A DNA stretch of 64,000 nt, from NCBI GenBank assembly GCA_021463865.1, contig JAJTXY010000004.1, positions 162,858-226,857 of the forward strand, in the 5' to 3' direction. The position numbers and the translations under genes are program-made. This DNA comes from Anaerolineae bacterium (GTDB lineage Bacteria > Chloroflexota > Anaerolineae > Aggregatilineales > J027). The notes under the pieces are model-generated. The model saw nothing but the letters and a program-made list of their open reading frames with translations. It was not told where the DNA came from and made no database searches. Shown here one piece after another: positions 1 to 64,000 of the stretch (its first letter is position 1; every line of letters starts with the position of its first letter).

Positions 1-1119
1 TTCCCAAACCAGCGCCAGCACACGCGGCATATTCAAGTCGTTGTTGATATGCTCCAAAAACCGCGCCTGATAGTCGGGGTCAACCGTATCGCCGGGTTCA
101 CCCCATTCATACGAGGCTTGGCGCAACCGCTGCAAAGCCGTCACCGCCGCATCAAGGCTATCCCAACTAAACGTCAATTTGGCCCGATAGTGAGCGCCGA
201 GGCAGAAAAATCGGTAGGCCAGTGGATCATAGCCCTTATCAATCAGGGTCTGAATCCGCAAAAATTCGCCGCTGGATTTCGACATTTTGCTGTCATCTAG
301 TTGCAAGAAATAGCCGTGCATCCAGAAGTTCGCCAGACGGGTATTAAAACACGCCTCTGATTGGGCGATTTCATTGGGATGATGAACCGTGATATGGTCT
401 TCCCCACCGCAGTGAATATCAAAATATTCACCTAGATACTTCGCCGCCATCGCCGTGCATTCAATATGCCACCCCGGAAAACCGACGCCCCAAGGACTGT
501 CCCATTCCATCTGGCGTTTGACATCCGGCGTGCTGAATTTCCATAGGGCAAAGTCGGTGGGGTTGCGCTTTTCACCCACGTCTACCCGTGCCCCGGCCTT
601 TTGCCCCTCAATATCCAATCGCCCAATATAGCCATAATCCGACTGTTTGGAGGTATCAAAATAGATGCCATCAGACGTGCGATAGGTATAGCCATTGGCG
701 GCAATCGTCTCAATCACCTCAATCTGCTCCTCAATATGGTCGGTGGCCCGGCACCAAATCGAAGGGTCTTCGATATTGAGATGCTTCAGGTCGCTCTGAA
801 AAGCGCGAGTATATTCGGCAGCGATGTCCCACGCGGTTTTGCCTGTGCGTCGTGAGCCTTTTTCCATCTTATCTTCGCCCGTATCGGCGTCTGAGGTCAG
901 ATGGCCTACGTCAGTAATGTTCATCACATGCCGCACTTTATAGCCGTTATATTCCAACACCCGCTTGAGAATATCCTCAAAAATATAGGTGCGGAGGTTG
1001 CCGATATGGGCATAGTCGTACACCGTCGGGCCGCATGTATACAGGCCGACTTCTGGTGGATGAAGGGGTTCAAAAGGGCGTACCGTGCGGGTATAGGTAT
1101 CAAAGAGTTGCAGTTCCAT
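1..1119 (-). CDS. cysS: cysteine--tRNA ligase, 3'-truncated by the window edge (N-terminal 373 codons present)
   Basis: Absent from the ORF track because it runs off the window. Reverse-complement translation from the ATG at 1119-1117 reads [40 protein letters not shown] (class I HIGH motif), ..[11 protein letters not shown].., ..[13 protein letters not shown] (KMSKS motif). It stays open in frame to position 1. Confidence 0.92.
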
Positions 1120-1186
1120 AGTTTGTAGATCGTCCTAAGCATCAAAGCCGTTGCTAAATATGCTGATTTCCCACAGCAAACTCCAT

Positions 1187-1254
1187 CTTGATTGGTCTGC
1201 TTTTACCCTAGATTCAGCACGGCGGCTTTAGCCCCGTGTGATAAGAAGCCAACC
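1187..1254. repeat. Intergenic repeat copy A (~65 nt) containing an imperfect hairpin, CACGGCGGC-TTTA-GCCCCGTG
   Basis: The 31-nt core CTAGATTCAGCACGGCGGCTTTAGCCCCGTG (1208-1238) is identical to 40453-40483. The flanks (CTTGAT..CTG..TTTT..CC upstream, TAA.A.GCCAACC downstream) also align with a few mismatches. Same orientation as copy B. Confidence 0.8.
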
Positions 1255-1450
1255 AACTTGAAAGCTGCTGTAAATACACCAACTCAAAGCCATATGTTGA
1301 AGGTTCTAACCTATCGCTGTTTACTTCCATGTTACCTTAGCGCAGGCCAATCGTCTATCGGGCAATCCTCCCAACGAAACCACTACCTTCCTTTGACGCC
1401 ATCATGATTTGGGTTGACCCAAGCGCCTGCCTACGTCATAATCTGCCATT

Positions 1451-3883
1451 ATGCGAGTGAAAACACCTTCCCCCTACCCACTGATATTGATCGCCCTTGC
1501 AGCGGCACTGGGATGCAGCCTAACCGGGACACCCGAACCGATTATTGTCACCGCCACCCCGGAAGGCACAGGTGGCCCAATTTACATCACCGCCACACCC
1601 AATTTTACGCCGACCCCCGAACCTGTTGCTTTGCCCACCCTACCGCCCGAAGACGCCATTACCGCCGCCGAAAGCGCCCTGTTTAATGGCAATTATGAGG
1701 AAGCGGTCAAGCAGTACCAAACGGTGGTCAATCAGGAATTTGTCGCCAGTGACCTCCGCGCCTCGGCCTATTATGGGTTAGGACAGGCCAATCTGCGGGA
1801 AGGCTATTTCGACCAAGCCTTTATCGCCTTTAGTGAATTTATTCAACAGTTCCCCGACGACCCCCGTATCGCCCAAGCCTATTTTCAACGTGGGGACGCC
1901 AATTTGGGCATCGGCAGTTGGGAAGCCGCCATTACCGATTTTCAAAAATACTTGTCCCTGCGCCCCGGCCTAATAGATAGCTACGCCTATGAGCGTATCG
2001 GGGACGCCTATCTTGCATTGAATCTGCCGACCCAAGCCTTTGAAAATTACCTTGCCGCCGCCGACGCCACTCGCACCCTTGTACCCCTTTTGGTTTTGCG
2101 TGAGCGCATCGCTGCGACATATGTGAATCAAGGCTTATTGACCGAGGCTATTGCCCAATATGACGAAATTTTGCAGATCGCCCAAAATGGTGGGTATCGC
2201 GCCAGCATTGAATCACAGGCCGCTGCGTTGGAGTTACAGGCAGGCAATATAGTGGCCGCTTACACTCGGTTACAGCGCATTTTTAACGACTATCCCTCGA
2301 CCATCTACGGCTATCAAGCTATGCAGACCCTTTTGGCAGCAGGTTATGAAATTGACCCGCTTGAACGTGCGCAGATCAGTTTTGCCGCTGAAGATTATGG
2401 GGATGTGATTACCGTCCTCAATGATTACAGTACGACGGTTTACACCATGCCCACCGATGCCCTGTTATTGTTGGGGCAGGCCTATCGGGGTTTGGGTAAT
2501 TTCGATGCTGCCTTTACGACCCTGCAAACCATTACCACCAATTACCCTACCGACCCACTATTTGGTGTGGCGTGGTTGGAACAAGGCCGCACGCTGTTTT
2601 TGCAGGGCAATTTTATCGGCGCGGCGTCGCATTACAGTCAATTGCCCACCGTCAGCCCTGCCAGCCCACAAGCCCCCGAAGCCCTATGGCGATCTGGCTA
2701 TATCTATGCCACTCAATTGAATGACAATCAGCGTGCCCTGCAAATGTTTGACCAATTGGGCAAAACCTATCCCGGTAACGAGTGGGCACAGGACGGCCTT
2801 TTAATTGCTGCCTCACTAGCCTTAAACTTAGGCCAGACCCAACAGGCCCAAGCCCTCTACACCCAGTTAGCCAATACAGGCACGGGTGAAAACAAAGCAT
2901 TGGCCTTTCTGTGGTTGGGGCGACTCTACCGCGATCAGGGTCAAGCCGACCTCGCCGAGCAATCATTTTTGGGCGCATCCCAAGCCGACTCCGGTGGTTA
3001 TTACAGCCTGCGTGCCCAAGATATTCTGGCGGGCCAAGAACCATTTACCCCACCCGCCAGCTATCAATTTGAATTTGATGAGGCGCAGGAAATCGCCAAA
3101 GCTGAAGATTGGATGCGAACGACGTTTGGCATTCAGCAAGAAGGAGCGCTCTACCCCCTTAGCCAAGCGCTGGAAACCGACCCGCATATGATCCGGGGGC
3201 GCGAATTGTGGGCACTCGCCGCCTTTGATGATGCCCGTGCCGAATTTGACACCCTGCGTGAAAGCTACGAAGCCGACCCACTGGCGACCTATCAATTGGC
3301 CCATTACTTTGCGGAAATCGGCCTCTATCGCTCCTCGATTGAAGCTGCCGCCATTTTGTTGATTAACGCCGGGGTGGATACTTTAGACGCCCCCGGTTAT
3401 ATCGCCCGTCTGCGCTACCCCATCCACTATGCCGATTTGGTGCTGCCTGCCACCGAAAAATATAATCTTGACCCCCTGCTGGTATTCAGTCTGATTCGCC
3501 AAGAGAGCCTGTTCCAAAGTTTTGCCACCAGCACAGCCGCCGCACAGGGTCTCATGCAGATTATTCCCGACACTGGCGCTGACATCGCTGCCCAACTCAA
3601 CTGGCCCAATTACACCAACAGCGATGTCTATCGGCCCTATGTCAATGTCGAGTTTGGTACCTACTATTTGGATTGGACGCTCGGCTTGGTAGATAATGTG
3701 CCTTACGCGGCGCTGGCAGGCTATAACGGCGGCCCCGGCAATGCCCAAGAGTGGCTGTCCATCGCTGGCCCGGATTTGGACAAATTTGTGCAGACCATCA
3801 CCTTTGACGAGACGCGCACCTATGTGACGCGCATCTATGAACAATACGACACCTACCGTGCCCTCTATGGCATCAACAACTAG
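1451..3883 (+). CDS. TPR-repeat protein with a C-terminal lytic murein transglycosylase (SLT) domain; signal peptide with a possible lipobox
   Basis: N-terminus has a hydrophobic signal ending ..AAALGCSLTG and a Pro/Thr linker, followed by long TPR-like repeats. C-terminus has LVFSLIRQESLFQSFATSTAAAQGLMQIIPDTG (catalytic Glu-Ser of the SLT family) and ..AGYNGGPGN.. Confidence 0.85.
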   Translation: MRVKTPSPYPLILIALAAALGCSLTGTPEPIIVTATPEGTGGPIYITATPNFTPTPEPVALPTLPPEDAITAAESALFNGNYEEAVKQYQTVVNQEFVASDLRASAYYGLGQANLREGYFDQAFIAFSEFIQQFPDDPRIAQAYFQRGDANLGIGSWEAAITDFQKYLSLRPGLIDSYAYERIGDAYLALNLPTQAFENYLAAADATRTLVPLLVLRERIAATYVNQGLLTEAIAQYDEILQIAQNGGYRASIESQAAALELQAGNIVAAYTRLQRIFNDYPSTIYGYQAMQTLLAAGYEIDPLERAQISFAAEDYGDVITVLNDYSTTVYTMPTDALLLLGQAYRGLGNFDAAFTTLQTITTNYPTDPLFGVAWLEQGRTLFLQGNFIGAASHYSQLPTVSPASPQAPEALWRSGYIYATQLNDNQRALQMFDQLGKTYPGNEWAQDGLLIAASLALNLGQTQQAQALYTQLANTGTGENKALAFLWLGRLYRDQGQADLAEQSFLGASQADSGGYYSLRAQDILAGQEPFTPPASYQFEFDEAQEIAKAEDWMRTTFGIQQEGALYPLSQALETDPHMIRGRELWALAAFDDARAEFDTLRESYEADPLATYQLAHYFAEIGLYRSSIEAAAILLINAGVDTLDAPGYIARLRYPIHYADLVLPATEKYNLDPLLVFSLIRQESLFQSFATSTAAAQGLMQIIPDTGADIAAQLNWPNYTNSDVYRPYVNVEFGTYYLDWTLGLVDNVPYAALAGYNGGPGNAQEWLSIAGPDLDKFVQTITFDETRTYVTRIYEQYDTYRALYGINN

Positions 3884-5867
3884 ACGGCTCACCCACCTCC
3901 TGTTGGAATCCATCGCCCCGCTGCTGATTATGGTAGTGGGGTTTCTGCTGTATCGCCCTGCCCTTGATTTAATGCTGTTCTGGGATGACATCCCACATAT
4001 GCTCTGGCTGGATACCCATCTGGGTGGGGAGTATTGGCTCAGTTCCAGTGGCTTTCCGTTCTATCGCCCCGCCGCCTTTACCGCGTGGGAAATTTTGGGG
4101 CATGATGCCGCTGCCCTACACACCCTTTCCGTTGGGCTGCATCTCATCAACGCCGTTTTAGTGTCTGCACTTGCCCATCGTCTCAGCCATTCGCACCAAG
4201 CTGGATTTTTTGCCGGATTGCTGTTTGTCACTTTCCCCTTTAGCTATCAAACGGTCATCCCCACCCCGGCCCAATTTCACCTCTGGCTGACATTCGGCTT
4301 TTTGGCCTCGGCCTATTTGATTTTGGTGTGGCTCGATCATCCACAGCATTGGAAACTCATCTTGGCATGGGTCGTGGCGTTTTGGGCTATCTTCAGCCAC
4401 GAAAACGGCATGATCGCCCCGCTGTTAATTGGTCTCATTATCTTGACCGCCCATCCCAATCAACTGCCCTTGCGCCGCGCCGATTTTGAATTGACCCGCC
4501 TGCGCCAAAATCGCCTCATCGTCGCACTTGCCCCGATTGCTTTTTTTGCCCTGCTCTACGGCCTTATCTGGCAAATTATTCCACTCGATAACGACTCGAC
4601 TAGTCTCAAGACCGCCGCGCTGGATGTCAAAATCGGACAGACGTTACAGGCCATTGGTTTTCCGCTGGCTGCCCAATTCCGTATGTTTCTTGACCCCCAA
4701 AGCGGTACGGCATTAGCATGGGTCAGCGGATGCGTGGCTCTTCTGATTTTCGGCCTGTGGTTTTACATGCAGCATCGTTGGCCCATCCATAACGACGAGG
4801 GTGACACCCCACCCCGCGCGTCATTTGAACCGACTCGTCTTGCCCGTCTTGGCCTCGTCTGGATTCCGCTGGCGATGCTCCCGGCATGGTTGTTTTTGGA
4901 TGTCAATTACCTATTGAGCAACCCGCGTTTGCATTATCTGGCATCGGTGGGAGTTGCATGGGCATGGGCTGGATTATTGACCGCCCCCCTACCGCGCATC
5001 GCCCCCCGTCTGCTGCAACCCATTGTTGGCGTAACGGGCCTCATCATCGCATTAATGGTCGCCCTGCCCTTTATTCAAAGCCGCCTCGATGAACACCACC
5101 TACTGAACGACTACTATCAGGAAATCGCCGATACCGCCGCCGTCGAAAATCAATCGCTGTTGGTGGTCAACCCACCCGCCTATCTTGCTCCGCGCAAGCC
5201 AACCTTTTTATTAGGGGCAGAAGGCAGTGTTTATCTACCAGACTTTGTGAACCTGACCGATTTTTTGCGTCTTAATGACAACGATTTTCCAGCCAGCGCC
5301 ATCACAAATGTCGCCCGTGCCGATGATATTATCCCCGCCACCACACGGATTTATCAGGTTGAAGCCGCTGGCTTGGATCGGGCCACCCTATCCACCTATG
5401 ACCGGGTACTGGTTAGTCGGCAAATCGGCGGGGATATATTCGCCCCTCTCGCTGGCATCCACTTGGAGAATGCGCCGATTTCAGCCAACCCTGCCGCTGA
5501 TTTTGGCAACGGCATCATTTTGGAATCACTGCAAATTGGGTCAGATGAAACATTGAGTGAGATCACGGAAAAGAACATCTTGCGTTTGGAACTGGTCTGG
5601 CAGGTGCAATCTCCCCCCACCGAACCGCTGGAGATTTTTGTACATCTGATGTGTGATGAGCGCCTTGCCACCGATGCTGATGGCCCACCCGTAGGCCGTC
5701 TCTATCCATTGGAAATGTGGCAATCTGGGGAACGCTGGCAGGATTTCCGTTATTTCATCATCCCCGATGGCCTTTACCCACCCGAATGTTTATCGGTCTT
5801 GGTCGGTCTATATAATCCAGTTACGGGGGATAGGCTACCTACGACGGCAAGCATTTCAGTTGAATGA
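3837..5867 (+). CDS. Polytopic membrane glycosyltransferase, ArnT/PMT (GT39/GT83)-like, with a C-terminal soluble domain
   Basis: Many hydrophobic helices. The N-terminal loop reads ..LFWDDIPHMLWLD..FYRPAAF... The C-terminal segment LELVWQV..LEIFVHLMCDE..ATDADGPPV..YPLEMWQSGERWQD..VGLYNPVTGDRLP is typical of PMT_2-type GTs. The start is ambiguous: ATG 3837 or ATG 3867 (MASTTRRL). Either overlaps the upstream stop at 3883. Confidence 0.6.
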   Translation: MNNTTPTVPSMASTTRRLTHLLLESIAPLLIMVVGFLLYRPALDLMLFWDDIPHMLWLDTHLGGEYWLSSSGFPFYRPAAFTAWEILGHDAAALHTLSVGLHLINAVLVSALAHRLSHSHQAGFFAGLLFVTFPFSYQTVIPTPAQFHLWLTFGFLASAYLILVWLDHPQHWKLILAWVVAFWAIFSHENGMIAPLLIGLIILTAHPNQLPLRRADFELTRLRQNRLIVALAPIAFFALLYGLIWQIIPLDNDSTSLKTAALDVKIGQTLQAIGFPLAAQFRMFLDPQSGTALAWVSGCVALLIFGLWFYMQHRWPIHNDEGDTPPRASFEPTRLARLGLVWIPLAMLPAWLFLDVNYLLSNPRLHYLASVGVAWAWAGLLTAPLPRIAPRLLQPIVGVTGLIIALMVALPFIQSRLDEHHLLNDYYQEIADTAAVENQSLLVVNPPAYLAPRKPTFLLGAEGSVYLPDFVNLTDFLRLNDNDFPASAITNVARADDIIPATTRIYQVEAAGLDRATLSTYDRVLVSRQIGGDIFAPLAGIHLENAPISANPAADFGNGIILESLQIGSDETLSEITEKNILRLELVWQVQSPPTEPLEIFVHLMCDERLATDADGPPVGRLYPLEMWQSGERWQDFRYFIIPDGLYPPECLSVLVGLYNPVTGDRLPTTASISVE

Positions 5868-5926
5868 TCTTACCTGTCCTCATTTCGAGGACATTGTGTT
5901 GGTAGCTGGGGAATTTTATTCCTCGG

Positions 5927-6976
5927 CTAAAACCCGCGTAACAGCGCCCTCGGCCCGCGATATAGGGGACAGACACACCGCGCACATTCGGCCCGTTCGC
6001 CATTCCGATAAGCCGTCCGCAGTGCTATTGCCGCCGGGTCATTAAGGGCATCTTCTAGTTCAACCCCATCGCCATTCAGCTTGCCCCACAATGGCAAAAA
6101 ATAGCAGGGTTGCAAGCGTCCATCCCAATTGACCACCGCCGAAATATGCGGGGCATTGCAGCGCGGCCCTTCAAATTCACCTAACCCCAACGGTTCGGCA
6201 AAATAATCATACAGGCGGCGCAGCTTGGCAGGACTTTCGGCAATGCGACCATCGGCAAAATGGGCAGCATGGGTGCGCTCTAAATCGTCCAATATCGCCG
6301 CAAATTCAGGCAAATCCTCCGCCATCAATCCACTAAATTCATTGACGGGCATATTCAGCGGGATGACATCCTCAAAACGTGGCCCAAACGCATAGGGGTT
6401 GACCGTATCCACCGCCAAAAAGCTGACCTGTTGCGCCCCGGCTCCCAGCGAAGTATCCACAATCTGAGGCATCTGACGAAAATTGGCCCGCATCAAGGTG
6501 GTGCGGGTACTGACGGGGATACCTGCCCTGCTCACGATTTGCATCCCTTCCAAGATGAGATTCAGCCCATCCACCCCGCGTATTTTTTCATACAGGTCGG
6601 GGGTCGCCGCGTCCAAACTGACTGTCAGCATGTCCACATATGCGATGACCTCCTCGGCTTGTTTCCGCAGCAAAAGGCCGTTCGTCAGCAGCCAAATTTT
6701 CGACCCCGCCGCTCGAAATTGTTGGGCAATCGCGGGCCATTCGGGATGCTGCATGGCTTCCCCGCCCGACAGCAAAATCAACTGTGTGCCTAATTTTTGG
6801 CTAGATGTTGCCAATCGTTCAACCAATCCCATGTCCATGTTGCGGCGCGGCGCTTTCCAAATATCACACATGGCGCATTTGCTGTTGCACCCGTCCGTCA
6901 AATACAGCACCAACAGCGGCAGGGTACGCAGGTGGTCGGATAGCAAATTGGGCAGGCTACGGAGGTTTTTCATCAT
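5927..6976 (-). CDS. Radical SAM enzyme with a C-terminal SPASM/twitch-like Cys cluster
   Basis: CxxxCxxC motif in LYLTDGCNSKCAMCDIW and a GGE motif (LLSGGEAM). C-terminal cysteines occur in ..GPRCNAPH..LQPCYF.. and ..ECARCVCPLY... Confidence 0.85.
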   Translation of the reverse strand: MMKNLRSLPNLLSDHLRTLPLLVLYLTDGCNSKCAMCDIWKAPRRNMDMGLVERLATSSQKLGTQLILLSGGEAMQHPEWPAIAQQFRAAGSKIWLLTNGLLLRKQAEEVIAYVDMLTVSLDAATPDLYEKIRGVDGLNLILEGMQIVSRAGIPVSTRTTLMRANFRQMPQIVDTSLGAGAQQVSFLAVDTVNPYAFGPRFEDVIPLNMPVNEFSGLMAEDLPEFAAILDDLERTHAAHFADGRIAESPAKLRRLYDYFAEPLGLGEFEGPRCNAPHISAVVNWDGRLQPCYFLPLWGKLNGDGVELEDALNDPAAIALRTAYRNGERAECARCVCPLYRGPRALLRGF

Positions 6977-7131
6977 GGCGTCTACGATTTCTCAGGTTGC
7001 GGCAAACAATTCAACTCCAAAGTATACTTGCCTCCAATGTGATTAGCGACAAATTTTCATTCAACCTAGTTTCAGCGCGGCGGATTTATCCCCGCGATTT
7101 TATATTGAGTAATCATCGTAAATCATTCTCA

Positions 7132-8601
7132 ATGAACCCATCATCCACAACCCCTCTCTGGCAGCGCTGGACGCAATATCTGACCTATGCCATGCACAGC
7201 CTGATTTTGTTTATCTTTTTTAGCGCGACATGGTGGTGGCGTCCACGTTGGGCCTACGCCGAATGGGTACCCGACTTTTTCCGCGAAAGATTGAGTTACC
7301 CCTCCAATACCCAAGAATATTTGTCGGTCTACTACATCCGCTTTACGCTGGTGTATCTGGTCGTGATCTTGGCCTGTCTGTGGGTTTTAACCATGTTTAA
7401 GGGCCTGCGCGAACTGGTCTTGGATGGGCGCATTTGGTGGGCGGCGGGGTTGGTCATGCTCTCCTTTTACATTCGCCTGTCGGTTGGGTGGGCCGACCAA
7501 AAAGGCATTGCCAATTCGCAGGCGATTCAATGGATGCTGGTGACAATCTTTGCCCTGATTGTGACGTGTAATGGCCCACAGCCGCGTTGGGTAGCGACGG
7601 CACTGGTCGGGGGGACAATCTTCCACGCCGTCATCGCCATTACCCAATCAGCTTTGCAGCATGAAGTCAATCTGGCATGGCTCGATCAGCACTGGCTCAA
7701 AATCGGTCTCGATCTAGTGGAATATCGCCGCAGCCCCGATGCCTCCGGTGTGCCTGTAGTGCAAGCCGATGGTGTGCGCTTCCTCCGTGCCTATGGCCTG
7801 ACCTCCCACCCCAATCCACTCGCCGGAGGATTGGCGGTTGGCATCATTGCAGGCCTCTGGATGTGGCTCAAACCCGAAACCCGTTGCACCGCCGCATGGG
7901 TCACAACGATTGGTGTTTGGGGACTGCTGCTGACCTTCAGCCGTTCAGGGATAGGCAGTCTCGCCGTTGGCCTCATCGCCACTGTCGGCCTATTTTTCGT
8001 CAATCGCAACTTAAAAGGCGATGGTTGGCGGGGTATCGTGGCACTGGCGATTATGCTGGCCCTTGTGGGTGGGGTGTTTTATATCGGCTACCGTCCGCTG
8101 ATTGAATCTCGTTCAGGCAACGGCGAAGAAGGCTTGCCTTCCGTCGAGGACATCAGTATTGCCGCCCGTGAAATATTGACCGAGCAGGCGCGTGAGATTT
8201 TCCGTGACCATCGTTGGACAGGCATTGGCATTGGCAATTTCCCGTGGGCAAGCCAAACAATGATTGACCAAGACCCACGCAATTTGGACATGCAGGGCAC
8301 AAATGTCCATAATATCTATTATTTGACCCTCGCCGAATTGGGAATTGTGGGGGCAGCCCTCACCAGTTGGGTTTTCATCTTTGCAGCGGGTTTGCTCTGG
8401 ATTCAATGGCGCGAAGGCAAACTCAGCCCCGAAGCCGCCTGTTTATGGGGAGCAGTTGGCGCATGGCTGGCGGTTGGGTGGTATGATTATTATCATTGGG
8501 TCATCTTTACCCATCAAATTATTTTTTGGGGCGTCATGGCTGCGGCGCTCACCCCTAGTAACCGTAGGTCGGGAGACACAGAAGCTGATGAAACCGATTG
8601 A
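7132..8601 (+). CDS. O-antigen ligase / polymerase family (Wzy_C-like) membrane protein
   Basis: About 10 or more hydrophobic helices. It has ..LLLTFSRSGIGSLAVG.. and the periplasmic-loop motif ..GTNVHNIYYLTLAELGIVGAAL... Start set at ATG 7132 (MNPSSTT). The 6805 start in the ORF track would overlap the rSAM gene on the opposite strand. Confidence 0.7.
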   Translation: MNPSSTTPLWQRWTQYLTYAMHSLILFIFFSATWWWRPRWAYAEWVPDFFRERLSYPSNTQEYLSVYYIRFTLVYLVVILACLWVLTMFKGLRELVLDGRIWWAAGLVMLSFYIRLSVGWADQKGIANSQAIQWMLVTIFALIVTCNGPQPRWVATALVGGTIFHAVIAITQSALQHEVNLAWLDQHWLKIGLDLVEYRRSPDASGVPVVQADGVRFLRAYGLTSHPNPLAGGLAVGIIAGLWMWLKPETRCTAAWVTTIGVWGLLLTFSRSGIGSLAVGLIATVGLFFVNRNLKGDGWRGIVALAIMLALVGGVFYIGYRPLIESRSGNGEEGLPSVEDISIAAREILTEQAREIFRDHRWTGIGIGNFPWASQTMIDQDPRNLDMQGTNVHNIYYLTLAELGIVGAALTSWVFIFAAGLLWIQWREGKLSPEAACLWGAVGAWLAVGWYDYYHWVIFTHQIIFWGVMAAALTPSNRRSGDTEADETD

Positions 8602-9004
8602 ACTCAACGACCAGTGGCGTTTTATGCGACAGGATGTGCCCGGCAGTGCCGATTACAGCCAAGTATCGGTGCATGACCATCTGTGGCCCACTTTGAGCAT
8701 TCTTAAAGGCGAGGCCCTCAAAGAATTGGTCAGCGACGAGGGCTGTGTCTGGTTGCGACAAACCTTCGAGATGCCCGCCAATGACGAATGCAGTACATGG
8801 TGGTTGGAGTTTGCCGAACCATTGCAAGGCAAGGCGTGGGTCAATGGTAAGCCGCTGGGAGGCGATAATAAACAGCGTTTTAATGTTACCGCCGACGTTT
8901 CAATGGGCAGCAATCTGGTCGTGTTGTGTCTCGACTGTCCGCTCTATCCCGATGATGACCATACATGGCGTAAAGCGTCGTGCGTGCCGTATCCGTGTGA
9001 ATGA
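8588..9004 (+). CDS. Small protein resembling only the N-terminal sugar-binding jelly-roll domain of glycoside hydrolase family 2
   Basis: It shows LNDQWRF.., ..GCVWLRQTFEMP..WWLEF..LQGKAWVNGKPLGG..FNVTADVSMGSNLVVLCL. This follows the GH2_N pattern (W.F, G.vWYr..F, l.F.gv...a.VwvNG..vG, f..DvT..l..G.N.l.v). Start ATG 8588 overlaps the upstream stop by 14 nt. Confidence 0.5.
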   Translation: MKPIELNDQWRFMRQDVPGSADYSQVSVHDHLWPTLSILKGEALKELVSDEGCVWLRQTFEMPANDECSTWWLEFAEPLQGKAWVNGKPLGGDNKQRFNVTADVSMGSNLVVLCLDCPLYPDDDHTWRKASCVPYPCE

Positions 9005-9098
9005 CCGCGAATTACCACCTCTTGGCTGACAGCCGCATCGCCCTTTACACGATGGGGTATAATTCCTCTCCGAATTCGGTGGAAAAGGAATTATTGGG

Positions 9099-9956
9099 TT
9101 GATCGGGAATCGTTCGCCGCGCACAGTGGCTATTGGCAGCGCCCTGTTTATTTCAATTGCATTAGTCATTCTCAGTTTGTTGGGAACACTCTCCCCAGCC
9201 GAAAGTTTGGGCCGTGCGCCGCTAACTTTTTTGGAGAATATTTTGGGCGGTTTCAGTGGTTCATTGGATAGCGCTGCCGATGATATTGCCGAAATTCGCT
9301 CGCTCCGTACCCGCAACCGCGAACTCGAAGAAGCCCTTGCCGATTATCAAGCCGAACTCGCCGAACTGCGCGAAATCCGCAGTGATTATGACCGTCTGAT
9401 CGCGCTGCTCAATTACACCACCCTAACGCCTGAAGATTTTCGTTATGTCACCGCCGATGTGATAGGACGGGATACCGCTGGCATCGTCCGCACCCTTCAT
9501 TTAGACAAAGGCACTCGTGATGGGATCGCCACTGGTGATCCGGTTGTCACTGAATTGGGCTTGGTGGGACGTGTGGTCAAGGTCAGTGCGACAGGCTGTG
9601 AAGTACTGCTCATCACCGATGCCAACAGCGCTGTCAACGCCCGTATCCAGAATGCGAACCGGGATGTCGGGACGATACGTGGCTCACTGTCGGGTGATCT
9701 CGTCCTGACGTTTGTTGACCCTGATGCCCAAATCGGCGTCGGCAACCTTGTATTGACCTCCGGTGAGGGTCAAAACTTCCCAGCCGATCTCATCATCGGG
9801 CAGGTGACGGGGGTCAGCCTTAGCGATGATGAATTATTCCAGCAGGCCTCGATTCGCAGTTTGGTAGATTTTTCGCGGCTCGAATTTGTCTTGATTATCA
9901 CCAACTGGGAGCCGGTTGACCTCTCAGTTTTTAATGATACGACGGGAGCCAATTAA
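9099..9956 (+). CDS. mreC: Rod shape-determining protein MreC
   Basis: TTG start, one N-terminal TM helix and a coiled coil (LRTRNRELEEALADYQAELAELREI). The beta-rich C-terminus has GLVGRVVKVSATGCEVLLITDANSAVNARIQ. It is followed directly by mreD and PBP2. Confidence 0.85.
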   Translation: MIGNRSPRTVAIGSALFISIALVILSLLGTLSPAESLGRAPLTFLENILGGFSGSLDSAADDIAEIRSLRTRNRELEEALADYQAELAELREIRSDYDRLIALLNYTTLTPEDFRYVTADVIGRDTAGIVRTLHLDKGTRDGIATGDPVVTELGLVGRVVKVSATGCEVLLITDANSAVNARIQNANRDVGTIRGSLSGDLVLTFVDPDAQIGVGNLVLTSGEGQNFPADLIIGQVTGVSLSDDELFQQASIRSLVDFSRLEFVLIITNWEPVDLSVFNDTTGAN

Positions 9957-9959
9957 GTC

Positions 9960-10469
9960 ATGGCGATTTATTATGTTGGCTTTCCAGTTCTGATGATTGT
10001 GGCGGTCATAGACGCGACCTTTATGCAGTTATTCCGATTGTGGGGTGGCGCACCCAGCCTGATGCTGATGGTGATTGTGTCGTGGGCACTCGTGGCCGAT
10101 CTCGAAGATGCATTGCCATGGGCGGTGATTGGCGGCGTGATGCGTGATCTGCTATCCGTCACGCCAACAGGCAGTTCCGCTGTGGCCTTTGTGCTGATCG
10201 TGATTGCCATTGACCGCATTTTTCCGAAAATAAGCTGGCACAATATCGCCATCCCCCCACCGACGGTTTTGGTGGCAAGTTATGTCTACGGCCTGATGAT
10301 GTTTGGGTTTCATCGGATGGCGGGTTGGGATGTGCCTTTTTTAAACGGCCTTTGGTATATCATCCTACCCAGTGCAGTCATGAATTTTGCCGCGATTCTA
10401 ATAGTCTTTCGGCTGATTGGCGGGGTCAATAACTTCCTACGTCCACAGCGCGGCTCGATGTTGCGATAG
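9960..10469 (+). CDS. mreD: Rod shape-determining protein MreD
   Basis: 169-aa protein with 5-6 TM helices, starting 4 nt after the mreC stop, in the canonical mreC-mreD position. Confidence 0.7.
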   Translation: MAIYYVGFPVLMIVAVIDATFMQLFRLWGGAPSLMLMVIVSWALVADLEDALPWAVIGGVMRDLLSVTPTGSSAVAFVLIVIAIDRIFPKISWHNIAIPPPTVLVASYVYGLMMFGFHRMAGWDVPFLNGLWYIILPSAVMNFAAILIVFRLIGGVNNFLRPQRGSMLR

Positions 10470-10503
10470 AAAAATGGTTGGGGGCATAAAGTGAGGTAGT
10501 GAT

Positions 10504-12876
10504 ATGAATCGAGTTCTTTTGCCCTTTCAAGGCTGGCGACTGCACTTCTTTCGGGGTGCGGTGGTGGCTATGTTGATTGTAATGGTTTTGCGGACATGGC
10601 AGTTACAGTTTATTCAAGGAGCCTCGTTCCGTGCCGACTCCGACGAAAATCGCTTCCAAACCCTGCCCCTCGCAGCACCGCGTGGCAAAATTTATGACCG
10701 CAATGGTCAGCCATTGGCGCTCAACGACGCCGCATTTTTGGTCACAGTTACCCCCGCCCTGCTGCCCGACGATTTGGACGAGGTGCTGCAAATCTACAAC
10801 CGTCTATCAGCATTAGTAGATGTCCCCGCCACCCGTGCCATTGCGGATGCTTCGGGGCGGGTAGATGAGATCAGCATTGACGAAAAAGTGCGAGAGGGAC
10901 AAGGTATCGCGCCTTTCCGTGCGGTGGTGATTGCTTCCGACGTGGGTGAAAATGTGGCCCGCGAAATTTTGGAAAGCCGCCAATCACTCCCCGGTGTCGC
11001 CGTTGAAGTCCGGTCAGTGCGGCGCTACCCATCCGGCGAAAAAACCTCGCAGATCATCGGTTATCTTGGCCCGATTTCTGAAGAACAAGCCCTAGAACTT
11101 ATTGAACTTGGTTATGATCCAGCCTATGACCGGGTGGGGTATGCGGGTATTGAAGCCTATTTTGAGACCGAACTGAAGGGCATCAATGGCAGCGAAACCA
11201 CCGAGATTGATGTGGCAGGTCAGCCGCTCCGCCTTGTAGATCGCACCGCCCCACAACCCGGTGTCAGCATCCAACTCACGATTGACCTTGAACTACAAGA
11301 GGCCGCCCAGCGTTTCCTCGTGGAAGGCATCAACCAACTAAATGCCCGCGAGCGCCGCCTTGTGTCCCAGTCTGGGGTGGTGATTGCCATGAATCCCAAA
11401 ACGGGCGAAATTTTGGCGATGGTCTCATGGCCGACCTATGACAACAGCCGTTTTGCTCGCAGCATTGATGCTGAGTATTATTTCGGCCTTGCCGATAATC
11501 CTCTGACCCCTTTGGTCAATCATGCGATAGGGTCGCTCTATCCCCCCGGCTCGGTCTGGAAGATGTTAACCTCCATCGCCGTGCAAGAAGAAGATGTGAT
11601 TGACCCAGCAACACCTTTATTTGACGGTGGCAGTCTGGTCCTACCCAACGCCTACGCCCCCAACGACATCGCACGCGGTCAAACGTTTGTCTGCTGGCTC
11701 GATTCTGGACATGGTACACAAAACTTGATTGACGCCATCACCAACAGTTGTGACGTGTATTTTTATCAGGTCGGTGGGGGCAATCCCTCCGTTCCCGCCT
11801 CAGTGCTAAAGCCAAATGGTCTCGGCGTGGATAACCTCTATCGTTGGGCCACCACCTTTGGCATCGGGTCTGACCTCGGCGTCGAGATTTTTGGCGAAAC
11901 CGCAGGGCGGATGCCGGATCGTGACTGGAAACGCCGTGTCTATGGCGAAAGCTGGTCAACCGGAGACACTTATAATGCCGCGTTTGGTCAGGGCTATGTC
12001 ACGGTAACGCCCTTACAGCAGTTGGCGATTATCTCTGCAATCATCAACGACGGGGTGTTTATGCAGCCAACCCTCCTCAAAAATTTCCAAGACGCCAGTG
12101 GCAACATTTTGCAGGAATTTCCCCCACAGGTTATGCGTACCGTTGTCCCACCTGCCGATGGGAGTCCGATGATTCTCAATATCCGCGAGGATATGTTGGT
12201 ACAGGGAGCCAACAGTCTGTCCTGCCGCTGTGAATCAGATTCGCCCTACTATGCACCAGAGCGCTGCAATCCCGACACCTATACGGGCCAATTTGACAGC
12301 GACCCCGCCGCCGAAGTTGAAAGTTTTATTCAATATAGAGTCCACGTCCCCTATCAATATCGCTGGAATGCTGGATTGTGCGACCCGTTGGCGATTCAGG
12401 ACTGGCAGGGATATACCCCCCCGATTGCCTCCATCGAGAGTTTCCGCCTTGCTCAACAAGGGATGCTAGAAGTGGTTACACGGGGGACATCTTCGGCGGC
12501 GGCCAACCCCGCAGCCCCACCGTTGGGATATGTGTCGGAAGGCGGAAAAACGGGCACCGCAGAATATTGCGACGACATCGCCCGACCACAGGGGTTGTGC
12601 ATTCCCGGACGCTGGCCCTCACACGCATGGTATGTTGGTTATGCCCCCGCTGACGACCCCGAAATCGCTGTCGTTGCCTTTGTCTATAATGGCGGTGAAG
12701 GTTCGCAGAACGCCATGCCGATTGTGCGCCGTGTGCTGGATTATTATTTCCGTCGGCCCGCGCCCGAACCTGAGACCGAGACGACCACCACCGTTGAACC
12801 GACTGGCGAGACCGATGCAACGGCTACACCGGAAAGCACCGAGCCTGTGCCAACGGAGACCCCAGCAGCGCAATAG
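10504..12876 (+). CDS. mrdA: Penicillin-binding protein 2 (class B transpeptidase) with an internal Cys-containing insertion and a Pro/Thr/Glu-rich tail
   Basis: N-terminal TM helix. Active-site motifs are SxxK (PPGSVWKML), SxD (NSCDVYFYQ) and KTG (GGKTGTAEY). The C-terminal tail reads PAPEPETETTTTVEPTGETDATATPESTEPVPTETPAAQ. Confidence 0.88.
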   Translation: MNRVLLPFQGWRLHFFRGAVVAMLIVMVLRTWQLQFIQGASFRADSDENRFQTLPLAAPRGKIYDRNGQPLALNDAAFLVTVTPALLPDDLDEVLQIYNRLSALVDVPATRAIADASGRVDEISIDEKVREGQGIAPFRAVVIASDVGENVAREILESRQSLPGVAVEVRSVRRYPSGEKTSQIIGYLGPISEEQALELIELGYDPAYDRVGYAGIEAYFETELKGINGSETTEIDVAGQPLRLVDRTAPQPGVSIQLTIDLELQEAAQRFLVEGINQLNARERRLVSQSGVVIAMNPKTGEILAMVSWPTYDNSRFARSIDAEYYFGLADNPLTPLVNHAIGSLYPPGSVWKMLTSIAVQEEDVIDPATPLFDGGSLVLPNAYAPNDIARGQTFVCWLDSGHGTQNLIDAITNSCDVYFYQVGGGNPSVPASVLKPNGLGVDNLYRWATTFGIGSDLGVEIFGETAGRMPDRDWKRRVYGESWSTGDTYNAAFGQGYVTVTPLQQLAIISAIINDGVFMQPTLLKNFQDASGNILQEFPPQVMRTVVPPADGSPMILNIREDMLVQGANSLSCRCESDSPYYAPERCNPDTYTGQFDSDPAAEVESFIQYRVHVPYQYRWNAGLCDPLAIQDWQGYTPPIASIESFRLAQQGMLEVVTRGTSSAAANPAAPPLGYVSEGGKTGTAEYCDDIARPQGLCIPGRWPSHAWYVGYAPADDPEIAVVAFVYNGGEGSQNAMPIVRRVLDYYFRRPAPEPETETTTTVEPTGETDATATPESTEPVPTETPAAQ

Positions 12877-12890
12877 ACATACATGAAAAT

Positions 12891-12932
12891 GGGCAGATTT
12901 AGACTTGCGCTAGGTCTGCCCCGCAAGTTTGT
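12891..12932 (+). terminator. Two overlapping alternative hairpins after PBP2, the second followed by TTTGT
   Basis: GGGCAGA (12891-12897) pairs with TCTGCCC (12915-12921). ACTTGCG (12903-12909) pairs with CGCAAGT (12922-12928). The two hairpins are mutually exclusive. Confidence 0.45.
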
Positions 12933-13110
12933 ATGTTGTATATAATATCAGGCATAAAATCCCATCACCAAGGCTTAATCTCTGCTCAAAAATACTCTCA
13001 AAACCTCTCAAAACGAAACTTGAGAGATTTTGATAGGCACACCACGCTATCGTTATGAACAACTTGATGGATCGGAAACACAACTCCAAATGCAAAGGGG
13101 TAGAAGTACA

Positions 13111-13305
13111 ATGAACATTTCTCAAAACTGGCGGCTGAATCCCCAACGGTATACCCTCGAAGGGTCATCCAACGAACAGGGTGAGGTCACTTTTCCGCCA
13201 CGTCCCAATATCGAAAATCGCTTGCCCGAACACTACGAATTTGAACTCGATAGTGCTGTTGAGACCGAAGCGCCTGAAGTTGTAGCGATTCAGCGAGTTG
13301 CCTAA
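13111..13305 (+). CDS. DUF35-like N-terminal fragment (Zn-ribbon region with no cysteines)
   Basis: ..RYTLEGSSNEQGEVTFPPRPNIENRL.. follows the DUF35 Zn-ribbon pattern (L.G..C..CG...FPPR..C..C), but every Cys position is substituted. The stop lies 4 nt before the next ATG, which is in a different frame. Confidence 0.45.
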   Translation: MNISQNWRLNPQRYTLEGSSNEQGEVTFPPRPNIENRLPEHYEFELDSAVETEAPEVVAIQRVA

Positions 13306-13309
13306 TTAC

Positions 13310-13612
13310 ATGAGCGTCCAAACGTCGCCAACGACCTCCCCTACCCCTGTCAAACTCGGCGGCAAAGGCGAGGTCTATAGTTTTACCATTGTGACCGACC
13401 CCCCGGCGGGTTTTGAAGAGCAAGCGCCCTATGCTTTGGCGTTGGTGCGCCTTGCCGAAGGCCCACTGGTAACAGCTCAATTGACCGACCTTGATGGCCC
13501 GCCACATATTGGTATGCAGGTTGAAATGGTCACGCGCAAACTGAGCACTGAAGGCCCAGAGGGGATTATTATCTACGGCTATAAATTTCGCCCCCTGTTA
13601 AATCCCACTTGA
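13310..13612 (+). CDS. DUF35 OB-fold domain protein (acyl-CoA-associated OB fold)
   Basis: GGKGEVYSFTIVTDPPAGFEEQAPYALALVRLAEGPLVTAQLTDLD..IGMQVEMV matches the DUF35 OB-fold pattern (G.v.s.T.v.....f....Py..a.V.L.eG). Confidence 0.6.
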   Translation: MSVQTSPTTSPTPVKLGGKGEVYSFTIVTDPPAGFEEQAPYALALVRLAEGPLVTAQLTDLDGPPHIGMQVEMVTRKLSTEGPEGIIIYGYKFRPLLNPT

Positions 13613-13636
13613 TTCAAAATCACCCTGAACATTTTA

Positions 13637-13681
13637 GAACTCCGACGTGTATATATTTTGAAGAACACGCCGGAGTTTTTG
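13637..13681 (+). terminator. Rho-independent terminator after the DUF35 pair
   Basis: GAACTCCGACGTGT (13637-13650) pairs with ACACGCCGGAGTT (13666-13678) with one mismatch. A T-run follows. Confidence 0.7.
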
Positions 13682-13760
13682 GTTATGCCCCTTTTACCTT
13701 TGCGGTTCTTACGGTATCATATTGACGCGAATAGCTTATTTTTTGGGAGATAATTTGCTA

Positions 13761-14171
13761 ATGAAACGTGCTGTTTTGATGATAGTTCCCCTGCTGGTGA
13801 TCTTGAGTCTCTCAGCGTGCAGCGGTGATGTTTATAGCCTAGCCTATACCGCCTCCGGGGATGGCACAAACCCCAATGCACTTGTTGAAAATAGCGGACA
13901 ATTTTTGGTCACCGACGATTTGAATATAGTTGTTCGATTGAACAAACATAACGATGATGTTGAAGTTGAAGCCCGTTTCTATCTACCAGAAGATGTGCCG
14001 TTGGGTGATCCGCTGAAGATGACGGCCAGCAAAGATGTCGGCACGGTGGTACTTGGGTTGGATTATGAAACCCGCCCCGATCAAACTACTGATTGGCCGC
14101 GTGGCACCTATAAGGTAGATATTTTTGTAGATGGCGAAAAATCTGAGACGATCTCATTTAAAGTCGGTTAG
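13761..14171 (+). CDS. Small lipoprotein, function unknown
   Basis: MKRAVLMIVPLLVILSLSACSG has a signal peptide and lipobox (LSAC). The protein is beta-rich and has no recognisable family. Confidence 0.65.
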   Translation: MKRAVLMIVPLLVILSLSACSGDVYSLAYTASGDGTNPNALVENSGQFLVTDDLNIVVRLNKHNDDVEVEARFYLPEDVPLGDPLKMTASKDVGTVVLGLDYETRPDQTTDWPRGTYKVDIFVDGEKSETISFKVG

Positions 14172-14210
14172 AGGCCTCATAGGATTCGCCGTTTCATATG
14201 CCTAAATGTC

Positions 14211-14237
14211 AAAAGCCCATAAAAATTGGGCTTTTTG
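14211..14237 (+). terminator. Rho-independent terminator
   Basis: AAAAGCCCA - TAAAAAT - TGGGCTTTT, followed by T. Confidence 0.7.
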
Positions 14238-14427
14238 CATTAAAAATTAAGGATAAAACTCTCACCCACGAATAAAGTTCTTTAAGGTATACTAGAAGAT
14301 AAATGGCGACCTTTGCATGTATAGCCCCATCTAGCTGTGGAGGTCATATCGAAAACGAAAAAAGGCATTATTTGTCCTATCCCCATTGTTCAGTTTCAAG
14401 TCTAACCTTGTGAGAGGAGTTTTTCGC

Positions 14428-15717
14428 ATGGCTGTTATACAGTCAGCCCCTATTACCGCCCCCAATGAGGCCTATCAGACCGCAATGGCGCAGTATGACC
14501 GGGCCGTATCGTATCTGAATTTACACGATGGTCTAGTCGAGTTCATGCGTCACCCCAAACGGGAATATACGTTCCATTTCCCGGTACGGATGGATAACGA
14601 CGAAGTACAGATGTTTACAGGCTATCGTGTCCATCACAACACAGTCCTCGGCCCTTCCAAAGGTGGTATTCGCTACGCACCGTATGTCAATATTGATGAA
14701 GTACGCGCCCTCGCCATGTGGATGACATGGAAATGTGCATTGGTTGGTCTTCCCTATGGGGGAGCTAAAGGCGGTGTCATCTGCGACCCCAAAGTGCTTT
14801 CTAGACGTGAAAATGAAGCCCTTACCCGCCGTTTTGCCTCAGAGTTAGCCCCCGTCATTAGTCCCTACAGTGATATTCCCGCTCCCGATATGGGTACCAA
14901 CGCCCAAACAATGGCATGGATGATGGATACTTATTCGATGACAATGGGCTATTCTGTCCCCGGTGTCGTCACAGGCAAGCCCATCAACATTGGCGGGAGT
15001 GAAGGCCGCGAAGAAGCTACCGGACGCGGCACGGTCATTGTGATGGAAGAAGCCCTTAAGCACAGCCAAGACCAAGAAACCAATAAAAACGAAATCAAGG
15101 TTGTGATACAAGGCTTTGGAAATGTAGGCTCATTTGCCTCCCTATATGCCGATGAATTAGGCTATAAGGTGATCGGTGTCAGTGATGTCAGCGGTGGTGT
15201 CTACAGCCCCAATGGCCTCGACATCCGCGAACTCTTTAATTACACCCGTCAAGGCAAAATGCTCAACGATTACATTAGCCGCGATGTGGATCATCTCACC
15301 AATGCTGAATTGCTAGAACTCCCCTGCGATGTGTTGATCCCTGCCGCGATGGAAGGTCAAATCACCCATAAGAATGCGGATAAGATTCGAGCCAAGCTGA
15401 TTGTTGAAGGCGCGAATGGCCCTACCACCACCGAAGCTGACGACATTTTAAATGAACGTGGCGTCCTTGTGGTGCCAGACATCCTTGCCAACGCAGGTGG
15501 GGTCACTGTTTCCTATTTTGAATGGGTACAAGACCTGCAAATGTTCTCGTGGGATATTGATGAAATCCGCCGCCAACTGCAACGGATTTTGGTCAAGGCG
15601 TTTGACAAAGTGGCACAGGTACGTGAAGACTTTGGTACCGATATGCGGACTGCTGCCCAGATTCATGCCATCAAGCGTGTCGCCGATGCCACGATGATAC
15701 GCGGCTTCTATCCATGA
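14428..15717 (+). CDS. gdhA: Glutamate dehydrogenase (Glu/Leu/Phe/Val dehydrogenase family)
   Basis: ..GPSKGGIRYAPYVNIDEVRALAMWMTWKCALVGLPYGGAKGG.. contains the catalytic Lys/Gly-rich signature. The Rossmann motif is IQGFGNVGS. ATG 14428 is preceded by GAGAGGAG. Confidence 0.92.
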   Translation: MAVIQSAPITAPNEAYQTAMAQYDRAVSYLNLHDGLVEFMRHPKREYTFHFPVRMDNDEVQMFTGYRVHHNTVLGPSKGGIRYAPYVNIDEVRALAMWMTWKCALVGLPYGGAKGGVICDPKVLSRRENEALTRRFASELAPVISPYSDIPAPDMGTNAQTMAWMMDTYSMTMGYSVPGVVTGKPINIGGSEGREEATGRGTVIVMEEALKHSQDQETNKNEIKVVIQGFGNVGSFASLYADELGYKVIGVSDVSGGVYSPNGLDIRELFNYTRQGKMLNDYISRDVDHLTNAELLELPCDVLIPAAMEGQITHKNADKIRAKLIVEGANGPTTTEADDILNERGVLVVPDILANAGGVTVSYFEWVQDLQMFSWDIDEIRRQLQRILVKAFDKVAQVREDFGTDMRTAAQIHAIKRVADATMIRGFYP

Positions 15718-15740
15718 CGCGCTAATCGAACATAAAAATG

Positions 15741-15771
15741 AAAAAAGGACGGGGCGACCTGTCCTTTTTTG
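15741..15771. terminator. Bidirectional Rho-independent terminator between convergent genes
   Basis: AAAAA-AGGACGGG-GCGA-CCTGTCCT-TTTTTT forms an 8-bp stem (one G-T pair) with a GNRA-type loop, an A-run on one side and a T-run on the other. Confidence 0.8.
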
Positions 15772-15796
15772 ATTGAACCACTGAACATTTCAGCGG

Positions 15797-17989
15797 CTAT
15801 GCCATAGTCTGTTCGCTGTAATAACGGATAAAGCGTTCAATCGCTTCGGGTTCCAACAAACGCCCCGGCGTAGTAATGCTGTAGCTGCTGGCCCACACCG
15901 ACCCATATACCTCCGGGTCTTGACCTAGCGCTTCCAACAAGTAGTGGTTGGTTTCGCCCATCAAGATGTCCATCATCTCGGCAGGCTGTGCTTTAACCGG
16001 AATTTCGATATGGACATTTACCCAAAACTCCCCGACCATGACATCCACAAAATCCCAATCCTGTTCGCTGGCGACTTTTTGCAGCCAATAGCCAAGGGGT
16101 TCGCTGTAATCCACTAAGCGGATATTCGGCGCTTGCAATAACCACAAACACGCAAAACCCGCATAACTTCCCGGCTCGCGCACAGTCGGGCCAGTCTTCA
16201 CCTCACGCAGTCCAGCCGGTGCTTTTAGGTCAGTGGGGCGGCTGTGTTGGGTGGGGACATCTTCCTCAATAATGGTTGCCACCTGTTCGGCCATTTCCGG
16301 CGAGGTTGGCACATGTACTTCATCTGTATTGGGTGTTTTCTCCGGCACCAGCATCAGGGCCTCGGTCAATTGAGCCACCTGTTTGCGAATCATCCGTACT
16401 GGCAAATCACCAGAGAATACCAATGTCAGCGTCAAATCATCCACACTGCGCACGCTGAACAATAGGCATTGCCCATAACCTTCCAGATGGAGATAGCGCA
16501 TACGGGTATTATTTTCGCCCTCCCGGTGCCATGCCATCAACACCGCTTGGACAATTTCGTGCCATATATCGCTCGAAAAATTGCCCGTGCGCCCCACTGG
16601 ATAATCATGATGCGTCAGCAAAATCCCCAGCGCCGAGTTCTCCAACGAAAGCTGGGTAAGTTGCAGTGCAGCCCGTGCAATCACATCCATCTCCCCCAAC
16701 ATCTCCTCCACCGCTGCCTCATCAACACGCAGCAATTCGGTTTCAGGTAGAGTTGCATTTTGGTCGGGCAGCACCATCGCCTGTGTAACGTCCTCAAGGG
16801 TAGTAGGCACTAATTCAGCCTCATCCAGCACTGTTTTCATGCTGTCGGTACTGGTTTTGGAAAGCACTGCATATAAACGCGGATCTTCGTCACTTTCGGC
16901 TTCAGCAAGGGCTTCAAGTAGTTCCACATTGATTGGGCCAGAATCATGACTTGGCCCTTGCAACCACTCGATTTCTTCCCGTGTCAACGGATCGGGAATC
17001 AGATCAAATTCCGGCAGCAAAATAGGCTGAGTCACCGCGAGATACGGCGTCGTGTCATATTCTTTCGGTTCAAATAGGTCAGGGTCTATCGGTTGGAGAC
17101 GCTCCCCCGTTTTTTCTAATAATTCCTCAACCGTTGTTGGAGTGGGATGCAGCGCCTTCAGGAGTCCGGCCAGATAAGCCCTTTCTTCTTTGGTGCGCGG
17201 CTTTAACCATGAGGGCAAGGGTCGAATTTGAGGCTGTCCGGTCTGCTGCGAAAGCTGTTCGATACGCATCAAGACTGTATCCAATGGCATAGCTTCATTT
17301 TCGGTAATACGCAGTGCCGCCGCCGCCATCAAGCCCGTGTTTTCCCCTGACTCCACCGTCCGATTGGACAGCGGACTGCCAGCGGATTCAGGTGAGGTGG
17401 GCAGCATCTGTTGACTTTCGTTGGCTTCATGGCCTCCCAAAATCTCCGCGACGACTGCCGGGTCTTGTAACAATTCTAGCACCCGCCCCACTGTCGCACC
17501 TTCCTCAATCGGCGGTTCTGGGTCAATCGCTTGCATCATCGCGGCCTCAACCACCGTCTCGATTGGGACAACATTATCTCGGCGGATAGAAGATTCATTG
17601 GCCTTGTTGCGTAGATTGGAGTAAAAATCATAGCCCTGCTTGATGGCGTGTTCAATCAATTGGGCCAAATCTCGTGCTACATAAGGTTTGTGGGCATATC
17701 CCTGTACATCCAACGCCGGCACACGGTCAGGGTCACTGGGTGTACTACCCGATACGATAACGGGCAAATCCGGTTGGCGCACCCGCATCCCCAAAATGAG
17801 TTCGGCAGGGTCACCATGTTCAAGGTGCAAATCCACCACCGCAACCGAATACCGTTGTTCGTCCAGTGCCGAAAGGGCTGGACGTGAACGGCCCATGGCG
17901 CGGACATCAAAATCTAATTCCTCAAGGGCTTTTTTTAGCCGCAGGATAAACCCAATATCCGAATCTACAATCAAAACCCGCCGTGTCAT
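15797..17989 (-). CDS. Multidomain response-regulator protein: N-terminal receiver, long acidic linker, Roadblock/LC7-like segment, C-terminal degenerate IS200/Y1-transposase-like domain
   Basis: Start set at ATG 17989 (MTRRVLIVDSD). REC motifs are VAVVDLHL, VSGS and HKPY. The middle segment ..ENSALGILLTHHDYPVGRTG..CLLFSV..LTLTLVFSG.. looks Roadblock-like. The C-terminus ..WVNVHIEIPVKAQPAEMMDILMGETNHYL..SVWASSYSITTPG..IERFIRYYSEQ resembles the Y1_Tnp pattern (DHVHLLV..P..s...v..lKg.s...l...lW...Y...tvG....v..YI..Q). Confidence 0.6.
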   Translation of the reverse strand: MTRRVLIVDSDIGFILRLKKALEELDFDVRAMGRSRPALSALDEQRYSVAVVDLHLEHGDPAELILGMRVRQPDLPVIVSGSTPSDPDRVPALDVQGYAHKPYVARDLAQLIEHAIKQGYDFYSNLRNKANESSIRRDNVVPIETVVEAAMMQAIDPEPPIEEGATVGRVLELLQDPAVVAEILGGHEANESQQMLPTSPESAGSPLSNRTVESGENTGLMAAAALRITENEAMPLDTVLMRIEQLSQQTGQPQIRPLPSWLKPRTKEERAYLAGLLKALHPTPTTVEELLEKTGERLQPIDPDLFEPKEYDTTPYLAVTQPILLPEFDLIPDPLTREEIEWLQGPSHDSGPINVELLEALAEAESDEDPRLYAVLSKTSTDSMKTVLDEAELVPTTLEDVTQAMVLPDQNATLPETELLRVDEAAVEEMLGEMDVIARAALQLTQLSLENSALGILLTHHDYPVGRTGNFSSDIWHEIVQAVLMAWHREGENNTRMRYLHLEGYGQCLLFSVRSVDDLTLTLVFSGDLPVRMIRKQVAQLTEALMLVPEKTPNTDEVHVPTSPEMAEQVATIIEEDVPTQHSRPTDLKAPAGLREVKTGPTVREPGSYAGFACLWLLQAPNIRLVDYSEPLGYWLQKVASEQDWDFVDVMVGEFWVNVHIEIPVKAQPAEMMDILMGETNHYLLEALGQDPEVYGSVWASSYSITTPGRLLEPEAIERFIRYYSEQTMA

Positions 17990-18069
17990 GAATTTGCCTC
18001 TAATCGCGTTCCAATAGATGCACCTCTTAGGATAGCAGAAAACTTTCGCCCCCCGCAACGAGTAGGTAA

Positions 18070-18113
18070 ATAAAAATCCCCCCACCGAGCCTCGACAGCT
18101 ACTAATGGAGGGA
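18070..18113 (-). terminator. Rho-independent terminator downstream of SBP1
   Basis: On the minus strand, TCCCTCCA ... TGGGGGGA forms an 8-bp stem with one mismatch, followed by TTTTTATTT. It lies 68 nt after the SBP1 stop. Confidence 0.55.
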
Positions 18114-18180
18114 CTTTTGTGACTTACACCGGGAAGAGGTAAAGCCCCTCATCCCCGGCCAAGTTTTTTTTGGGGCTAAA

Positions 18181-19944
18181 TTAGCCGCGAGCAGCCAACT
18201 TGGCAGCCATATCAATGCTGTACGCACCCCAGTGAGCGCCGCCGAACAGGCCGTCGGTCTCAAATGGGCCAGTGTACCATGGCTTGAACAGGCTGAAGCC
18301 GGAGCGCAGGAAGATCGGGGCAATTGGGAATTCACCTTCTTCGCCGAAGAATGCCTCTTCAACTTCCGCATACAGTTGTTCACGAACCGCTGGGTCACTT
18401 TCGCGGGCAGCCTGATCAATCAGGTCGTCCACTTCGGTGCAGGGGCGCATGAAGTTGTAGTCAACATTGCAGGACAGCACGTCATGTACCCAGTTGTTGG
18501 CGTCACCATAGTCAGGACCCCAGCCGAGTGTCCAAGCATTCGGACGATCCTGCGTGGGGGTCTTGGAGTCAACGACTTCCAACAGAACCGAGAATTCGAG
18601 TTGTTCGGTGTTGAACAGCGCGGGATCGCAGCCGAGATATTCTTCAGCAGCGGCAGCCCAGAATTCAACCCATGTGCCAGCACCAGTGTAGGCAACGAGG
18701 TCAATGTTCGGGAAGCCTTCGCAGTTGGGATAACCAGCGGTTTCGAGTTGGGCAACCGCGTATTCGGGGTTGAAACCAACACCGACTTCATTGATGGGTG
18801 GCGCACCAGCCATACCGGGTGGGGTGAAGTGAATCATTGGCACACCACGACCACCACGAATTTGTTCCACAAACGCGGCGCGATCAATGATGGCGCTGAA
18901 GGCACGGCGGGCGTTTACATTGTCGAACGGCGCTTTGTCATGAGCATAGCCGAAATAGAACACAGCGAGGTCGAAGATTTGCAAAACTTGTTGAGACAGA
19001 ACTGGGTCGTTCAACACGTTTTGAATTTCAGCAGTGGGTACGCCCGTCGCATCCAGTTGATTGTCAAGGAAGAGGGCATAGGTGGTACCACCGTCCTCAA
19101 TGATGGTCTGGTTGATGACTTCGATATTGCCGGTGCCGCTGAACAGATCAGCCGGGAGGGCTTCATTACGCATAAACACGCGGCGCACGCCACGCGTAAT
19201 TTCGTCAACGAAGTATGGGCCATTGGTGATGATGTTGCCGGGGGCAGTCCATTCGTCACCGAATTCTTCAATGCCTTCCTGCGGCACAGGGCGGATCATC
19301 CACATGGGGGTCATGGACAGAAAGAAACCAGCGGCGAATTGCAGTTCAATCACGACAGTGGTGTCATCCGGGGCGCTGACCTTGGTGGTGTCGCCAAAAA
19401 CGAGGTCGTCAGTTACGGATTCGCTGGCGGTCTGATTGACCACATCGCAACCCGCAATTACGGTCGCCGCAATCGAGCCATAGTAGCTGCCCAAACGAGG
19501 ATCGCAAGCACGCTTGATGCCGTACACAAAGTCACCCGCGACAACGGGCCGCACGACGGTGGCGGTATCGCTGGCCGGGTCCCACTTCATCCAGTTGACA
19601 TCGGTGCGGAGGCTGAACGTCCAAGTCAAACCATCGGCGCTGGCTTCCCAAGTCGTCGCCAGTTCGGGGGTAACCGCGCTGGTGATGGGGTCATAGTTGG
19701 TCAGGCCGAGGAACAGGTTTTCAATAGGGGTGATCGAAACAGTGTCAGACGCCAGAACCGGGTCGAGCGAACTAATTTCGCTGCTGTCGGCGGTGTCACG
19801 GGTGACAGGTTCATCCTGACGATATTGAGCGGTAATGGTAATCTCGCTGTCGGCAGCGGCGGCAAAGCCGGTCGGCAGGAGGGCAACCACCATCGTCAGC
19901 ACCACGGCGACGACTGGGATCATCCGAAAGACTTTCTTTGACAT
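18181..19944 (-). CDS. Extracellular solute-binding protein, family 5 (DppA/OppA-type), paralogue 1 of 6
   Basis: Start ATG 19944 (MSKKVFRM) is preceded by AGGAGG. The signal peptide ends ..GFAAAA. It carries SSLDP..ASD..S...IENLFLGLT..DP....V.PELA..W..S.DGLTWTF.LR.DVNW, typical of family-5 SBPs. It aligns over its full length with the other five copies. Confidence 0.85.
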   Translation of the reverse strand: MSKKVFRMIPVVAVVLTMVVALLPTGFAAAADSEITITAQYRQDEPVTRDTADSSEISSLDPVLASDTVSITPIENLFLGLTNYDPITSAVTPELATTWEASADGLTWTFSLRTDVNWMKWDPASDTATVVRPVVAGDFVYGIKRACDPRLGSYYGSIAATVIAGCDVVNQTASESVTDDLVFGDTTKVSAPDDTTVVIELQFAAGFFLSMTPMWMIRPVPQEGIEEFGDEWTAPGNIITNGPYFVDEITRGVRRVFMRNEALPADLFSGTGNIEVINQTIIEDGGTTYALFLDNQLDATGVPTAEIQNVLNDPVLSQQVLQIFDLAVFYFGYAHDKAPFDNVNARRAFSAIIDRAAFVEQIRGGRGVPMIHFTPPGMAGAPPINEVGVGFNPEYAVAQLETAGYPNCEGFPNIDLVAYTGAGTWVEFWAAAAEEYLGCDPALFNTEQLEFSVLLEVVDSKTPTQDRPNAWTLGWGPDYGDANNWVHDVLSCNVDYNFMRPCTEVDDLIDQAARESDPAVREQLYAEVEEAFFGEEGEFPIAPIFLRSGFSLFKPWYTGPFETDGLFGGAHWGAYSIDMAAKLAARG

Positions 19945-19997
19945 TTTTAAGCTCCTCCTAGAGAGCATCTTAAAACTTTTTATGTATTCAACTCATC

Positions 19998-20027
19998 ATT
20001 GGTCCGGATTTGTCCGGGTTTGTCCGG
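19998..20027. repeat. Three tandem 10-nt repeats in the SBP1 leader
   Basis: Plus strand reads ATTGGTCCGG ATTTGTCCGG GTTTGTCCGG. The minus sense reads CCGGACAAAC CCGGACAAAT CCGGACCAAT. It lies 54-83 nt upstream of the SBP1 ATG. Confidence 0.85.
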
Positions 20028-20347
20028 CCTTCTGCCCCGGAAGCATGGGTAGGGCGTCGAGTGCGGCTGTGCTCCTTTCTTAAAACCGTTGGTGCTTGGC
20101 TTCCAATGCGTTGTACATGCTTACTTGCCAGGACAAGTCAAGGCTACAACCAGTTGGGTTGGGGACTCTTTGTAGAGAAAGGGAGTGTAGTGGGGAATTG
20201 GAATGGAAAGAGGGCAACAAGCTGTCCCTGCAATCCCAAAATGAACTTTCCGTGGCCCCATCAAAATAACTATTTCTCACAAAAGTAGGAAGCACAAGTC
20301 CACTAAATTTAAATTTGTACTACAGGACTCACTCGATGCTGATATAA

Positions 20348-20378
20348 ATTATAGCGATGTACACCGCTAGAATGCAAA
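20348..20378 (-). promoter_or_regulatory. Candidate sigma70-type promoter for SBP1 (perfect -10, weak -35)
   Basis: The minus strand reads TTGCAT-(18)-TATAAT, with the -10 at 20353-20348. It is positionally homologous to the better promoter upstream of SBP3; both follow the conserved block ACTCACT(C)GATGC. Confidence 0.4.
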
Positions 20379-20503
20379 TGGTTCGCCAGATTAGAAATTT
20401 TTAATCTTGATCATTTTTTAATAAAAGGTTTAATTGAAGCCATAAACTGAATGATGTGAAGATTTATTTTGCGTCAACCTTACGAATTGAAAAAAGTATA
20501 GCC

Positions 20504-20542
20504 AATAAAAAATCCCCACCGCCAATCAATGGCGAGGGGATT
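20504..20542 (-). terminator. Rho-independent terminator of SBP2
   Basis: On the minus strand, AATCCCCTCGCCA-TTGAT-TGGCGGTGGGGATT is followed by TTTTTTATT. It lies 38 nt after the stop. Confidence 0.75.
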
Positions 20543-20579
20543 GTGCGGTAGGATTAAACCCACCCGTTGTTATGATCGG

Positions 20580-22358
20580 TTATTCACCACGCGCTGCTAA
20601 CTTGGCGGCCATATCAATGCTATACGCACCCCAATGTGGGCCACCAAACAACCCGTCGCTTTCAAATGGGCCAGTGTACCACGACTTAATCAAGTTGAAA
20701 CTGGTATCCATGAAGATAGGTGCAATGGGGTAGTCCCCCTCTGGCCCAAAGAAGGCTTCTTCAATTTCAGCATACAGTTGATCACGCACCGATGGATCAG
20801 ATTCACGCGCCGCCTCGTTAATGAGGTCGTCTACTTCGGTGCAGGGGCGCATAAAAGCATTATCGGCGGTGCAAGACAACACGTCATTCACCCAGTTGTT
20901 GGCATCACCATAATCTGGCCCCCACCCCAAGGTCCAAGCGTTGGGACGGTCTTGGGTTGGCGTATCGGCATCAATGATTTCCAACAGCACCGAAAATTCA
21001 AGCTGCTCGACATTAAACAAAGAGGGGTCACAGCCGAGATATTCCTCAGCCGCCGATGCCCAAAAGTCTGCCCAATTGCCTGCCCCGGTATAGGTTGCCA
21101 TATTGACATTCGGGAAGCCTTCACAGTTGGGATAGCCCGCTGCTTCCATTTCAGCCTTCGCATATTCGGGGTCAAACCCAACACCAATTTCGTTGATAGG
21201 CGGAGCATGAGCCATACCGGGCGGAGTAAAGTGAATCATGGGAATGGCGCTGCCACCCAAGACCTGATCAATGAAGGCTTGACGGTCAATCACCGCCCCA
21301 AAAGCACGCCGCGCATGTTCATTATCAAACGGCGCTTTGTCATGACCAAAGGCGAAATAGAAGACCGAGAGGGCAAAAATCTGAATCACCTCTTGGGAAA
21401 GTTCGGGGTCCCCCAAAATATTTTGCAGTTCCGCCGAAGGCACACCGGAAGCATCCAGTTGATTATTGAGATAGAGCGAATAGATCGTGCCGCCGTCTTC
21501 AATGACCTGCTGATTGATAATCTCAATATTGCCCGTGCCGCTAAACAGGTCGGCGGGTAGATTTTCATTACGGACAAACACACGCCGCACACCACGAGTC
21601 AGTTCATCTACTACATAGGGGCCATTCGTCACAATGTTACCGGGGGCTGTCCATTCATCACCAAATTCCTCAATAACTTCCTGTGGCACGGCACGGAGCA
21701 TCCACATGGGGGTCATCGAGAAGAAAAAGCCTGCGGCAAATTGCAATTGGACTACGAGTGTCGTGTCATCGGGCGCACTCACGGCAATTGTATCACCATA
21801 AACGAGATCATCCGTCACCGACTCAGTGGGGGTCTGATTAACCACATCACAACCCTTGATGACCTTCGCCGAAATCGTGCCGTAATAACCGCCGAGACGA
21901 GGGTCGCAGCCGCGTTTAATGCCATACACAAAATCGCTTGCGACCACCGGACGAATAATGGTCGCGCTGTCACTGGCTGGGTCCCAACGCAGCCAATTGA
22001 CATCGGTGCGCAAGTTGAATGTCCACGTCACATTGTCGGGTGCAATCGTCCATGACGAAGCTACTTCTGGATTGACCGCGCTGGTAATGGGGTCATAGTC
22101 CGTCAGGCCAAGAAATAGATTCTCGATAGGGGCAATTGAGACCTGATCTGAGGCAATCTGGGGGTCGAGGGAGCTAATTTCGCTGCTTGCCGCCGTGTCA
22201 CGCTGCACGGGGACATTTTGGCGATAGAGCGCTACCACGGTTACTTCCGTATCACTGGCCGATGCGAAACCGACGGGCAACATGGCCGCGACGAGTGCCA
22301 ACACCAGTAATGAGGCTGGCATTACCCTAACCATTCTTTTTACCACTTCTCTATTCAT
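20580..22358 (-). CDS. Extracellular solute-binding protein, family 5, paralogue 2 of 6
   Basis: Full-length paralogue with an RBS (AGGAGAG) upstream of ATG 22358 and a signal peptide ending ..GFASAS. Confidence 0.85.
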   Translation of the reverse strand: MNREVVKRMVRVMPASLLVLALVAAMLPVGFASASDTEVTVVALYRQNVPVQRDTAASSEISSLDPQIASDQVSIAPIENLFLGLTDYDPITSAVNPEVASSWTIAPDNVTWTFNLRTDVNWLRWDPASDSATIIRPVVASDFVYGIKRGCDPRLGGYYGTISAKVIKGCDVVNQTPTESVTDDLVYGDTIAVSAPDDTTLVVQLQFAAGFFFSMTPMWMLRAVPQEVIEEFGDEWTAPGNIVTNGPYVVDELTRGVRRVFVRNENLPADLFSGTGNIEIINQQVIEDGGTIYSLYLNNQLDASGVPSAELQNILGDPELSQEVIQIFALSVFYFAFGHDKAPFDNEHARRAFGAVIDRQAFIDQVLGGSAIPMIHFTPPGMAHAPPINEIGVGFDPEYAKAEMEAAGYPNCEGFPNVNMATYTGAGNWADFWASAAEEYLGCDPSLFNVEQLEFSVLLEIIDADTPTQDRPNAWTLGWGPDYGDANNWVNDVLSCTADNAFMRPCTEVDDLINEAARESDPSVRDQLYAEIEEAFFGPEGDYPIAPIFMDTSFNLIKSWYTGPFESDGLFGGPHWGAYSIDMAAKLAARGE

Positions 22359-22523
22359 GGGTTCTCTCCTGAAAATACTAAAGAATCACGAAAATTGTAC
22401 TGGATACCCCAATTTGGCACAAAAGGTTCAATTCGTTTAAGATTTTCTCATATAAGGAAACATCCCCAAAAACACAAATCCCCCCGGTGCAGCAAATCTC
22501 GCGCGGAGGGATCGGTGGTTAGG

Positions 22524-22570
22524 TCCCCTACCCTGCCGTCATCATCTACGGGCGATGGCAGGGTTAGGGA
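22524..22570 (-). terminator. Long stem-loop just after the SBP3 stop (no clear T-run)
   Basis: TCCCCTACCCTGCC (22524-22537) pairs with GGCAGGGTTAGGGA (22557-22570) with small bulges. It lies 16 nt after the stop. Confidence 0.4.
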
Positions 22571-22585
22571 ATCACTTAGTTCAGT

Positions 22586-24352
22586 TTATTCACCACGTGC
22601 TGCCAACTTCGCAGCCATGTCAATGTTGTAGGCACCCCAGTGAGCGCCACCAAACAGACCGTCGCTCTCAAATGGACCGGTGTACCACGGTTTCACCAAT
22701 GTGAAGAACGAACGCAGATAGATCGGGGCAATCGGGTATTCACCTTCTGCGCCAAAGAACGATTCTTCGATCTCGGCATACAGTTGGTCACGTACCGCCG
22801 GATCACTTTCGGCAGCGGCCTGATTGATCAGGTCGTCTACTTCGGTGCAGGGACGCAGGAAGGCGTTGTCGGAGGTGCAGGACAGCACATCGTTCACCCA
22901 GTTGTTGGCGTCACCATAGTCGGGACCCCAGCCGAGCGTCCAAGCATTCGGACGATCCTGCGTGGGGGTGTTGGGATCAACGATTTCCAACAACACGGAG
23001 AATTCAAGTTGTTCAACATTCAACAACGATGGATCACAGCCGAGATATTCTTCAGCCGCTGCTGCCCAGAAGTCTGTCCATGTACCAGCACCCTGATAAG
23101 CGACCATATCAATCGCTGGGAAGCCTTCACAGTTGGGATAACCCGCCGCTTCCATCTCGGCAACGGCGTATTCTGGGTCAAACCCAACACCGATTTCATT
23201 GATAGCAGGGGCATGAGCCATACCGGGTGGGGTGAAGTGAATCATCGGCACACCACGACCAGCCAACACCTGTTCAATGAACGCTTGGCGGTCAATGATG
23301 GCACTGAAAGCACGACGCGCGTGAACATTGTCAAAGGGCGCTTTGTCATGACCAAAGCCAAAATAGAACACGGTCAGGTCAAAGATTTGCAGCACTTCTT
23401 GGGACAATGTGGGGTCAGACAACACATTTTGGATTTCTGCCGCAGGCACACCGGAACTGTCGAGTTGGCTGTTTTGATACAGCGCATAGATCGTACCAGC
23501 GTCTTCAATCACGGTGGTGTTGATGACTTCTACATTGCCAGTGCCGCTGAACAGATCAGCAGGCAGGGCTTCGTTGCGCACGTACACGCGGCGCACACCA
23601 CGAGTAATTTCTTGCACAAAGAATGGGCCGTTCGACACGATATTGCCGGGGGCAGTCCATTCGTCACCGAATTCTTCAATGACTTCTTGTGGGACAGCAC
23701 GGAGCATCCACATGGGGGTCATGGAGAAGAAATAACCAGCAGCGAATTGCAGTTCGACCACGAGGGTCACGTCATCGGGGGCGCTGACGGCAATGGTTTC
23801 ACCGTAAACCAGATCATCCGTAACGTTTTCGGCAACCGTTTGGTTGACCACATCGCAGCCCTTGATTACCTTGGCCGAAATCGTACCGTAATAACCACCC
23901 AAACGGGGGTCGCAGCCGCGCTTAATGCCATAGACAAGATCGCCTGCCACCACTGGGCGCACGACAGCGGCGGTTTCGGTTGCCGGGTCATAACGCATCC
24001 AATTGACATCGCTGCGTAGATTGAACGTCCATACCAAACCGTCGGCGCTCACTTCCCATGAAGTCGCCAATTCGGGGTTAATCGCGCTGGTGATTGGGTC
24101 ATAGTCTGTCAGGCCCAAAAACAGATTTTCAACTGGAATGATCGAAACACTGTCCGAAATGATCGCTGGGTCAAGGGAGCTAATTTCGCTCTGGCTTGCC
24201 CCGTCAATCGTAACAGGCGTATCCTGACGATATTGGGCCACAACGGTAACGGTGGCATCTTCCGCAGCCGCAAAACCGGTCGGAAGTAATGCAACCACCA
24301 GTGTCAGCACAATCGCTGCGACTGGGATGAGTCGAAAAGTGGATTTAGACAT
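22586..24352 (-). CDS. Extracellular solute-binding protein, family 5, paralogue 3 of 6
   Basis: Start ATG 24352 (MSKSTFRL) is preceded by AGGAGG. This copy is closest to paralogue 1 at the N-terminus. Confidence 0.85.
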   Translation of the reverse strand: MSKSTFRLIPVAAIVLTLVVALLPTGFAAAEDATVTVVAQYRQDTPVTIDGASQSEISSLDPAIISDSVSIIPVENLFLGLTDYDPITSAINPELATSWEVSADGLVWTFNLRSDVNWMRYDPATETAAVVRPVVAGDLVYGIKRGCDPRLGGYYGTISAKVIKGCDVVNQTVAENVTDDLVYGETIAVSAPDDVTLVVELQFAAGYFFSMTPMWMLRAVPQEVIEEFGDEWTAPGNIVSNGPFFVQEITRGVRRVYVRNEALPADLFSGTGNVEVINTTVIEDAGTIYALYQNSQLDSSGVPAAEIQNVLSDPTLSQEVLQIFDLTVFYFGFGHDKAPFDNVHARRAFSAIIDRQAFIEQVLAGRGVPMIHFTPPGMAHAPAINEIGVGFDPEYAVAEMEAAGYPNCEGFPAIDMVAYQGAGTWTDFWAAAAEEYLGCDPSLLNVEQLEFSVLLEIVDPNTPTQDRPNAWTLGWGPDYGDANNWVNDVLSCTSDNAFLRPCTEVDDLINQAAAESDPAVRDQLYAEIEESFFGAEGEYPIAPIYLRSFFTLVKPWYTGPFESDGLFGGAHWGAYNIDMAAKLAARGE

Positions 24353-24682
24353 TTTGGCCCCTCCTGGAGAGCGCAATTTATCTTAAGAATCGAATTTTTT
24401 GGGTGGGTTCATCCGGTCAGTTGCCCCGGAAAGCATGTCAATAGTTGAAATGTTGGTGACACACCTTTCTCCTGATTGGTAACGAGCCTTACATCGGGTG
24501 AGGATTTACACAACATATACATGGGGGACAGTTTGGAAGTTCAAGGAATTTTTGAGGGAATCGCATCGAGCGAATTCGGTTTCCCAGAAACAAGAGCTGT
24601 TTCCAAACCGCACACATGTCAATTGAATTGCAGGGCAACCCAATGGGATGTTGTTAAAAACTCACTGATGCCATTAATGAAG

Positions 24683-24710
24683 ATTATAGGAAGGGTTCAC
24701 CTATTGTCGA
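24683..24710 (-). promoter_or_regulatory. Near-consensus sigma70-type promoter for SBP3, implying a ~320-nt 5' leader
   Basis: The minus strand reads TCGACA (24710-24705), a 16-nt spacer, then TATAAT (24688-24683). Confidence 0.55.
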
Positions 24711-24796
24711 GAAACATCAGAGATTTCTAACGTCTCTATGGTTTTGTTAAATCGTCGAACCAGATGCAATTTTCGGGCGTACATGCAATTAGAAAT

Positions 24797-24879
24797 AAAA
24801 AGAGGGTTTGCCAGGACAGCCCTCTTTTTGCCGCATAAAAGGCAAAAGGAGTAGGAGTGTTAACCATACCCCTACTCCT
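24797..24879 (-). terminator. Cluster of three hairpins downstream of SBP4, two of them followed by T-runs on the minus strand
   Basis: GGAGTAGG/CCTACTCC (24848-24878) is followed by TTTTGCCTTTT on the minus strand. TTGCC/GGCAA is a short middle hairpin. AAAAAGAGGG..GCCAGGACA..CCCTCTTTTT spans 24797-24829. Confidence 0.65.
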
Positions 24880-24963
24880 CATCAATTACAAAAATGACGA
24901 TTCTATAGCCTGCCTATCTCATAACGAGCTAAGGCTCTATTGTACCGACCACTGGTTTAGTGC

Positions 24964-26727
24964 CTATTCGCCACGTGCGGCCAACTTCGCCGCCATATCA
25001 ATCGTATACGCTCCCCAGTGAGCGCCGCCAAACAACCCGTCCGTTTCAAACGGCCCAGTGTACCATGGCTTAAAAAGACTGAACGCGGAACTTAGGAACA
25101 ACGGCACAATCGGGTAGTCCCCATCCGGGCCAAAGAGCGCCTCTTCGATTTCGGCATACAACTGGTCACGCACGGTTGGGTCGGTTTCGCGGGCGGCCTG
25201 ATTCAAAAGGTCATCCACTTCGGTGCAGGATCGCAGGAAATTATAGTCTGCCGTGCAAGACAGCACATCGTTGACCCAATTATTGGCATCGGCATAATCT
25301 GGCCCCCACCCCAACGTCCACGCATTGGGGCGATCTTGCGTAGGCGTCTCGTTATCAATGATTTCCAGCAGTACCGAAAATTCAAGCTGCTCGGTATTAA
25401 ACAGGGTGGGATCGCAACCGAGATATTCTTCGGCAGCGGCAGCCCAAAAATCGGCCCAATTGCCTGCCCCTTGATAGGCGGCAATATTGATATTCGGGAA
25501 ACCTTCACAATCGGGATAGCCTGCGGCTTCTAGTTCAGCAACGGCATAGTCGGGGTCAAAGCCAACGCCGATTTCATTGATGGCCGGGGCATGAGCCATA
25601 CCGGGCGGCGTGAAGTGGATCATCGGCACCCCTTGACCGCTGGCAACCTGCTCCACAAATGCTTGCCGATCCACAATCGCGGCAAAGGCCCGACGCGCAT
25701 GGACATTATCAAAGGGCGCTTTGTCATGGGCAAAGCCAAAATAATAGACGCTCAGGGTGAAAATTTGGCGAACCTGCTGCGACAATTCAGGATCAGCCAA
25801 TACATTCTGCAATTCCGCTGGGGGCACACCCGCCGCGTCATGCTGATGATTGAGATACAGAGCATAGGCTGTCCCAGCATCTTCAATCACGCTGTAGTTG
25901 ACCACCTCAAGGTTGCCGTTGCCGCTGAATAGGTCTAAAGGCAGGGCTTCATTACGCACATAGACCCGCCGCACACCGCGTGTAATCTCATCCACAAAAT
26001 AGGGGCCATTGGTGACGATGTTGCCGGGGGCTGTCCATTCATCGCCATAATCTTCAATGGTTTCCTGTGGGACGGCCCGCAACATCCACATAGGAGTCAT
26101 GGAAAAGAAATACCCGGCGGCAAATTGCAGTTCGACCACCACCGTCACATCATCTGGCGCACTGATTTTGACTGTATCGCCAAACACCAGATCATCAGTC
26201 GTGGCTTCGGCACTGGTCTGATTCACAATATCGCAGCCCGCGATCACTTTGGCGGCCACCGAACCATAATAGTTGCCGAGGCGACCATCACAGGCCCGTT
26301 TGATGCCATATACAAAGTCGCCTGCCACCACTGGGCGCACAACTGAGGCGGTTTTGCTGGCGGGGTCATAGTGCATCCAATTGACATCCGAGCGCAAATG
26401 GAATGTCCATGTCAGACCATCTTGGCTCACTTCCCAACTAGTCGCCAGTTCAGGGTTGACCGCACCCGTCACGGGGTCAGAATCGGTCAGCCCCAAAAAC
26501 AGATTTTCAATCGCGGTAATCGAAAGCGCGTCGCTGGCAATGCCGGGGTCAAGTGAACTGACCTCATCCGGGGACGACGTATCGCGGGTGACGGGGACAT
26601 CTTGGCGATAGAGCGCCGCAATCGTGATAGTGCTGTCAGACGCCGAGGCAAAGCCTACTGGGAACAGCGCGACCACCATCGTAAAAATTACAATCAATAC
26701 GGGCAACAATCGAATCTTTAAACTCAT
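24964..26727 (-). CDS. Extracellular solute-binding protein, family 5, paralogue 4 of 6
   Basis: Start ATG 26727 (MSLKIRLL) is preceded by AGGAGG. Full-length paralogue. Confidence 0.85.
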   Translation of the reverse strand: MSLKIRLLPVLIVIFTMVVALFPVGFASASDSTITIAALYRQDVPVTRDTSSPDEVSSLDPGIASDALSITAIENLFLGLTDSDPVTGAVNPELATSWEVSQDGLTWTFHLRSDVNWMHYDPASKTASVVRPVVAGDFVYGIKRACDGRLGNYYGSVAAKVIAGCDIVNQTSAEATTDDLVFGDTVKISAPDDVTVVVELQFAAGYFFSMTPMWMLRAVPQETIEDYGDEWTAPGNIVTNGPYFVDEITRGVRRVYVRNEALPLDLFSGNGNLEVVNYSVIEDAGTAYALYLNHQHDAAGVPPAELQNVLADPELSQQVRQIFTLSVYYFGFAHDKAPFDNVHARRAFAAIVDRQAFVEQVASGQGVPMIHFTPPGMAHAPAINEIGVGFDPDYAVAELEAAGYPDCEGFPNINIAAYQGAGNWADFWAAAAEEYLGCDPTLFNTEQLEFSVLLEIIDNETPTQDRPNAWTLGWGPDYADANNWVNDVLSCTADYNFLRSCTEVDDLLNQAARETDPTVRDQLYAEIEEALFGPDGDYPIVPLFLSSAFSLFKPWYTGPFETDGLFGGAHWGAYTIDMAAKLAARGE

Positions 26728-26957
26728 TTGCAAGATCCTCCTGAGTTGAATGAATGGGACAGCGTGAGGACTCACTTGCCGTAAAACGGGGTACGCAGAT
26801 TTTATGCAGAAACACGGAGAAAGGTTGTAAAGGTAGAGTTTTTCTGATCTATTATAAAATTTGTCAAAATAGTGAACTTATGGCTAATTCAAGGGGTATT
26901 TATATAACAAAATACCCCTTACCATTTGCGCACCCAAAAAGTTCAAACTGATTTCTA

Positions 26958-26992
26958 CAAAAAAAGCCGAGAGGGGCCAGGACACCCTCTCG
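26958..26992 (-). terminator. Rho-independent terminator of SBP5
   Basis: CGAGAGGG-GCCAGGACA-CCCTCTCG (26968-26992), with TTTTTTT following on the minus strand. It lies 28 nt after the stop. Confidence 0.8.
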
Positions 26993-27019
26993 ATAGATTT
27001 ATTTGACTATTTATTCTTT

Positions 27020-28780
27020 TTACTCACGCACGGCCAATTTCGCGGCCATGTCAATAGAATAGGCGATCCAGTGCTGTCCACCGAAGAGACCATCCGTCTC
27101 AAACGGGCCAGTGTACCATGGCTTGAACAGCAAATAATCCGAACGTAGATACAGCGGAGCCATCGGGAATTCGCCATCTGCGCCGAAGAACCCCTCTTCG
27201 ATTTCGGCATACAGTTGGTCACGTACACCGGGATCGCTGACTGTTGCAGCCTCCGCAATGAGGTCATCCACTTCGGTGCAAGGCCGTTTCATACGATTCG
27301 CAACCGTGCAGGCCAATACGTCACCCACCCAGTTGTTGGCATCGCCATAATCCGGCCCCCACAACAACGTCCATGCGTTGGGGCGATCTTCGGTTGGGGT
27401 ATCGGAATCGGTGATTTCGAGCAGCACGGAGAATTCGAGTTGTTCGATGGTGAATAGGGTCGGGTCGCAGCCGAGATATTCTTCAGCCGAGGTCGCCCAA
27501 AATTCACCCCAGTCCCCTGCCGTCGTATAGGTTACGATGTTGATGTCAGGGAAACCTTCGCAGTCAGGATAACCTGCTGCTTCTAGTTCAGCGGCGGCAT
27601 ATTCAGGGTCAAAACCGACTCCCACTTCATTGATCGGGGCGGCATGAGCCATACCGGGGGGTGTGAAGTGGATCATCGGCACCCCGCGCCCTTCCTGCAC
27701 CTGATCAATAAACGCTTGCCGATCAATGATGGCACTGAACGCACGACGGGCATGGACATCATCAAACGGGGCTTTGTCGTGGGCAAACCCAAAATACGAC
27801 ACGGCGAGGTCAAATATCTGGCGCACTTCGTTTTGATACTGCGGGTCAGACACCACCCCCTGCAATTCGGCGTCGGGGATGTTGGTCGCGTCGAGTTGAT
27901 TATCCAGATACAGCGCGAACTGGGTGCCGAGGTCTTCAATCAACAGGGTGTTCACCACATCAATGTTGCCAGACCCCTGCAAATCGGCGGGTAGGGCTTC
28001 ATTGCGGACAAACACGCGGCGTACCCCACGAGTCACTTCTTGGACAAAATAGGGGCCGTTGGTGATGATATTGCCCGGTTGCGTCCATTCGTCACCATAG
28101 TCTTCAATCGCCTCACGCGGGGTTGGGCGCAGCACCCACATCTGGGTCATCGAGAGGAAATAACCCGCCGGAAATGCCAACGTAATCACCAGCGTCGAAT
28201 CATCCGGCGCGGATACTTGGGTGGTGTCTCCATACACCAAATCATCCGTTACTTGGTCAACTGGGCTTTGGTTGACCACACTGCAACCCGCGATGACACC
28301 AGCAACCACCGTGCCATAATAGCTGGCAAGGCGGGGGTCACAGGCGCGTTTGATGCCAAACACAAAATCGCCTGCTACAACCGGACGAATGACGGTGGCG
28401 GTGTCAGCGGTGGGATCATACTGCATCCAATTGACATCGGTACGCAGATTAAACGTCCATGTCAGGCCATCTTCACTCACCGTCCATGAGGTCGCCAATT
28501 CCGGCACAATCTGATTGGTGATGGGGTCGGAATCAGTCAGGCCCAAAAACAGATTTTCGACAGACGTAATCGAAATCTGATCTGACCCAATGGCGGGGTC
28601 AAGCGTACTGACTTCGCTGGTCGAGGCTGTATCGCGTTGCACGGGGACGTCTTGGCGATATTGGGCCGTGACGGTGATAGTGCTGTCTTCGGCGGCCACC
28701 AAACCAACCGGAATGAAGGACACCAAGAGGGTTAGCAGCACAGCCATAACCGTGCCTGCTCGCAAGGTGTTTTTAGACAT
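27020..28780 (-). CDS. Extracellular solute-binding protein, family 5, paralogue 5 of 6 (more divergent)
   Basis: Full-length paralogue with an RBS (AAGGAG) and a signal peptide ending ..GLVAAEDS. Confidence 0.85.
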   Translation of the reverse strand: MSKNTLRAGTVMAVLLTLLVSFIPVGLVAAEDSTITVTAQYRQDVPVQRDTASTSEVSTLDPAIGSDQISITSVENLFLGLTDSDPITNQIVPELATSWTVSEDGLTWTFNLRTDVNWMQYDPTADTATVIRPVVAGDFVFGIKRACDPRLASYYGTVVAGVIAGCSVVNQSPVDQVTDDLVYGDTTQVSAPDDSTLVITLAFPAGYFLSMTQMWVLRPTPREAIEDYGDEWTQPGNIITNGPYFVQEVTRGVRRVFVRNEALPADLQGSGNIDVVNTLLIEDLGTQFALYLDNQLDATNIPDAELQGVVSDPQYQNEVRQIFDLAVSYFGFAHDKAPFDDVHARRAFSAIIDRQAFIDQVQEGRGVPMIHFTPPGMAHAAPINEVGVGFDPEYAAAELEAAGYPDCEGFPDINIVTYTTAGDWGEFWATSAEEYLGCDPTLFTIEQLEFSVLLEITDSDTPTEDRPNAWTLLWGPDYGDANNWVGDVLACTVANRMKRPCTEVDDLIAEAATVSDPGVRDQLYAEIEEGFFGADGEFPMAPLYLRSDYLLFKPWYTGPFETDGLFGGQHWIAYSIDMAAKLAVRE

Positions 28781-28883
28781 CTAGGAACTCCTTTTTGAAT
28801 CGAAATGATGTAATTAGGCTACCAAGTGGCGGGTCAGGCCGACCTATAACGACACCCCCTCCTTATCGTTCGTGTTCCGTGTG

Positions 28884-28924
28884 AAAAAATAGGCAACCTA
28901 CACTGGGAACAAATGTAGGCTGCT
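28884..28924 (-). terminator. Rho-independent terminator ~215 nt downstream of SBP6
   Basis: On the minus strand, GCAGCCTACA-TTTGTTCCCAG-TGTAGGTTGC is followed by CTATTTTTT. Confidence 0.7.
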
Positions 28925-29139
28925 GACCAATGACGAGTAGCGTGCTTTCGGATGGCTGATGCAACTCCAACGAAGTGTTTCGTCTACTCACTCTATTTAC
29001 ACCGAAAAATGGAAGGGTGTTCGATTCTAAGAGGGGATTCACCAAAATACTAATTCTTTGAACCTATCCTGCTACATGGGGCTATTGTTAATTCCCCTCC
29101 CACCCGACGGTTGGGGCAAGAGGGGAAAAGAAGATTGGG

Positions 29140-30900
29140 TTATCCCCCTCCTCGTGCCGCCAATTTTGCAGGCATATCAATCATTTGGGCGTTCCAATGT
29201 GTCCCACCAAACAAGGCATCGGTCTCAAAGGGTGCGGTGTACCATGCCTTAATCAAGACAAAATCGGAGCGAAGGAATAGCGGCGCGATGGGATATTCAC
29301 CCCGCACCCCAAAAAACCCCTCCTCAATTTCGGCATACAACAGCGTTCGTACTTCTGGGTCATTAGAGCGGGCCGCTGCGTCCATCAAATCATCTATACT
29401 ACTGCACTGCCGCCGAAACCGATTCAGTGTCGTACACGACAGCACATCTGTCAGCCAGCTATGCGCATCGCCATAACCCGGCCCCCACCCCAACGTAAAC
29501 ATATTGGGACGTTCATCACCGTAGACATCCGGCGCGATGGCTTCCAATAGCACCGAAAATTCAAACTGCTCAATTGTGAATAGGGTCGGGTCACACCCCA
29601 AGTATTCCTCGGCGGAGGACACCAAAAATTCGGCCCATGTGCCTGCTCCAGTATAGGTCGCAATGGTGATATTCGGCAGCCCTTCACAGTTACTATACCC
29701 CCCTCGGGCCAGTTGATCTTTCGCAAATTCCGGGTCGAAACCCACCCCGATTTCATTGATGGGCGGTGCATAGGCAATCCCCGTCGGCGTGAAATGGATC
29801 ATGGGGATGCCACGTCCGCCGCGCACCTGATTGATAAAGGCTTGGCGGTCAATGATAGCACTAAACGCCCGCCGCACCTGCACATTGTCAAACGGGGGCT
29901 TGTCTTGGATGAATCCAAAATAGAACACCGATAGATCAAATACCTGCCGCACTTCGCCTTCAAAGTCAGGACTCGCCAAGACATTTTGCAATTCCGCCGG
30001 GGGTATGGCCGCCGCATCAATCTTGTTATCAATATAGAGCGCAAACGACGTGCCTTGATCTTCAATGACAAGCTGCACCACGCGCTCCAAATTGCTGCGA
30101 TACCCAAACAAATCATTCGGCAGGGCATCGTTTCGCACAAACACCCGCTGCAAGCCGCGTGTCAGTTCTTGGATAAAAAACGGCCCATTCGTGACAATAT
30201 TGCCGGGGGCCGTCCATTCATCCCCATAATCTTGGATCACTTCCGCCGGGACAGGTCGCAGCATCCACATCGGGGTCATCGCAAAGAAAAACGCCGCCGG
30301 AAATTGTAGGGTTACTTCGAGGGTCTGCTCGTCAAGTGCCTGCACCTTAATCGTATCGCCATACACTAAATCATCTGTTAGCCCATTGGCAGGCGTCTGA
30401 TTGATGATGTCGCATCCTGAAATGACCTTCGCGGCTACCGTCCCATAATATCCACCGAGGCGCGGGTCACAGGTTCGTTTGATGCCATATACAAAATCAC
30501 CCGCCACGACTGGGCGCACTACCCCGGCGGTTTCACTGGCAGGGTCATAACGCATCCAGTTGACATCCGAGCGCAACTGAAATGTCCACACCGTCCCGTC
30601 GTCACTCACGACCCATGACTTGGCAAGTTCTGGCACAACCTCATTGGTAAACGGGTCAACATCGGTCAGACCCAAAAATAAATTCTCAATCGGCGTGAGC
30701 GACACCGTATCGGAGGCCAACGCCGGGTCAAGCGTGCTGATTTCCGAACTCACCGCCGCATCCAACGTTACCGGAGTATCGGCTTGATATAACGCCACAA
30801 TCGTGACTCCACTATCCTCAGCCCGACTTACCCCCCTCGGCCCGCCGAACCCAATGACGATTAAGCCTACTAATCCCATCATCCATAGTCGCCGTCGCAT
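29140..30900 (-). CDS. Extracellular solute-binding protein, family 5, paralogue 6 of 6 (most divergent)
   Basis: Full-length paralogue with an Arg-rich N-terminus, MRRRLWMMGLVGLIVIGFGG. It has the same six conserved Cys positions as the other copies. Confidence 0.85.
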   Translation of the reverse strand: MRRRLWMMGLVGLIVIGFGGPRGVSRAEDSGVTIVALYQADTPVTLDAAVSSEISTLDPALASDTVSLTPIENLFLGLTDVDPFTNEVVPELAKSWVVSDDGTVWTFQLRSDVNWMRYDPASETAGVVRPVVAGDFVYGIKRTCDPRLGGYYGTVAAKVISGCDIINQTPANGLTDDLVYGDTIKVQALDEQTLEVTLQFPAAFFFAMTPMWMLRPVPAEVIQDYGDEWTAPGNIVTNGPFFIQELTRGLQRVFVRNDALPNDLFGYRSNLERVVQLVIEDQGTSFALYIDNKIDAAAIPPAELQNVLASPDFEGEVRQVFDLSVFYFGFIQDKPPFDNVQVRRAFSAIIDRQAFINQVRGGRGIPMIHFTPTGIAYAPPINEIGVGFDPEFAKDQLARGGYSNCEGLPNITIATYTGAGTWAEFLVSSAEEYLGCDPTLFTIEQFEFSVLLEAIAPDVYGDERPNMFTLGWGPGYGDAHSWLTDVLSCTTLNRFRRQCSSIDDLMDAAARSNDPEVRTLLYAEIEEGFFGVRGEYPIAPLFLRSDFVLIKAWYTAPFETDALFGGTHWNAQMIDMPAKLAARGGG

Positions 30901-30952
30901 AACCTTGCCCCTTTATTTCTACAATGCCTCTCATAATTGTACGAATTGGTGT

Positions 30953-30985
30953 ACAAAATAAAATACCCGCTGAGGGTGCAGCGGG
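30953..30985 (-). terminator. Rho-independent terminator separating the membrane-protein gene from SBP6
   Basis: On the minus strand, CCCGCTG-CACCCT-CAGCGGG is followed by TATTTTATTTTGT. Confidence 0.75.
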
Positions 30986-31016
30986 CTGAATATTGGTCAG
31001 ATTTAATCTTTTTTGA

Positions 31017-32108
31017 CTAGGCCGTTGGTTGGCTTGAATTGCGGACGGGCGTATCGGCGGGTGGATAGCTACCAAAAAGGCTTCGCAGCGCTACCTGTGA
31101 AACAAAGGCGACCATCGCCGCCGTCATCACCGGCCCAATCCACAACAGCAGCCAAAATACATAGCGCGGCATGGTGATACTCAAGCGCCAAATTTCCACC
31201 GTCCAATTTCGATAATTCGGCAGCAGCAAATGTAAAGCGTGCCCCTTGCCCAACTCTGGCTCATACATCGTCAGCACTTGATAAATCATGACCAACACTA
31301 ACAAGTGGATCATCACACCAGCCGCCGAACTATAGATGATGTCTGGCTGTAATCGCTGCCAATATTTGCGACCAAACCGGATACCGACCCACGCCGCCAC
31401 CAGCATATTGGCAAAGGGATTCACCAGCGAATCAATGTACAAAATACCCGCCGTTCGCCCGCCTGTCGCTTCGACACCGGGGGCAAGATCAATATCGCGG
31501 ATATTCAAAATTGCCAAGCGCAGAAACAGTAGGGTCATGGGCAACAGTGCCGCCACGACCACCGTTGCTCCATCCATTTTGGGTTTTGGCAGCAGGGTCG
31601 AAAATGTACCGCTAGAAGTGAAACTCCCCGTCACCACCGCCAATCCGACCATCAACGCCCCTAACACCATGACCATGATAAAAAAGGCCGGATACGTCGG
31701 CAGTGCTTTAAGATAGAAAATATCGAGGATTTCAGTAAAGGCCTCGTGCCCAACATCGGGGAAATAACCAATCAGGATCATCCGCATCCCGACGGCAATC
31801 TCATAACCCAATACTGCGCTCCAGACGGTTGAGGCGTGATACCCCGGGCGGTCTTGCCATAATAGTCCGCAGATAAAAGCGCTGATATAGCCGCCAGCCC
31901 AGATGCCCAGAACCAACCAAATGGCCTCGCGCATATTGTCGGGCAAATTGACAATACCATAGCCGGGGAAAAAATCATTCAGCCGCTCTAGTGCCACTCC
32001 ATTGAGTAGGGTGGCAATGCCGAAGGTAATCCATGCTGTAAAGGTCAGTACCCACAAATCAAGCCGAAACAATCGGGAGGATAGAGATGTTTTGGATTCA
32101 GTTGTCAA
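31017..32108 (-). CDS. Polytopic integral membrane protein, unknown family
   Basis: 363 aa with about 9 hydrophobic helices and no transporter signature I recognise. It begins 30 nt after the upstream receiver gene. Confidence 0.6.
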   Translation of the reverse strand: MTTESKTSLSSRLFRLDLWVLTFTAWITFGIATLLNGVALERLNDFFPGYGIVNLPDNMREAIWLVLGIWAGGYISAFICGLLWQDRPGYHASTVWSAVLGYEIAVGMRMILIGYFPDVGHEAFTEILDIFYLKALPTYPAFFIMVMVLGALMVGLAVVTGSFTSSGTFSTLLPKPKMDGATVVVAALLPMTLLFLRLAILNIRDIDLAPGVEATGGRTAGILYIDSLVNPFANMLVAAWVGIRFGRKYWQRLQPDIIYSSAAGVMIHLLVLVMIYQVLTMYEPELGKGHALHLLLPNYRNWTVEIWRLSITMPRYVFWLLLWIGPVMTAAMVAFVSQVALRSLFGSYPPADTPVRNSSQPTA

Positions 32109-32138
32109 ACGTCGTTCTCAATTCATGATGTAGGCAGT

Positions 32139-32630
32139 TTAGGCCGGAGGTGTTTTCTTTTCTTGCCGAATCTTAACTTCGGCTTTTGCCTCTGCTGCTG
32201 CTTCAGCCTTTTCTTTAGCAGCAATCTCCTGACGTTTATTTACCACCTCGTCCAAGATTTTGCGCAGTTCTGGCATGGCAGGCAGGGGTTTATACATCAA
32301 CTTATCGGCCTGTGCTTGCGTAATGGCTTCACGCTCGTCATCCGGCGACAGACGATAGGCCGTAATCAAAACAATCGCCACATTTCTAAGGATCGGGCTT
32401 TTGCGCAGACGGCTGCCGACTTCTGGCCCACTGGCTTCTGGCAAACGAATATCCAAAATCGCCAGTTCAGGCAGTTCGCCATGTACACGACCTTGATCTA
32501 CCGCATCAATCCACGAGATTGCTTCGGCTCCATCTACAAATGCAACGCCCTCAATGCCCCATAATTCAAACATTGCAAGGAGGACATCATAAATATCCGG
32601 TTCGTCCTCAACCACCATCCACGTTCGCAA
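32139..32630 (-). CDS. Stand-alone response-regulator receiver (CheY-like) with a Lys/Glu/Ala-rich tail
   Basis: TTG start (TTG CGA ACG TGG ATG; RBS AAGGGGAG). REC motifs are VVEDE, AILDIRLP, ITAY and YKPL. There is no output domain. Confidence 0.8.
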   Translation of the reverse strand: MRTWMVVEDEPDIYDVLLAMFELWGIEGVAFVDGAEAISWIDAVDQGRVHGELPELAILDIRLPEASGPEVGSRLRKSPILRNVAIVLITAYRLSPDDEREAITQAQADKLMYKPLPAMPELRKILDEVVNKRQEIAAKEKAEAAAEAKAEVKIRQEKKTPPA

Positions 32631-32728
32631 TGTTCACAACTCCCCTTATGAATTTTTAGGAAATTTTGCTTAAATCATACCATCAGCGATGTTCTCAGCA
32701 AGTGTCACCGTTTGAGACTGGTTAGAAC

Positions 32729-33997
32729 TTATGCCGCTTCATCATACTTCGCAACCGGAAACGCCATAATAAAGGTCGTTCCTTGGCCGGGCATACTGGC
32801 AACACTTAATGTCCCGCCATGTGCCTCAGTGACCGCTTTAGCAACAAACAATCCCTGTCCCAAGCCGCGTGGATCAATCACTTTACCATCGGGAGTACGC
32901 GCCTCCCCACGATAAAAGCGGTCAAAAATGTGAGGTAAATCGTGGTGGGAAATCCCAACACCCGTATCCTCGACTTTGACCAACACATAACCATCACGCA
33001 CTGCCCCAACCTTGACGACAATCTCACCACCGGGCAGGGTATATTTAATTGCGTTATCAATCAAATGCCCCAATGCCCATAGCAGTCGTTTTTCATCACC
33101 CAAAATCAAGGCACTTTCCGGATGTGTCACCATCACTGTGACCTGTAAATCCGCTTTTTTCAATCGCTGGTCAAGTCCTTGCAGCACATTAAACACCTGA
33201 TTGGGCAGTTGCACCAATTCACGCCGTACCGCAAAACTTTCCCCGCCAATTTCGGATAGGTCAAGCAGTTCAACCACCATTCTATCCATTATGGCAACAT
33301 TCCGCCCTATCGCCTCCAAAAATTTACGATTTGGGGGTTTGCCTTCTGGCAAATTGAGCATGACATCGCTCATGCCCTTTATGGCCGTCAGGGGCGTTCG
33401 CAGTTCGTGGGACATCTGCGTCACGAATGAATCTTTGAGTCGTTCAGCAAGGGCATCCGAGGTCACGTCACGCAAAACCATAACCGTGCCGAGGAATTCA
33501 CCCGACTCGGAAAACACCCGTGCAAGGCGCACTCCCAGCAGTCGATCATTGACCTGAACCCGCTGGGGATCGCCCAATGGCTCGACCTGTCCAGCAAAGG
33601 TGGTATCGCGCTCGAACGTCACGTACTCTTTAAACAACTGACCGAGTGGGCTATCCCAAAAATGGCGTGTGCTGCCAATCATATCGCGGGCAGCTTCATT
33701 CATCAGCACAATTCGTCCATCCGGGCTTTGCATCACCACGCCTTCATCCAGCGTCGCTAAAACCCCGGTCAGCCGTGCTAATTCGATATTTTGGGTTTTG
33801 ACCCGCTGCTGAACCGCATGAAGATGGGCCTGTGCGCCACGCAAGGCATCGGGGTCAACCAAAATCTTGTGCCGATGGCTCAAGTTCAGATACAACCGCT
33901 TAAAAAATGTATCCGTCACGCTGGCAAGATCACTCACCACCCGCATAAAACCGCGCAGTTCTTGAGCACCAGCGTCAGGGGTTGTCTGGTTTGACAA
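32729..33997 (-). CDS. Soluble PAS-domain sensor histidine kinase
   Basis: TTG start with an AAGGAG RBS and no TM helix. The PAS-like segment reads LDEGVVMQSPDGRIVLMNEAARDMIG. The H-box is FVTQMSHELRTPLTAIKG. The N, G1 and G2 boxes are DNAIKY, EDTGVGI and GLGQGL. Confidence 0.88.
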   Translation of the reverse strand: MSNQTTPDAGAQELRGFMRVVSDLASVTDTFFKRLYLNLSHRHKILVDPDALRGAQAHLHAVQQRVKTQNIELARLTGVLATLDEGVVMQSPDGRIVLMNEAARDMIGSTRHFWDSPLGQLFKEYVTFERDTTFAGQVEPLGDPQRVQVNDRLLGVRLARVFSESGEFLGTVMVLRDVTSDALAERLKDSFVTQMSHELRTPLTAIKGMSDVMLNLPEGKPPNRKFLEAIGRNVAIMDRMVVELLDLSEIGGESFAVRRELVQLPNQVFNVLQGLDQRLKKADLQVTVMVTHPESALILGDEKRLLWALGHLIDNAIKYTLPGGEIVVKVGAVRDGYVLVKVEDTGVGISHHDLPHIFDRFYRGEARTPDGKVIDPRGLGQGLFVAKAVTEAHGGTLSVASMPGQGTTFIMAFPVAKYDEAA

Positions 33998-34029
33998 CAG
34001 CCACTCCTTTCGGGAGGTCGTTCACACCA

Positions 34030-34455
34030 CTACGATGAAGGTTGTGGCGGTTCATACTTCTTTTCTAGCACTTCCGTGATGATCTTATGAAACCGATCAA
34101 AATCTGGCAGCGGCTTAAAGATAATCCGATTCACGCCATCATTCGTCCGCATTTCATCTTGTTGGCCTTCGGAAAGCTGAAAGGCGGTCATTAGGATAAT
34201 GGGGATTTTGCCCAGCTTTTCAGACTTCCGCATCCGTTGAGCAATCTCATTACCATTGGGTCCCGGCATACGGATGTCACTAAGCAGGAACTCCGGTAGA
34301 TCACCCCCAAAGGTGCCATTATCCACACTGTCAATGAATGCAACCGCATCTCGACCATTCGAGAATTCTAGGACTTTATGCCCCCAAACCTGAAACATCA
34401 CTTTCACAACGTTTCGGATGTCCATTTCATCTTCCACCAACATCCACGTAGACAA
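34030..34455 (-). CDS. Stand-alone response-regulator receiver, paralogue of 32139-32630
   Basis: By paralogy the start is TTG 34455 (TTG TCT ACG TGG ATG = MSTWM), 6 nt after AGGAGG. The ORF-track start at 34554 adds 33 unsupported residues. REC motifs are LVEDE, LLSDIRMP, MTAF and FKPL. Confidence 0.75.
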   Translation of the reverse strand: MSTWMLVEDEMDIRNVVKVMFQVWGHKVLEFSNGRDAVAFIDSVDNGTFGGDLPEFLLSDIRMPGPNGNEIAQRMRKSEKLGKIPIILMTAFQLSEGQQDEMRTNDGVNRIIFKPLPDFDRFHKIITEVLEKKYEPPQPSS

Positions 34456-34834
34456 TCGCGCCCTCCTGAAAAAATCGCAATGTGCTTCATCAAAGTCGCT
34501 CCCGTACCGAATTTCCATTCTCCCCGTTCTCCGAAAAATGGTAACAGTGAGCAACTATCCTATGCAACTATTCGTTTGATGATTTTGAATACAGTCTGAT
34601 TTCTGTATGCTTTGATTATTTTAATTCAATTTACACCCAAACGTTCCTAAATTTTTACGAAATTCGTCTTTTGTAAAGATCATCCGTATCGAAATGAGGG
34701 TATAAGCCATTCCGCAGAAGTCAGGTCATTTTCTTTTGACGTAACACTCCCCTACCTTTGGGATACTAATTCGATGTTCCGTCCATTGTATCCACTAAAG
34801 ACAGCCACCATACTGAGCCTATTGGAGAGTCTCC

Positions 34835-35467
34835 ATGTTTGAAACTTCAACCCTCATGACGTTTCTAGCCGCAGCCATCGCCATTATCCTTGCACCGGGA
34901 CCCGCCCAAGCGTTGGTTTTTTCGCGCAGCATCAGTGATGGGAAAAAATCGGGCATTATGACGGCGTTTGGCCTCAATGTCGGCACGATCTTTCACTCTA
35001 TCGCAGCAGCACTCGGCCTATCTGCAATCTTGGCGACCTCAGCATTGGCTTTTGAAACTGTGAAATATCTTGGAGCAGCTTATCTGATTTATCTCGGCAT
35101 TCGTGAGTTACGTACCCGAAATTTATCCCGCGCCCAAGAAGCGGTCTCGTCCACCGTAAAACCCGCCCAAGCCTTTACCAAAGCGGTTTTCACTGGCGTT
35201 TTGAACCCAAAGGTGGCCCTGTTTTTTCTGGCTTTCCTGCCCCAGTTTGTGGACCCCCAGCACAGCCCGGTGTTCCTGCAATTCCTTGTACTTGGCTTGA
35301 TCCTTGCCGCACTGGATACGGTGTATGAGTCGGTGTTGGCCGTTTTGGTGGGTAGCCTCAGTGATCGCCTGCTGCATAACACCCGTTTTACTCTATGGCG
35401 GCAGCGCATGACCGGAGGCATTTTGATTGGGTTGGCGGCGCGTCTCGCACTAGTACAGCGGGAATAA
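34835..35467 (+). CDS. LysE/RhtB family amino-acid efflux translocator
   Basis: 210 aa with 6 TM helices. The N-terminal ..LAAAIAIILAPGPAQALVFSRS.. signature is typical of LysE-type translocators. Confidence 0.75.
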   Translation: MFETSTLMTFLAAAIAIILAPGPAQALVFSRSISDGKKSGIMTAFGLNVGTIFHSIAAALGLSAILATSALAFETVKYLGAAYLIYLGIRELRTRNLSRAQEAVSSTVKPAQAFTKAVFTGVLNPKVALFFLAFLPQFVDPQHSPVFLQFLVLGLILAALDTVYESVLAVLVGSLSDRLLHNTRFTLWRQRMTGGILIGLAARLALVQRE

Positions 35468-35554
35468 CGGTGTAGCCAAAATCCACTAATCCCCAAACCC
35501 GCCAGCCATGTTACACTCCCCACCAACCGTATCCAATGAAAGAATGGATGTCAC

Positions 35555-36121
35555 ATGGCAAAAGTGCATGACGAAATTACCCCCTATCTGCGCGAACTGG
35601 TGGAGCAGCAGCATATCTTTTTTGTTGCCACCGCGCCTCTTTCGGGTGAGGGTCACATCAACTTATCGCCCAAAGGATTAGACTGCTTCCGCGTCTTGTC
35701 CCCGCATAAGGTAGGGTATTTGGATTTAACAGGTAGTGGCAATGAAACCTCCGCCCACCTGCTCGAAAATGGTCGTATCACCTTTATGTTCTGCACCTTT
35801 GATGGCCCCCCCAATATCATCCGTTTTTATGGCAAAGGCCGCGCCGTCATCCCCGGCACATCCGAATGGGATGAGCTAATTCCGCACTTCGGGACAAGCC
35901 TCCCCGCCATTCGTCAAATCATTGTGGCCGATATTGACCGCGTGCAGACCTCCTGTGGTCATGGCGTGCCCCTGATGGAATTTGTCGCCGAACGTGATCT
36001 CATCCAGCGTTGGGCCGATACCAAAGGTGAAGACGGCCTTGAAACCTATCGCCGTGCGAAAAACACCCAAAGCATTGACCAGTTACCCACGCCACTTTTT
36101 GCCCAACAGGAAAATGTATGA
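35555..36121 (+). CDS. Pyridoxamine 5'-phosphate oxidase-like (FMN-binding split-barrel) family protein
   Basis: ..QQHIFFVATAPLSGEGHINLSPKG..LDLTGSGNET..NGRITFMFC.. matches the PNPOx-like pattern. Confidence 0.6.
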   Translation: MAKVHDEITPYLRELVEQQHIFFVATAPLSGEGHINLSPKGLDCFRVLSPHKVGYLDLTGSGNETSAHLLENGRITFMFCTFDGPPNIIRFYGKGRAVIPGTSEWDELIPHFGTSLPAIRQIIVADIDRVQTSCGHGVPLMEFVAERDLIQRWADTKGEDGLETYRRAKNTQSIDQLPTPLFAQQENV

Positions 36122-36630
36122 CTGTCACCGTTGATGATTTCCGCGCTGTCATGCGCCAATGGCTTACCGGGATTACCATTGTCACCGCGTATTCACCCGA
36201 ATTAGGTCGGGCGCGAGGCATTACCGTTAATTCATTTACCTCCGTGTCGTTTAACCCCCTGCTCGTGTCGGTCTGCCTTACCAAATCCACCGAAACCGCC
36301 CAAGCTGTCCTCGATTCCGGTGCATTCGGGGTCTCCATTTTGTCCAGCGAACAAGACTATCTCTCTGTTCGTTTTGCGGGCATGGATCCCGATTTTCCCG
36401 CCGACCTTGACCGATTTACAGGTGTCCCCACCCACACCGCGATTACCCGTTCGCCTCTGCTCACCGACGGCCTCGGCTATTTAGATTGCAAAGTATGGGC
36501 GGTGTACGATGGCAGCACCCATCACATCGTTATAGGGGAAGTCGTGGCGGCGGCATTAAATCAATCTACCCCCCACGAGCCGCTCCTGTATTATAATCGG
36601 GTCTATCGGCGGTTAATGCCCCCGGAATAA
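36118..36630 (+). CDS. Flavin reductase-like domain protein
   Basis: ..FRAVMRQWLTGITIVTA....GITVNSFTSVSFNPLLVSVCL.. is the flavin_reduct signature. The start overlaps the upstream stop (ATGA). Confidence 0.7.
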   Translation: MTVTVDDFRAVMRQWLTGITIVTAYSPELGRARGITVNSFTSVSFNPLLVSVCLTKSTETAQAVLDSGAFGVSILSSEQDYLSVRFAGMDPDFPADLDRFTGVPTHTAITRSPLLTDGLGYLDCKVWAVYDGSTHHIVIGEVVAAALNQSTPHEPLLYYNRVYRRLMPPE

Positions 36631-36634
36631 GCCA

Positions 36635-37219
36635 ATGGATAGCGTTTACACCTCAGATGAGCAGTACCAGTTATTGACAACAGCACGTGCAACACTTGAG
36701 GCGGTCACACAAGGAGCCGCCTTGCCCAGCCTCAATTTGCACGATTTTTCACCCGCCCTCCAAGCCGAACGTGCCTGTTTTGTTACGTTGACCTATGCCG
36801 ACTCTGGCGAATTGCGCGGCTGCACGGGTACATTAGTCGCCCGCAGCCCGCTCATCTGGGAAGTCGCCTATACCACCCGCCAGACCGCCCTAAATGACCC
36901 GCGTTTCTATCCCGTTACCCCCGACGAAGTGTCCCAGTTGCACATTGAGATTAGCATCCTCACGCCGATGCAGCCTTTGCCCTACACCACCCCCGCCGAC
37001 CTCATGGCAAAATTACGCCCTAGCGTGGATGGCGTTACCTTGCAGCTAAATGATCGCCGTGCCACCTTTTTGCCACAGGTCTGGGATCGGGTGCCCGACC
37101 CTGCCACTTTCCTTAGTATGCTCTGCGACAAAATGGGGGTCGCACCAGATACATGGCAGCATGTCCCTTTACAGGTCTCGACCTATCAATCTATTATCAT
37201 CGAAGAACCTCACCCCTAA
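36635..37219 (+). CDS. AMMECR1 domain protein (AmmeMemoRadiSam system protein A-like)
   Basis: ..ACFVTLTY..GELRGCTGTL....L...V...T...A.NDPRF.PV...E...L.IEISILT.. follows the AMMECR1 pattern, including the LRGC(I/T)G motif. Confidence 0.75.
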   Translation: MDSVYTSDEQYQLLTTARATLEAVTQGAALPSLNLHDFSPALQAERACFVTLTYADSGELRGCTGTLVARSPLIWEVAYTTRQTALNDPRFYPVTPDEVSQLHIEISILTPMQPLPYTTPADLMAKLRPSVDGVTLQLNDRRATFLPQVWDRVPDPATFLSMLCDKMGVAPDTWQHVPLQVSTYQSIIIEEPHP

Positions 37220-37400
37220 ATTGATTCCTCCAGTCTTATCCCATCGCCTCCCAAGCCGTCAATCCTTCACACCGTTCAAGTTTCGACCTATCAATCCACA
37301 ATCACCCACCGTTCGCCCTATTTCAGCACTCTGTACTATTGCAGCCCTTCCCACATCCCTTTAAAATCGGCATTGTCATGTTTGTCACAAGTTAGGATTA

Positions 37401-38357
37401 GTGCCAATGTCGAATGTTCGGAGTTCATCTCACTGGGTCACACGCCTGCCTTTTATCATGCTGGGGGCGTTGATGCTCACTGCATTGTTGGTTGCGTGTG
37501 GAGATAAGGATGAACCACCTCCTACCGAATTCGTGATAGTACCGGGCGTACCCACCTCCACCAGCACGCCGACCATCGCCCCTACCATCAATGAAACCGA
37601 AACCATCGCTGCAATTTTGGAGTCCGCCAATGCCACCGCGACAACCCAACAGCAGATTATTGATGCCCAAGCCACCCAGTTGACCCTTGTCACGACCCAA
37701 CAGGTCGAAGGCGGTCAGCAGGGTGATCCGCCAACCGTTGAGCCTGCCATCGCCGTAACACAGACCTATCAGGCCAGCCAGCCGACCCCGACCCCGACGG
37801 AAACCGCCCTACCCAGCATCTTCCCAACGCCGCAAATTGAACAGGTGATTGTGGTTGAGCAGGTCTTTGAAGGCGGGCGTATGTTCTGGTTCCGTGAGAG
37901 CCATAAAATTTGGGTGGTCTATGGCGTAGATACTGCCGACCCCGGCAAGATTGTCGTTGACCCGACACAGGGCGAATGGCTTTGTTACGACGATACTTTT
38001 GTGGATGGCGAACCGGAACTCGACCCCGCGATGGAACCGCCCGCCGACTCCGCCACCACTTCGACTTTCGTCTCGGTCTATCCGCAGGCCCGTGTCCAAC
38101 AGCCGATTCGGGGTTTTGGCAAATTGTGGCGCGAACACGCTGAACTGCGCGACCATTTAGGCTGGGCACTCACCGCCGAAATTGAACACAACACCCGCCG
38201 CGAGTATCTGGCAGGGGGTACAGTACAAAATGGCGCGTATGTCCCCGGCCCCGGTGAATGGCGCGTGGGGTCGTTTTTTAATGCGACCTATATTTTCCTA
38301 GAGAAAGAACTCGGTGCGGACTGCCCAACCGGGACATGGCGTATGCGTCAGGGCTAA
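37401..38357 (+). CDS. Lipoprotein, unknown function
   Basis: Signal peptide with a lipobox (..LLVACGDKDE) and a Pro/Thr-rich linker. The C-terminal globular part has no motif I recognise. Confidence 0.6.
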   Translation: MPMSNVRSSSHWVTRLPFIMLGALMLTALLVACGDKDEPPPTEFVIVPGVPTSTSTPTIAPTINETETIAAILESANATATTQQQIIDAQATQLTLVTTQQVEGGQQGDPPTVEPAIAVTQTYQASQPTPTPTETALPSIFPTPQIEQVIVVEQVFEGGRMFWFRESHKIWVVYGVDTADPGKIVVDPTQGEWLCYDDTFVDGEPELDPAMEPPADSATTSTFVSVYPQARVQQPIRGFGKLWREHAELRDHLGWALTAEIEHNTRREYLAGGTVQNGAYVPGPGEWRVGSFFNATYIFLEKELGADCPTGTWRMRQG

Positions 38358-38431
38358 AGCGGAGAAATCTTACATCTCGTAGGGGCGACGTCTCAGACTC
38401 GCCCTTTTCGTTTTATTCGGTTTGCAAACTG

Positions 38432-38701
38432 CTAACGGCGATCTTCAATTACCCATTCTGATAAAGTCGGCGTCCCTTGAAAGGCTTGGGATATTTCATC
38501 TGCCATCAATTCCAAATCGGCATCGCTATCATCACTCGTATCAGGCCATGACGCCACCAAATCACCCAATGCGGCTCTTAGCGCATCCTTATCCAAAATC
38601 GACTTGACAATCACCTCCACTTGCTGCCCCTCTGCCAATTCTATTGGTTCTAGGAGGCGCAACTGTCCGTGTTCATAAACCGCTTGTACAGTTTGTATCA
38701 T
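38432..38701 (-). CDS. DUF104 (AF2212-like antitoxin fold) protein with an acidic C-terminal extension
   Basis: MIQTVQAVYEHGQLRLLEPIELAEGQQVEVIV is the characteristic DUF104 N-terminus (a.Y.nG.l.Ple.l.l.eG..v.v.i). Its ATG overlaps the upstream stop (ATGA). Confidence 0.6.
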   Translation of the reverse strand: MIQTVQAVYEHGQLRLLEPIELAEGQQVEVIVKSILDKDALRAALGDLVASWPDTSDDSDADLELMADEISQAFQGTPTLSEWVIEDRR

Positions 38702-38952
38702 TTTTTCACACTCCTTCGCTCACGCCTGACCTCGGCTAGTGCTTCATCAATCACTCGGTTGACTTCTTCCTCCGACATCTGCGTCGCTTGTTCTTGCACA
38801 GGTCGCATCAACTCGTCAATCTTTCGCCAATTTTCGGCAGGTACAACCCACCAACGCGCTCCTTGCCGTTCTCGAATATAAAGTTGTAATTGATACAATT
38901 CTTCGGGCGTCATTTCATCCACCACCCGAAAAACCATCTGCATATCGGTCAT
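38698..38952 (-). CDS. Small helical protein, unknown function, translationally coupled to the DUF104 gene
   Basis: 84-aa ORF with no recognisable family and a 4-nt overlap with the downstream gene. Confidence 0.45.
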   Translation of the reverse strand: MTDMQMVFRVVDEMTPEELYQLQLYIRERQGARWWVVPAENWRKIDELMRPVQEQATQMSEEEVNRVIDEALAEVRRERRSVKK

Positions 38953-39076
38953 GGTTTAAAACCCTTCTCACCCTTACAACCATCACCCCGATGATAGCAT
39001 ACCCGTCGCTGGAAAGGGGGACACCCCCTGCATCCCACGTCAGAAATGCAGCGTTCCAGAATTCAGAAAACCAGAA

Positions 39077-40336
39077 CTAGGGGAGGGCGGATGCACAACG
39101 AAAACCCCTGACACTGTCGACACGGCTGGGATCATCCCCGCCGCGCAGAGCAGTACGAAGGAAGTAATCACTACTGAGGAATGAGCCTCCTCGCAATACA
39201 CGATTATTGTCTTTATGAGTATTAGCTGAATCTGTACCCCATTCTGTCATGCACCATTCCCACACATTCCCGACCATATCCATCACACCAAACTTACTTG
39301 CACCCTCCAAATATTGGGTTACAGGTGTTACATGTGCCATATGGTAACCAAAATTACACAACCCTGTATCTGGTTTTCGATTACCCCAAGGATACTCACG
39401 TCCGTCATCTGCTTGAGCGGCACGTTGCCACTGCTGCTCTGTTGGAAGTATGATGTTTTGATCTGTCCCATTGCCTAACCAACGGCAAAATGCTACTGCC
39501 TCATACCAACTGACATTAGTACGCGGCGAGTCATCCCCAGGAAAGCCCGTTTCATGAGGCGTCTTGTGTTCGGCCCGCCATTGTCTCGCCTCTTCCGAGT
39601 AATTCCACCACTTTACATCCCAATAACCATCCTTTGAGGCGAGAAATACCTCATATTGGGCATTGGTAATTGGATATTTCGCCATCAAAAATGCTGGAAT
39701 TTCAAATGTGCCGCCTTTGGTTCCCCCATCCGAACTCGCATCCTCCAGCGTCACCTTGCCCGCCGGAATCTCGCACCATTCAAAGGGTTGTGGCAGAATA
39801 TCCCATACCTCGATTTTCTTCGGGTTGGATGGGATCATCTTCTTGCTATTCCGCCGATCCAATTCGGCTTCCAATGCCCCGATAATATCCGCAATGTTTT
39901 TCAAAAAAGGCCGCCCCGAGTCCAATTCCGGCGCATGATAGCGGGTAATTGCCTTCAAGTCGGGGAAATCTTGCAAATCTTTTGCATTGGGCATTTTCGC
40001 CCCTTTAATGCAAATCGGCGCGACCAGTTTGCCCTGTTCCAATGCAATCGCAATTTCCAACCGCACATAATCCGTTTCGTCACGGCCTGCTCGTTCGTGC
40101 AAGTGTTCCAACCACTGCGGCCCGATAATCACAAGCACCACTTCCGATTCCAATACTTTTTCGCGGATGAACTCGGCAAAATCGGTAAAATACGGCATGT
40201 TGCTCAAATCCATAAACACCCGTTCACCATCATACCCATTGGCGATAAACCAATCACGGATACGTTCTACAAAATCGGGGTGGTCAGGGCGGCGGTAGCT
40301 AATAAAGATGGTGGGTTTCTGAGAGGTCATAAACAA
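39077..40336 (-). CDS. TIR domain / formylglycine-generating-enzyme (FGE-sulfatase, SUMF1-like) domain fusion protein
   Basis: The N-terminus reads TIFISYRRPDHPDFVERIRDWF..GERVFMD......I.E.VLESEVVLVIIGPQWL....DYVRLEIAIALEQGK, the TIR_2 pattern (FISY..D, vvvlvS, conserved Glu). The C-terminus reads ..YPITNAQYEVF......PRTNVSWYEAVAFCRWL....LPTEQQWQRAA....YPWG....GNVWEWC....RVLRGGSF...., the FGE-sulfatase pattern. Confidence 0.8.
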   Translation of the reverse strand: MFMTSQKPTIFISYRRPDHPDFVERIRDWFIANGYDGERVFMDLSNMPYFTDFAEFIREKVLESEVVLVIIGPQWLEHLHERAGRDETDYVRLEIAIALEQGKLVAPICIKGAKMPNAKDLQDFPDLKAITRYHAPELDSGRPFLKNIADIIGALEAELDRRNSKKMIPSNPKKIEVWDILPQPFEWCEIPAGKVTLEDASSDGGTKGGTFEIPAFLMAKYPITNAQYEVFLASKDGYWDVKWWNYSEEARQWRAEHKTPHETGFPGDDSPRTNVSWYEAVAFCRWLGNGTDQNIILPTEQQWQRAAQADDGREYPWGNRKPDTGLCNFGYHMAHVTPVTQYLEGASKFGVMDMVGNVWEWCMTEWGTDSANTHKDNNRVLRGGSFLSSDYFLRTALRGGDDPSRVDSVRGFRCASALP

Positions 40337-40434
40337 ACAAACTCCATCGGAGCAGGAATTTTTTCAATAATCGCAACACCTTAAATAATACCCAATAATC
40401 ACCAGATCGTGATGACTACAACGATTCCTATGTT

Positions 40435-40499
40435 GCTTGATCTGTTTTTCCAGCTAGATTCAGCACGGCGGCTTTAGCCCCGTGAGCTAATAGGCCAAC
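40435..40499. repeat. Intergenic repeat copy B (same family and orientation as 1187-1254)
   Basis: The core at 40453-40483 is identical to 1208-1238 and the flanks are similar. Confidence 0.8.
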
Positions 40500-40642
40500 C
40501 CCCATCCTATCAAAATTCACCGACGTTAACGGTCAATTATGACCCACCCCCATAACCGATGACATCACTTGACAAGTGCATCCCGTTTAAGAGCATCAAC
40601 TGGGTTGAATTTATGCCCATCCCACAGAACACATTTTCTAAT

Positions 40643-41566
40643 TTAACTAATCCCTAACACGCGCAAAATCCCCGGCGTAATATCCATCAACGAAGTGAAG
40701 TTCTCCGCGAATTCATGCCGTTTTTCGCCAATCACCACCGTCGGGACTAAATTTTCGCTGTGCCGCCGATCCCCCTGCACTTCCAGATTGCCATGATCGG
40801 ACGTGATAATGATTAAACCCTCATCATCAAGCCATTTTCCCAGCAGCCCCGCCATCACCCGGTCAAACCGCTCCATGAACTTAACCGCATCCTCAAACGG
40901 CCCCCGATGCCCAATTTCATCCGTAATCCATGTGCTAAAAAACGTAAAATCGCGCTGCCAAGCCAGTTCCGCCAGTCTCACCCCCGCTTCCTCCGGCGTA
41001 TAGACCGGGGCATCGGGATAGCCCAGATATTCGCGCCAACCCTCGCCCGTCCAATCCGGCGCAATGGCTTCCCCCGCATGATAATGCCGTTCTGTCAATA
41101 GGGGCAACCCCGCCGACATCACCGCAATCTGATAACTGGATGGGATACGTTTGCCGCTTTCAATGCCCTTAAAAAATCCCGGCGGATAGGGGTTAATCAG
41201 CGCCGCCGTGCGGTTATGGGCCACCAGCGTCTTAAACAAATTATCTTGCTGCAAAATCTCCCGAATCGGCGGATTTGGCTTGGGACCATAGTGTTCGCCA
41301 ATCTCGGCGGGCACATTTCGCCCTGTAAAAATGGTCGCCTGCCCGCTGGCACTTTGCGGCCTGCCAGAGACGCCAAACTGGGCATCAGTAGGGATAAAAA
41401 TGGCCCGTTTGGTCTCGGTGCGCGGCGTATCGCGTAACCAGCGTCTGCCCCCCGCCAAACTATGCAATGTTGGTGCATTGATGACCGCGAATGGGTTGAT
41501 TGCTGGGTCGTCATCACCCAAGCCAATGCCATCAAGAAAAATCAAGAGGATATGTGGTGTCGGCAT
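40643..41566 (-). CDS. Alkaline-phosphatase-superfamily metalloenzyme domain protein (cofactor-independent phosphoglycerate mutase / phosphopentomutase-like)
   Basis: N-terminal ILLIFLDGIGLGDDD (metal-binding Asp) and C-terminal ..LIIITSDHGN.. are typical of the metalloenzyme/AP superfamily core. Confidence 0.6.
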   Translation of the reverse strand: MPTPHILLIFLDGIGLGDDDPAINPFAVINAPTLHSLAGGRRWLRDTPRTETKRAIFIPTDAQFGVSGRPQSASGQATIFTGRNVPAEIGEHYGPKPNPPIREILQQDNLFKTLVAHNRTAALINPYPPGFFKGIESGKRIPSSYQIAVMSAGLPLLTERHYHAGEAIAPDWTGEGWREYLGYPDAPVYTPEEAGVRLAELAWQRDFTFFSTWITDEIGHRGPFEDAVKFMERFDRVMAGLLGKWLDDEGLIIITSDHGNLEVQGDRRHSENLVPTVVIGEKRHEFAENFTSLMDITPGILRVLGIS

Positions 41567-41623
41567 GTTCGTGTTACACTCGGATAGAAAATTTGGCTAC
41601 TATAATTTGGGAGGAAACGACTG

Positions 41624-42739
41624 ATGCGCCCCCCTCTAAAAAATCTCTGGCGATTGACGGGAATCGGCTTGTGTGTCGTGTTTATGCTGGTTTTGATGGT
41701 ATCTGGCACGTATTCCACCCGTGCTCAAGATGCCCCTACCCCCACCACTGAACCATTGCCTCAATCAAGCCCGATGGCGGCAACCCCAACCTCGGAGGCC
41801 CCGCCCCTTTCGACCAGTCAACTTGCCCTGTTATCACAAATAGATGCGGCGAACCTTGACCAGTCTAACTGGCAGTCCTATCGCGTGGTCAGCTTTAACA
41901 ATATCAGCTTTGTCGAAACCCTGACCAACCCCGCCGATGGCAGCATCTTATCACAACGTCAAGAGGACACGAATAGTCTAATTACTACCGATGTGCAAGG
42001 CGACATCCGCACACCCAATCACCTCCGTAGTGCCCTGATGACGGTGGAACGCATTGAACGCAGCAGTTTTTCAGCAGGCACTCCCACTACCGAGCAATAT
42101 ACGCTGCTAGTTGAGGCGCGGTATGTCAACAATCGGCTATATATACAAGCGATACGCACGGGTGGATCGGAAAGTTTGCCCGCTATGCCCCCCGTTGGTT
42201 GGACAGACATCACCGATAATCCCAACCAATTCCCAGCACTAGCGGCGATAAATCTGCGTCAATATGTGCCCAGTGCGACCCAAACACCGGGACTTAATCC
42301 CTTGACGACCACCGATTGGGTTAGTGTAGTCCAAAACACCCCTCTGCGTGATTTGATTGCCGATATTCGCCTTGAACAGCCCGAAACATTTTTGGAAGGC
42401 CCATTCGCTGGACAGACCTTTAATAAAATCATCGTTCAGCTAGACCCAGCGGCGGTGATGCGGGCCGCGTTTGCCAATCGCCCCGATGCCGAAGTATTGA
42501 TCGCAGTGTTCGTCAACGAAGGGGTAGACATGTCACTGACGATCTGGCTGGATCAGACCAATTCACGGCGGGTACGCGAGCAATATGTGTTTGTAATTCA
42601 GGGCAACCCAACACCGGAATCGTTTGGCTATGCCCCCGGTGATATTGGCGAAGGCAGCCTGATTAATGCCATATTCTCGTCGGAGAGCGATTTGACCTAT
42701 ACGGCGAACACACCCGTCAAGATTGAAGTGCCACAATAA
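41624..42739 (+). CDS. Secreted protein, unknown function
   Basis: GGGAGG RBS, an N-terminal hydrophobic signal (LTGIGLCVVFMLVLMVSG) and a Pro/Thr linker. Confidence 0.6.
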   Translation: MRPPLKNLWRLTGIGLCVVFMLVLMVSGTYSTRAQDAPTPTTEPLPQSSPMAATPTSEAPPLSTSQLALLSQIDAANLDQSNWQSYRVVSFNNISFVETLTNPADGSILSQRQEDTNSLITTDVQGDIRTPNHLRSALMTVERIERSSFSAGTPTTEQYTLLVEARYVNNRLYIQAIRTGGSESLPAMPPVGWTDITDNPNQFPALAAINLRQYVPSATQTPGLNPLTTTDWVSVVQNTPLRDLIADIRLEQPETFLEGPFAGQTFNKIIVQLDPAAVMRAAFANRPDAEVLIAVFVNEGVDMSLTIWLDQTNSRRVREQYVFVIQGNPTPESFGYAPGDIGEGSLINAIFSSESDLTYTANTPVKIEVPQ

Positions 42740-42845
42740 GATAAATAGAAATTGAAACCCGTTTTTAACACTGGATTAGTGGCATTTCTGTGGGTTTCAT
42801 ATACTATAATACAGGCGATTATCGAATCAACAGAGGCGTAAACCG

Positions 42846-44426
42846 ATGGCAGGCGAAGTCATTTTAATTGTAGACGACGGGCGTGAAAGCCGCGATTTTA
42901 TTGTGGATTATATCCTCAAGCCTAATCAATTTACCCCCCTGATTGCCCGCAACGGCCTAGAGGGGTTGGAGATGGCCCGCCAGCATCGCCCCGACTTAAT
43001 CCTGCTCGATTTGCAGATGCCCAAAATGAATGGGATGCAAGTCTTGGACGCCCTCAACGAAGAAAGCATAGACATCCCGGTTATTTTGATGACCTTTCAT
43101 GGCAATGAGGAAATCGCCATTGAGGTTTTTCGTAAGGGGGTACGGGATTACGTCAAAAAGCCCTATACCGTCGAAGAAATGGTCGCCGCTATCGAACGCA
43201 GTCTAAGCGAAGTACGCCTGCGCAAAGAAAAAGATGCCCTGACGGAACGCCTCATCGCCGCCAATACCGATCTCAGCCAGCGTATTCGTGAACTCAACGC
43301 GCTATATAATGTCGGCAAAAGCGTGACCGCCCTCACCAGTATTGATGAATTACTCCCCAACATCCTCCGCGCCGCCACTGAAGTGACAGGGACAGAAGAA
43401 GGTAGCTTACATTTGATTCAAGGCGAGGAACTCATTTGTCGGGCCATCAAACAACCTGAAGAAGCCAATATTCGCGCGGTCTACCAAGCCAGCAAAAATC
43501 GTTTTGCATGGCATGTAATCCAGCATGGTCAACCGCTCGTGGTAACGCCACAGGAATTAGCCCCCTTACGCCAGAAAAATCCAGCCCTCCCTGTCGCGGC
43601 ACTCTACAGCCCGCTGACGTTAGGGAGTCGTGTGATTGGTGCATTGGGAGTCGGGAATATGCGGGAAAATGCACAGCCTTTCCGCAAACAAGATGCGGCC
43701 ATGTTAAGTGCCCTTTCCGACTATGCCGCCATTGCGATTGAAAATGCCGCCAATTTTGCGGAACTCTCCCAATTTAAAGACCAAGAGATGAATTCCGTAT
43801 TGGTCTCATTGGAACAGGTTATCTCGCCCAATTTGATTGAGCGCCTCCTGACGGATAATCCTCGAGAGGCGCTTCAACCTATGCACGGGGAGGTCAGTGT
43901 TTTGGCGGTTGATTTACGTGGCTACCCCATGTTGATGGACCACGTTCAGCCGGGTCAACTGGTCGAATTGATTAACCGACATTTCAGCCTGCTAACCGAC
44001 ATTGCTGCTGAATATGGCGGCACCATTGACCGTGTATCAGGAGATGGCGGTCTCATCTTTTTTAATGCCCCTCAACAGCAAGCTCAACACGAGTTTTTGG
44101 CAGTCGAGGCCGCTTTGCAATTGCAGCATCGCATCGAGAACAACAAACTCGGCCCCGATAGTATTCGATTTGGAGTCGGCCTGCATGTTGGGGACGCGGT
44201 CATTGGTACGATGGGGGTTTTGAGCGGCTTGAATTACACTGTCGCCGGTAAAGAAGTGTTGTTGGCCCGTCGCCTGCAAGAACAAGCCCGCCCCGGCCAA
44301 ATTTTGATGTCCGATCAGATGGTGGCCCGTCTTGGCAAGCGCATCCAAGTTAATTTGTTGGGTGAAATGGCAGTCCGAGGCCAGCAAGCGCTTGTAAAGG
44401 TCTATGAACTGCTGGGCCTCGCGTAA
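42846..44426 (+). CDS. Response regulator with REC, GAF and class III adenylate/guanylate cyclase domains
   Basis: REC motifs are ILIVDDG, LILLDLQMP, MTFHG and KKPY. The central region is GAF-like. The cyclase segment reads VSVLAVDLRGY...L....FSLLTDIAAEYGGTIDRVSGDGGLIFFNAP ... GVGLHVGDAVIGTMG....YTVAGKEVLLARRLQ. Confidence 0.85.
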   Translation: MAGEVILIVDDGRESRDFIVDYILKPNQFTPLIARNGLEGLEMARQHRPDLILLDLQMPKMNGMQVLDALNEESIDIPVILMTFHGNEEIAIEVFRKGVRDYVKKPYTVEEMVAAIERSLSEVRLRKEKDALTERLIAANTDLSQRIRELNALYNVGKSVTALTSIDELLPNILRAATEVTGTEEGSLHLIQGEELICRAIKQPEEANIRAVYQASKNRFAWHVIQHGQPLVVTPQELAPLRQKNPALPVAALYSPLTLGSRVIGALGVGNMRENAQPFRKQDAAMLSALSDYAAIAIENAANFAELSQFKDQEMNSVLVSLEQVISPNLIERLLTDNPREALQPMHGEVSVLAVDLRGYPMLMDHVQPGQLVELINRHFSLLTDIAAEYGGTIDRVSGDGGLIFFNAPQQQAQHEFLAVEAALQLQHRIENNKLGPDSIRFGVGLHVGDAVIGTMGVLSGLNYTVAGKEVLLARRLQEQARPGQILMSDQMVARLGKRIQVNLLGEMAVRGQQALVKVYELLGLA

Positions 44427-44437
44427 TACTCTGTGTC

Positions 44438-44923
44438 CTAGCTGTGGGCCGGGTGTTTAGCGGGCTGGATCATCACAGAAGGTGTCTGAGTAACGTCTGT
44501 CACCGATTGTTCAAGTGTGTAAAGCTGGCAGTTACGACGATTGAGTTGCCGCTGCAAATTCCATAGCTGAAACCGTCGCCAATACGGAAGAGATGTAGCC
44601 GGCAGGGTAGCAAACACTGTCTTGCTCTCCAATGTTGCTGCCACTTCGACCAATGCCTCGGGCAGAGTAAAATATTGCATATTTTGGATGCAAAGTCTGA
44701 CACCATAATACTCGGCGGTTGCCACCAGTTCATCCACCAATTGATGCTCGTCACTACTCATAGGAACATTCGCCAGATCCGTCCCTACCCAAGTCATGTA
44801 TTGAACAGTCACCATCCGCACCAATGTAACATCAGATTGTTGAGTATGAGCCATTGCACAGGCCAGATGGAGCGCCTGAAGTGTCCACTGCCGATCCCGT
44901 AATTGAACCATAATCGTGTTCAT
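44438..44923 (-). CDS. Hypothetical protein (possibly a universal-stress-protein-like alpha/beta fold)
   Basis: 161-aa ORF directly downstream of the KdpE-like gene. The resemblance to USP (IMVQL..S..AL..A..MA......VTLVRMV) is weak. Confidence 0.4.
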   Translation of the reverse strand: MNTIMVQLRDRQWTLQALHLACAMAHTQQSDVTLVRMVTVQYMTWVGTDLANVPMSSDEHQLVDELVATAEYYGVRLCIQNMQYFTLPEALVEVAATLESKTVFATLPATSLPYWRRFQLWNLQRQLNRRNCQLYTLEQSVTDVTQTPSVMIQPAKHPAHS

Positions 44924-45031
44924 ATAAAAAAAACCCCGCCGTTTTCAGTTGATTTTCATCTTCTATGGTAGCAGGGCGGAATAAGGAAGGTCTCAAGAGT
45001 CCGACGGGGGGTATAAATTTTTTATCAAGGT

Positions 45032-45724
45032 TTATTCGATGTCTATAAACCGATAGCCAATACCCGGTTCATTAAGGATATAACGAATATTCCGTGCGGG
45101 GTTCTCACAGAGTTTTTTACGGAGTTGATTAACAAACACCCGCACATAATGATCCATGCCACTATATTCCGGCCCCCAAACCTGATTGAGAATGGCCCCG
45201 TGTGTTAAGACCCGACCAGAATGCGTCGCTAACAGTCGCAGCAGTTCATATTCTTTGGGAGTAAGATGGACTTCCTCGTCTTGGACAAACACGCGATGTT
45301 TGGCAAGCTCAATCCGCAAATCACCCACCACAATTTCAGATTTGGTGCTGGCGGTTGGCTCAACAATCATCCGGCGCAGGACGGCCTGTATCCGTGCGCG
45401 TAATTCCTCAAGGCTAAAGGGTTTGGTCAGGTAGTCATCCGCCCCTGCATCAAGAGCCGTGACTTTGGCCCTGTCTTCATTCCGCACCGATAGCATAATA
45501 ATTGGTGTTTTTGACCATTCACGCAGACTACGACAAACTTCAAGCCCGTCTGGTGGCGACCCCAGTGAAATATCCAAAATAATTAACTGAGGGGCTTGTT
45601 GGGCTGCCAAAACAAGGGCTTCTTGACCATTGGCCGCCGTAATAACCTCGTAGCCATAGCCACCTAAGCCCGTTTTAAGCAATTTACGAATCTGTGGCTC
45701 GTCATCCACTACCAGAATTTTCAT
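45032..45724 (-). CDS. OmpR/PhoB-family DNA-binding response regulator (KdpE-like)
   Basis: REC motifs are MKILVVDDE, LIILDISL, MLSV and TKPF. The winged-helix C-terminus reads LTPKEYELLRLL....GRVLTH..IL..VWG......HYVRVFVNQLRKKL. Confidence 0.88.
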   Translation of the reverse strand: MKILVVDDEPQIRKLLKTGLGGYGYEVITAANGQEALVLAAQQAPQLIILDISLGSPPDGLEVCRSLREWSKTPIIMLSVRNEDRAKVTALDAGADDYLTKPFSLEELRARIQAVLRRMIVEPTASTKSEIVVGDLRIELAKHRVFVQDEEVHLTPKEYELLRLLATHSGRVLTHGAILNQVWGPEYSGMDHYVRVFVNQLRKKLCENPARNIRYILNEPGIGYRFIDIE

Positions 45725-47109
45725 ACGATTCCTCCTGTTGAATCAGCGGGAAGTGCCAGCGTAAACATAAACGTTGCTCCACCGCTGGGAGTATCTTGGA
45801 CACTAATCTGCCCCTGATGCGCCTCAATAATACCTTTGGTAATGGCTAATCCCAAGCCGATATTCCCCCCCGGCCCATGATAAAACGGCTCAAAAAGATG
45901 CTGGGCCACGTCCGGTGAAATAGTTGAGCCGTGGTTAACCACTGCTACCGATACAATCTGTTGGTCGTGGTCAACCCTTGTATCCACTTCGATTTTGGAT
46001 TCGGCAGGTTCATAACGCAGCGCATTTTCAACCAAATTAGTGATCGCCTGCAACATCAGACCATAATCAAATTTCACTAAGGGCATATCATCAGGTAAAT
46101 TCATCGTGATGCGTTCGGCTTTATGTAGCTGATACATCCGAGCCACTACATCCCCGATGACCTCTTCCAATGAGTTCAGTTCCAAATGAAGGTATAAAGC
46201 ACCGGCCTGCAAACGCGACATATCCAACAGATTTCCTACCATACGGTCAAGCTGATCGGCCTCATTTTCAATGACGGTCAGCATCTCATTCTGTTGTTCA
46301 GAATCCAGCTGTTGGCGCAGGCTTAACAAACTGGCGGCAGAGGTCTTGATAATCGTAATAGGGGTACGAAGATCGTGAGAGACCGCATGGAGCAAGGCTG
46401 TCTTTAGCCGATCCGCCTCCTCAATGGTTTGAGTGCGGCTGAGTTTTTCGGCTAGTTCGATGCGCTCTAACGCAGCACAGGCCTGAATCACGCTAGTATT
46501 GAGTAAGGACAATTGGTTTTCTGTAGGTGGTTCATCGAATGCGGCACACAATGTCCCATAGACTTTTTCGCCCCGCCCTAACAACAGATAGCATACCGTC
46601 TGGTCAGTCGGCATTACAACAGTAGCATAGGGCAACATATGAACATGGCGGGTATGCAGTTCTTCCGAGAGCACTTTTTGCAGCGCGTCATAAACCCCTT
46701 CACAGGTGGAAAGTTGATTAAAAAAACTGGCTAATTTGTGTAGAACTTCTTTTTCGTTAGCCCGCTGACGGGCATTTGCCGCTTGTTGACGAGCATTTGA
46801 AGCGAGCTGCCCCCCTAAAAATGCGACCAACAAAAAGACAACCAAATCCAGTAATTCGCGGCTATCTGAAACCAAGAACGTATAATAGGGCTTTATTAAG
46901 AAAAAATTAAAGGATAGAAAACAAATAATCGCTGCAAGGAGTGATGGCCCCATTCCAGAGCGAATGGCTATCAACAAAACAACCAACAAATAAATCAGCG
47001 AAGCGTTAGCTACCGTTAAGGTTTCACGCAGTAGGAGCAACCCAGCAGTCGTCGCCATAACCACAGCAATGACCACGAGATATTGTCGAATAGGCGAGGG
47101 TTTCCACAT
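45721..47109 (-). CDS. Sensor histidine kinase, KdpD C-terminal-half-like (DUF4118 membrane domain, GAF-like, HisKA, HATPase)
   Basis: The DUF4118-type TM bundle reads LTVANASLIYLLVVLLIAIRSG...LLAAIICFLSFNFFLIKPYYTF. The H-box is LLHAVSHDLRTPIT. N and G boxes are present. There is a 4-nt overlap with the RR gene. The N-terminal KdpD sensor/USP part is absent. Confidence 0.8.
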   Translation of the reverse strand: MWKPSPIRQYLVVIAVVMATTAGLLLLRETLTVANASLIYLLVVLLIAIRSGMGPSLLAAIICFLSFNFFLIKPYYTFLVSDSRELLDLVVFLLVAFLGGQLASNARQQAANARQRANEKEVLHKLASFFNQLSTCEGVYDALQKVLSEELHTRHVHMLPYATVVMPTDQTVCYLLLGRGEKVYGTLCAAFDEPPTENQLSLLNTSVIQACAALERIELAEKLSRTQTIEEADRLKTALLHAVSHDLRTPITIIKTSAASLLSLRQQLDSEQQNEMLTVIENEADQLDRMVGNLLDMSRLQAGALYLHLELNSLEEVIGDVVARMYQLHKAERITMNLPDDMPLVKFDYGLMLQAITNLVENALRYEPAESKIEVDTRVDHDQQIVSVAVVNHGSTISPDVAQHLFEPFYHGPGGNIGLGLAITKGIIEAHQGQISVQDTPSGGATFMFTLALPADSTGGIV

Positions 47110-47313
47110 TGTACACCCCTATGTCCCAGTTTGGATATTTCTGAAATATTCCTGAAAAAACTATAACTTATCCCAAACATAAAGAATAAAGGTAGAATTC
47201 ATACTATAATTCAGCTAGAATTTGTTATGCTCATCTTTTGTTAATCTTGGTATGTAGCGAGTGGATTTTTTCCACAGACCTGTGATAACAGGAAACAAGT
47301 TTAGGAGGTTTCA

Positions 47314-48840
47314 GTGACAGAGCTTGCAGTGGCCCCTGTGCCAACATCACCAGAAATCACTGCGCCTGAAACGACAGAACAAGCGGCGGTTGCAGAGTAT
47401 TCGCAAAGCCAATTTGTTGAGGAGGTTCGCACCGAGCGTTTATCACTGCTCTGGAAAGCGACTCTAGCTTTTGCTTTCGCAGTTATTTGGATTGTAGTCG
47501 TTATCACTCAAGAGGTTGGAGAGTCAGCGACCAGTATTTTCGTCGCCATCGCCACTATTTTGGTCAGCAGCGGCCTTACGTCGCAGTTCCTCAAGAAAGG
47601 GCGATATGAGTGGGCCACCTATAGCTACGTTATCGGCCTCATTTTCACAGTCGCCGTTTTGATGGTGTTTGATAATGAAGACACCCAAACACTTGTGCCT
47701 TTCTTGGGTATTCTCGTGATTTTCATCGCGGGGACACTCATGTCAGCCCAAGCGTTGTTCGCTATGCTCGCCCTAAGCTTTGCCGCGATTATAGGCATCC
47801 CCTACCTCGGTACAGGTGAATTCGTGATGAACAACGGGGTGATATTTGCCCTCATTCTTATGACGTTGACCGCCGCGATTTCGGCCCAAACCAGTGGTGA
47901 ATTATACGGCATTGCTGAATGGGCACTTGGTAGTTACCGCAAAGAACGCGAAACCGCCGTGAAATTGCATGAAAGCCGATTAGCGGTTGAAAAGAGCCTT
48001 TTAAAGCAGCAAAGCCTCACTATGCAGCTTCGCCATTTAAATGCCGATCTTGATCGGGCACGTGAGGCCGCTGAAATTGCCAAGCAGTTTCGTGGTCAGT
48101 TCCTTGCCAATATGAGCCATGAATTGCGAACACCACTCAACGCAATTATCGGTTTTAGCGATACCATGCTCAACTTCCCGTTGATGTATGAAGGGGTTGA
48201 ACTCCCCCCTGAATATCGCAAAGATATGAATCAGATTTACACCAGCGGCAAACACCTCTTGAGCATTATCAATGACATTCTCGACCTCAGCAAAATTGAT
48301 GCCGGACGGTTGGAAGTCGAAATTCAACCAGTCGAATTGGAGCCAATCTTCAAAGGTGTGCTTTCAACTGCGGTTGGATTGGTAGGCGGTAAGCCTGTCA
48401 AATTGCTGCGGAGTACCCCCGACCCACTACCCATGGTTGTGGCCGACCCTATTCGTTTCCGTCAAGTTTTGTTAAATTTATACAGCAATGCGGCCAAGTT
48501 CACCGACGAAGGTTCGATTACCCTTTCGCTTGAAACTGAACCTAATCGCGTAATTGTCGCCGTCACAGATACTGGTGCTGGTATCGCCAAACATCAACAA
48601 GACTTGATCTTTGAAGCTTTCCAACAAGGGGAAAGTGGCCGTAAGCAGCAGCGACAGGGTGCCGGACTTGGTCTGGCAATTTCACGCCAGCTTTTGAACT
48701 TGATGGATGGAGCCATTTGGGTGGAAAGTGAGTTGGGCAAAGGCTCAACCTTCTATGTCGCTCTCCCCCGCTATTTCGCACCCGGCTCAGACTCGGAGTG
48801 GGTCGAAGTAGAGACTGCTCCAGCCCAAGCAGCACAATAA
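47314..48840 (+). CDS. Membrane sensor histidine kinase
   Basis: GTG start 6 nt after AGGAGG, with about 6 TM helices. The H-box is FLANMSHELRTPLNAIIGFSD. The N box is NLYSNAAKF; the G boxes are DTGAGI and GAGLGL. Confidence 0.88.
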   Translation: MTELAVAPVPTSPEITAPETTEQAAVAEYSQSQFVEEVRTERLSLLWKATLAFAFAVIWIVVVITQEVGESATSIFVAIATILVSSGLTSQFLKKGRYEWATYSYVIGLIFTVAVLMVFDNEDTQTLVPFLGILVIFIAGTLMSAQALFAMLALSFAAIIGIPYLGTGEFVMNNGVIFALILMTLTAAISAQTSGELYGIAEWALGSYRKERETAVKLHESRLAVEKSLLKQQSLTMQLRHLNADLDRAREAAEIAKQFRGQFLANMSHELRTPLNAIIGFSDTMLNFPLMYEGVELPPEYRKDMNQIYTSGKHLLSIINDILDLSKIDAGRLEVEIQPVELEPIFKGVLSTAVGLVGGKPVKLLRSTPDPLPMVVADPIRFRQVLLNLYSNAAKFTDEGSITLSLETEPNRVIVAVTDTGAGIAKHQQDLIFEAFQQGESGRKQQRQGAGLGLAISRQLLNLMDGAIWVESELGKGSTFYVALPRYFAPGSDSEWVEVETAPAQAAQ

Positions 48841-48852
48841 AGGTAAGACATT

Positions 48853-49680
48853 ATGCGGATTATGTACGTCGAAGACAACGCGGTCAATCTTGAACTGGTG
48901 CGCCGCATCGCCCGTCTCGGTGGGCATGATGTTGTTTCATTCAGCAACGGTAAAGATGCTCTGGATGCACTACAAACCGATACCGCGCATTTGATCCTCA
49001 TGGATATTCAACTTGAAGGCGAAATGGACGGCATCGAAGTTGTAAAGCGGATGCGTGCCAGAGGCGACCAACGTCCCGTAATTGCCATTACTGCCTATGC
49101 TATGCGCGGCGATGAGGAACGCATCTTGGGAGCGGGTTGTAACGATTATTTGCCCAAACCTCTGCCCATTAGCCAATTCATCACGCTGTTGGCAAAATAT
49201 GATCCTTCCAACTTGCAGCCTCAAGCCAAACCCGAACCTGCTGTCGCTGCTGCCCAAAAACCTGTTACATCTCAACTGACACTGCCCAAAACTCACCCGG
49301 CTGTGGCAGCCAGCACCGCAACACCAGCAGTGCCAGTAGCTCCGGCAGTGCCATCAGCCACACCTACACCGGCGACTCCAACACTAACCGCCCCCATTGC
49401 ACCTGTGACCCCAGCAGCAACGCCAATGGCACCAACAGCCTCGACCACACTGACTGCCGCTGCACCTGTCACACCATCCGTTCCAGTGACACCGACTCCG
49501 ACTGCACCCGCCGCACCACTGACGGGGGTAACGCCTGCTGCACCCAACGGAGACCCTACCGCATCATCGGCAACGGAACCTGTCGTTGAGACAGCGGTTC
49601 AAGTTGCCCCTGTACCGCCGAGCACCCAACCCATTGCTTCGGCCCCAAAGATGGAGCACAGCGATGACAAACCCGGATGA
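48853..49680 (+). CDS. Receiver-domain protein with a ~150-aa Pro/Ala/Thr/Val-rich low-complexity tail
   Basis: REC motifs are MYVEDN, LILMDIQL, ITAY and PKPL. From ..PQAKPEPAVAAAQKP.. onward there are only P/A/T/V-rich repeats (TPAVPVAPAVPSATPTPATPTLTAPIAPVTPAATP...). Confidence 0.8.
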   Translation: MRIMYVEDNAVNLELVRRIARLGGHDVVSFSNGKDALDALQTDTAHLILMDIQLEGEMDGIEVVKRMRARGDQRPVIAITAYAMRGDEERILGAGCNDYLPKPLPISQFITLLAKYDPSNLQPQAKPEPAVAAAQKPVTSQLTLPKTHPAVAASTATPAVPVAPAVPSATPTPATPTLTAPIAPVTPAATPMAPTASTTLTAAAPVTPSVPVTPTPTAPAAPLTGVTPAAPNGDPTASSATEPVVETAVQVAPVPPSTQPIASAPKMEHSDDKPG

Positions 49681-50251
49681 GACCAATAGTTCCTCTGCCC
49701 CCAAAGCAGAGGAAACGCCTCCACCCATTGTAAAGACTGAAGCCGAAACCCCGGCGGTCACTCAGCCTAAGCCAGCCACGCCCCCACGTATTTGCGCCCT
49801 CGTGATTGACGATGAGCACGCCAACCGTGATTTTTTGATGCGACTCTTGCAGCAAGCCAAATTTGAAGTGCAAGGCGCGGGTCTCGGGTCAAAAGCCCTA
49901 GAAATTGTGGGGCAACTGGGAGATAACATCAAGCTGATTATGTTGGATCATCAACTGCCAGATCAATCGGGGATGGAACTATTGGCAGCCTTACGACCTT
50001 TGCTGCCTGAAGCCCGGATTGTGATGGCAACCATGCACGACGAGCCGGGCATGATGCACAAAGCCTTTGGGGGCGGATGTAATGCTTTCTTGGTTAAACC
50101 ACATGGATTTATGGAATTATTTAAGTTGGTTCAAGGAATAACCACCGACCCAACGTGTTTGCAGAAATTAGATGGTCTGATTTTTGATATACATGGCCCC
50201 CGCCGCTATCGTGCACCTAGCGCTACCCCTACCCCTAATCCGAACGCTTGA
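49664..50251 (+). CDS. Receiver-domain protein with a ~60-aa Pro/Thr-rich N-terminal extension
   Basis: Start set at ATG 49664 (MTNPDETN), overlapping the upstream gene by 17 nt. REC motifs are LVIDDE, IMLDHQLP, ATMH and VKPH. Confidence 0.7.
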   Translation: MTNPDETNSSSAPKAEETPPPIVKTEAETPAVTQPKPATPPRICALVIDDEHANRDFLMRLLQQAKFEVQGAGLGSKALEIVGQLGDNIKLIMLDHQLPDQSGMELLAALRPLLPEARIVMATMHDEPGMMHKAFGGGCNAFLVKPHGFMELFKLVQGITTDPTCLQKLDGLIFDIHGPRRYRAPSATPTPNPNA

Positions 50252-50254
50252 GGA

Positions 50255-50680
50255 TTATCGCTCGGCTACACGCTTGCCCCGCCGCAGGTTTTGGAGAAAT
50301 GTTACGGCTTCGGCGGAATTTTGAAAAAATTTGACCTGTTCACTATGCTCGGTAATGACTAACAGCACTTCCAATCGCTGTTGCCCCTGCACACCTCCCA
50401 AAACCCCCACGCCCCCAATACGCGGATGGTACAATGAGACTGCCAATTCGCGTAAGATATTGGGAGTTACCGGGCCAAGATTACTCGCGTCCAGCAGTAC
50501 ATAGCAGGTATCCTCTTGGTAATCGAAAAAATCCGTTAGCCAGCCGACTAGGGCCATGCCTGCTCGCTCACCAAGCGGACCTTCAAGGGATACCTTTAGC
50601 AGCCAATCTAACTGGTGAGAAATGGTATACTGACCATCGGTAAAGCTACGTTTCATCAGGCCGGTGGAATTGGTTGCCAA
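50255..50680 (-). CDS. Hypothetical protein (possibly STAS/SpoIIAA-like)
   Basis: 141-aa ORF convergent with the RR gene (3-nt gap). Only a weak alpha/beta pattern is visible (..CYVLLDASNLG.V.P.....L.......). Confidence 0.4.
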   Translation of the reverse strand: MATNSTGLMKRSFTDGQYTISHQLDWLLKVSLEGPLGERAGMALVGWLTDFFDYQEDTCYVLLDASNLGPVTPNILRELAVSLYHPRIGGVGVLGGVQGQQRLEVLLVITEHSEQVKFFQNSAEAVTFLQNLRRGKRVAER

Positions 50681-50840
50681 TGTCCTTAACTCCTACGTGC
50701 AAGGATAGCTACGTTAATTTTTTTATTATCACACAGTTCAAGTTCGTTTGAATTTTTTTACATGAATTTTTCAGAATTCATAAATTCTTGCAAGTTCGAC
50801 CATGCTTAATTTCATATTTCTCAATCTTTGTGAGTGAACT

Positions 50841-51947
50841 ATGTACACGACAACCCTTCAACCGGATCAGGCAATATGGGATACATTTGTGGCGTCCCAT
50901 CCCCGTGCTCATTTTTTGCAACTCAGCGCATGGGGAGTCTTTAAATCCGGTTTCGGCTGGACAGCCCAACAAGTGGGACTGCTAGATAAAAATAATGGCA
51001 AATTGATTGCCGGCGCCCAAATCTTATACCGTCGCCTGCCCTTCAGTTTGGGCAGCATGGCCTATATCCCATTTGGGCCATTGGTGGATTGGGAGGACAA
51101 CGGTCAAGTTAAGGCCCTGCTCAAACTCATTGACCGCGCTGTCCGCCAGCATCGTGCCGTGTTTTGCAAAATCGAACCCGGTTATGATGTACCGCCGGAA
51201 TTATTAGAAAAGTTACGCCACCGCCCTAGCCCACAAACCGTCCAACCTCCGCGCACCATTATCCTTGATATTGGGGGACGTGACGACAAGGGCGAGGCCA
51301 TGACCACCGAAAAAATTCTGGCGCGGATGAATCAAGGCACACGGCGTAATATCCGCAAAAGCGAGAAGTTTGAAATCACCGTGCGTGAGGGCAATCGCGC
51401 CGATGTGGACAGCTTTAATCGCCTGATCCAAACGACCTCCGAGCGCCAAAAATTCGGGGTACATGTGCCGGAATATTATGAGCAGGTTTATAATCTGCTG
51501 ATTGAGCAGAAAACCGCCCCATCGCCCATCAAGGCGGCACTGCTGATGGCAAGTTATCCCGATGAAACCACAGGTCAAACCAAAGACCTTGCTGGAATTT
51601 TTGTCTTTGCATTGGGTAAACGCAGTTGGTATCCCTATGGCGCAAGCAGCAACGAAGAACGTCAGCGTATGGCCCCGTATGCGGTGCAGTGGGCCGCGAT
51701 TGAATGGGCCAGAAAACAAGGCGCAACGACTTACGACTTATATGGCATCCCCGACGAAAATGAGGCTTACTTGGAACGGCATTTTGAAGAACGTGAGGAC
51801 GGCCTATGGGGGGTCTATCGTTTTAAGCGGGGTTGGGGCGGGCGGGTTGTCCGTACCGTCGGCGCATGGGATCGGGTGTATAATCCGCTGTTGTATTGGG
51901 GATATCGCACCTACCTATATTTTCGGCAGCAAAATACAACTGATTAG
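50841..51947 (+). CDS. FemAB-family peptidoglycan bridge-formation aminoacyltransferase
   Basis: ..W..FV..HP.AHFLQLSAWG.FK...GW..Q.VGL....G.LI.GAQIL.RRLPF..GSMAYIP.GP.. and ..RRNIRK.... follow the FemAB (lipid II aminoacyltransferase) pattern. Confidence 0.75.
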   Translation: MYTTTLQPDQAIWDTFVASHPRAHFLQLSAWGVFKSGFGWTAQQVGLLDKNNGKLIAGAQILYRRLPFSLGSMAYIPFGPLVDWEDNGQVKALLKLIDRAVRQHRAVFCKIEPGYDVPPELLEKLRHRPSPQTVQPPRTIILDIGGRDDKGEAMTTEKILARMNQGTRRNIRKSEKFEITVREGNRADVDSFNRLIQTTSERQKFGVHVPEYYEQVYNLLIEQKTAPSPIKAALLMASYPDETTGQTKDLAGIFVFALGKRSWYPYGASSNEERQRMAPYAVQWAAIEWARKQGATTYDLYGIPDENEAYLERHFEEREDGLWGVYRFKRGWGGRVVRTVGAWDRVYNPLLYWGYRTYLYFRQQNTTD

Positions 51948-51972
51948 TTTATTGACAAATTGAGGAGCAGAT

Positions 51973-53307
51973 ATGCCGCCAAAAGCAGGCACTAAATGGA
52001 AAGGATTTTTGCATTTTCTTGACTACTGGGTTTTGCCGATCGCAGCCATAATTCTCCTAGTTGCTTTTGCCTATTTTGTAGCTGTCAGTGTGGATCGTGC
52101 TGTTGAAATTACGAAATGTCCCGATAATGAGGATTGCCGTACCAATGAGGCCGGTCTCGTCCTAAGTTTTATTGAAGGGGTCTCGGTCATTATTGGGCTA
52201 GGAATTGCACTCGCAACAGCCTATGGCATCCGAAAAATCGCCAATACACAGGAGGAATTTGAAACCTTAAGAGCCAAAGTGGAGGCGGTCACAAAAAATC
52301 AAGATTCTTGGGAGGAAACAGTCCGGCGAAGTTATGCCCAAAATCAGCGATCCTATGAAGAATCACTGGTCGCTGTCAAAACGGATACAGCGCAACAAGT
52401 AGCTAAATTAGTCCAGATTATCCAACTCATGCAGCAAGCCACCTATGAAATGCTGCTTAGAAATTACGGTCAAGTCTACTATTTTGTAAACAAAGTTCTG
52501 GAATTAGACGCCAACAACCGTTATGCGCTGTATTTGGCTGGCTGGGTGGAAATTCACTATATTAACAACGAACTAGATAATGCAATCAAACATTTAGAAG
52601 AATTGGTGAAACTAGACCCAGAATGGCACTCAGCGCGGGCAGGCTTGGGTGTGGCGTTACGCCGCAAGGCCAAAGACTTACAGCGACAGAAAGACGTCAA
52701 CCTCACCGCTAGGATCAACACCTACTACGATCAAGCCGAACGCCACCTACGACGCGCCCTTGTAGCCGATGACCGCCTGACCGACCCCAATCAAGAATCC
52801 TATTGGGGACCATTAGGTGGCTTATATCGAGACACAAAACGCTTCGATAAAGCCATTGATGCTTATGAGCAAGGCTATGGTATAACCCCCAAATCTTCAT
52901 ACCCTGTCGGCAATTTAGCTACCCTTTATTTATGGAAAGCCAAACAACTGGGTGAAACTCATGACTGGGAAAGCGGGGCATTAAACCAAGCAAGGCAAGC
53001 ATTTGAAAAGACCCTTGCATTTGCAAACGCCGAGTTGCTCAGGTCACCGGGGGATTATTTTAACTTGATGGACATTGCAATGGCTGAAGCTGCCCTTGCC
53101 AAAGACACTGCGGCAGAAAGTTTGCGAACTGTCTTGCAATTGGACAACCCTACCAATTTGCTACGGGTGTCCCTAGATGGTTGGAAATTTCTAAGTGAGC
53201 ATTATCCTAATCAAAGTGACCGTGACCAAATGGTTCATCAGCAAATCCGAGCCGCCATTGACGAATTAAATGCACGAATTGGCAACGTGGACGAATCGCC
53301 CACCTAA
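51973..53307 (+). CDS. Membrane-anchored TPR-like repeat protein
   Basis: Two N-terminal TM helices, a coiled coil and TPR-like helical repeats. GAGGAG RBS. It starts 25 nt after the FemAB gene. Confidence 0.6.
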   Translation: MPPKAGTKWKGFLHFLDYWVLPIAAIILLVAFAYFVAVSVDRAVEITKCPDNEDCRTNEAGLVLSFIEGVSVIIGLGIALATAYGIRKIANTQEEFETLRAKVEAVTKNQDSWEETVRRSYAQNQRSYEESLVAVKTDTAQQVAKLVQIIQLMQQATYEMLLRNYGQVYYFVNKVLELDANNRYALYLAGWVEIHYINNELDNAIKHLEELVKLDPEWHSARAGLGVALRRKAKDLQRQKDVNLTARINTYYDQAERHLRRALVADDRLTDPNQESYWGPLGGLYRDTKRFDKAIDAYEQGYGITPKSSYPVGNLATLYLWKAKQLGETHDWESGALNQARQAFEKTLAFANAELLRSPGDYFNLMDIAMAEAALAKDTAAESLRTVLQLDNPTNLLRVSLDGWKFLSEHYPNQSDRDQMVHQQIRAAIDELNARIGNVDESPT

Positions 53308-53328
53308 TATTTTCAGGGAGAATCTTAA

Positions 53329-54189
53329 ATGTCCGATTCAACACCTCCATTCCTATTTGGCACTTACACGCTTGGGCCAGCCATGGGCGACGGTGACATG
53401 GGAACCGTCCATAAGGCTCAGAATGTGCAGACTCAAGAAGTTGTAGCCCTTAAGGTTTTGGACAAGGTAGACACCAGCCGTGAAGGATTGCGCGGCGCGG
53501 CAGTCGAATTGATAGAATTTGCTGCCAGTCTGAGCCACCCCCAGCTACATCCCATCTCCCAAGCCGTTGAATCGGAAGATGGTCGGTTGGGCATTGTAAT
53601 GCCGATGGCGGCTGCTCGCTCCGTGAATCGTTATTTGGTCGAAGGCAAAACCATCCCCCGTGCGTCGGCGGTCAAGGTCGTTACCCAAATCGCCTCAGCT
53701 CTGCATTTTTTACACGAACAAGAGGTAGCGCATGGCAGTGTAAAACCGACCAATGTGCTGTTGGATGCACAAGGTAATGCCGCACTGTCCGATTTGCCCA
53801 TGACCCATTTGCGGGAATTAGGGTTGATCCCCAAAGCGCCCAGTTTGATGCAGCAGTTTTATATGGCACCCGAAGTGGTATATCATGCCTCGCCGGAACC
53901 CCAACACGACGTTTTTTCATTAGGTGTGCTGGCCTATCATTTGTTCACAGGGCGCATCCCATTTGATGATCCCGAACCCCTAGCCCGTAAGAAGATTTCA
54001 CCAGAGGGCCTGCCGCCGATTCTTGTGCCGGTGTTCTTGCGTGCCATGACCCCACGCACCCGTCTACGTTATCCAAGCATCGCGGCGTTTATGCAAGATT
54101 TTCAAGGTGCGGGCAATGGCAGAATTGACCCTGAAACCGAGCGCCTATTTCGCCTTTCCGATGAACCCGAATCACCAGATGAACCCTAA
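53329..54189 (+). CDS. Ser/Thr protein-kinase-like protein with HRD replaced by HGS (predicted pseudokinase or atypical kinase)
   Basis: It has a Gly loop (GDGDMGTV), VALKVL (VAIK Lys) and a catalytic loop AHGSVKPTNVLL in place of HRDLKPxN. The DFG position reads SDLPM. The APE motif (YMAPEV) is present. It consists of a kinase domain only (286 aa). Confidence 0.7.
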   Translation: MSDSTPPFLFGTYTLGPAMGDGDMGTVHKAQNVQTQEVVALKVLDKVDTSREGLRGAAVELIEFAASLSHPQLHPISQAVESEDGRLGIVMPMAAARSVNRYLVEGKTIPRASAVKVVTQIASALHFLHEQEVAHGSVKPTNVLLDAQGNAALSDLPMTHLRELGLIPKAPSLMQQFYMAPEVVYHASPEPQHDVFSLGVLAYHLFTGRIPFDDPEPLARKKISPEGLPPILVPVFLRAMTPRTRLRYPSIAAFMQDFQGAGNGRIDPETERLFRLSDEPESPDEP

Positions 54190-54192
54190 AAC

Positions 54193-55770
54193 GTGAGCAA
54201 CATGCTGAGAAAACTTCAAAATCTCGAAACAACCGACCTTACCTATTCCCGACCCAAACGCATGGCGGTGATTGATGTCGGCTCAAACAGTTTCCGCCTG
54301 ATCGTCATGGATTATGTATCGGGCACGTGTTTTCAACTCAGCGATGAAATCCGCGAGGTGGTACGTTTGGGGTCGGGCCTCTCCGAAACAAAAGTGCTGC
54401 GGGCGACACAGGTTGAATTGGCGGTTAATACCATGAAAATGTATGCCGCATTTTGTAAGGCTGCGGGCATTGTTGACGTGCGAGTCTGTGCCACCGAAGC
54501 TGTGCGCCTTGCTAACAATCACAATGCTTTTTTGAACCGCGTTCGCAACGAAACAGGCCTAGAGGTTCGCATCCTGTCCGGCGAAGAAGAAGCCTATTAT
54601 GGCTATCTGGCGGCGGTCAACAGTACGACCCTAACCGATGGATTTGCGATGGATTTAGGCGGGGGCAGCCTCGAAATCACGCATATTCAAAACCGCCACA
54701 TGCGGGAATCAGTCAGTCTACCGTTGGGGGCGATTCGCGCGACGGAAGATTACCTGACAGGCGACCCGATTGACCCCAAATCCGCCGAAAAGTTGGATAA
54801 GGCCGTGCGCAAAATGGTGACTGAATTGGGGTGGTTTCGTGCTGCGCGCGGTCATATGCTGATAGGACAAGGAGGTACGCTGCGCAATTTGGCCCATATT
54901 GACCAGCAGACGCAAAATTATCCACTGGACGAACTGCATGGCTATCAGCTTTCCACGAAGGGTCTCAAACAAATCTACGAGCAACTATTGCCCATGACCG
55001 TACAGCAAAAACGGCGTATTCCCGGCATGAAAGATGATCGGGCCGACATCACGACGGCGGGCTGTATTGTGATTCGCGCCGCTGTTGAAACCGCCGGGTT
55101 TGATGGTGTGACCATTTGCCATCAAGGAATGCGCGAAGGGGTGTTTTATGAGTATTTTTTGCAAGACACCCCCGGCCATTTATTTGAAGATGTGCGCCGC
55201 GCTTCCATCTATAACCTTGCCAACCTGTACCATTTTCAACAGCCCCATGCCGAACATGTGGCGAAATTGGCCCTGCAAATTTTTGATCAGATTCCACCCG
55301 ATATTTTGGCCTGCACCCCAGCAGATCGAGAATTATTGTGGGCAGCCTGCATTTTGCACGATATTGGCGTGACGGTGGATTACAACGACCATCACAAACA
55401 CAGCTTCTATTTGGTGTTGAACGCAGGTCTTCCCGGATTTAACCACCGCGAATTGGTGCTGATTGCACTGATGACCCGCTTTCATCGTAAAGGGCCTGTT
55501 ACTATCAACGGGTATGGGTCACTGTTAGAAAAGGATGATGACCAAAAATTGCTGCAAATGACAGCCTGCTTGCGTTTAGCCGAACAACTAGACCGCAGCC
55601 GCGATGGGGTGGTTCATGAAGTGCGCGTCCACATCGGCGGACAATTTGCTCAATTAGAGTTGTTGGTCGGCGGGGACGGTGTTGTGGCGGAATGGAGCGT
55701 GCTGCGCCATGCCGATATTTTCACCAAAGCCTTCGATAAAGACCTCGAAATTGTGACTACCCCGGTTTAA
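54193..55770 (+). CDS. Ppx/GppA-family phosphatase with a C-terminal HD domain
   Basis: AVIDVGSNSFRLIV (ASKHA phosphate-1 motif), ..MDLGGGSLE.., and the HD region ..ACILHDIG..DYNDHHKHS... The start is GTG 54193 or ATG 54202. Confidence 0.85.
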   Translation: MSNMLRKLQNLETTDLTYSRPKRMAVIDVGSNSFRLIVMDYVSGTCFQLSDEIREVVRLGSGLSETKVLRATQVELAVNTMKMYAAFCKAAGIVDVRVCATEAVRLANNHNAFLNRVRNETGLEVRILSGEEEAYYGYLAAVNSTTLTDGFAMDLGGGSLEITHIQNRHMRESVSLPLGAIRATEDYLTGDPIDPKSAEKLDKAVRKMVTELGWFRAARGHMLIGQGGTLRNLAHIDQQTQNYPLDELHGYQLSTKGLKQIYEQLLPMTVQQKRRIPGMKDDRADITTAGCIVIRAAVETAGFDGVTICHQGMREGVFYEYFLQDTPGHLFEDVRRASIYNLANLYHFQQPHAEHVAKLALQIFDQIPPDILACTPADRELLWAACILHDIGVTVDYNDHHKHSFYLVLNAGLPGFNHRELVLIALMTRFHRKGPVTINGYGSLLEKDDDQKLLQMTACLRLAEQLDRSRDGVVHEVRVHIGGQFAQLELLVGGDGVVAEWSVLRHADIFTKAFDKDLEIVTTPV

Positions 55771-56429
55771 TCTTCGCGGGGCGGTACTTCACCAAATTGG
55801 GTTTGTTCGACCAGCGAATAGAATGAATGGGTCAATTGACTGGCGTCGGTTTCCCCCTCTGCCAACGCCTTATGATTGGCAACTTCAAAATCAGCATGGA
55901 GCCGTTCGATTAGACCAACCTGAAAACTGGCGGGTTCAACAGAGAACAGAACCAACAAACTCGTATGCTGGCCGCGCACAAAACACAGCCATGCGCCATT
56001 ATCGAGTTCGATACTGCGTACTGCCGCGTTAAAAATTTCGACTGTGGCGGAAGCATACACCTCTAACATAGGCGTCACCAATTCGGCCTCGACCACAAAA
56101 TCCCCAACCGTCTCAAGCGGCATTCCAGAGTGGTTGCTATAGACACTTAGACCGACGGGCATGGATTCAAAGCGACGACGGATTTCAAGGGTGTCCTCAC
56201 CATCCGCAATAGCATCGCGCCAACCCGCCGGATCAGACTCGGCAATCATCTGGGCCACTAGCAGAATTTGGCGCTGATACCGATCATACAGCCGCAAAAA
56301 TTGAGCACGATTGAGTTCACCTGCTGCAAATTCTTGGGCAATGCGCGACATTTTTTTGTGGACATCCCCGATAAAATTCTGCCCCCGTCGAACCTCATCA
56401 TTGCGGCGGTTTCTGTCGTCTAGGCTCAT
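55767..56429 (-). CDS. Hypothetical protein (C-terminal half possibly Roadblock/LC7-like)
   Basis: 220-aa ORF whose stop overlaps the convergent Ppx gene by 4 nt. No strong motif. Confidence 0.45.
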   Translation of the reverse strand: MSLDDRNRRNDEVRRGQNFIGDVHKKMSRIAQEFAAGELNRAQFLRLYDRYQRQILLVAQMIAESDPAGWRDAIADGEDTLEIRRRFESMPVGLSVYSNHSGMPLETVGDFVVEAELVTPMLEVYASATVEIFNAAVRSIELDNGAWLCFVRGQHTSLLVLFSVEPASFQVGLIERLHADFEVANHKALAEGETDASQLTHSFYSLVEQTQFGEVPPRED

Positions 56430-56698
56430 ACCCCATCCATCTCGATTAAAGTTATGCAGTACAATGATTATAGCGAACCGAAGCTAAAAAGAGGTTAATT
56501 TGCCAGCGAAAAATAATTATCATGATGCCGAAAAAAATGCCTTACTTATAGTGTCCCATGTGAACAAATCATGTTAGCCTATCAAAGCGACAAACTGCCT
56601 GAAAATGCGCCAGTTGGTACTTGATTTTGGTTTTGCAAATCCGGATTGTTAGGTACAATATTATTATTAATGATTTTCAAAATAAGGAGAGTATAAAG

Positions 56699-57244
56699 GT
56701 GTTGAAAAAGGCATTTGGTGGGTCATCTCTGGTTTTCTTAATCTCAACAGTGGGAATGATGACGCGAATTTACGCCCAAGGTGGAGGCGATGGAAAAGCC
56801 GAGTGTGACCAACCAGCAATTGTAGCTGAATATAATGAAAAATTTACCTCCGCCGAAGATTGGGCTACCCTCTCTGAAACTCTAAATGAATTTCAATCTG
56901 TAGTTGCTACTTGTAATGAAGGTTATATATGGTCCGGATTTGCCGACAGTCAAATAGGGCCAATAGAGTTGGAGCAAGGTGTCTATATACTCGAATATAC
57001 CTCAACGGTTGACAGGGGTGAAGTGTTTAATTATTTCAATGTTGACTTAACCAGCGTAACTGATGAATCCGAGAGCGAAGACTACATTATTTATGACGAC
57101 TTTCCCGGAGATGAAAGTCATGAGGGCGAGATTGTAGAACTTAAAGGTGGTGCCACACTTCGGCTCAATGGTGGAAAATATCTTTTCGAGCTAGACCTCT
57201 TAAACTACCAAGATTGGACAGTGAGGCTTTACAAGGCTGACTAA
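56699..57244 (+). CDS. Secreted protein, unknown function
   Basis: GTG 56699 is preceded by AAGGAGAG. The signal peptide reads LKKAFGGSSLVFLISTVGMMTRIYAQGG. Confidence 0.5.
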   Translation: MLKKAFGGSSLVFLISTVGMMTRIYAQGGGDGKAECDQPAIVAEYNEKFTSAEDWATLSETLNEFQSVVATCNEGYIWSGFADSQIGPIELEQGVYILEYTSTVDRGEVFNYFNVDLTSVTDESESEDYIIYDDFPGDESHEGEIVELKGGATLRLNGGKYLFELDLLNYQDWTVRLYKAD

Positions 57245-57312
57245 CTTAGCCATAAAACTGTAACAGGGGCAGATCTAAAACAACCTGCCCTTTAACTATT
57301 TATCAATCATGG

Positions 57313-59718
57313 CTAGTGCTGTGACACCAGATGCACAATCGTGACGCCCTCACCACCTTCTTTGTCATTGCCACTCATATGTTTGGATACAAGTGGATGG
57401 CGGCTGAGTTCTTCACGGATGGCTTTCCGCAATGCACCTGTGCCCTTGCCGTGAATGACCCGCACGAATGGCAATCCCGCCATGTATGCGGCATCCACGT
57501 AGCTTTCGACTTGGGGAACCGCATCTTCAATCCGACTACCGCGCAAATCCAACTCCAAACCGGGTGATTTGCCGCGCTCAAATTGAGTGCTGGGGCCGTC
57601 ATAGAGTTCCGGCATGGCGGTGCGTTTTTCTTTTTTGCGCTCTTTAGCCGTGCGGCGTTCCAACTCGTTGGGTTTGGCACGAATCCGCAGTCGTCCTACC
57701 AAAACTTCAATTTCGTCGGAGGTGATTTCGGTAATCTTCCCTTCGGCTTTGAGGTTGGGCAGCCAGACCATTTCATCCAAGCGGAACTGTTGCACTTCAC
57801 CGTTATTTGGTTTTTCAACCGGGTCAGGTGTTTTCAGATAATCCGCCGGGGTGATGGTACGGGCTTGCTCCGCCAATTGACGAATGGCATCCAATGGCTG
57901 ACCTGCCCCTTCCAACTGACGCTGCATCCGTCGAACCTCACGGCGTAAATCTTCGAGATCGGCTTCGGCTTGTTCGCGTGCTTCAGCCAGAATTTTGCGG
58001 CGCTCGTGTTCAATATTCTCCACCCGATCCACCAGTTCGAGGCGCAGGTTATCAATCTCCGCTTCTTCTTCTTGTTTACGGCTCAATAGATGACGGATTT
58101 CATCACGGGTTTTTTGAATTTCATCTAGCAAGTCATCCACCTTTAAATCTTCGGTAGCGACCATGCCGCGTGCTTGCTCAATGATGTCGACAGGCAGACC
58201 CAAACGTGAAGCAATCGCCAACGCATTTGAGCGTCCGGGGATACCAACCATCAAACGATAGGTCGGGGCTAGAGTTTCAAGGTCAAATTCGACGCTGGCA
58301 TTCCGTACACCGGGACGTTCATAGCCAAAGGCTTTCAATTCAGGGTGATGGGTTGTCACAATCGTCGTGACCCCACGCTCCAAGAAATGCAGTAGCAGTG
58401 ACCGGGCCAATGCCGACCCTTCCGCCGGATCAGTCCCTGCGCCAAGTTCGTCCAAAATCACCAGTGAACGTGGATTCGCCAGTTTCAAAATCTGGATGAT
58501 GTTGGTCATATGCGACGAGAAGGTACTGAGAGATTGTTCAATGCTCTGTTCATCACCAATATCGGCATAGACATCTTCAAAAACCGATAGAGTCGTCCCT
58601 TGGGCAGCAGGTAGATGTAAACCACACTGGGCCATCAGGGTCATCAACCCTATTGTCTTGAGAGCTACTGTCTTGCCCCCCGTATTCGGGCCAGTGATGA
58701 TGAGCATAAAGGTGTTGTCATCTAACTCGACATCTGTCGGCACAACCTTTTGCTGATCCAGCAGAGGATGACGGGCATTCATCAACTGAATTGTGCCCCC
58801 CGGGTGTTGGGGATTCGCCATATCGGTACGAAATGCGACAAGGTGCGGTTCGGTGGCATCCAGTGACTCAGCATATTTGGCGCGGGCAAAAACCAAATCC
58901 AAATAGGCCAATACTTCGACGGTATGCGAAATTTTATCCGCCGACTCTCCCACCATTTCGGATAAGGCGGCGAGAATACGGCGGATTTCATTTTCCTCTT
59001 CGATTTGCAGTTCTCGGTAGCGGTTATTGAGTTCGACGGTAGTCAATGGCTCAATAAACAAGGTCGCCCCACTGGAACTTTGGTCGTGTACCACACCGGG
59101 GATACGACCCTTGTGTTCGGCCTTCAGCGGAATCACATACCGCCCGTTGCGCTGGGTGACTATCGGCTCTTGTAGATATTTGGCGTTGGCTTGGCTGGTA
59201 GCGATATTGGTGATTTTGCTGTGCAGGCGGTCAAACGAAATACGGAGTTCGCGGCGAATGGTAGCGAGTTTGACGCTGGCGGAATCAAGTATCATGCCCG
59301 TGTCATCCAGCACCCGCCCGATTTCGTTCTGTACCGTCGTACATTCTTCTAAGGTATCCACAATCGCCGACAAGAGTGGAAACTGGCTACCTAATTTACC
59401 AACCGTGCGTTTGAGATTGGTGGCACGGCGCAGAGTGCTGCGAATATTGAGCAGGGTCGAGGCTTCAAGGACAAAACCGCGCCGACAGGACAGTGCAGCC
59501 TCGCGCACATCTGTCACCCCGCCCATATGCGTTTCGGGTTTGGCAAGCAGCAAAGACCGCGCCTCGGTAGTTTCACGTTGCAGTTCACGTGCTACCGACA
59601 AATCTGGAGTAGGGGTCAGGTTCAGAGCCAATTCACGGCCACCTGAAAATGACGTATACTGCGCCAGTTTTTCTAGGATTTTCGGAAGTTCAAGTATGTT
59701 AGCAGATTTCTCGTTCAT
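57313..59718 (-). CDS. mutS2: Endonuclease MutS2 (MutS domain V ATPase plus a C-terminal Smr domain)
   Basis: Walker A is ITGPNTGGKTV. It has ..LVILDELGAGTDP.., a long coiled coil and an Smr domain (LDLRGSRIEDA....VRVIHGKGTGALR). Confidence 0.92.
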   Translation of the reverse strand: MNEKSANILELPKILEKLAQYTSFSGGRELALNLTPTPDLSVARELQRETTEARSLLLAKPETHMGGVTDVREAALSCRRGFVLEASTLLNIRSTLRRATNLKRTVGKLGSQFPLLSAIVDTLEECTTVQNEIGRVLDDTGMILDSASVKLATIRRELRISFDRLHSKITNIATSQANAKYLQEPIVTQRNGRYVIPLKAEHKGRIPGVVHDQSSSGATLFIEPLTTVELNNRYRELQIEEENEIRRILAALSEMVGESADKISHTVEVLAYLDLVFARAKYAESLDATEPHLVAFRTDMANPQHPGGTIQLMNARHPLLDQQKVVPTDVELDDNTFMLIITGPNTGGKTVALKTIGLMTLMAQCGLHLPAAQGTTLSVFEDVYADIGDEQSIEQSLSTFSSHMTNIIQILKLANPRSLVILDELGAGTDPAEGSALARSLLLHFLERGVTTIVTTHHPELKAFGYERPGVRNASVEFDLETLAPTYRLMVGIPGRSNALAIASRLGLPVDIIEQARGMVATEDLKVDDLLDEIQKTRDEIRHLLSRKQEEEAEIDNLRLELVDRVENIEHERRKILAEAREQAEADLEDLRREVRRMQRQLEGAGQPLDAIRQLAEQARTITPADYLKTPDPVEKPNNGEVQQFRLDEMVWLPNLKAEGKITEITSDEIEVLVGRLRIRAKPNELERRTAKERKKEKRTAMPELYDGPSTQFERGKSPGLELDLRGSRIEDAVPQVESYVDAAYMAGLPFVRVIHGKGTGALRKAIREELSRHPLVSKHMSGNDKEGGEGVTIVHLVSQH

Positions 59719-59882
59719 ATCACCGTGTTCATTAAAAGCTATCGAAACGTAACGATGGCGCAGGATGGTTCATGAGGTCATCAACTCTTGCTAGACTATA
59801 GTGAAAATCTCCGCGTCTGTCAATCACCACTTGGCCTATTTAAGACCATTTATCCATCCTGCGCACATTTTTGCTCAATTTC

Positions 59883-61607
59883 TCATGCTGCGACCCCATC
59901 TCGCATTTCCATATAGGCGTGGTAGTTCCCCTTAAAGACACTCAGATGGCCGTCTTCCAATGACCAGATTTGTGTCGCCAAGCTGTCTACCAGATAGCGG
60001 TCATGTGTCACCAACAGGATTGTGCCGTCAAAACTTTCCAGCACTTCTTGGAGTGCTTCCTGCGCGGCGATGTCCAAATGATTCGTCGGCTCGTCCAGCA
60101 GCAGCAAATTTGCACCATCCAGCGCCAAGAGTGCCATCGCAAGTTTAGCGCGTTCACCACCGCTTAACATCCCCACTTTTTTAAACACGTCCTCATTGCG
60201 AAACAGGAATTTCGCCAAGTGATTCCGCGCTTCGCTGGTACGCATGAACTTATGATTAATGAGTTCATCCAAGACGGTGTTATCGGGATTCAGGCTATCA
60301 TGGGCCTGCGCGAAATAGCCAATTTTCAGACTTGCCCCAAACTCGATATGTCCTTCTAACGGAGCCACCTGCCCTATCAAGGTTCGCAGCAGGGTCGTTT
60401 TGCCTGTGCCGTTCCCACCGATAATCGCGGCACATTCACGGCGCAGCAGCACCAAATCATCGCTGGTAAACAAGGGGTGTTCAGGATAGCCCACCAGCAA
60501 ATCACGGGTACGCACGACAATATCGCCGCTACGATGGGTCGTCGTCAGGTGCATGGTCAATTTTGGCAAACGTGGGGTTGGCTTACGGATCGCCTTGATA
60601 GCTTGCTCGGCTTCTATCACCGTAAAAGGACGCACCCCGCCGATACCTAACTCTGACCACTGGGTACTTGCCAAGAAATTGACGAGGCCGACTTCTTGAA
60701 TCGCCACTAGGTCACGACTCAGCCGACGTAACCGCCCTACCGCCATGCCGTTGGTCGAAGCGCGGACAATGTTACGCTTGATATAATCCATTTCTTTCGC
60801 AAGGCGCTCCATTTCCTGCTCATACATCTTCTCGGCATATTCGATGCGTGCCTGTCGCTGCTGGGCATAGGCACTGTAATTACCGCGATAGACCTCAATC
60901 CCGACCCGGCTCATATCCCAAATCGTTGAAACGACCCGATCCAGAAAATATCGGTCATGGCTGACGATAAGCAGCGCCCCCTGCCACATCCGCAAGCGTC
61001 CTTCTAACCACTCGACAGCTTCCACATCCAAATGATTGGTCGGTTCGTCCAAAATGAGCAAATCGGGTTGTTCCAATAGGAGGCGGGCCAACAGTGCGCG
61101 GGTCTTCTGCCCTCCACTGAGATGAGCCAGCGAAGTTTCATAGAGGCCGTCATCAAAACCCAGTCCATGCAAGGTCTGTTTAATCCGCAGTTCATAATCA
61201 TAGCCACCCGCGTGTTCAAATTCGGCCTGCAATCGCCCATATTTGTCCAGCAGTTCTTCGGAATAATCCTCGGCCATGCGCTCCTCAAGATCGCGTAACC
61301 TTGATTCCATCGCCCGCAGGTCGTCAAACACGGTCAACATTTCCGAATAGACCGTATTATCGTGCCCCGCGAAGGCCTGCATAGCTTCTTGATGCAAATA
61401 GCCAATCCGCAGTCCACTGACCGTATGCACATGTCCAGTGGATGGGGGTGTCAGGCCGTTGAGGATAAATAATAATGATGTTTTGCCGACTCCATTGGGG
61501 CCGACCAAGCCGATTTTGGCATTGGCGGGAATGGAAACATGGATACCGCTAAAAATAGTGGTCGCGCCGAAGCTAAGGCTAAGATCATGTGCAGATAAGA
61601 TGGACAT
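59883..61607 (-). CDS. ABC-F family ATPase (two ABC cassettes, no membrane domain)
   Basis: Two Walker A motifs (GPNGVGKTS, GGNGTGKTT), two signature motifs (LSGGQKTR, LSGGERAK) and two Walker B motifs (LLILDEPTNHLD, LLLLDEPTNHLD). Confidence 0.9.
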   Translation of the reverse strand: MSILSAHDLSLSFGATTIFSGIHVSIPANAKIGLVGPNGVGKTSLLFILNGLTPPSTGHVHTVSGLRIGYLHQEAMQAFAGHDNTVYSEMLTVFDDLRAMESRLRDLEERMAEDYSEELLDKYGRLQAEFEHAGGYDYELRIKQTLHGLGFDDGLYETSLAHLSGGQKTRALLARLLLEQPDLLILDEPTNHLDVEAVEWLEGRLRMWQGALLIVSHDRYFLDRVVSTIWDMSRVGIEVYRGNYSAYAQQRQARIEYAEKMYEQEMERLAKEMDYIKRNIVRASTNGMAVGRLRRLSRDLVAIQEVGLVNFLASTQWSELGIGGVRPFTVIEAEQAIKAIRKPTPRLPKLTMHLTTTHRSGDIVVRTRDLLVGYPEHPLFTSDDLVLLRRECAAIIGGNGTGKTTLLRTLIGQVAPLEGHIEFGASLKIGYFAQAHDSLNPDNTVLDELINHKFMRTSEARNHLAKFLFRNEDVFKKVGMLSGGERAKLAMALLALDGANLLLLDEPTNHLDIAAQEALQEVLESFDGTILLVTHDRYLVDSLATQIWSLEDGHLSVFKGNYHAYMEMRDGVAA

Positions 61608-62056
61608 TGTAGGATACCCCTTGTAAACATAATGACAGCACTAAAAAAAAGCCGATGCCGACGGTTTTGTTGCCAAAGGGGTGCGGCACACCCAATTTAG
61701 GTGTGAAGGTGTATGGGAGATAGGGAACACAAAACACATGCAGCACGATGTCAGCAACAAAAAAGTCAGCCCAAACTGGGTGGGTTGGGTTCACTTACCT
61801 TGCGACATCGGGTGACACGGGCTTTGTCCATTCCTATTGGCGGCTGAAGTCTGGGGAGGTAGATATTACCCGCCATGACATCCCCATTGTAGAAGATATT
61901 GACGGTGGTTGTCAATCATTTTGATTTTTTTAGAGGTCAGAATAGGTCGAAGGTCGGAGATTTTTCATTACCCCCCCAAACTTCGGTGGGTATCGTTGAG
62001 AAGTGCATTTCACTATACTATAAAAAGAATATGGACAGAGAAAAGGATTTGACCCT

Positions 62057-63910
62057 GTGGCCTATATCTATGTTTGTGCTGCTCCCGGTGACCAATTACC
62101 TGCTGAACATTTGGCGGGGCAACTGCGGCAAATGCAGCATTCAGTATTTCTGAGTGGACAGCCGCCAGTGGCATGGCAAGAAATGCAGCGCCAAATCGCC
62201 GCCTGTCAGATGATGATGGTGGTCATGAGTCCCGAAGAAGTGGCAACAGGTTATTGTCAGCCCCAAATCGGCGAAGCGGCCCGATTGAATAAACCTATTC
62301 AGCCCGTTATCATGCGCCCAGTGGCCCAACTGCCCATGATGCCCAATCAACTCCCGCCGATTGATATGACACAGGGCATTACTCCACCGGCGGTAGCTGC
62401 ATTGCAAACGGTGACCAACCGGATCAATCGTGCCCCTGCCCCACCCCAGAAATCGGGCCGGAATATGGTGGCGTTGGCAGCAATGGCAGGTGTCGGTGGT
62501 CTGTTTCTGCTGATTGTGTGCATCGTCGCAGCCCTCCTGTTGATGGGAGGCGATGATAATAAAGAAAACAACAATGACGGCGATCAGGTTGCTGGTGATT
62601 TGACCGGATTGACCATCGCCAACAACGTCGAGACCAGCCAAGATCAGCAAACATGGCAAGCAGCATCTAACCGATTTATATTGGCCGAGGGAGACTCCAT
62701 CCGCACCGATGCTACTGGACAAGCGTTATTGACCTTTTTTACCGGAGATGAAACTGAGGTTGCTCCCAATACGGAACTAACCATTGAGGTCATGCAAGGT
62801 GAGGCCGAGGGAGATAACCAAATTCAACTGAACGTGCTGGTGGGTCAAGTCACCAACCGCATTGACCGTACACTCAATGCCAATTCGCGTTATGAAGTGA
62901 AAACTCCCTCTGCCGATGCCGCCGTGCGTGGAACAGTTTATACAGTCAAGGTCGAACCCATCACGGGTCGTTCAACCTTTAGTGTGGAAGAAGGCGTTGT
63001 GGCCGTCACTGCACAGGGCCAAACCCAACTCGCCCAAGCGGGATTTGAAATCGTCGTCGAACCGGGTCAGCCGCCCTCCCCACCGCGCCAACTGCCAACC
63101 CCCACCCTCTCGTTTACGCCATCCCCGACGGCTGCTACGGCCACCTCAACCGTTACGGCCAGTCCAACCACACAGCGGCCTGTCGTCGTACCAACTACTG
63201 CGCCCGTCTCCACCGTCGGCGTGACACCCCTCCTCACCATTACAGGGCCGGGAATCAACGCTACCTTTAACGCTGGTGATGTCATCGCCGTCACTGGAAA
63301 TGTACAAGGGGTTGCGTCGGGTCAGAATATTTTGGTGGAACTACTGCTAACCACCAGTGCTAGTGCGATTGCCTCAAACAATGCCGTCGTGCAGACCAAT
63401 GACATTGCAGCGCTCACCCGCTGGCAAACCACGCTGACCATTCCCGCCAATCTAGGTAGCAGCACACTGCGTATTCGGGCGTCCTATGCCCAAGCAGGAT
63501 TGGCACAGGGCATTTCGGTTCAGGTGGTTGGGGCGGTCATTCCTACCCCCACTATCGCACCAACGTTTACCTCCATCCCCAGCCCGACATCGGCAGCAGC
63601 CTTTATTCGGATTGCCTCGCCCAAGAGTAACGAAATCATCTCACCCGGCAGCTTTACCTTAGTCGGTGAAGCGGGGGGTATCTTCGAAAACAGCTTCACG
63701 CTGCAAATTTTTGTGAACGGGCAGGTGGTCGCGCAATATCCTGTCACCTTTAGTACACAGGAAGTGGGTGGCAGTGGTCGTTTTTCAGTGAGCATTGATA
63801 AAGTGCCTGTTCAACCCGGCACGCAAGCCCAATTGTATGCAGTGGCGTTCTCGCCTCGTGACGGCTCAATTTTGACGGAGACCTCCCTTATTCCGGTAAC
63901 GTTTAGATAG
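62057..63910 (+). CDS. Single-pass membrane protein: cytoplasmic TIR-like domain, TM helix, extracellular FecR domain, Pro/Thr linker, two Ig-like (Gmad2-type) domains
   Basis: GTG start. The N-terminus YIYVCAAPGD...A..L..QL......VFLSG......W......IA.CQMMMVVMSPEEV.....Q.GEAARLNKPIQPV follows the TIR_2 pattern. The TM helix is VALAAMAGVGGLFLLIVCIVAALLLMG. The FecR-like segment is LAEGDSIRTD..G.ALLTFF.G.E.EVAPNTEL...YEVKTPSADAAVRGTVYTV. The C-terminal Ig-like repeats include IASPKSNEIISPGSFTLVGEAGGIFENSFTLQIF. Confidence 0.6.
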   Translation: MAYIYVCAAPGDQLPAEHLAGQLRQMQHSVFLSGQPPVAWQEMQRQIAACQMMMVVMSPEEVATGYCQPQIGEAARLNKPIQPVIMRPVAQLPMMPNQLPPIDMTQGITPPAVAALQTVTNRINRAPAPPQKSGRNMVALAAMAGVGGLFLLIVCIVAALLLMGGDDNKENNNDGDQVAGDLTGLTIANNVETSQDQQTWQAASNRFILAEGDSIRTDATGQALLTFFTGDETEVAPNTELTIEVMQGEAEGDNQIQLNVLVGQVTNRIDRTLNANSRYEVKTPSADAAVRGTVYTVKVEPITGRSTFSVEEGVVAVTAQGQTQLAQAGFEIVVEPGQPPSPPRQLPTPTLSFTPSPTAATATSTVTASPTTQRPVVVPTTAPVSTVGVTPLLTITGPGINATFNAGDVIAVTGNVQGVASGQNILVELLLTTSASAIASNNAVVQTNDIAALTRWQTTLTIPANLGSSTLRIRASYAQAGLAQGISVQVVGAVIPTPTIAPTFTSIPSPTSAAAFIRIASPKSNEIISPGSFTLVGEAGGIFENSFTLQIFVNGQVVAQYPVTFSTQEVGGSGRFSVSIDKVPVQPGTQAQLYAVAFSPRDGSILTETSLIPVTFR

Positions 63911-64000
63911 GAGACACTATTGCGCGAAAGGGTTTGATTTTTATAGAATCAAAATGTGATCTGTGCGGAATTTCGCCGCGACACTATTGATGGATGTGTG

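Follow-up and report, generated by a model that had tools for sequence, protein, structure and literature searches.

Six tandem genes for OppA-type peptide-binding proteins, located away from transporter genes, in an Anaerolineae bacterium

RESULTS

The window examined was a 64-kb stretch of DNA from an Anaerolineae bacterium, a host with ~94% DNA identity to the MAGs CFX10, whose source was an anammox reactor, and MAG_03. ORF calls and start refinement confirmed the presence of six minus-strand genes of 586 to 592 codons at positions 18181 to 30900 (S1 to S6), as described in an earlier note on this DNA. All six copies matched PF00496 (SBP_bac_5) in a Pfam search, with E values of 1e-48 to 1e-55. 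S1, the last gene of the array, was the most codon-biased and most conserved copy; its Nc of 41.5 was the minimum for the window, and this strong codon bias suggests that S1 is highly expressed.

Table 1. Positions of the array genes and their flanking signals (lengths are those after start refinement)
Feature	Position	Strand	Details (dG in kcal/mol)
S1, OppA-type SBP paralogue	18181..19944	-	587 aa; ORF 18181-19968; PF00496 E 2.7e-49
S2, SBP paralogue	20580..22358	-	592 aa; PF00496 E 1.1e-49
S3, SBP paralogue	22586..24352	-	588 aa; ORF 22586-24376; PF00496
S4, SBP paralogue	24964..26727	-	587 aa; ORF 24964-26775; PF00496 E 3.3e-55
S5, SBP paralogue	27020..28780	-	586 aa; PF00496
S6, most divergent SBP paralogue	29140..30900	-	586 aa; PF00496
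Terminator hairpin and T-run after S1	18072..18118	-	dG -23.2
Terminator after S2	20511..20542	-	dG -20.3; tail TTTTATTGG
Two hairpins after S3, T-run on second	22473..22570	-	dG -25.0 and -21.3
Terminator after S4	24846..24880	-	dG -19.3; T-rich tail
Terminator after S5	26968..26992	-	dG -14.6; tail GCTTTTTTT
Hairpin after S6, no T-run	29093..29126	-	dG -23.3; tail ATTAACAAT
Terminator dividing upstream membrane-protein gene from array	30965..30986	-
S1 promoter-like site	20348..20377	-	TTGCAT, 18-nt spacer, TATAAT; 403 nt 5' of ATG; hexamers identical and distance similar in GW1614
S2 promoter-like site	22394..22422	-	TTGTGC, 17-nt spacer, TACAAT; 35 nt 5' of ATG; conserved in GW1614
S3 promoter-like site	24683..24710	-	TCGACA, 16-nt spacer, TATAAT; 330 nt 5' of ATG; 11/12 consensus matches; conserved in GW1614
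S1 long conserved leader	19945..20347	-	77% identity to GW1614 over 534 nt; folding z-score +0.37
S3 long conserved leader	24353..24682	-	75% identity to GW1614 over 496 nt; folding z-score -1.46

Each gene had its own Shine-Dalgarno sequence of the GGAGG/AGGAG type, 6 to 10 nt 5' of the start, with that of S6 being weaker (AAGGGG), and the spacers between copies were exactly 635, 227, 611, 292, and 359 nt. A strong hairpin of -14 to -25 kcal/mol was detected 3' of every gene and was followed by a T-run in five of six cases, the exception being S6. The 116-nt spacer between S6 and the upstream membrane-protein gene contained an additional terminator. The presence of Shine-Dalgarno sequences, the spacers between copies, the hairpins with five T-runs, and the additional terminator agreed with the earlier description. 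When the orthologous array from a related MAG was compared, the terminator stems exhibited compensatory changes; the orthologue of the S2 terminator retained the T-run with a different stem. The identity of the S1 leader to its GW1614 counterpart contrasts with a dS of ~1 or more for most gene pairs. Independent transcription, previously proposed for every copy, is well supported for S1 to S3, from putative sigma-70-like promoter sites conserved in a relative near synonymous saturation; for S4 to S6, the evidence consists of the terminators.

Protein identity across the six copies was 63 to 79%. An earlier view of S1 to S4 as very similar did not hold, as their mutual identities were 74 to 79% for protein and 71 to 77% for DNA, but S5 and S6 were indeed more divergent, with 68 to 72% and 63 to 64% identity, respectively, to the other copies. 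These levels of identity indicated that the copies are old duplicates. Synonymous sites between copies were saturated, and a gene-conversion test on the six copies, as suggested in the earlier note, detected no convincing tracts. A 7-copy array in GCA_016234595.1 contained one-to-one positional orthologues of S1 to S6. Identities were 93% for S1 (versus L001_7; dN/dS, 0.095; dS, 0.48), 89% for S2 (L001_6; dN/dS, 0.055), 91% for S3 (L001_5; 0.052), 87% for S4 (L001_3; 0.042), 86% for S5 (L001_2; 0.070), and 84% for S6 (L001_1; 0.083). Every copy is under strong purifying selection, with orthologue dN/dS values of 0.04 to 0.10, and the array consists of anciently duplicated genes that are each individually maintained.

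The top PDB sequence matches of the array proteins were OppA and MppA (E values of 1e-31 to 1e-33). An AF2 model of S1 (pLDDT, 85.6) had MppA, OppA, and DppE as its best Foldseek matches, with target-normalised TM-scores of 0.77 to 0.85. By sequence and predicted three-domain fold, the array proteins are OppA/MppA-type oligopeptide binders. Each carried a signal peptide for signal peptidase I, with no lipobox cysteine. Equivalents of OppA Asp419, which anchors the peptide N terminus (PMC3173086), and of Tyr109, Trp416, and Gly415 were present in S1 to S5 and in an operon-encoded sister clade; the Asp/Tyr/Trp-Gly constellation predicted to clamp a free peptide N terminus is kept in these five copies. 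The Asp419 equivalent of S6 was Gly (GWGPGY) in the window, MAG_03, and GW1614, and given this substitution, the ligands of S6 may be N-blocked or non-canonical. The residues that anchor the C-terminal carboxylate in enterobacterial OppA (Arg413, His371, and Arg404) were not conserved in the array proteins. Equivalents of V34 and K307 varied between paralogues and, within orthologue pairs, were identical in 4/6 and 6/6 cases, respectively. As pocket-proximal differences between copies are fixed within orthologue pairs, the copies probably prefer different peptides.

The earlier claim that the 64 kb contains no permease and that its only ABC ATPase is an ABC-F protein was upheld. No OppB/C-type permease or OppD/F-type ATPase was detected by phmmer searches with E. 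coli OppB, OppC, and OppD against window ORFs of at least 80 aa or by Pfam scans of the larger ORFs, and the ABC-F gene was located at 59883 to 61607. The array genes belong to an Anaerolineae clade (the orphan clade) with 1 to 7 tandem copies per place. At 14 further places, sampled from MAGs and contigs, no OppB/C/D/F genes were detected in the flanking sequence that was available, which extended to 10 kb at most. Among the best 120 matches listed from Anaerolineae OppB-seeded protein searches, none was on a contig known to carry an array. The matches listed for CFX10, MAG_03, and GW1614 in a genome scan included no SBP of the sister clade (operon type).

The sister clade (46 to 53% identical to the array proteins; loci L023 to L051) was found within oppD-oppF-oppA-oppB-oppC operons. 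Its members resembled the array proteins in length class, in FLSMTPMW and GWGPDY motifs, and in an unusual C-terminal tail, ALFGGxxW..ID..AK.AA. They differed in being lipoproteins whose lipobox (L[SAV][AG]C) was accompanied by a linker, acidic or rich in Pro/Ala and often 30 to 60 aa long, and in their linkage to permease and ATPase genes, whereas proteins of the array clade had signals of the signal-peptidase-I type and neither a linker nor transporter linkage. The lipobox and long linker were present in 32/32 sister-clade proteins and 0/37 orphan-clade proteins. A canonical operon and orphan paralogues co-occurred in HK-STAS-CHLO-37 (L023 and L031), D1.bin.20 (L029 and L052), and AS02xzSISU_56 (L107 and L042). 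The lipobox was also missing from operon-encoded SBPs of other Anaerolineae (L054, L100, and L101), which indicated that its loss tracks lineage and not orphan status. As the A-B-C operons at these three loci had no ATPase gene in the retrieved flanks (8 kb per side), dispersed opp genes are not unusual in Anaerolineae.

A 7-TM-like membrane protein upstream of the array and a response-regulator protein of 662 to 762 aa downstream were encoded in the window and at four related loci (L001, L002, L003, and L010). An RR-HK(PAS)-RR cluster was present upstream of the 7-TM-like protein in the window, L002, L003, and L010; the sequence retrieved for L001 ends before this position. The neighbouring histidine kinase had no transmembrane or extracytoplasmic domain. 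In L002 and L003, an opposite-strand methyltransferase gene lay between the array and the membrane-protein gene, and the two-component neighbourhood was absent from the distant clade members L004, L005, L012, and L016-L017, whose loci had several kb of flank.

DISCUSSION

The array is best explained, with a probability of about two-thirds, as a battery of diverged peptide receptors docking on an Opp-type translocator encoded elsewhere. The earlier note had offered two readings, receptors for a distant transporter or an SBP fold in another role. The first is favoured by the OppA/MppA fold, the N-terminus anchor, the operons and shared tail of the sister clade, purifying selection, and the MAGs with both an operon and orphans; the translocator was not located for this lineage among the best 120 OppB-seeded matches listed. 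Exported OppA-type proteins would capture oligopeptides, each copy with its own preference, and the loaded receptors would dock on an ABC translocator of the OppBC/OppDF type whose genes lie at another genomic location, in the manner of the orphan OppA paralogues of other bacteria. Separate promoters would permit individual regulation of each receptor.

It is unlikely that the SBP fold has instead been uncoupled from ABC import, giving secreted, non-anchored peptide binders with functions outside transport (sheath or extracellular capture or sequestering, an abundant envelope component, or signalling co-receptors). The clade is orphan in all contexts seen, no permease was placed in the lineage among the best 120 OppB-seeded matches listed, and Treponema pallidum provides a precedent of an orphan oligopeptide-binding protein without a discernible transporter (PMC5736914). 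The absence of the lipobox and linker is also consistent with uncoupling, but lipobox loss extends to operon-encoded SBPs. The membrane-protein and regulatory neighbours could suggest signalling, but they are missing from the distant clade members, the kinase lacks an external domain, and a terminator, and in two relatives the methyltransferase gene as well, intervenes before the array. Furthermore, the peptide-anchoring residues and the tail of the transporter-linked clade are conserved.

Gene-dosage amplification, in which redundant copies are kept for a high total output of one broad-specificity peptide receptor, is quite unlikely. While relatives carry between one and seven copies, the pockets of OppA-type proteins are promiscuous by nature (PMC3173086), and the codon bias of S1 suggests high expression, the copies are only 63 to 79% identical, with saturated synonymous sites and no homogenisation by gene conversion. 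Each is a distinct positional orthologue that predates the split from GW1614 and retains paralogue-specific substitutions, including the Asp-to-Gly change of S6, and the copies differ in promoters and leaders. That the SBPs sense ligands for the adjacent two-component system, via the upstream multi-pass membrane protein, is highly improbable, as the conserved order of membrane protein, SBP genes, and long response regulator (preceded by RR-HK-RR in the four sequences reaching that far) comes from close relatives and can be accounted for by shared ancestry, while other clade members have no such neighbourhood, the kinase is cytoplasmic, and the genes are separate transcription units.

Several known systems resemble this array. 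In Borrelia burgdorferi, OppA1 to OppA5 serve one common Opp translocator; three are encoded by tandem genes with their own promoters and two are orphans away from permease genes, and the copies are differentially regulated with structurally different pockets (PMC5736914, PMC7822543). However, the tandem oppA1-3 genes adjoin opp permease/ATPase genes and the proteins are lipoproteins, whereas here neither linkage nor a lipobox is seen for any of the six copies or for the seventh, dispersed copy of relatives, and the translocator is a candidate only. Separately located genes of Streptococcus pneumoniae (AmiA/AliA/AliB, with AliC/AliD) similarly encode OppA-type SBPs bringing different oligopeptides to one permease, AmiCDEF (PMC11192437, PMC5736914), but the orphan SBPs there are lipoproteins encoded by single genes at scattered sites, amiA remains in its operon, and the fold of these ~620- to 640-aa proteins has an extra domain. 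Another relevant case is E. coli MppA (with YgiS), which was one of the top Foldseek matches of the S1 model. This orphan OppA paralogue arose by duplication and works with OppBCDF, its specificity changed by a few pocket substitutions with the N-terminal Asp anchor kept (PMC3173086). It differs in being a single orphan beside a canonical oppABCDF operon, and the array proteins are only 23 to 26% identical to it and lack the Arg402/Arg411 contacts. A study of Pseudomonas aeruginosa describes five paralogous family-5 SBPs, DppA1 to DppA5, with overlapping yet distinct specificities, all of which work with one dppBCDF translocator (PMC4206461); this system differs in handling di- and tripeptides in a diderm periplasm.

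The rarity implied by the earlier note was overstated, since orphan or multiple OppA-type SBPs with one translocator are well documented (PMC3173086, PMC5736914, PMC4206461, PMC11192437). The arrangement of orphan peptide-binding paralogues away from transporter genes is already known from other bacteria; its setting here would be peptide scavenging by a heterotroph feeding on detritus and extracellular polymers.

Organization and transcription signals of the array

The six consecutive minus-strand solute-binding protein (SBP) genes reported in the earlier note, S1 to S6, were present in the window as described, S1 being the last gene of the array, and were separated by spacers of the lengths given there (635, 227, 611, 292, and 359 nt). 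Copies 1 to 4 had been called very similar, but S1 to S4 shared only 74 to 79% protein identity and were not near-identical; the greater divergence of the remaining two was borne out, with identities of 68 to 72% for S5 and 63 to 64% for S6. A stable hairpin was detected 3' of all six genes, as had been claimed, with a T-run at five of the six (missing after S6), and the terminator placed between the array and the upstream membrane-protein gene was located at the end of the latter gene, which it closes.

Independent transcription of each copy, also proposed in the earlier note, was supported by both promoters and terminators for S1 to S3 but by terminators only for S4 to S6. Sigma-70-like promoters were identified 403, 35, and 330 nt 5' of the start codons of S1, S2, and S3, respectively, with hexamers identical to those in the groundwater MAG GCA_016234595.1 (GW1614). 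No consensus-like promoter was found for S4 to S6, and hence their transcriptional independence rests on the terminators. An additional hairpin with a T-run was observed inside the S6-S5 spacer, ∼110 nt 5' of the S5 start, and was kept in GW1614; this hairpin may represent either the true terminator of S6 or an attenuator within a leader of S5.

The array spacers were 70 to 83% identical to those of GW1614 despite near-saturation of the synonymous sites of most copies, indicating that the non-coding DNA is constrained. Constraint was likewise indicated for the S1 and S3 leaders, which lie 3' of the conserved promoters and exhibited 75 to 77% identity to GW1614 against a dS of ∼1 or more for most of the gene pairs. 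Both leaders contained an element, CATGCT(T)TCCGG-N9-CCGGA, that was confined to the S1 and S3 lineages. Neither leader matched an Rfam family, a scan of the window at gathering thresholds produced no matches, a scan of the array at E values of up to 1 produced one chance-level match, and no tRNA was detected in the window. A structured-RNA reading of the leaders was rejected, as folding z-scores of +0.37 (S1) and −1.46 (S3) gave no thermodynamic signal; diverged homologues were too few for analysis of covariation. A leader-peptide reading was also rejected because the shared element was kept as nucleotides, in different reading frames.

Codon bias was strongest in the window for S1 (Nc of 41.5, no TTA or CTA codons, and one TCA codon), which suggested that S1 may be the most highly expressed copy. 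The scarcity of these codons explains the 569-aa antisense ORF opposite S1, and the antisense ORFs opposite S1, S2, and S3 were rejected as genes and regarded as codon-bias shadows.

Table. Coordinates of features in the window and in the comparison loci (L numbers)
Feature	Position	Strand	Description
S1	18181-19944	-	587 aa; ATG start behind Shine-Dalgarno
S2	20580-22358	-	592 aa; ATG start behind Shine-Dalgarno
S3	22586-24352	-	588 aa; ATG start behind Shine-Dalgarno
S4	24964-26727	-	587 aa; ATG start behind Shine-Dalgarno
S5	27020-28780	-	586 aa; ATG start behind Shine-Dalgarno
S6	29140-30900	-	586 aa; ATG start behind Shine-Dalgarno
S1 leader	19945-20347	-	403 nt
S3 leader	24353-24682	-	330 nt
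Shared leader element	20023-20047; ∼24412-24437		S1 leader; S3 leader
Hairpin plus T-run	28893-28923	-	S6-S5 spacer
ORF opposite S1	18232-19941	+	569 aa
ORF opposite S2	20634-21560	+	308 aa
ORF opposite S3	22640-24019	+	459 aa
Downstream neighbour	15797-18085	-	762-aa response-regulator protein; weak IS200-Y1-transposase-like C-terminus (E 0.005)
Upstream neighbours	31017-34554	-	Response regulator (RR), 174 aa; PAS histidine kinase (HK), 422 aa; RR, 163 aa; multi-pass membrane protein, 363 aa
Neighbouring kinase	32729-33997	-	PAS, HisKA, HATPase domains
ABC-F protein	59883-61607
TIR-domain protein	39077-40336	-	TIR + FGE-sulfatase-like
TIR-domain protein	62057-63910	+	TIR + FecR + Gmad2
S6 orthologue, GW1614	L001:1288-3045		GWGPGY
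S6 orthologue, MAG_03	L022:121-1881		GWGPGY
Dispersed-paralogue region, CFX10	L012:7624-11764		Contig JABFGB010000004.1
HEAT-repeat protein gene, MAG_03	L022:1890-3263		457 aa
HEAT-repeat protein gene, CFX10	L008:1-853		Probable
opp-type set	L101:2080-10076		A-B-C or A-B-C-A-B-C
opp-type set	L100:6133-10089		A-B-C or A-B-C-A-B-C

Protein family, fold, and peptide-anchor residues

All six proteins matched PF00496 (SBP_bac_5) with scores of 165 to 188 bits against a gathering cutoff of 32.4 (E values of 1e-48 to 1e-55). An AlphaFold2 model of S1 (pLDDT of 85.6 and pTM of 0.77) had the OppA-like three-domain binding fold, and Foldseek comparison of this model detected MppA (4toz), OppA (1ola), and DppE (8azb) with E values of 1e-36 to 1e-38 and target-normalised TM-scores of 0.77 to 0.85. 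The closest PDB sequence matches were OppA and MppA. The best NCBIfam match was PRK15104 (OppA), at 116 to 129 bits versus a cutoff of 947, such that the equivalog score for OppA, DppA, or MppA was not reached; by these scores the array proteins are classed as OppA-like and not as orthologues of enterobacterial OppA. Each N-terminus comprised a single hydrophobic segment and then an AxA-type motif, lacked a lipobox Cys, and is a predicted signal peptide of the signal-peptidase-I type.

[quoted passage not shown] Alignment of S1 to S6 with Escherichia coli OppA via intermediate sequences allowed a few of the anchor residues to be mapped by homology. Equivalents of all four were retained in S1 to S5, and the anchoring Asp, within a GW-x-x-DY motif, was present in these copies and their orthologues. 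The enterobacterial C-terminal contacts Arg413, His371, and Arg404 were replaced in the array proteins. In S6, the anchoring Asp was replaced by Gly (GWGPGY versus GWGPDY), and this change was shared by three genomes in a lineage that stands under purifying selection, suggesting that the ligand class may have changed in the S6 lineage. A related copy in L003 had Asn at this position.

Evolution of the array in related genomes

The window exhibited ∼94% DNA identity to 'Chloroflexota bacterium CFX10', a 5.55-Mb MAG from a freshwater anammox reactor (PMC7358590), and to 'Anaerolineae bacterium MAG_03', indicating that it comes from a closely related but non-identical genome. Close protein homologues were all from Chloroflexota or Anaerolineae MAGs. 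In GW1614, seven tandem copies occupied the same neighbourhood, and the window copies paired with them one-to-one and in order, at 84 to 93% identity, leaving one GW1614 copy without a partner; paralogues inside one genome were 61 to 81% identical (63 to 79% in the window). Comparison of the orthologue pairs detected dN/dS values of 0.04 to 0.10 and dS values of ∼1.1 to 1.9, with the exception of S1 (0.48). Gene conversion left no convincing tracts, the longest identical runs falling inside the codon-shuffle expectation apart from a marginal S1-S3 run (39 nt versus a 95th percentile of 35). Overall, these results indicated that the duplications are old and that each copy has been individually maintained.

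Copy number at the syntenic locus was 1, 1, 3, 6, and 7 across relatives. In MAG_03, and probably also in CFX10, a gene for a HEAT-repeat protein separated the orthologues of S6 and S5; this gene was absent from the window, so that array content varies even between ∼94%-identical genomes. An additional, dispersed paralogue was found in CFX10, MAG_03, GW1614, and one more MAG (L012 to L015). This paralogue was 65% identical to S1, carried the motif NWYADY, and lay directly 3' of an enolase-superfamily gene (MR_MLE, dipeptide-epimerase-like) and an Orn/DAP decarboxylase gene, a context that hints at a possible role with murein peptides or D-amino-acid peptides.

Clade-wide absence of linked transporter genes

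Two sister clades were resolved when the 77 SBPs of all retrieved loci were placed in a neighbour-joining tree. Clade B comprised 37 sequences, namely, the window genes and those of 14 further MAGs or contigs. Members of clade A (L023 to L051) were 46 to 53% identical to S1, and the majority were encoded inside oppD-oppF-oppA-oppB-oppC operons. The two clades had in common the motifs FLSMTPMW and GWGPDY as well as a C-terminal tail that was conserved and unusual. A scan of metagenomes with the six-copy alignment detected almost only clade A contigs and one short clade B contig.

As the earlier note had claimed, no permease was detected in the 64 kb, either by Pfam analysis of the other large ORFs or by a phmmer screen with E. 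coli OppB, OppC, and OppD against every window ORF of at least 80 aa, and the only ABC ATPase in the window was an ABC-F protein. This protein aside, no OppB, OppC, OppD, or OppF homologue of a canonical Opp/Dpp operon was present in the window or in the available flanks of clade B members (up to 10 kb on each side). The array therefore has the organization of MppA, AliA/AliB, and BbOppA4/5-type orphans, in which the SBP gene is unlinked to transporter genes. Protein searches seeded with OppB from a clade A operon (L025) or an Aggregatilineales operon (L054) yielded no known array-bearing contig among the best 120 matches, all of which were at least 72% or at least 63% identical to the query, and the contexts of four widely sampled OppB matches were from clade A or unrelated genomes only. 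No opp or dpp genes were named in the CFX10 paper or its supplement (PMC7358590).

In three MAGs, orphan clade A paralogues occurred on a different contig from the canonical clade A operon; in one case (L042), the orphans were in tandem. Sets of opp-type A-B-C or A-B-C-A-B-C genes were observed in two other Anaerolineae loci (L100 and L101), and the 8 kb of flanking sequence retrieved on either side contained no ATPase gene. It seems to be common for Opp components to have a dispersed organization in Anaerolineae.

All clade A proteins with an intact N-terminus were lipoproteins, and in most of them the linker was long and either acidic or Pro/Ala-rich, while no clade B member had a lipobox or a linker. 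The clade A linkers, located between lipobox and binding domain, were mostly long and repetitive (Val/Glu/Thr-rich or Pro/Ala/Glu-rich), with short versions in L037, L040, L047, and L051; the long ones look like tethers. The value of lipobox loss as a sign of a non-transport role was weakened by the situation in related lineages, as a lipobox was also missing from family-5 SBPs encoded in operons of other Anaerolineae (L054, L100, and L101) and from another CFX10 SBP.

Genes adjacent to the array

The membrane protein, for which Pfam gave no match, and the long response regulator recurred in L001, L002, L003, and L010, and the RR-HK-RR genes recurred in the last three of these; more distant members of the clade had none of these neighbours. 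Linkage of SBP and kinase genes was limited to the window, L002, L003, and L010 and was absent from L004, L005, and L012 to L017 (the flanks of L018 and L021 were too short). The kinase had no hydrophobic segment. The arrangement differed from LuxP/LuxQ- and TorT/TorS-type systems in that the kinase had no extracytoplasmic domain and the linkage was not conserved across the family. Elsewhere in the window, two TIR-domain proteins with unusual partner domains were observed; a function in signalling or defence is possible for both.

DISCUSSION

The use of several or orphan OppA-type SBPs by one translocator is established in several bacteria (PMC3173086, PMC5736914, PMC7822543, PMC11192437, PMC4206461). 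Examples are MppA and YgiS of E. coli (PMC3173086); OppA1 to OppA5 of Borrelia burgdorferi, of which three are encoded in tandem under individual promoters and two are orphans (PMC5736914, PMC7822543); AmiA, AliA, and AliB of Streptococcus pneumoniae (PMC11192437); and DppA1 to DppA5 of Pseudomonas aeruginosa (PMC4206461). The Anaerolineae case differs from the MppA, Borrelia OppA, AmiA/AliA/AliB, and DppA systems in degree: the orphan state spans a whole clade, as many as seven copies stand in tandem in addition to a dispersed one, the proteins are not lipoproteins, and one lineage is without the anchoring Asp. We consider it probable, at about two chances in three, that the array encodes diverged OppA-type peptide receptors feeding an Opp-type translocator encoded elsewhere, with the copies separately regulated. 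The SBPs would deliver peptides by docking on this distant translocator, and both specificity and expression would differ between copies.

A role as a secreted binder independent of transport is rather unlikely, although such a binder family would be the more notable outcome. As a form of this role, a functional link to the neighbouring two-component genes is unlikely, as only close relatives share the synteny, the kinase is located in the cytoplasm, and the transcription units are separate; the idea of a two-component co-receptor was rejected. It is quite improbable that the entire OppA-like clade of Anaerolineae, whose members are non-lipidated, always permease-unlinked, and repeatedly tandem-amplified, has lost its connection to ABC transport for good and consists of free extracellular or sheath-space peptide binders that capture or sequester peptides or act in signalling; in that case, the S6 lineage would have switched ligand class after loss of the Asp that anchors the N-terminus. 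Simple dosage amplification is made very doubtful by the depth of copy divergence and the positional orthology.

If the array does encode receptors for a distant Opp translocator, a filamentous Chloroflexota heterotroph of wastewater or anammox communities invests in peptide scavenging via modular, separately regulated receptors, which would fit the proposal that these Chloroflexota consume detrital and extracellular protein (PMC7358590). The array would also offer a clean natural example of SBP specificity evolving by a birth-and-death process, with long-lived positional orthologues, no concerted evolution among copies, and loss of the canonical ligand anchor in one copy. Annotation pipelines should not take the lack of an adjacent permease as loss of function, and in metabolic models of Anaerolineae these receptors should be counted along with Opp translocators whose genes lie elsewhere.

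Follow-up and report, generated by a model that had tools for sequence, protein, structure and literature searches.

We analyzed a 64-kb stretch of Anaerolineae DNA (hereafter the window) and found that a locus previously proposed as a compact three-gene immune or abortive-infection system probably consists of two unrelated things: a stand-alone gene whose product joins an N-terminal TIR domain to a C-terminal FGE-sulfatase domain (TIR-FGE), and two orphan antitoxin genes. We assign this reading a probability of roughly 60%. Sequence comparison and structure prediction support TIR-FGE as a stand-alone, cytoplasmic, putative sensor-effector protein. In the mechanism that we favor, the variable FGE domain would bind a foreign ligand, for example a phage protein; binding would lead the TIR domains to self-associate, the associated TIR would consume NAD+ or make an NAD-derived signal, and the loss of NAD+ or the signal would stop the infected cell. 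The TIR-FGE architecture is already in the literature, and the locus adds another example in filamentous bacteria. The original prediction mentioned neither this published architecture nor the DGR-type variable region (VR) scaffold that we found at the C-terminus.

Table 1 Features of the locus in window coordinates.
Feature	Position	Strand	Description
TIR-FGE gene	39077..40336	(-)	ORF of 419 aa; Pfam TIR_2 and FGE-sulfatase
TIR domain, SARM1-like	39932..40309	(-)	residues 10-135; E94 at 40055-40057
Long linker helix between TIR and FGE	39839..39907	(-)	residues 144-166; DSSP on AlphaFold2 models
FGE-sulfatase / C-type-lectin-fold domain	39092..39775	(-)	residues 188-415; Pfam E = 2.7e-44
Second divergence hot spot in the FGE domain	39527..39616	(-)	residues 241-270
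DGR-type VR scaffold	39098..39202	(-)	residues 379-413; RVLRGGSF-x6-LRTALR-x4-P-x7-GFR
Intergenic region, TIR-FGE to 84-aa gene	38953..39076	(-)	124 nt
84-aa gene	38698..38952	(-)	ORF; DUF2281-like antitoxin of a PIN_3-type toxin-antitoxin family, orphan
89-aa gene	38432..38701	(-)	ORF; DUF104/AF2212-like VapB-type antitoxin, orphan
Next gene downstream of the 89-aa gene	37401..38357	opposite	convergent

Layout and genomic setting of the locus

The 419-aa ORF with a TIR_2-type N-terminus that had been predicted was recovered (Pfam TIR_2, E = 3.5e-11, residues 10-122), with a correction to its start codon. The length of 419 aa counts from a TTG at 40336, and an ATG at 40330 gives 417 aa. Because the orthologues begin with MTSQKPT or MATQKPT, the ATG is probably the real start. 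AlphaFold2 modeled the full-length protein with a mean pLDDT of 93.3. The anticipated 84-aa and 89-aa ORFs were confirmed on the same strand, 124 nt downstream and sharing an ATGA overlap. The stated lack of a PIN toxin partner also held: 74 nt separate the stop codon of the 89-aa gene from the next gene, and since that gene lies on the other strand, no PIN toxin follows.

TIR-FGE had further been described as more AT-rich than its neighbors. A difference in this direction exists: the gene has 49.0% GC while the window averages 51.3% (sd 2.6), its GC3 is 0.50 against 0.55-0.61 in the adjoining genes, and one 100-nt stretch (39277-39376) is at 40% GC. It is weak, however, and with the gene at the 20th percentile of the window we rejected both a compositional outlier and an island or horizontal-transfer origin by GC. 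The gene is vertically syntenic and off any mobile island; we found no tRNA within the 64-kb window, and no integrase is annotated in the syntenic flanks. Its surroundings are housekeeping genes rather than a defense island, and its neighbors comprise a Metalloenzyme-family gene, AMMECR1, flavin reductase, PNPOx, LysE, and two-component genes. A scan of promoters (sigma-70) and terminators returned counts at shuffle level, and the sigma-70 type may not fit Chloroflexota.

The small downstream genes are orphan antitoxins

The 89-aa protein belongs to the AF2212-like/DUF104 family as predicted (Pfam E = 1.2e-9, residues 1-42). The Pfam check thus gave significant matches for TIR_2, FGE-sulfatase, and AF2212, but none for the 84-aa protein itself. 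A profile search placed the latter in a family of about 105 representatives, nearly all of 80-90 aa, and 6 of 54 members matched Pfam DUF2281 (best E = 2.9e-6). A PIN_3 gene overlaps the 84-aa homologue downstream in L099, L103/L104, and L120 (E 1e-13 to 1e-15), and a split PIN_3 lies downstream of it in L009/L010. In the window, the DUF104 gene sits where the PIN_3 toxin gene would follow the 84-aa gene. The closest outside relatives of the DUF104 protein (60-61% identity) are themselves members of DUF104->PIN pairs, in L095 and a JGI contig. The two small genes thus resemble VapBC-type type II modules (DUF104/AF2212-PIN and DUF2281-like-PIN_3) in antitoxin family, small size, and 4-nt overlap; unlike in such modules, both toxin genes are missing and two antitoxin genes of different families stand in tandem.

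According to the original prediction, the small proteins possibly hold TIR-FGE in check or modulate it. Read as a single three-gene system, this would make the 84-aa protein and the DUF104 protein antitoxins to a TIR toxin. The common strand, the close spacing, and the ATGA overlap speak for such a system, as do purifying selection on the 84-aa gene (omega 0.11-0.15) and the presence of its close subfamily (word search, 9 clusters) directly 3' of TIR-FGE orthologues at every locus examined. This adjacency is limited to one narrow clade, however, and because the whole neighborhood is syntenic there, it carries little information. Across eight syntenic genomes the cargo varies: the DUF104 gene is present in only three and an intact 84-aa gene in six, L001 retaining only a remnant and L129 nothing, so that TIR-FGE stands without DUF104 in 5/8 and without an intact 84-aa gene in these two. 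The three DUF104 copies are 99% identical, with a dS of 0.035-0.07 against about 0.3 for flanking genes. MNT and PIN_3 fragments occupy the same slot, which contains 84 aa plus DUF104, 84 aa alone, MNT plus 84 aa, MNT plus 84 aa plus split PIN_3, or a remnant, or is empty. In the more distant part of the 84-aa family the partner is a PIN_3 toxin rather than TIR-FGE, and the DUF104 relatives pair with PIN. Distant TIR-FGE loci carry neither small gene, and tblastn of both proteins against 80 distant FGE/TIR-FGE loci returned no matches.

The 124-nt gap also carries a conserved motif of its own ahead of the small genes (TATGCTATCAT, 38991-39001). In L005 this motif is duplicated and flanks an MNT insertion on both sides, which suggests a separate promoter or operator for the small genes. 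On these comparative data the three-gene model is already largely refuted, and we regard it as improbable. We read the 84-aa and DUF104 proteins, from sequence comparison, as orphan antitoxins that are neighbors of TIR-FGE and not its required partners; both genes are leftovers in a hot spot for small toxin-antitoxin cassettes downstream of TIR-FGE. Toxin-antitoxin-like small genes beside an effector gene should accordingly be called regulators only with comparative evidence.

A SARM1-like TIR domain

The TIR domain is SARM1-like and, judged by alignment and model, of the predicted NAD-cleaving type with its catalytic glutamate retained. SARM1/TIR-1 TIR domains were the best PDB sequence matches (22-24% identity), and Foldseek with a TIR-only AlphaFold2 model (pLDDT 90.6) matched the SARM1 TIR at E = 2.6e-9, with a TM-score on the target of 0.82-0.86 and an rmsd of 2.2-3.0 Å. 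The glutamate that had been placed at the catalytic position is E94, in DYVRLEIAIAL; it aligns with the Glu of the SARM1 motif 'DWVHKEIVTAL', which we take to be E642, the catalytic glutamate, and 68 of 69 homologues retain it. TIR domains of the SARM1 type are established as effectors that degrade NAD. Unlike the NAD+ hydrolases SARM1 and TIR-1, TIR-FGE has no ARM or SAM domain, and activation would have to come from the lectin-type domain. Among syntenic orthologues the TIR domain has a dS of 0.37-0.66 and an omega of about 0.08, with 89-93% identity in the five closer ones and 54% in L009.

The FGE domain lacks the catalytic cysteines

The predicted C-terminal FGE-sulfatase domain was equally clear (Table 1). 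Its Foldseek matches were EgtB, FGE, ToxD, CalU17, TvpA, PvdO, and PorK, with FGE structures at E ~1e-16; EgtB and FGE were the best matches overall in both fold and sequence, and SUMF2 was the best C-terminal match. Together with sub-threshold NCBIfam EgtB/OvoA/SenA scores and the NCBI name 'SUMF1/EgtB/PvdO family nonheme iron enzyme', these matches would fit a working FGE or an EgtB/OvoA-type sulfoxide synthase, a reading that we consider very improbable. The NCBIfam scores, at 64-69 bits, are far under the cut-offs of 360-420. The first catalytic Cys of the T. curvata FGE (5nxl/6s07) aligns to S388, and the second falls inside a 3-residue insertion missing from TIR-FGE. Across 69 homologues no Cys is conserved, including in the columns of the catalytic pair, and the former active-site stretch is a hypervariable block. 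The N-terminal DinB domain of EgtB bears iron ligands; TIR-FGE lacks this domain and has the TIR in its place. On the NCBIfam scores and the absent Cys pair, we rejected an enzymatic FGE or EgtB role. Since the copper-binding cysteines of FGE are lost, the domain is a binding module and not an enzyme, namely a non-catalytic, putative lectin-type binding domain, and the annotation as a nonheme iron enzyme is misleading for such proteins.

Divergence is concentrated in the FGE half

TIR-FGE occupies the same chromosomal slot in all eight syntenic Anaerolineae genomes. In the closer genomes the flanking genes share 93-99% identity (83-98% in L009), whereas TIR-FGE reaches only 39-82%. This divergence lies entirely within the FGE half, where identity between orthologues is 37-73% and mosaic; dS there is 0.7-2.1 and omega 0.13-0.37, both above the TIR values. 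One segment, 98-99% identical, is common to the window and L001, and in L007 and L009 the whole FGE domain has been replaced, the replacement starting just past the linker helix. At the second hot spot, amino-acid identity to L003, L005, and L011 drops to 47-50%, compared with 67-80% in the flanking bins. Metagenome contigs end at or within the TIR-FGE gene, some of them within its VR.

The FGE domain is hypervariable within a locus that is conserved elsewhere, as expected of a recognition module. The sensor (FGE) and effector (TIR) anatomy of the original prediction thus stood, with a SARM1-like TIR, a retained Glu, an absent Cys pair, and a hypervariable FGE domain. We attribute the diversity of the FGE domain to recombination between alleles or paralogues, probably joined by past or trans-acting DGR mutagenesis.

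A DGR-type variable region and the search for its template

Across the 69 homologues, the framework residues of the VR are near-invariant and the positions between them hypervariable, mostly N/D/S/Y/G. Of 17 variable VR codons, 15 end in C/T versus 49% elsewhere in the gene (NNY bias, p = 9e-4). The VR is also the most divergent part of the gene, with a pN/pS of 0.68-0.74 versus 0.26 in the remaining FGE domain, and codon positions 1 and 2 differ more than position 3. This canonical scaffold, on an FGE-type CLec fold with TvpA among its Foldseek matches, speaks for a remote active DGR, in which an RT and a template repeat (TR) elsewhere in the genome would rewrite the VR in trans now and TIR-FGE would be a hypermutating receptor linked to a TIR. 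Such remote targets diversified in trans, and TIR-CLec targets, are documented (PMC10907252, PMC7517822), and the contig ends inside the gene or its VR would fit. This possibility bears on the way in which the sensor becomes diverse and does not conflict with our main explanation.

We found nothing resembling a template repeat when the 3' end of the gene was compared with the whole 64-kb window by short-word blastn. A motif-anchored TR scan was likewise negative in the window, in about 13 kb from each of six relatives, and in the surroundings of the DPW16 paralogue (related loci L001-L011 and L127). As a control, the same scan of 80 distant FGE loci recovered 10 true DGRs with adenine-specific TR/VR mismatches, Anaerolineales and Chloroflexales loci among them, an observation in favor of a remote DGR. 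The window has no RT-like YxDD ORF, its single YxDD match being a penicillin-binding protein by Pfam, and the annotated flanks of the related loci, 6-10 kb each, contain no RVT_1 gene. In one comparison, L013, from another sequencing run, matched the window at 100% identity across 3,443 nt that include the VR. Framework codons differ synonymously as well between orthologues, and the entire FGE domain diverges, not the VR alone. Downstream of the VR lies a GC hairpin (39016-39028, GGGGGTGTCCCCC, 6-bp stem at +47); L005 has an 8-bp stem, L001 a 6-bp AT-rich stem, and five other orthologues none, against stems of 7-13 bp at 8 of 11 true DGR VRs. This hairpin seems too weak, and too inconsistent among orthologues, for a DGR homing signal. 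Overall, a remote DGR that is active now seems possible but doubtful.

Comparison with known systems

FGS/CLec domains are diversified sensor modules, always C-terminal to effectors including TIR, in multicellular bacteria (PMC7159879, PMC7517822, PMC10907252), and proteins combining TIR with a C-type-lectin/FGE domain have already been described as DGR targets or paralogues and putative antigen sensors. Like the DGR variable proteins and paralogues of Kaur et al. 2020 (PMC7159879), Vallota-Eastman et al. 2020 (PMC7517822), and Dore et al. 2024 (PMC10907252), TIR-FGE has an N-terminal effector, a C-terminal FGE-type CLec ('FGS'), and a VR scaffold at the extreme C-terminus. In those proteins TIR is listed among the N-terminal domains and the CLec is a proposed antigen sensor, and they too come from filamentous or multicellular bacteria, including Chloroflexi. 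Unlike them, TIR-FGE is a solo syntenic gene with no RT or TR within 64 kb and no MoxR/vWA, STAND, or adaptor, and it diverges over the entire FGE domain, with tracts of recombination, and not only at adenine-templated VR positions.

Defense-associated STAND proteins contain FGE-sulfatase sensors, and the Avs-like STAND NTPases share the C-terminal FGE-sulfatase-like sensor and N-terminal effector (PMC13581612), whereas TIR-FGE, at about 417 aa, has no central NTPase oligomerization module. The locus does not match a STAND/Avs or VMAP ternary conflict system: only TIR_2 and FGE domains are present, and no MoxR and vWA pair is adjacent. Prokaryotic caspase (orthocaspase/metacaspase)-FGE-sulfatase fusions (PMC3501461, PMC8283722) likewise join a death-type effector to a C-terminal FGE-sulfatase in multicellular bacteria, but the effector of TIR-FGE is a TIR and not a peptidase. 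With Thoeris ThsB, TIR-FGE shares the TIR domain, and PADLOC/NCBIfam gave weak matches to ThsB/ThcB4; the ThsB scores are far under family level, the FGE fusion is foreign to the Thoeris architecture, and no ThsA-type effector (SIR2/SLOG or Macro) occurs among the neighboring genes.

Immune and non-immune roles

Several observations count against our main explanation. For the three proteins, PADLOC and NCBIfam returned only weak matches, TIR-level or sub-threshold, so the locus originally proposed as a defense system fits no named one. The neighborhood is one of housekeeping genes with vertical synteny; the locus lacks the NTPase or other thresholding component that most described CLec-sensor conflict systems have; and dN/dS nowhere exceeds 1 in TIR-FGE, though sites are saturated. 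The same anatomy also suits a role in regulation or development, such as has been proposed for the DGR targets of cyanobacteria (PMC7517822).

TIR-FGE could accordingly be a signaling or developmental regulator of a filamentous bacterium, its variable domain binding an endogenous or environmental ligand in programmed cell death, kin or self recognition, or the tuning of stress pathways. In cyanobacteria, CLec-fused kinases, caspases, and TIRs have been interpreted as regulatory (PMC7517822). The stable chromosomal place among housekeeping and two-component genes is in keeping with such a role, as is a sister-genome paralogue in a polysaccharide (Wzy) cluster, adjoining a Macro-domain gene. However, the hypervariability of the binding domain and the swapping of its alleles between near-identical genomes are more typical of antagonistic co-evolution than of housekeeping signaling, and SARM1-type TIRs are effectors that destroy NAD. 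The protein also appears cytoplasmic, its sequence showing neither an evident signal peptide nor a transmembrane segment, which argues against cell-surface kin recognition. We therefore consider a non-immune role unlikely, although less so than the three-gene system.

The sensor-effector reading can be extended, more tentatively, to a minimal, NTPase-free, single-gene immune receptor of two domains that pairs a SARM1-type TIR NADase directly with an antibody-like, hypervariable lectin domain. Recombination among alleles or paralogues, together with DGR mutagenesis in trans, would renew the repertoire of the lectin domain. The receptor would act as an antigen-sensing abortive-infection system fixed at a conserved chromosomal site in filamentous Anaerolineae, and for the neighboring orphan antitoxins a decoy function against incoming PIN toxins is conceivable.

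The link between CLec/FGE sensors and death effectors in multicellular bacteria has been predicted from genomics only, and TIR-FGE offers a simple test case for it, a single protein of about 417 aa without an NTPase or adaptor. At least eight near-isogenic genomes form a natural allelic series with a mostly constant TIR domain and a swapped binding domain, an arrangement that suits domain-swap and ligand-fishing experiments.

A TIR-FGE protein with a non-catalytic FGE half

The three minus-strand ORFs lie as originally predicted, with 124 nt separating the TIR-FGE gene from two small genes that overlap each other by ATGA. No PIN gene follows the 89-aa ORF, again as predicted; 74 nt separate it from the adjoining gene, which is convergent. 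Judging from orthologue N-termini, the true start of the TIR-FGE gene is probably the ATG at 40330. The gene had also been described as AT-rich, which was correct in direction but modest in size: its GC content of 49.0% fell at the 20th percentile of the window (mean 51.3%, sd 2.6), and its GC3 was 0.50 against 0.55-0.61 in neighbouring genes. The 64-kb window contained no tRNA genes.

Coordinates of the genes and regions discussed (L handles denote loci from other genomes)
Feature	Sequence	Coordinates	Strand	Basis
TIR-FGE ORF, 419 aa	Window	39077..40336	-	ORF call
84-aa ORF	Window	38698..38952	-	ORF call
89-aa ORF (AF2212-like/DUF104)	Window	38432..38701	-	ORF call, Pfam
Variable region, residues 379-413	Window	39098-39202		
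318-aa flanking gene	Window	37401-38357	+	
371-aa flanking gene	Window	41624-42739	+	
Six tandem paralogues, 586-603 aa	Window	18181-30900	-	SBP_bac_5, E 1e-48 to 1e-55
FGE-only gene, 285 aa	L001	5040-5897		Pfam 4.2e-46
TIR_2 + FGE paralogue (541 aa) and adjoining Macro-domain gene	L127	9246-11626		
TIR_2-domain gene, 464 aa	L130	1-1374		
DUF4160 + DUF2442 pair	L015	5407-5982		
MNT (NTP_transf_2) gene	L005	7388-7750		
MNT (NTP_transf_2) gene	L009	4708-4950		

Pfam confirmed both proposed domains of the large protein, TIR_2 at residues 10-122 (E=3.5e-11) and FGE-sulfatase at residues 188-415 (E=2.7e-44). A confident AlphaFold2 model (pLDDT 93.3, 69 homologues as input) showed an N-terminal TIR domain connected by a long helix (residues 144-166) to a C-terminal domain of FGE fold. 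The nearest sequence to the TIR half was the NADase TIR of SARM1/TIR-1 (E about 7e-4). Modelling the TIR by itself gave the same nearest fold (rmsd 2.2-3.0 Å, TM-score on target 0.82-0.86); AbTir and the TIRs of plant NLRs ranked lower. E94, the residue proposed as the catalytic glutamate, aligned with the glutamate of 'KEI' in SARM1 and was conserved in 68 of 69 homologues. PADLOC returned only weak, TIR-level matches, and an identity as Thoeris was rejected.

The FGE half matched EgtB, FGE, ToxD, CalU17, TvpA, PvdO and PorK in fold or sequence. The first copper-binding Cys of T. curvata FGE aligned with S388, the second sat in an insertion absent from the window protein, and across the TIR-FGE family no conserved Cys was found in the C-terminal stretch corresponding to this pair. 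NCBIfam EgtB/OvoA/SenA scores fell five- to six-fold under their cut-offs. We therefore ruled out an FGE/EgtB-type enzyme. The C-terminus matched best to SUMF2 (1y4j), an FGE paralogue without catalytic activity.

Exchange of the FGE half at a fixed chromosomal slot

Proteins that combine TIR_2 and FGE are common: of the 120 best clusters listed, almost every one has both domains, and those named by source are mostly Chloroflexota/Anaerolineae MAGs. Eight related genomes (the window, its closest relative L001, L003, L005, L007, L009, L011 and L129) hold the TIR-FGE gene in an identical slot, ordered Metalloenzyme, TIR-FGE, further genes, the 318-aa hypothetical protein, AMMECR1, flavin reductase and PNPOx. 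The 318-aa and 371-aa flanking proteins are 83-95% identical across the clade and have no Pfam domains; read by eye, hydrophobic segments at the N-terminus and Thr/Pro-rich linkers of low complexity make them look secreted or lipoprotein-like.

Flanking proteins were 93-99% identical to those of the window in closer genomes and 83-98% in L009; across six relatives, the whole TIR-FGE protein was 82, 74, 73, 54, 39 and 75% identical. TIR residues 1-135 retained 89-93% identity in five genomes (54% in L009), with dS of 0.37-0.66 and omega of about 0.08, comparable to neighbouring genes. FGE residues 186-419 showed 37-73% identity, omega of 0.13-0.37 and dS raised to 0.7-2.1 (L009 saturated), indicating that this half has been exchanged and is not just evolving faster. 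A 30-codon profile revealed mosaic identity along the gene: residues 181-240 form a tract 98-99% identical between the window and L001, exceeding the background of ~90%; the entire FGE domain of L007 is swapped from about residue 150; and divergence peaks at residues 241-270 and 331-419. The L007 and L009 proteins carry an additional HEAT-like N-terminal extension.

Several metagenome contigs from independent assemblies terminate at or within the gene (L013 starts at window 39443, L014 inside the variable region, and L004, L006 and L011 just 5' of TIR-FGE), consistent with strain heterogeneity within populations.

Relation to diversity-generating retroelements

Within the last ~35 residues, an invariant framework, R-V-L-R-G-G-S-(W/F)...R...R...P...G-F-R, alternates with hypervariable positions occupied mainly by N, D, S, Y and G. 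This scaffold and residue spectrum are those of the variable regions (VRs) of FGE-type C-type-lectin targets of diversity-generating retroelements (DGRs). Fifteen of 17 variable codons in the window end in a pyrimidine, compared with 49% in the remaining gene (p=9e-4), as expected for descent from AAY template codons. pN/pS was about 0.7 in the VR, 0.26 in the remaining FGE and 0.11 in the TIR, and VR differences fell at first and second codon positions more than at third positions.

The scaffold, spectrum and codon bias, all typical of DGR targets, would suit a remote target under active mutagenesis, a reading that we nevertheless consider unlikely. We found no template repeat (TR) in the 64-kb window or in related loci L001-L011 and L127. 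The absence carries weight, since the scan picked up 10 genuine TR/VR pairs, with mismatches almost exclusively at template adenines (e.g. 23/23, 20/20, 15/15 and 14/14), when applied to 80 distant FGE loci as a positive control. A YxDD motif occurs in a single window ORF, which encodes a penicillin-binding protein, and no reverse transcriptase is annotated in the flanks of related loci or beside paralogue P0015 in the L005 genome. In one comparison, L013, from a separate sequencing run, was 100% identical to the window across 3,443 nt, VR included. Orthologues also differ synonymously at framework codons, and the hairpin 3' of the VR is weak (6 bp in the window) and missing from most orthologues, while 8 of 11 true DGR VRs have stems of 7-13 bp. 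We conclude that the FGE domain is of the DGR-target type; on present evidence, TIR-FGE is more probably a paralogue or fossil now diversified chiefly by recombination than a remote target.

The control pairs came from taxa that include Accumulibacter, Nitrospira, Zoogloea, Anaerolineales, Chloroflexales and one cyanobacterium (L039, L043, L044, L050, L060, L064, L067, L070, L082 and L086), with at least two VRs per TR in L050, L067 and L086. In L001, an additional FGE-only gene between the Metalloenzyme gene and TIR-FGE is reminiscent of the 'CLec-only' genes that serve as short second targets in DGR loci; the search for a TR at this gene was negative.

Small genes as variable cargo

The original prediction placed TIR-FGE in a three-gene arrangement, possibly restrained or modulated by the two small proteins. 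This did not survive comparison of the eight slots: the 84-aa and DUF104 genes co-occur only in the window, L003 and L007. In L011 the only small gene encodes an 84-aa homologue whose C-terminal tail differs. The 84-aa homologue is accompanied in L005/L006 by a frameshifted gene for an MNT nucleotidyltransferase, and in L009/L010 by an MNT gene and a PIN_3 gene split across two ORFs. L001 keeps a remnant of the 84-aa gene, 53 aa long, and L129 has no small gene. Neither gene is present at the distant TIR-FGE loci L015-L017, L033 and L130.

Searched on its own, the 84-aa protein does not match any Pfam family significantly. A word-based search found nine clusters, with all loci examined being the TIR-FGE slot, and a profile search about 105 representatives, nearly all of 80-90 aa. 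Six of 54 family members matched DUF2281 (best E=2.9e-6), and in metagenome loci a PIN_3 toxin gene overlaps the 3' end of homologues, as in L099, L103/L104 and L120 (E 1e-13 to 1e-15); a PIN_3 fragment follows in L112, and the L117 copy is truncated by the contig end. These matches and overlaps indicate an antitoxin of the DUF2281-like/PIN_3 family, still under purifying selection (omega 0.11-0.15). The 89-aa protein proved antitoxin-like, as proposed (AF2212-like, E=1.2e-9); its closest relatives outside the clade (60-61% identity) belong to DUF104->PIN pairs that lack a neighbouring TIR-FGE. Among the window, L003 and L007, DUF104 is 99% identical with dS of 0.035-0.07, ten-fold below the value of about 0.3 in the flanks, which suggests recent spread, transfer or gene conversion of the cassette, or nucleotide-level constraint.

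A conserved motif, TATGCTATCAT, lies upstream of the small genes, with two copies around the MNT insertion in L005; its conservation and duplication suggest that they have their own promoter/operator. Given the variable cargo, the PIN/PIN_3 partners elsewhere and the absence from distant loci, the small genes are not TIR-FGE regulators; we regard them as a pair of orphan antitoxins located at a hot spot for toxin-antitoxin cassettes. A complete toxin-antitoxin module was rejected for the window locus.

In two lineages the minimal nucleotidyltransferase (MNT) gene separates TIR-FGE from the 84-aa gene, and the L005 insertion has a copy of a TATGCTAT(C/T)ATAG motif on each side. In L015, a DUF4160 + DUF2442 pair, a putative toxin-antitoxin pair unrelated to the small genes of the window, directly precedes the TIR-FGE homologue; it may be a second such cassette abutting TIR-FGE or a coincidence in TA-rich genomes.

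Proposed mechanism and known sensors

The proposed reading of an FGE sensor joined to a TIR effector holds: the conserved TIR is of the SARM1 type and retains the catalytic Glu, the non-catalytic FGE/CLec half predicted to bind is hypervariable and recombining, and there is no obligatory partner gene. In our proposed mechanism, the variable domain would recognise a ligand that is foreign or changes in some other way, binding would promote TIR self-association, possibly assisted by the linker helix, and the assembled TIR would consume NAD+ or generate an NAD-derived signal, arresting the cell. We assign this mechanism as a whole a probability of roughly 0.6; the main uncertainty is whether the role is immune or regulatory, together with whether DGR mutagenesis is active today.

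Among the domains fused N-terminally in CLec variable proteins of cyanobacteria, Vallota-Eastman et al. 2020 (PMC7517822) list TIR-like ones; they also give definitions of remote variable proteins and of VP homologues. DGR-diversified CLec domains have been proposed as antigen sensors, and trans diversification is documented, with filamentous Chloroflexi covered (Dore et al. 2024, PMC10907252). FGE-sulfatase-like sensors are also present in defence-associated STAND proteins (2026 survey, PMC13581612). The window gene fits this CLec/FGE sensor class (also Kaur et al. 2020, PMC7159879) and adds a further example of a kind of protein already described. Unlike the class, it is a minimal two-domain protein without NTPase, MoxR/vWA or adaptor, has no local DGR and keeps a fixed chromosomal position. 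Its orthologues form a natural allelic series, with the TIR largely constant and the sensor domain swapped, which makes the antigen-sensor hypothesis directly testable.

Elsewhere in the window, six tandem family-5 extracellular solute-binding proteins form an unusual local expansion of peptide/oligosaccharide ABC-transporter binding proteins. In L130, 4.6 kb separate the 464-aa TIR_2 gene from a distant TIR-FGE homologue, and a DDE transposase fragment sits immediately 3' of the TIR_2 gene. In L127, from the same DPW16 MAG as L005, a second TIR_2 + FGE paralogue within a Wzy/glycosyltransferase cluster is divergent from an adjoining gene for a Macro domain, an ADP-ribose-binding or -hydrolysing fold; TIR products and Macro are possibly linked in function there.
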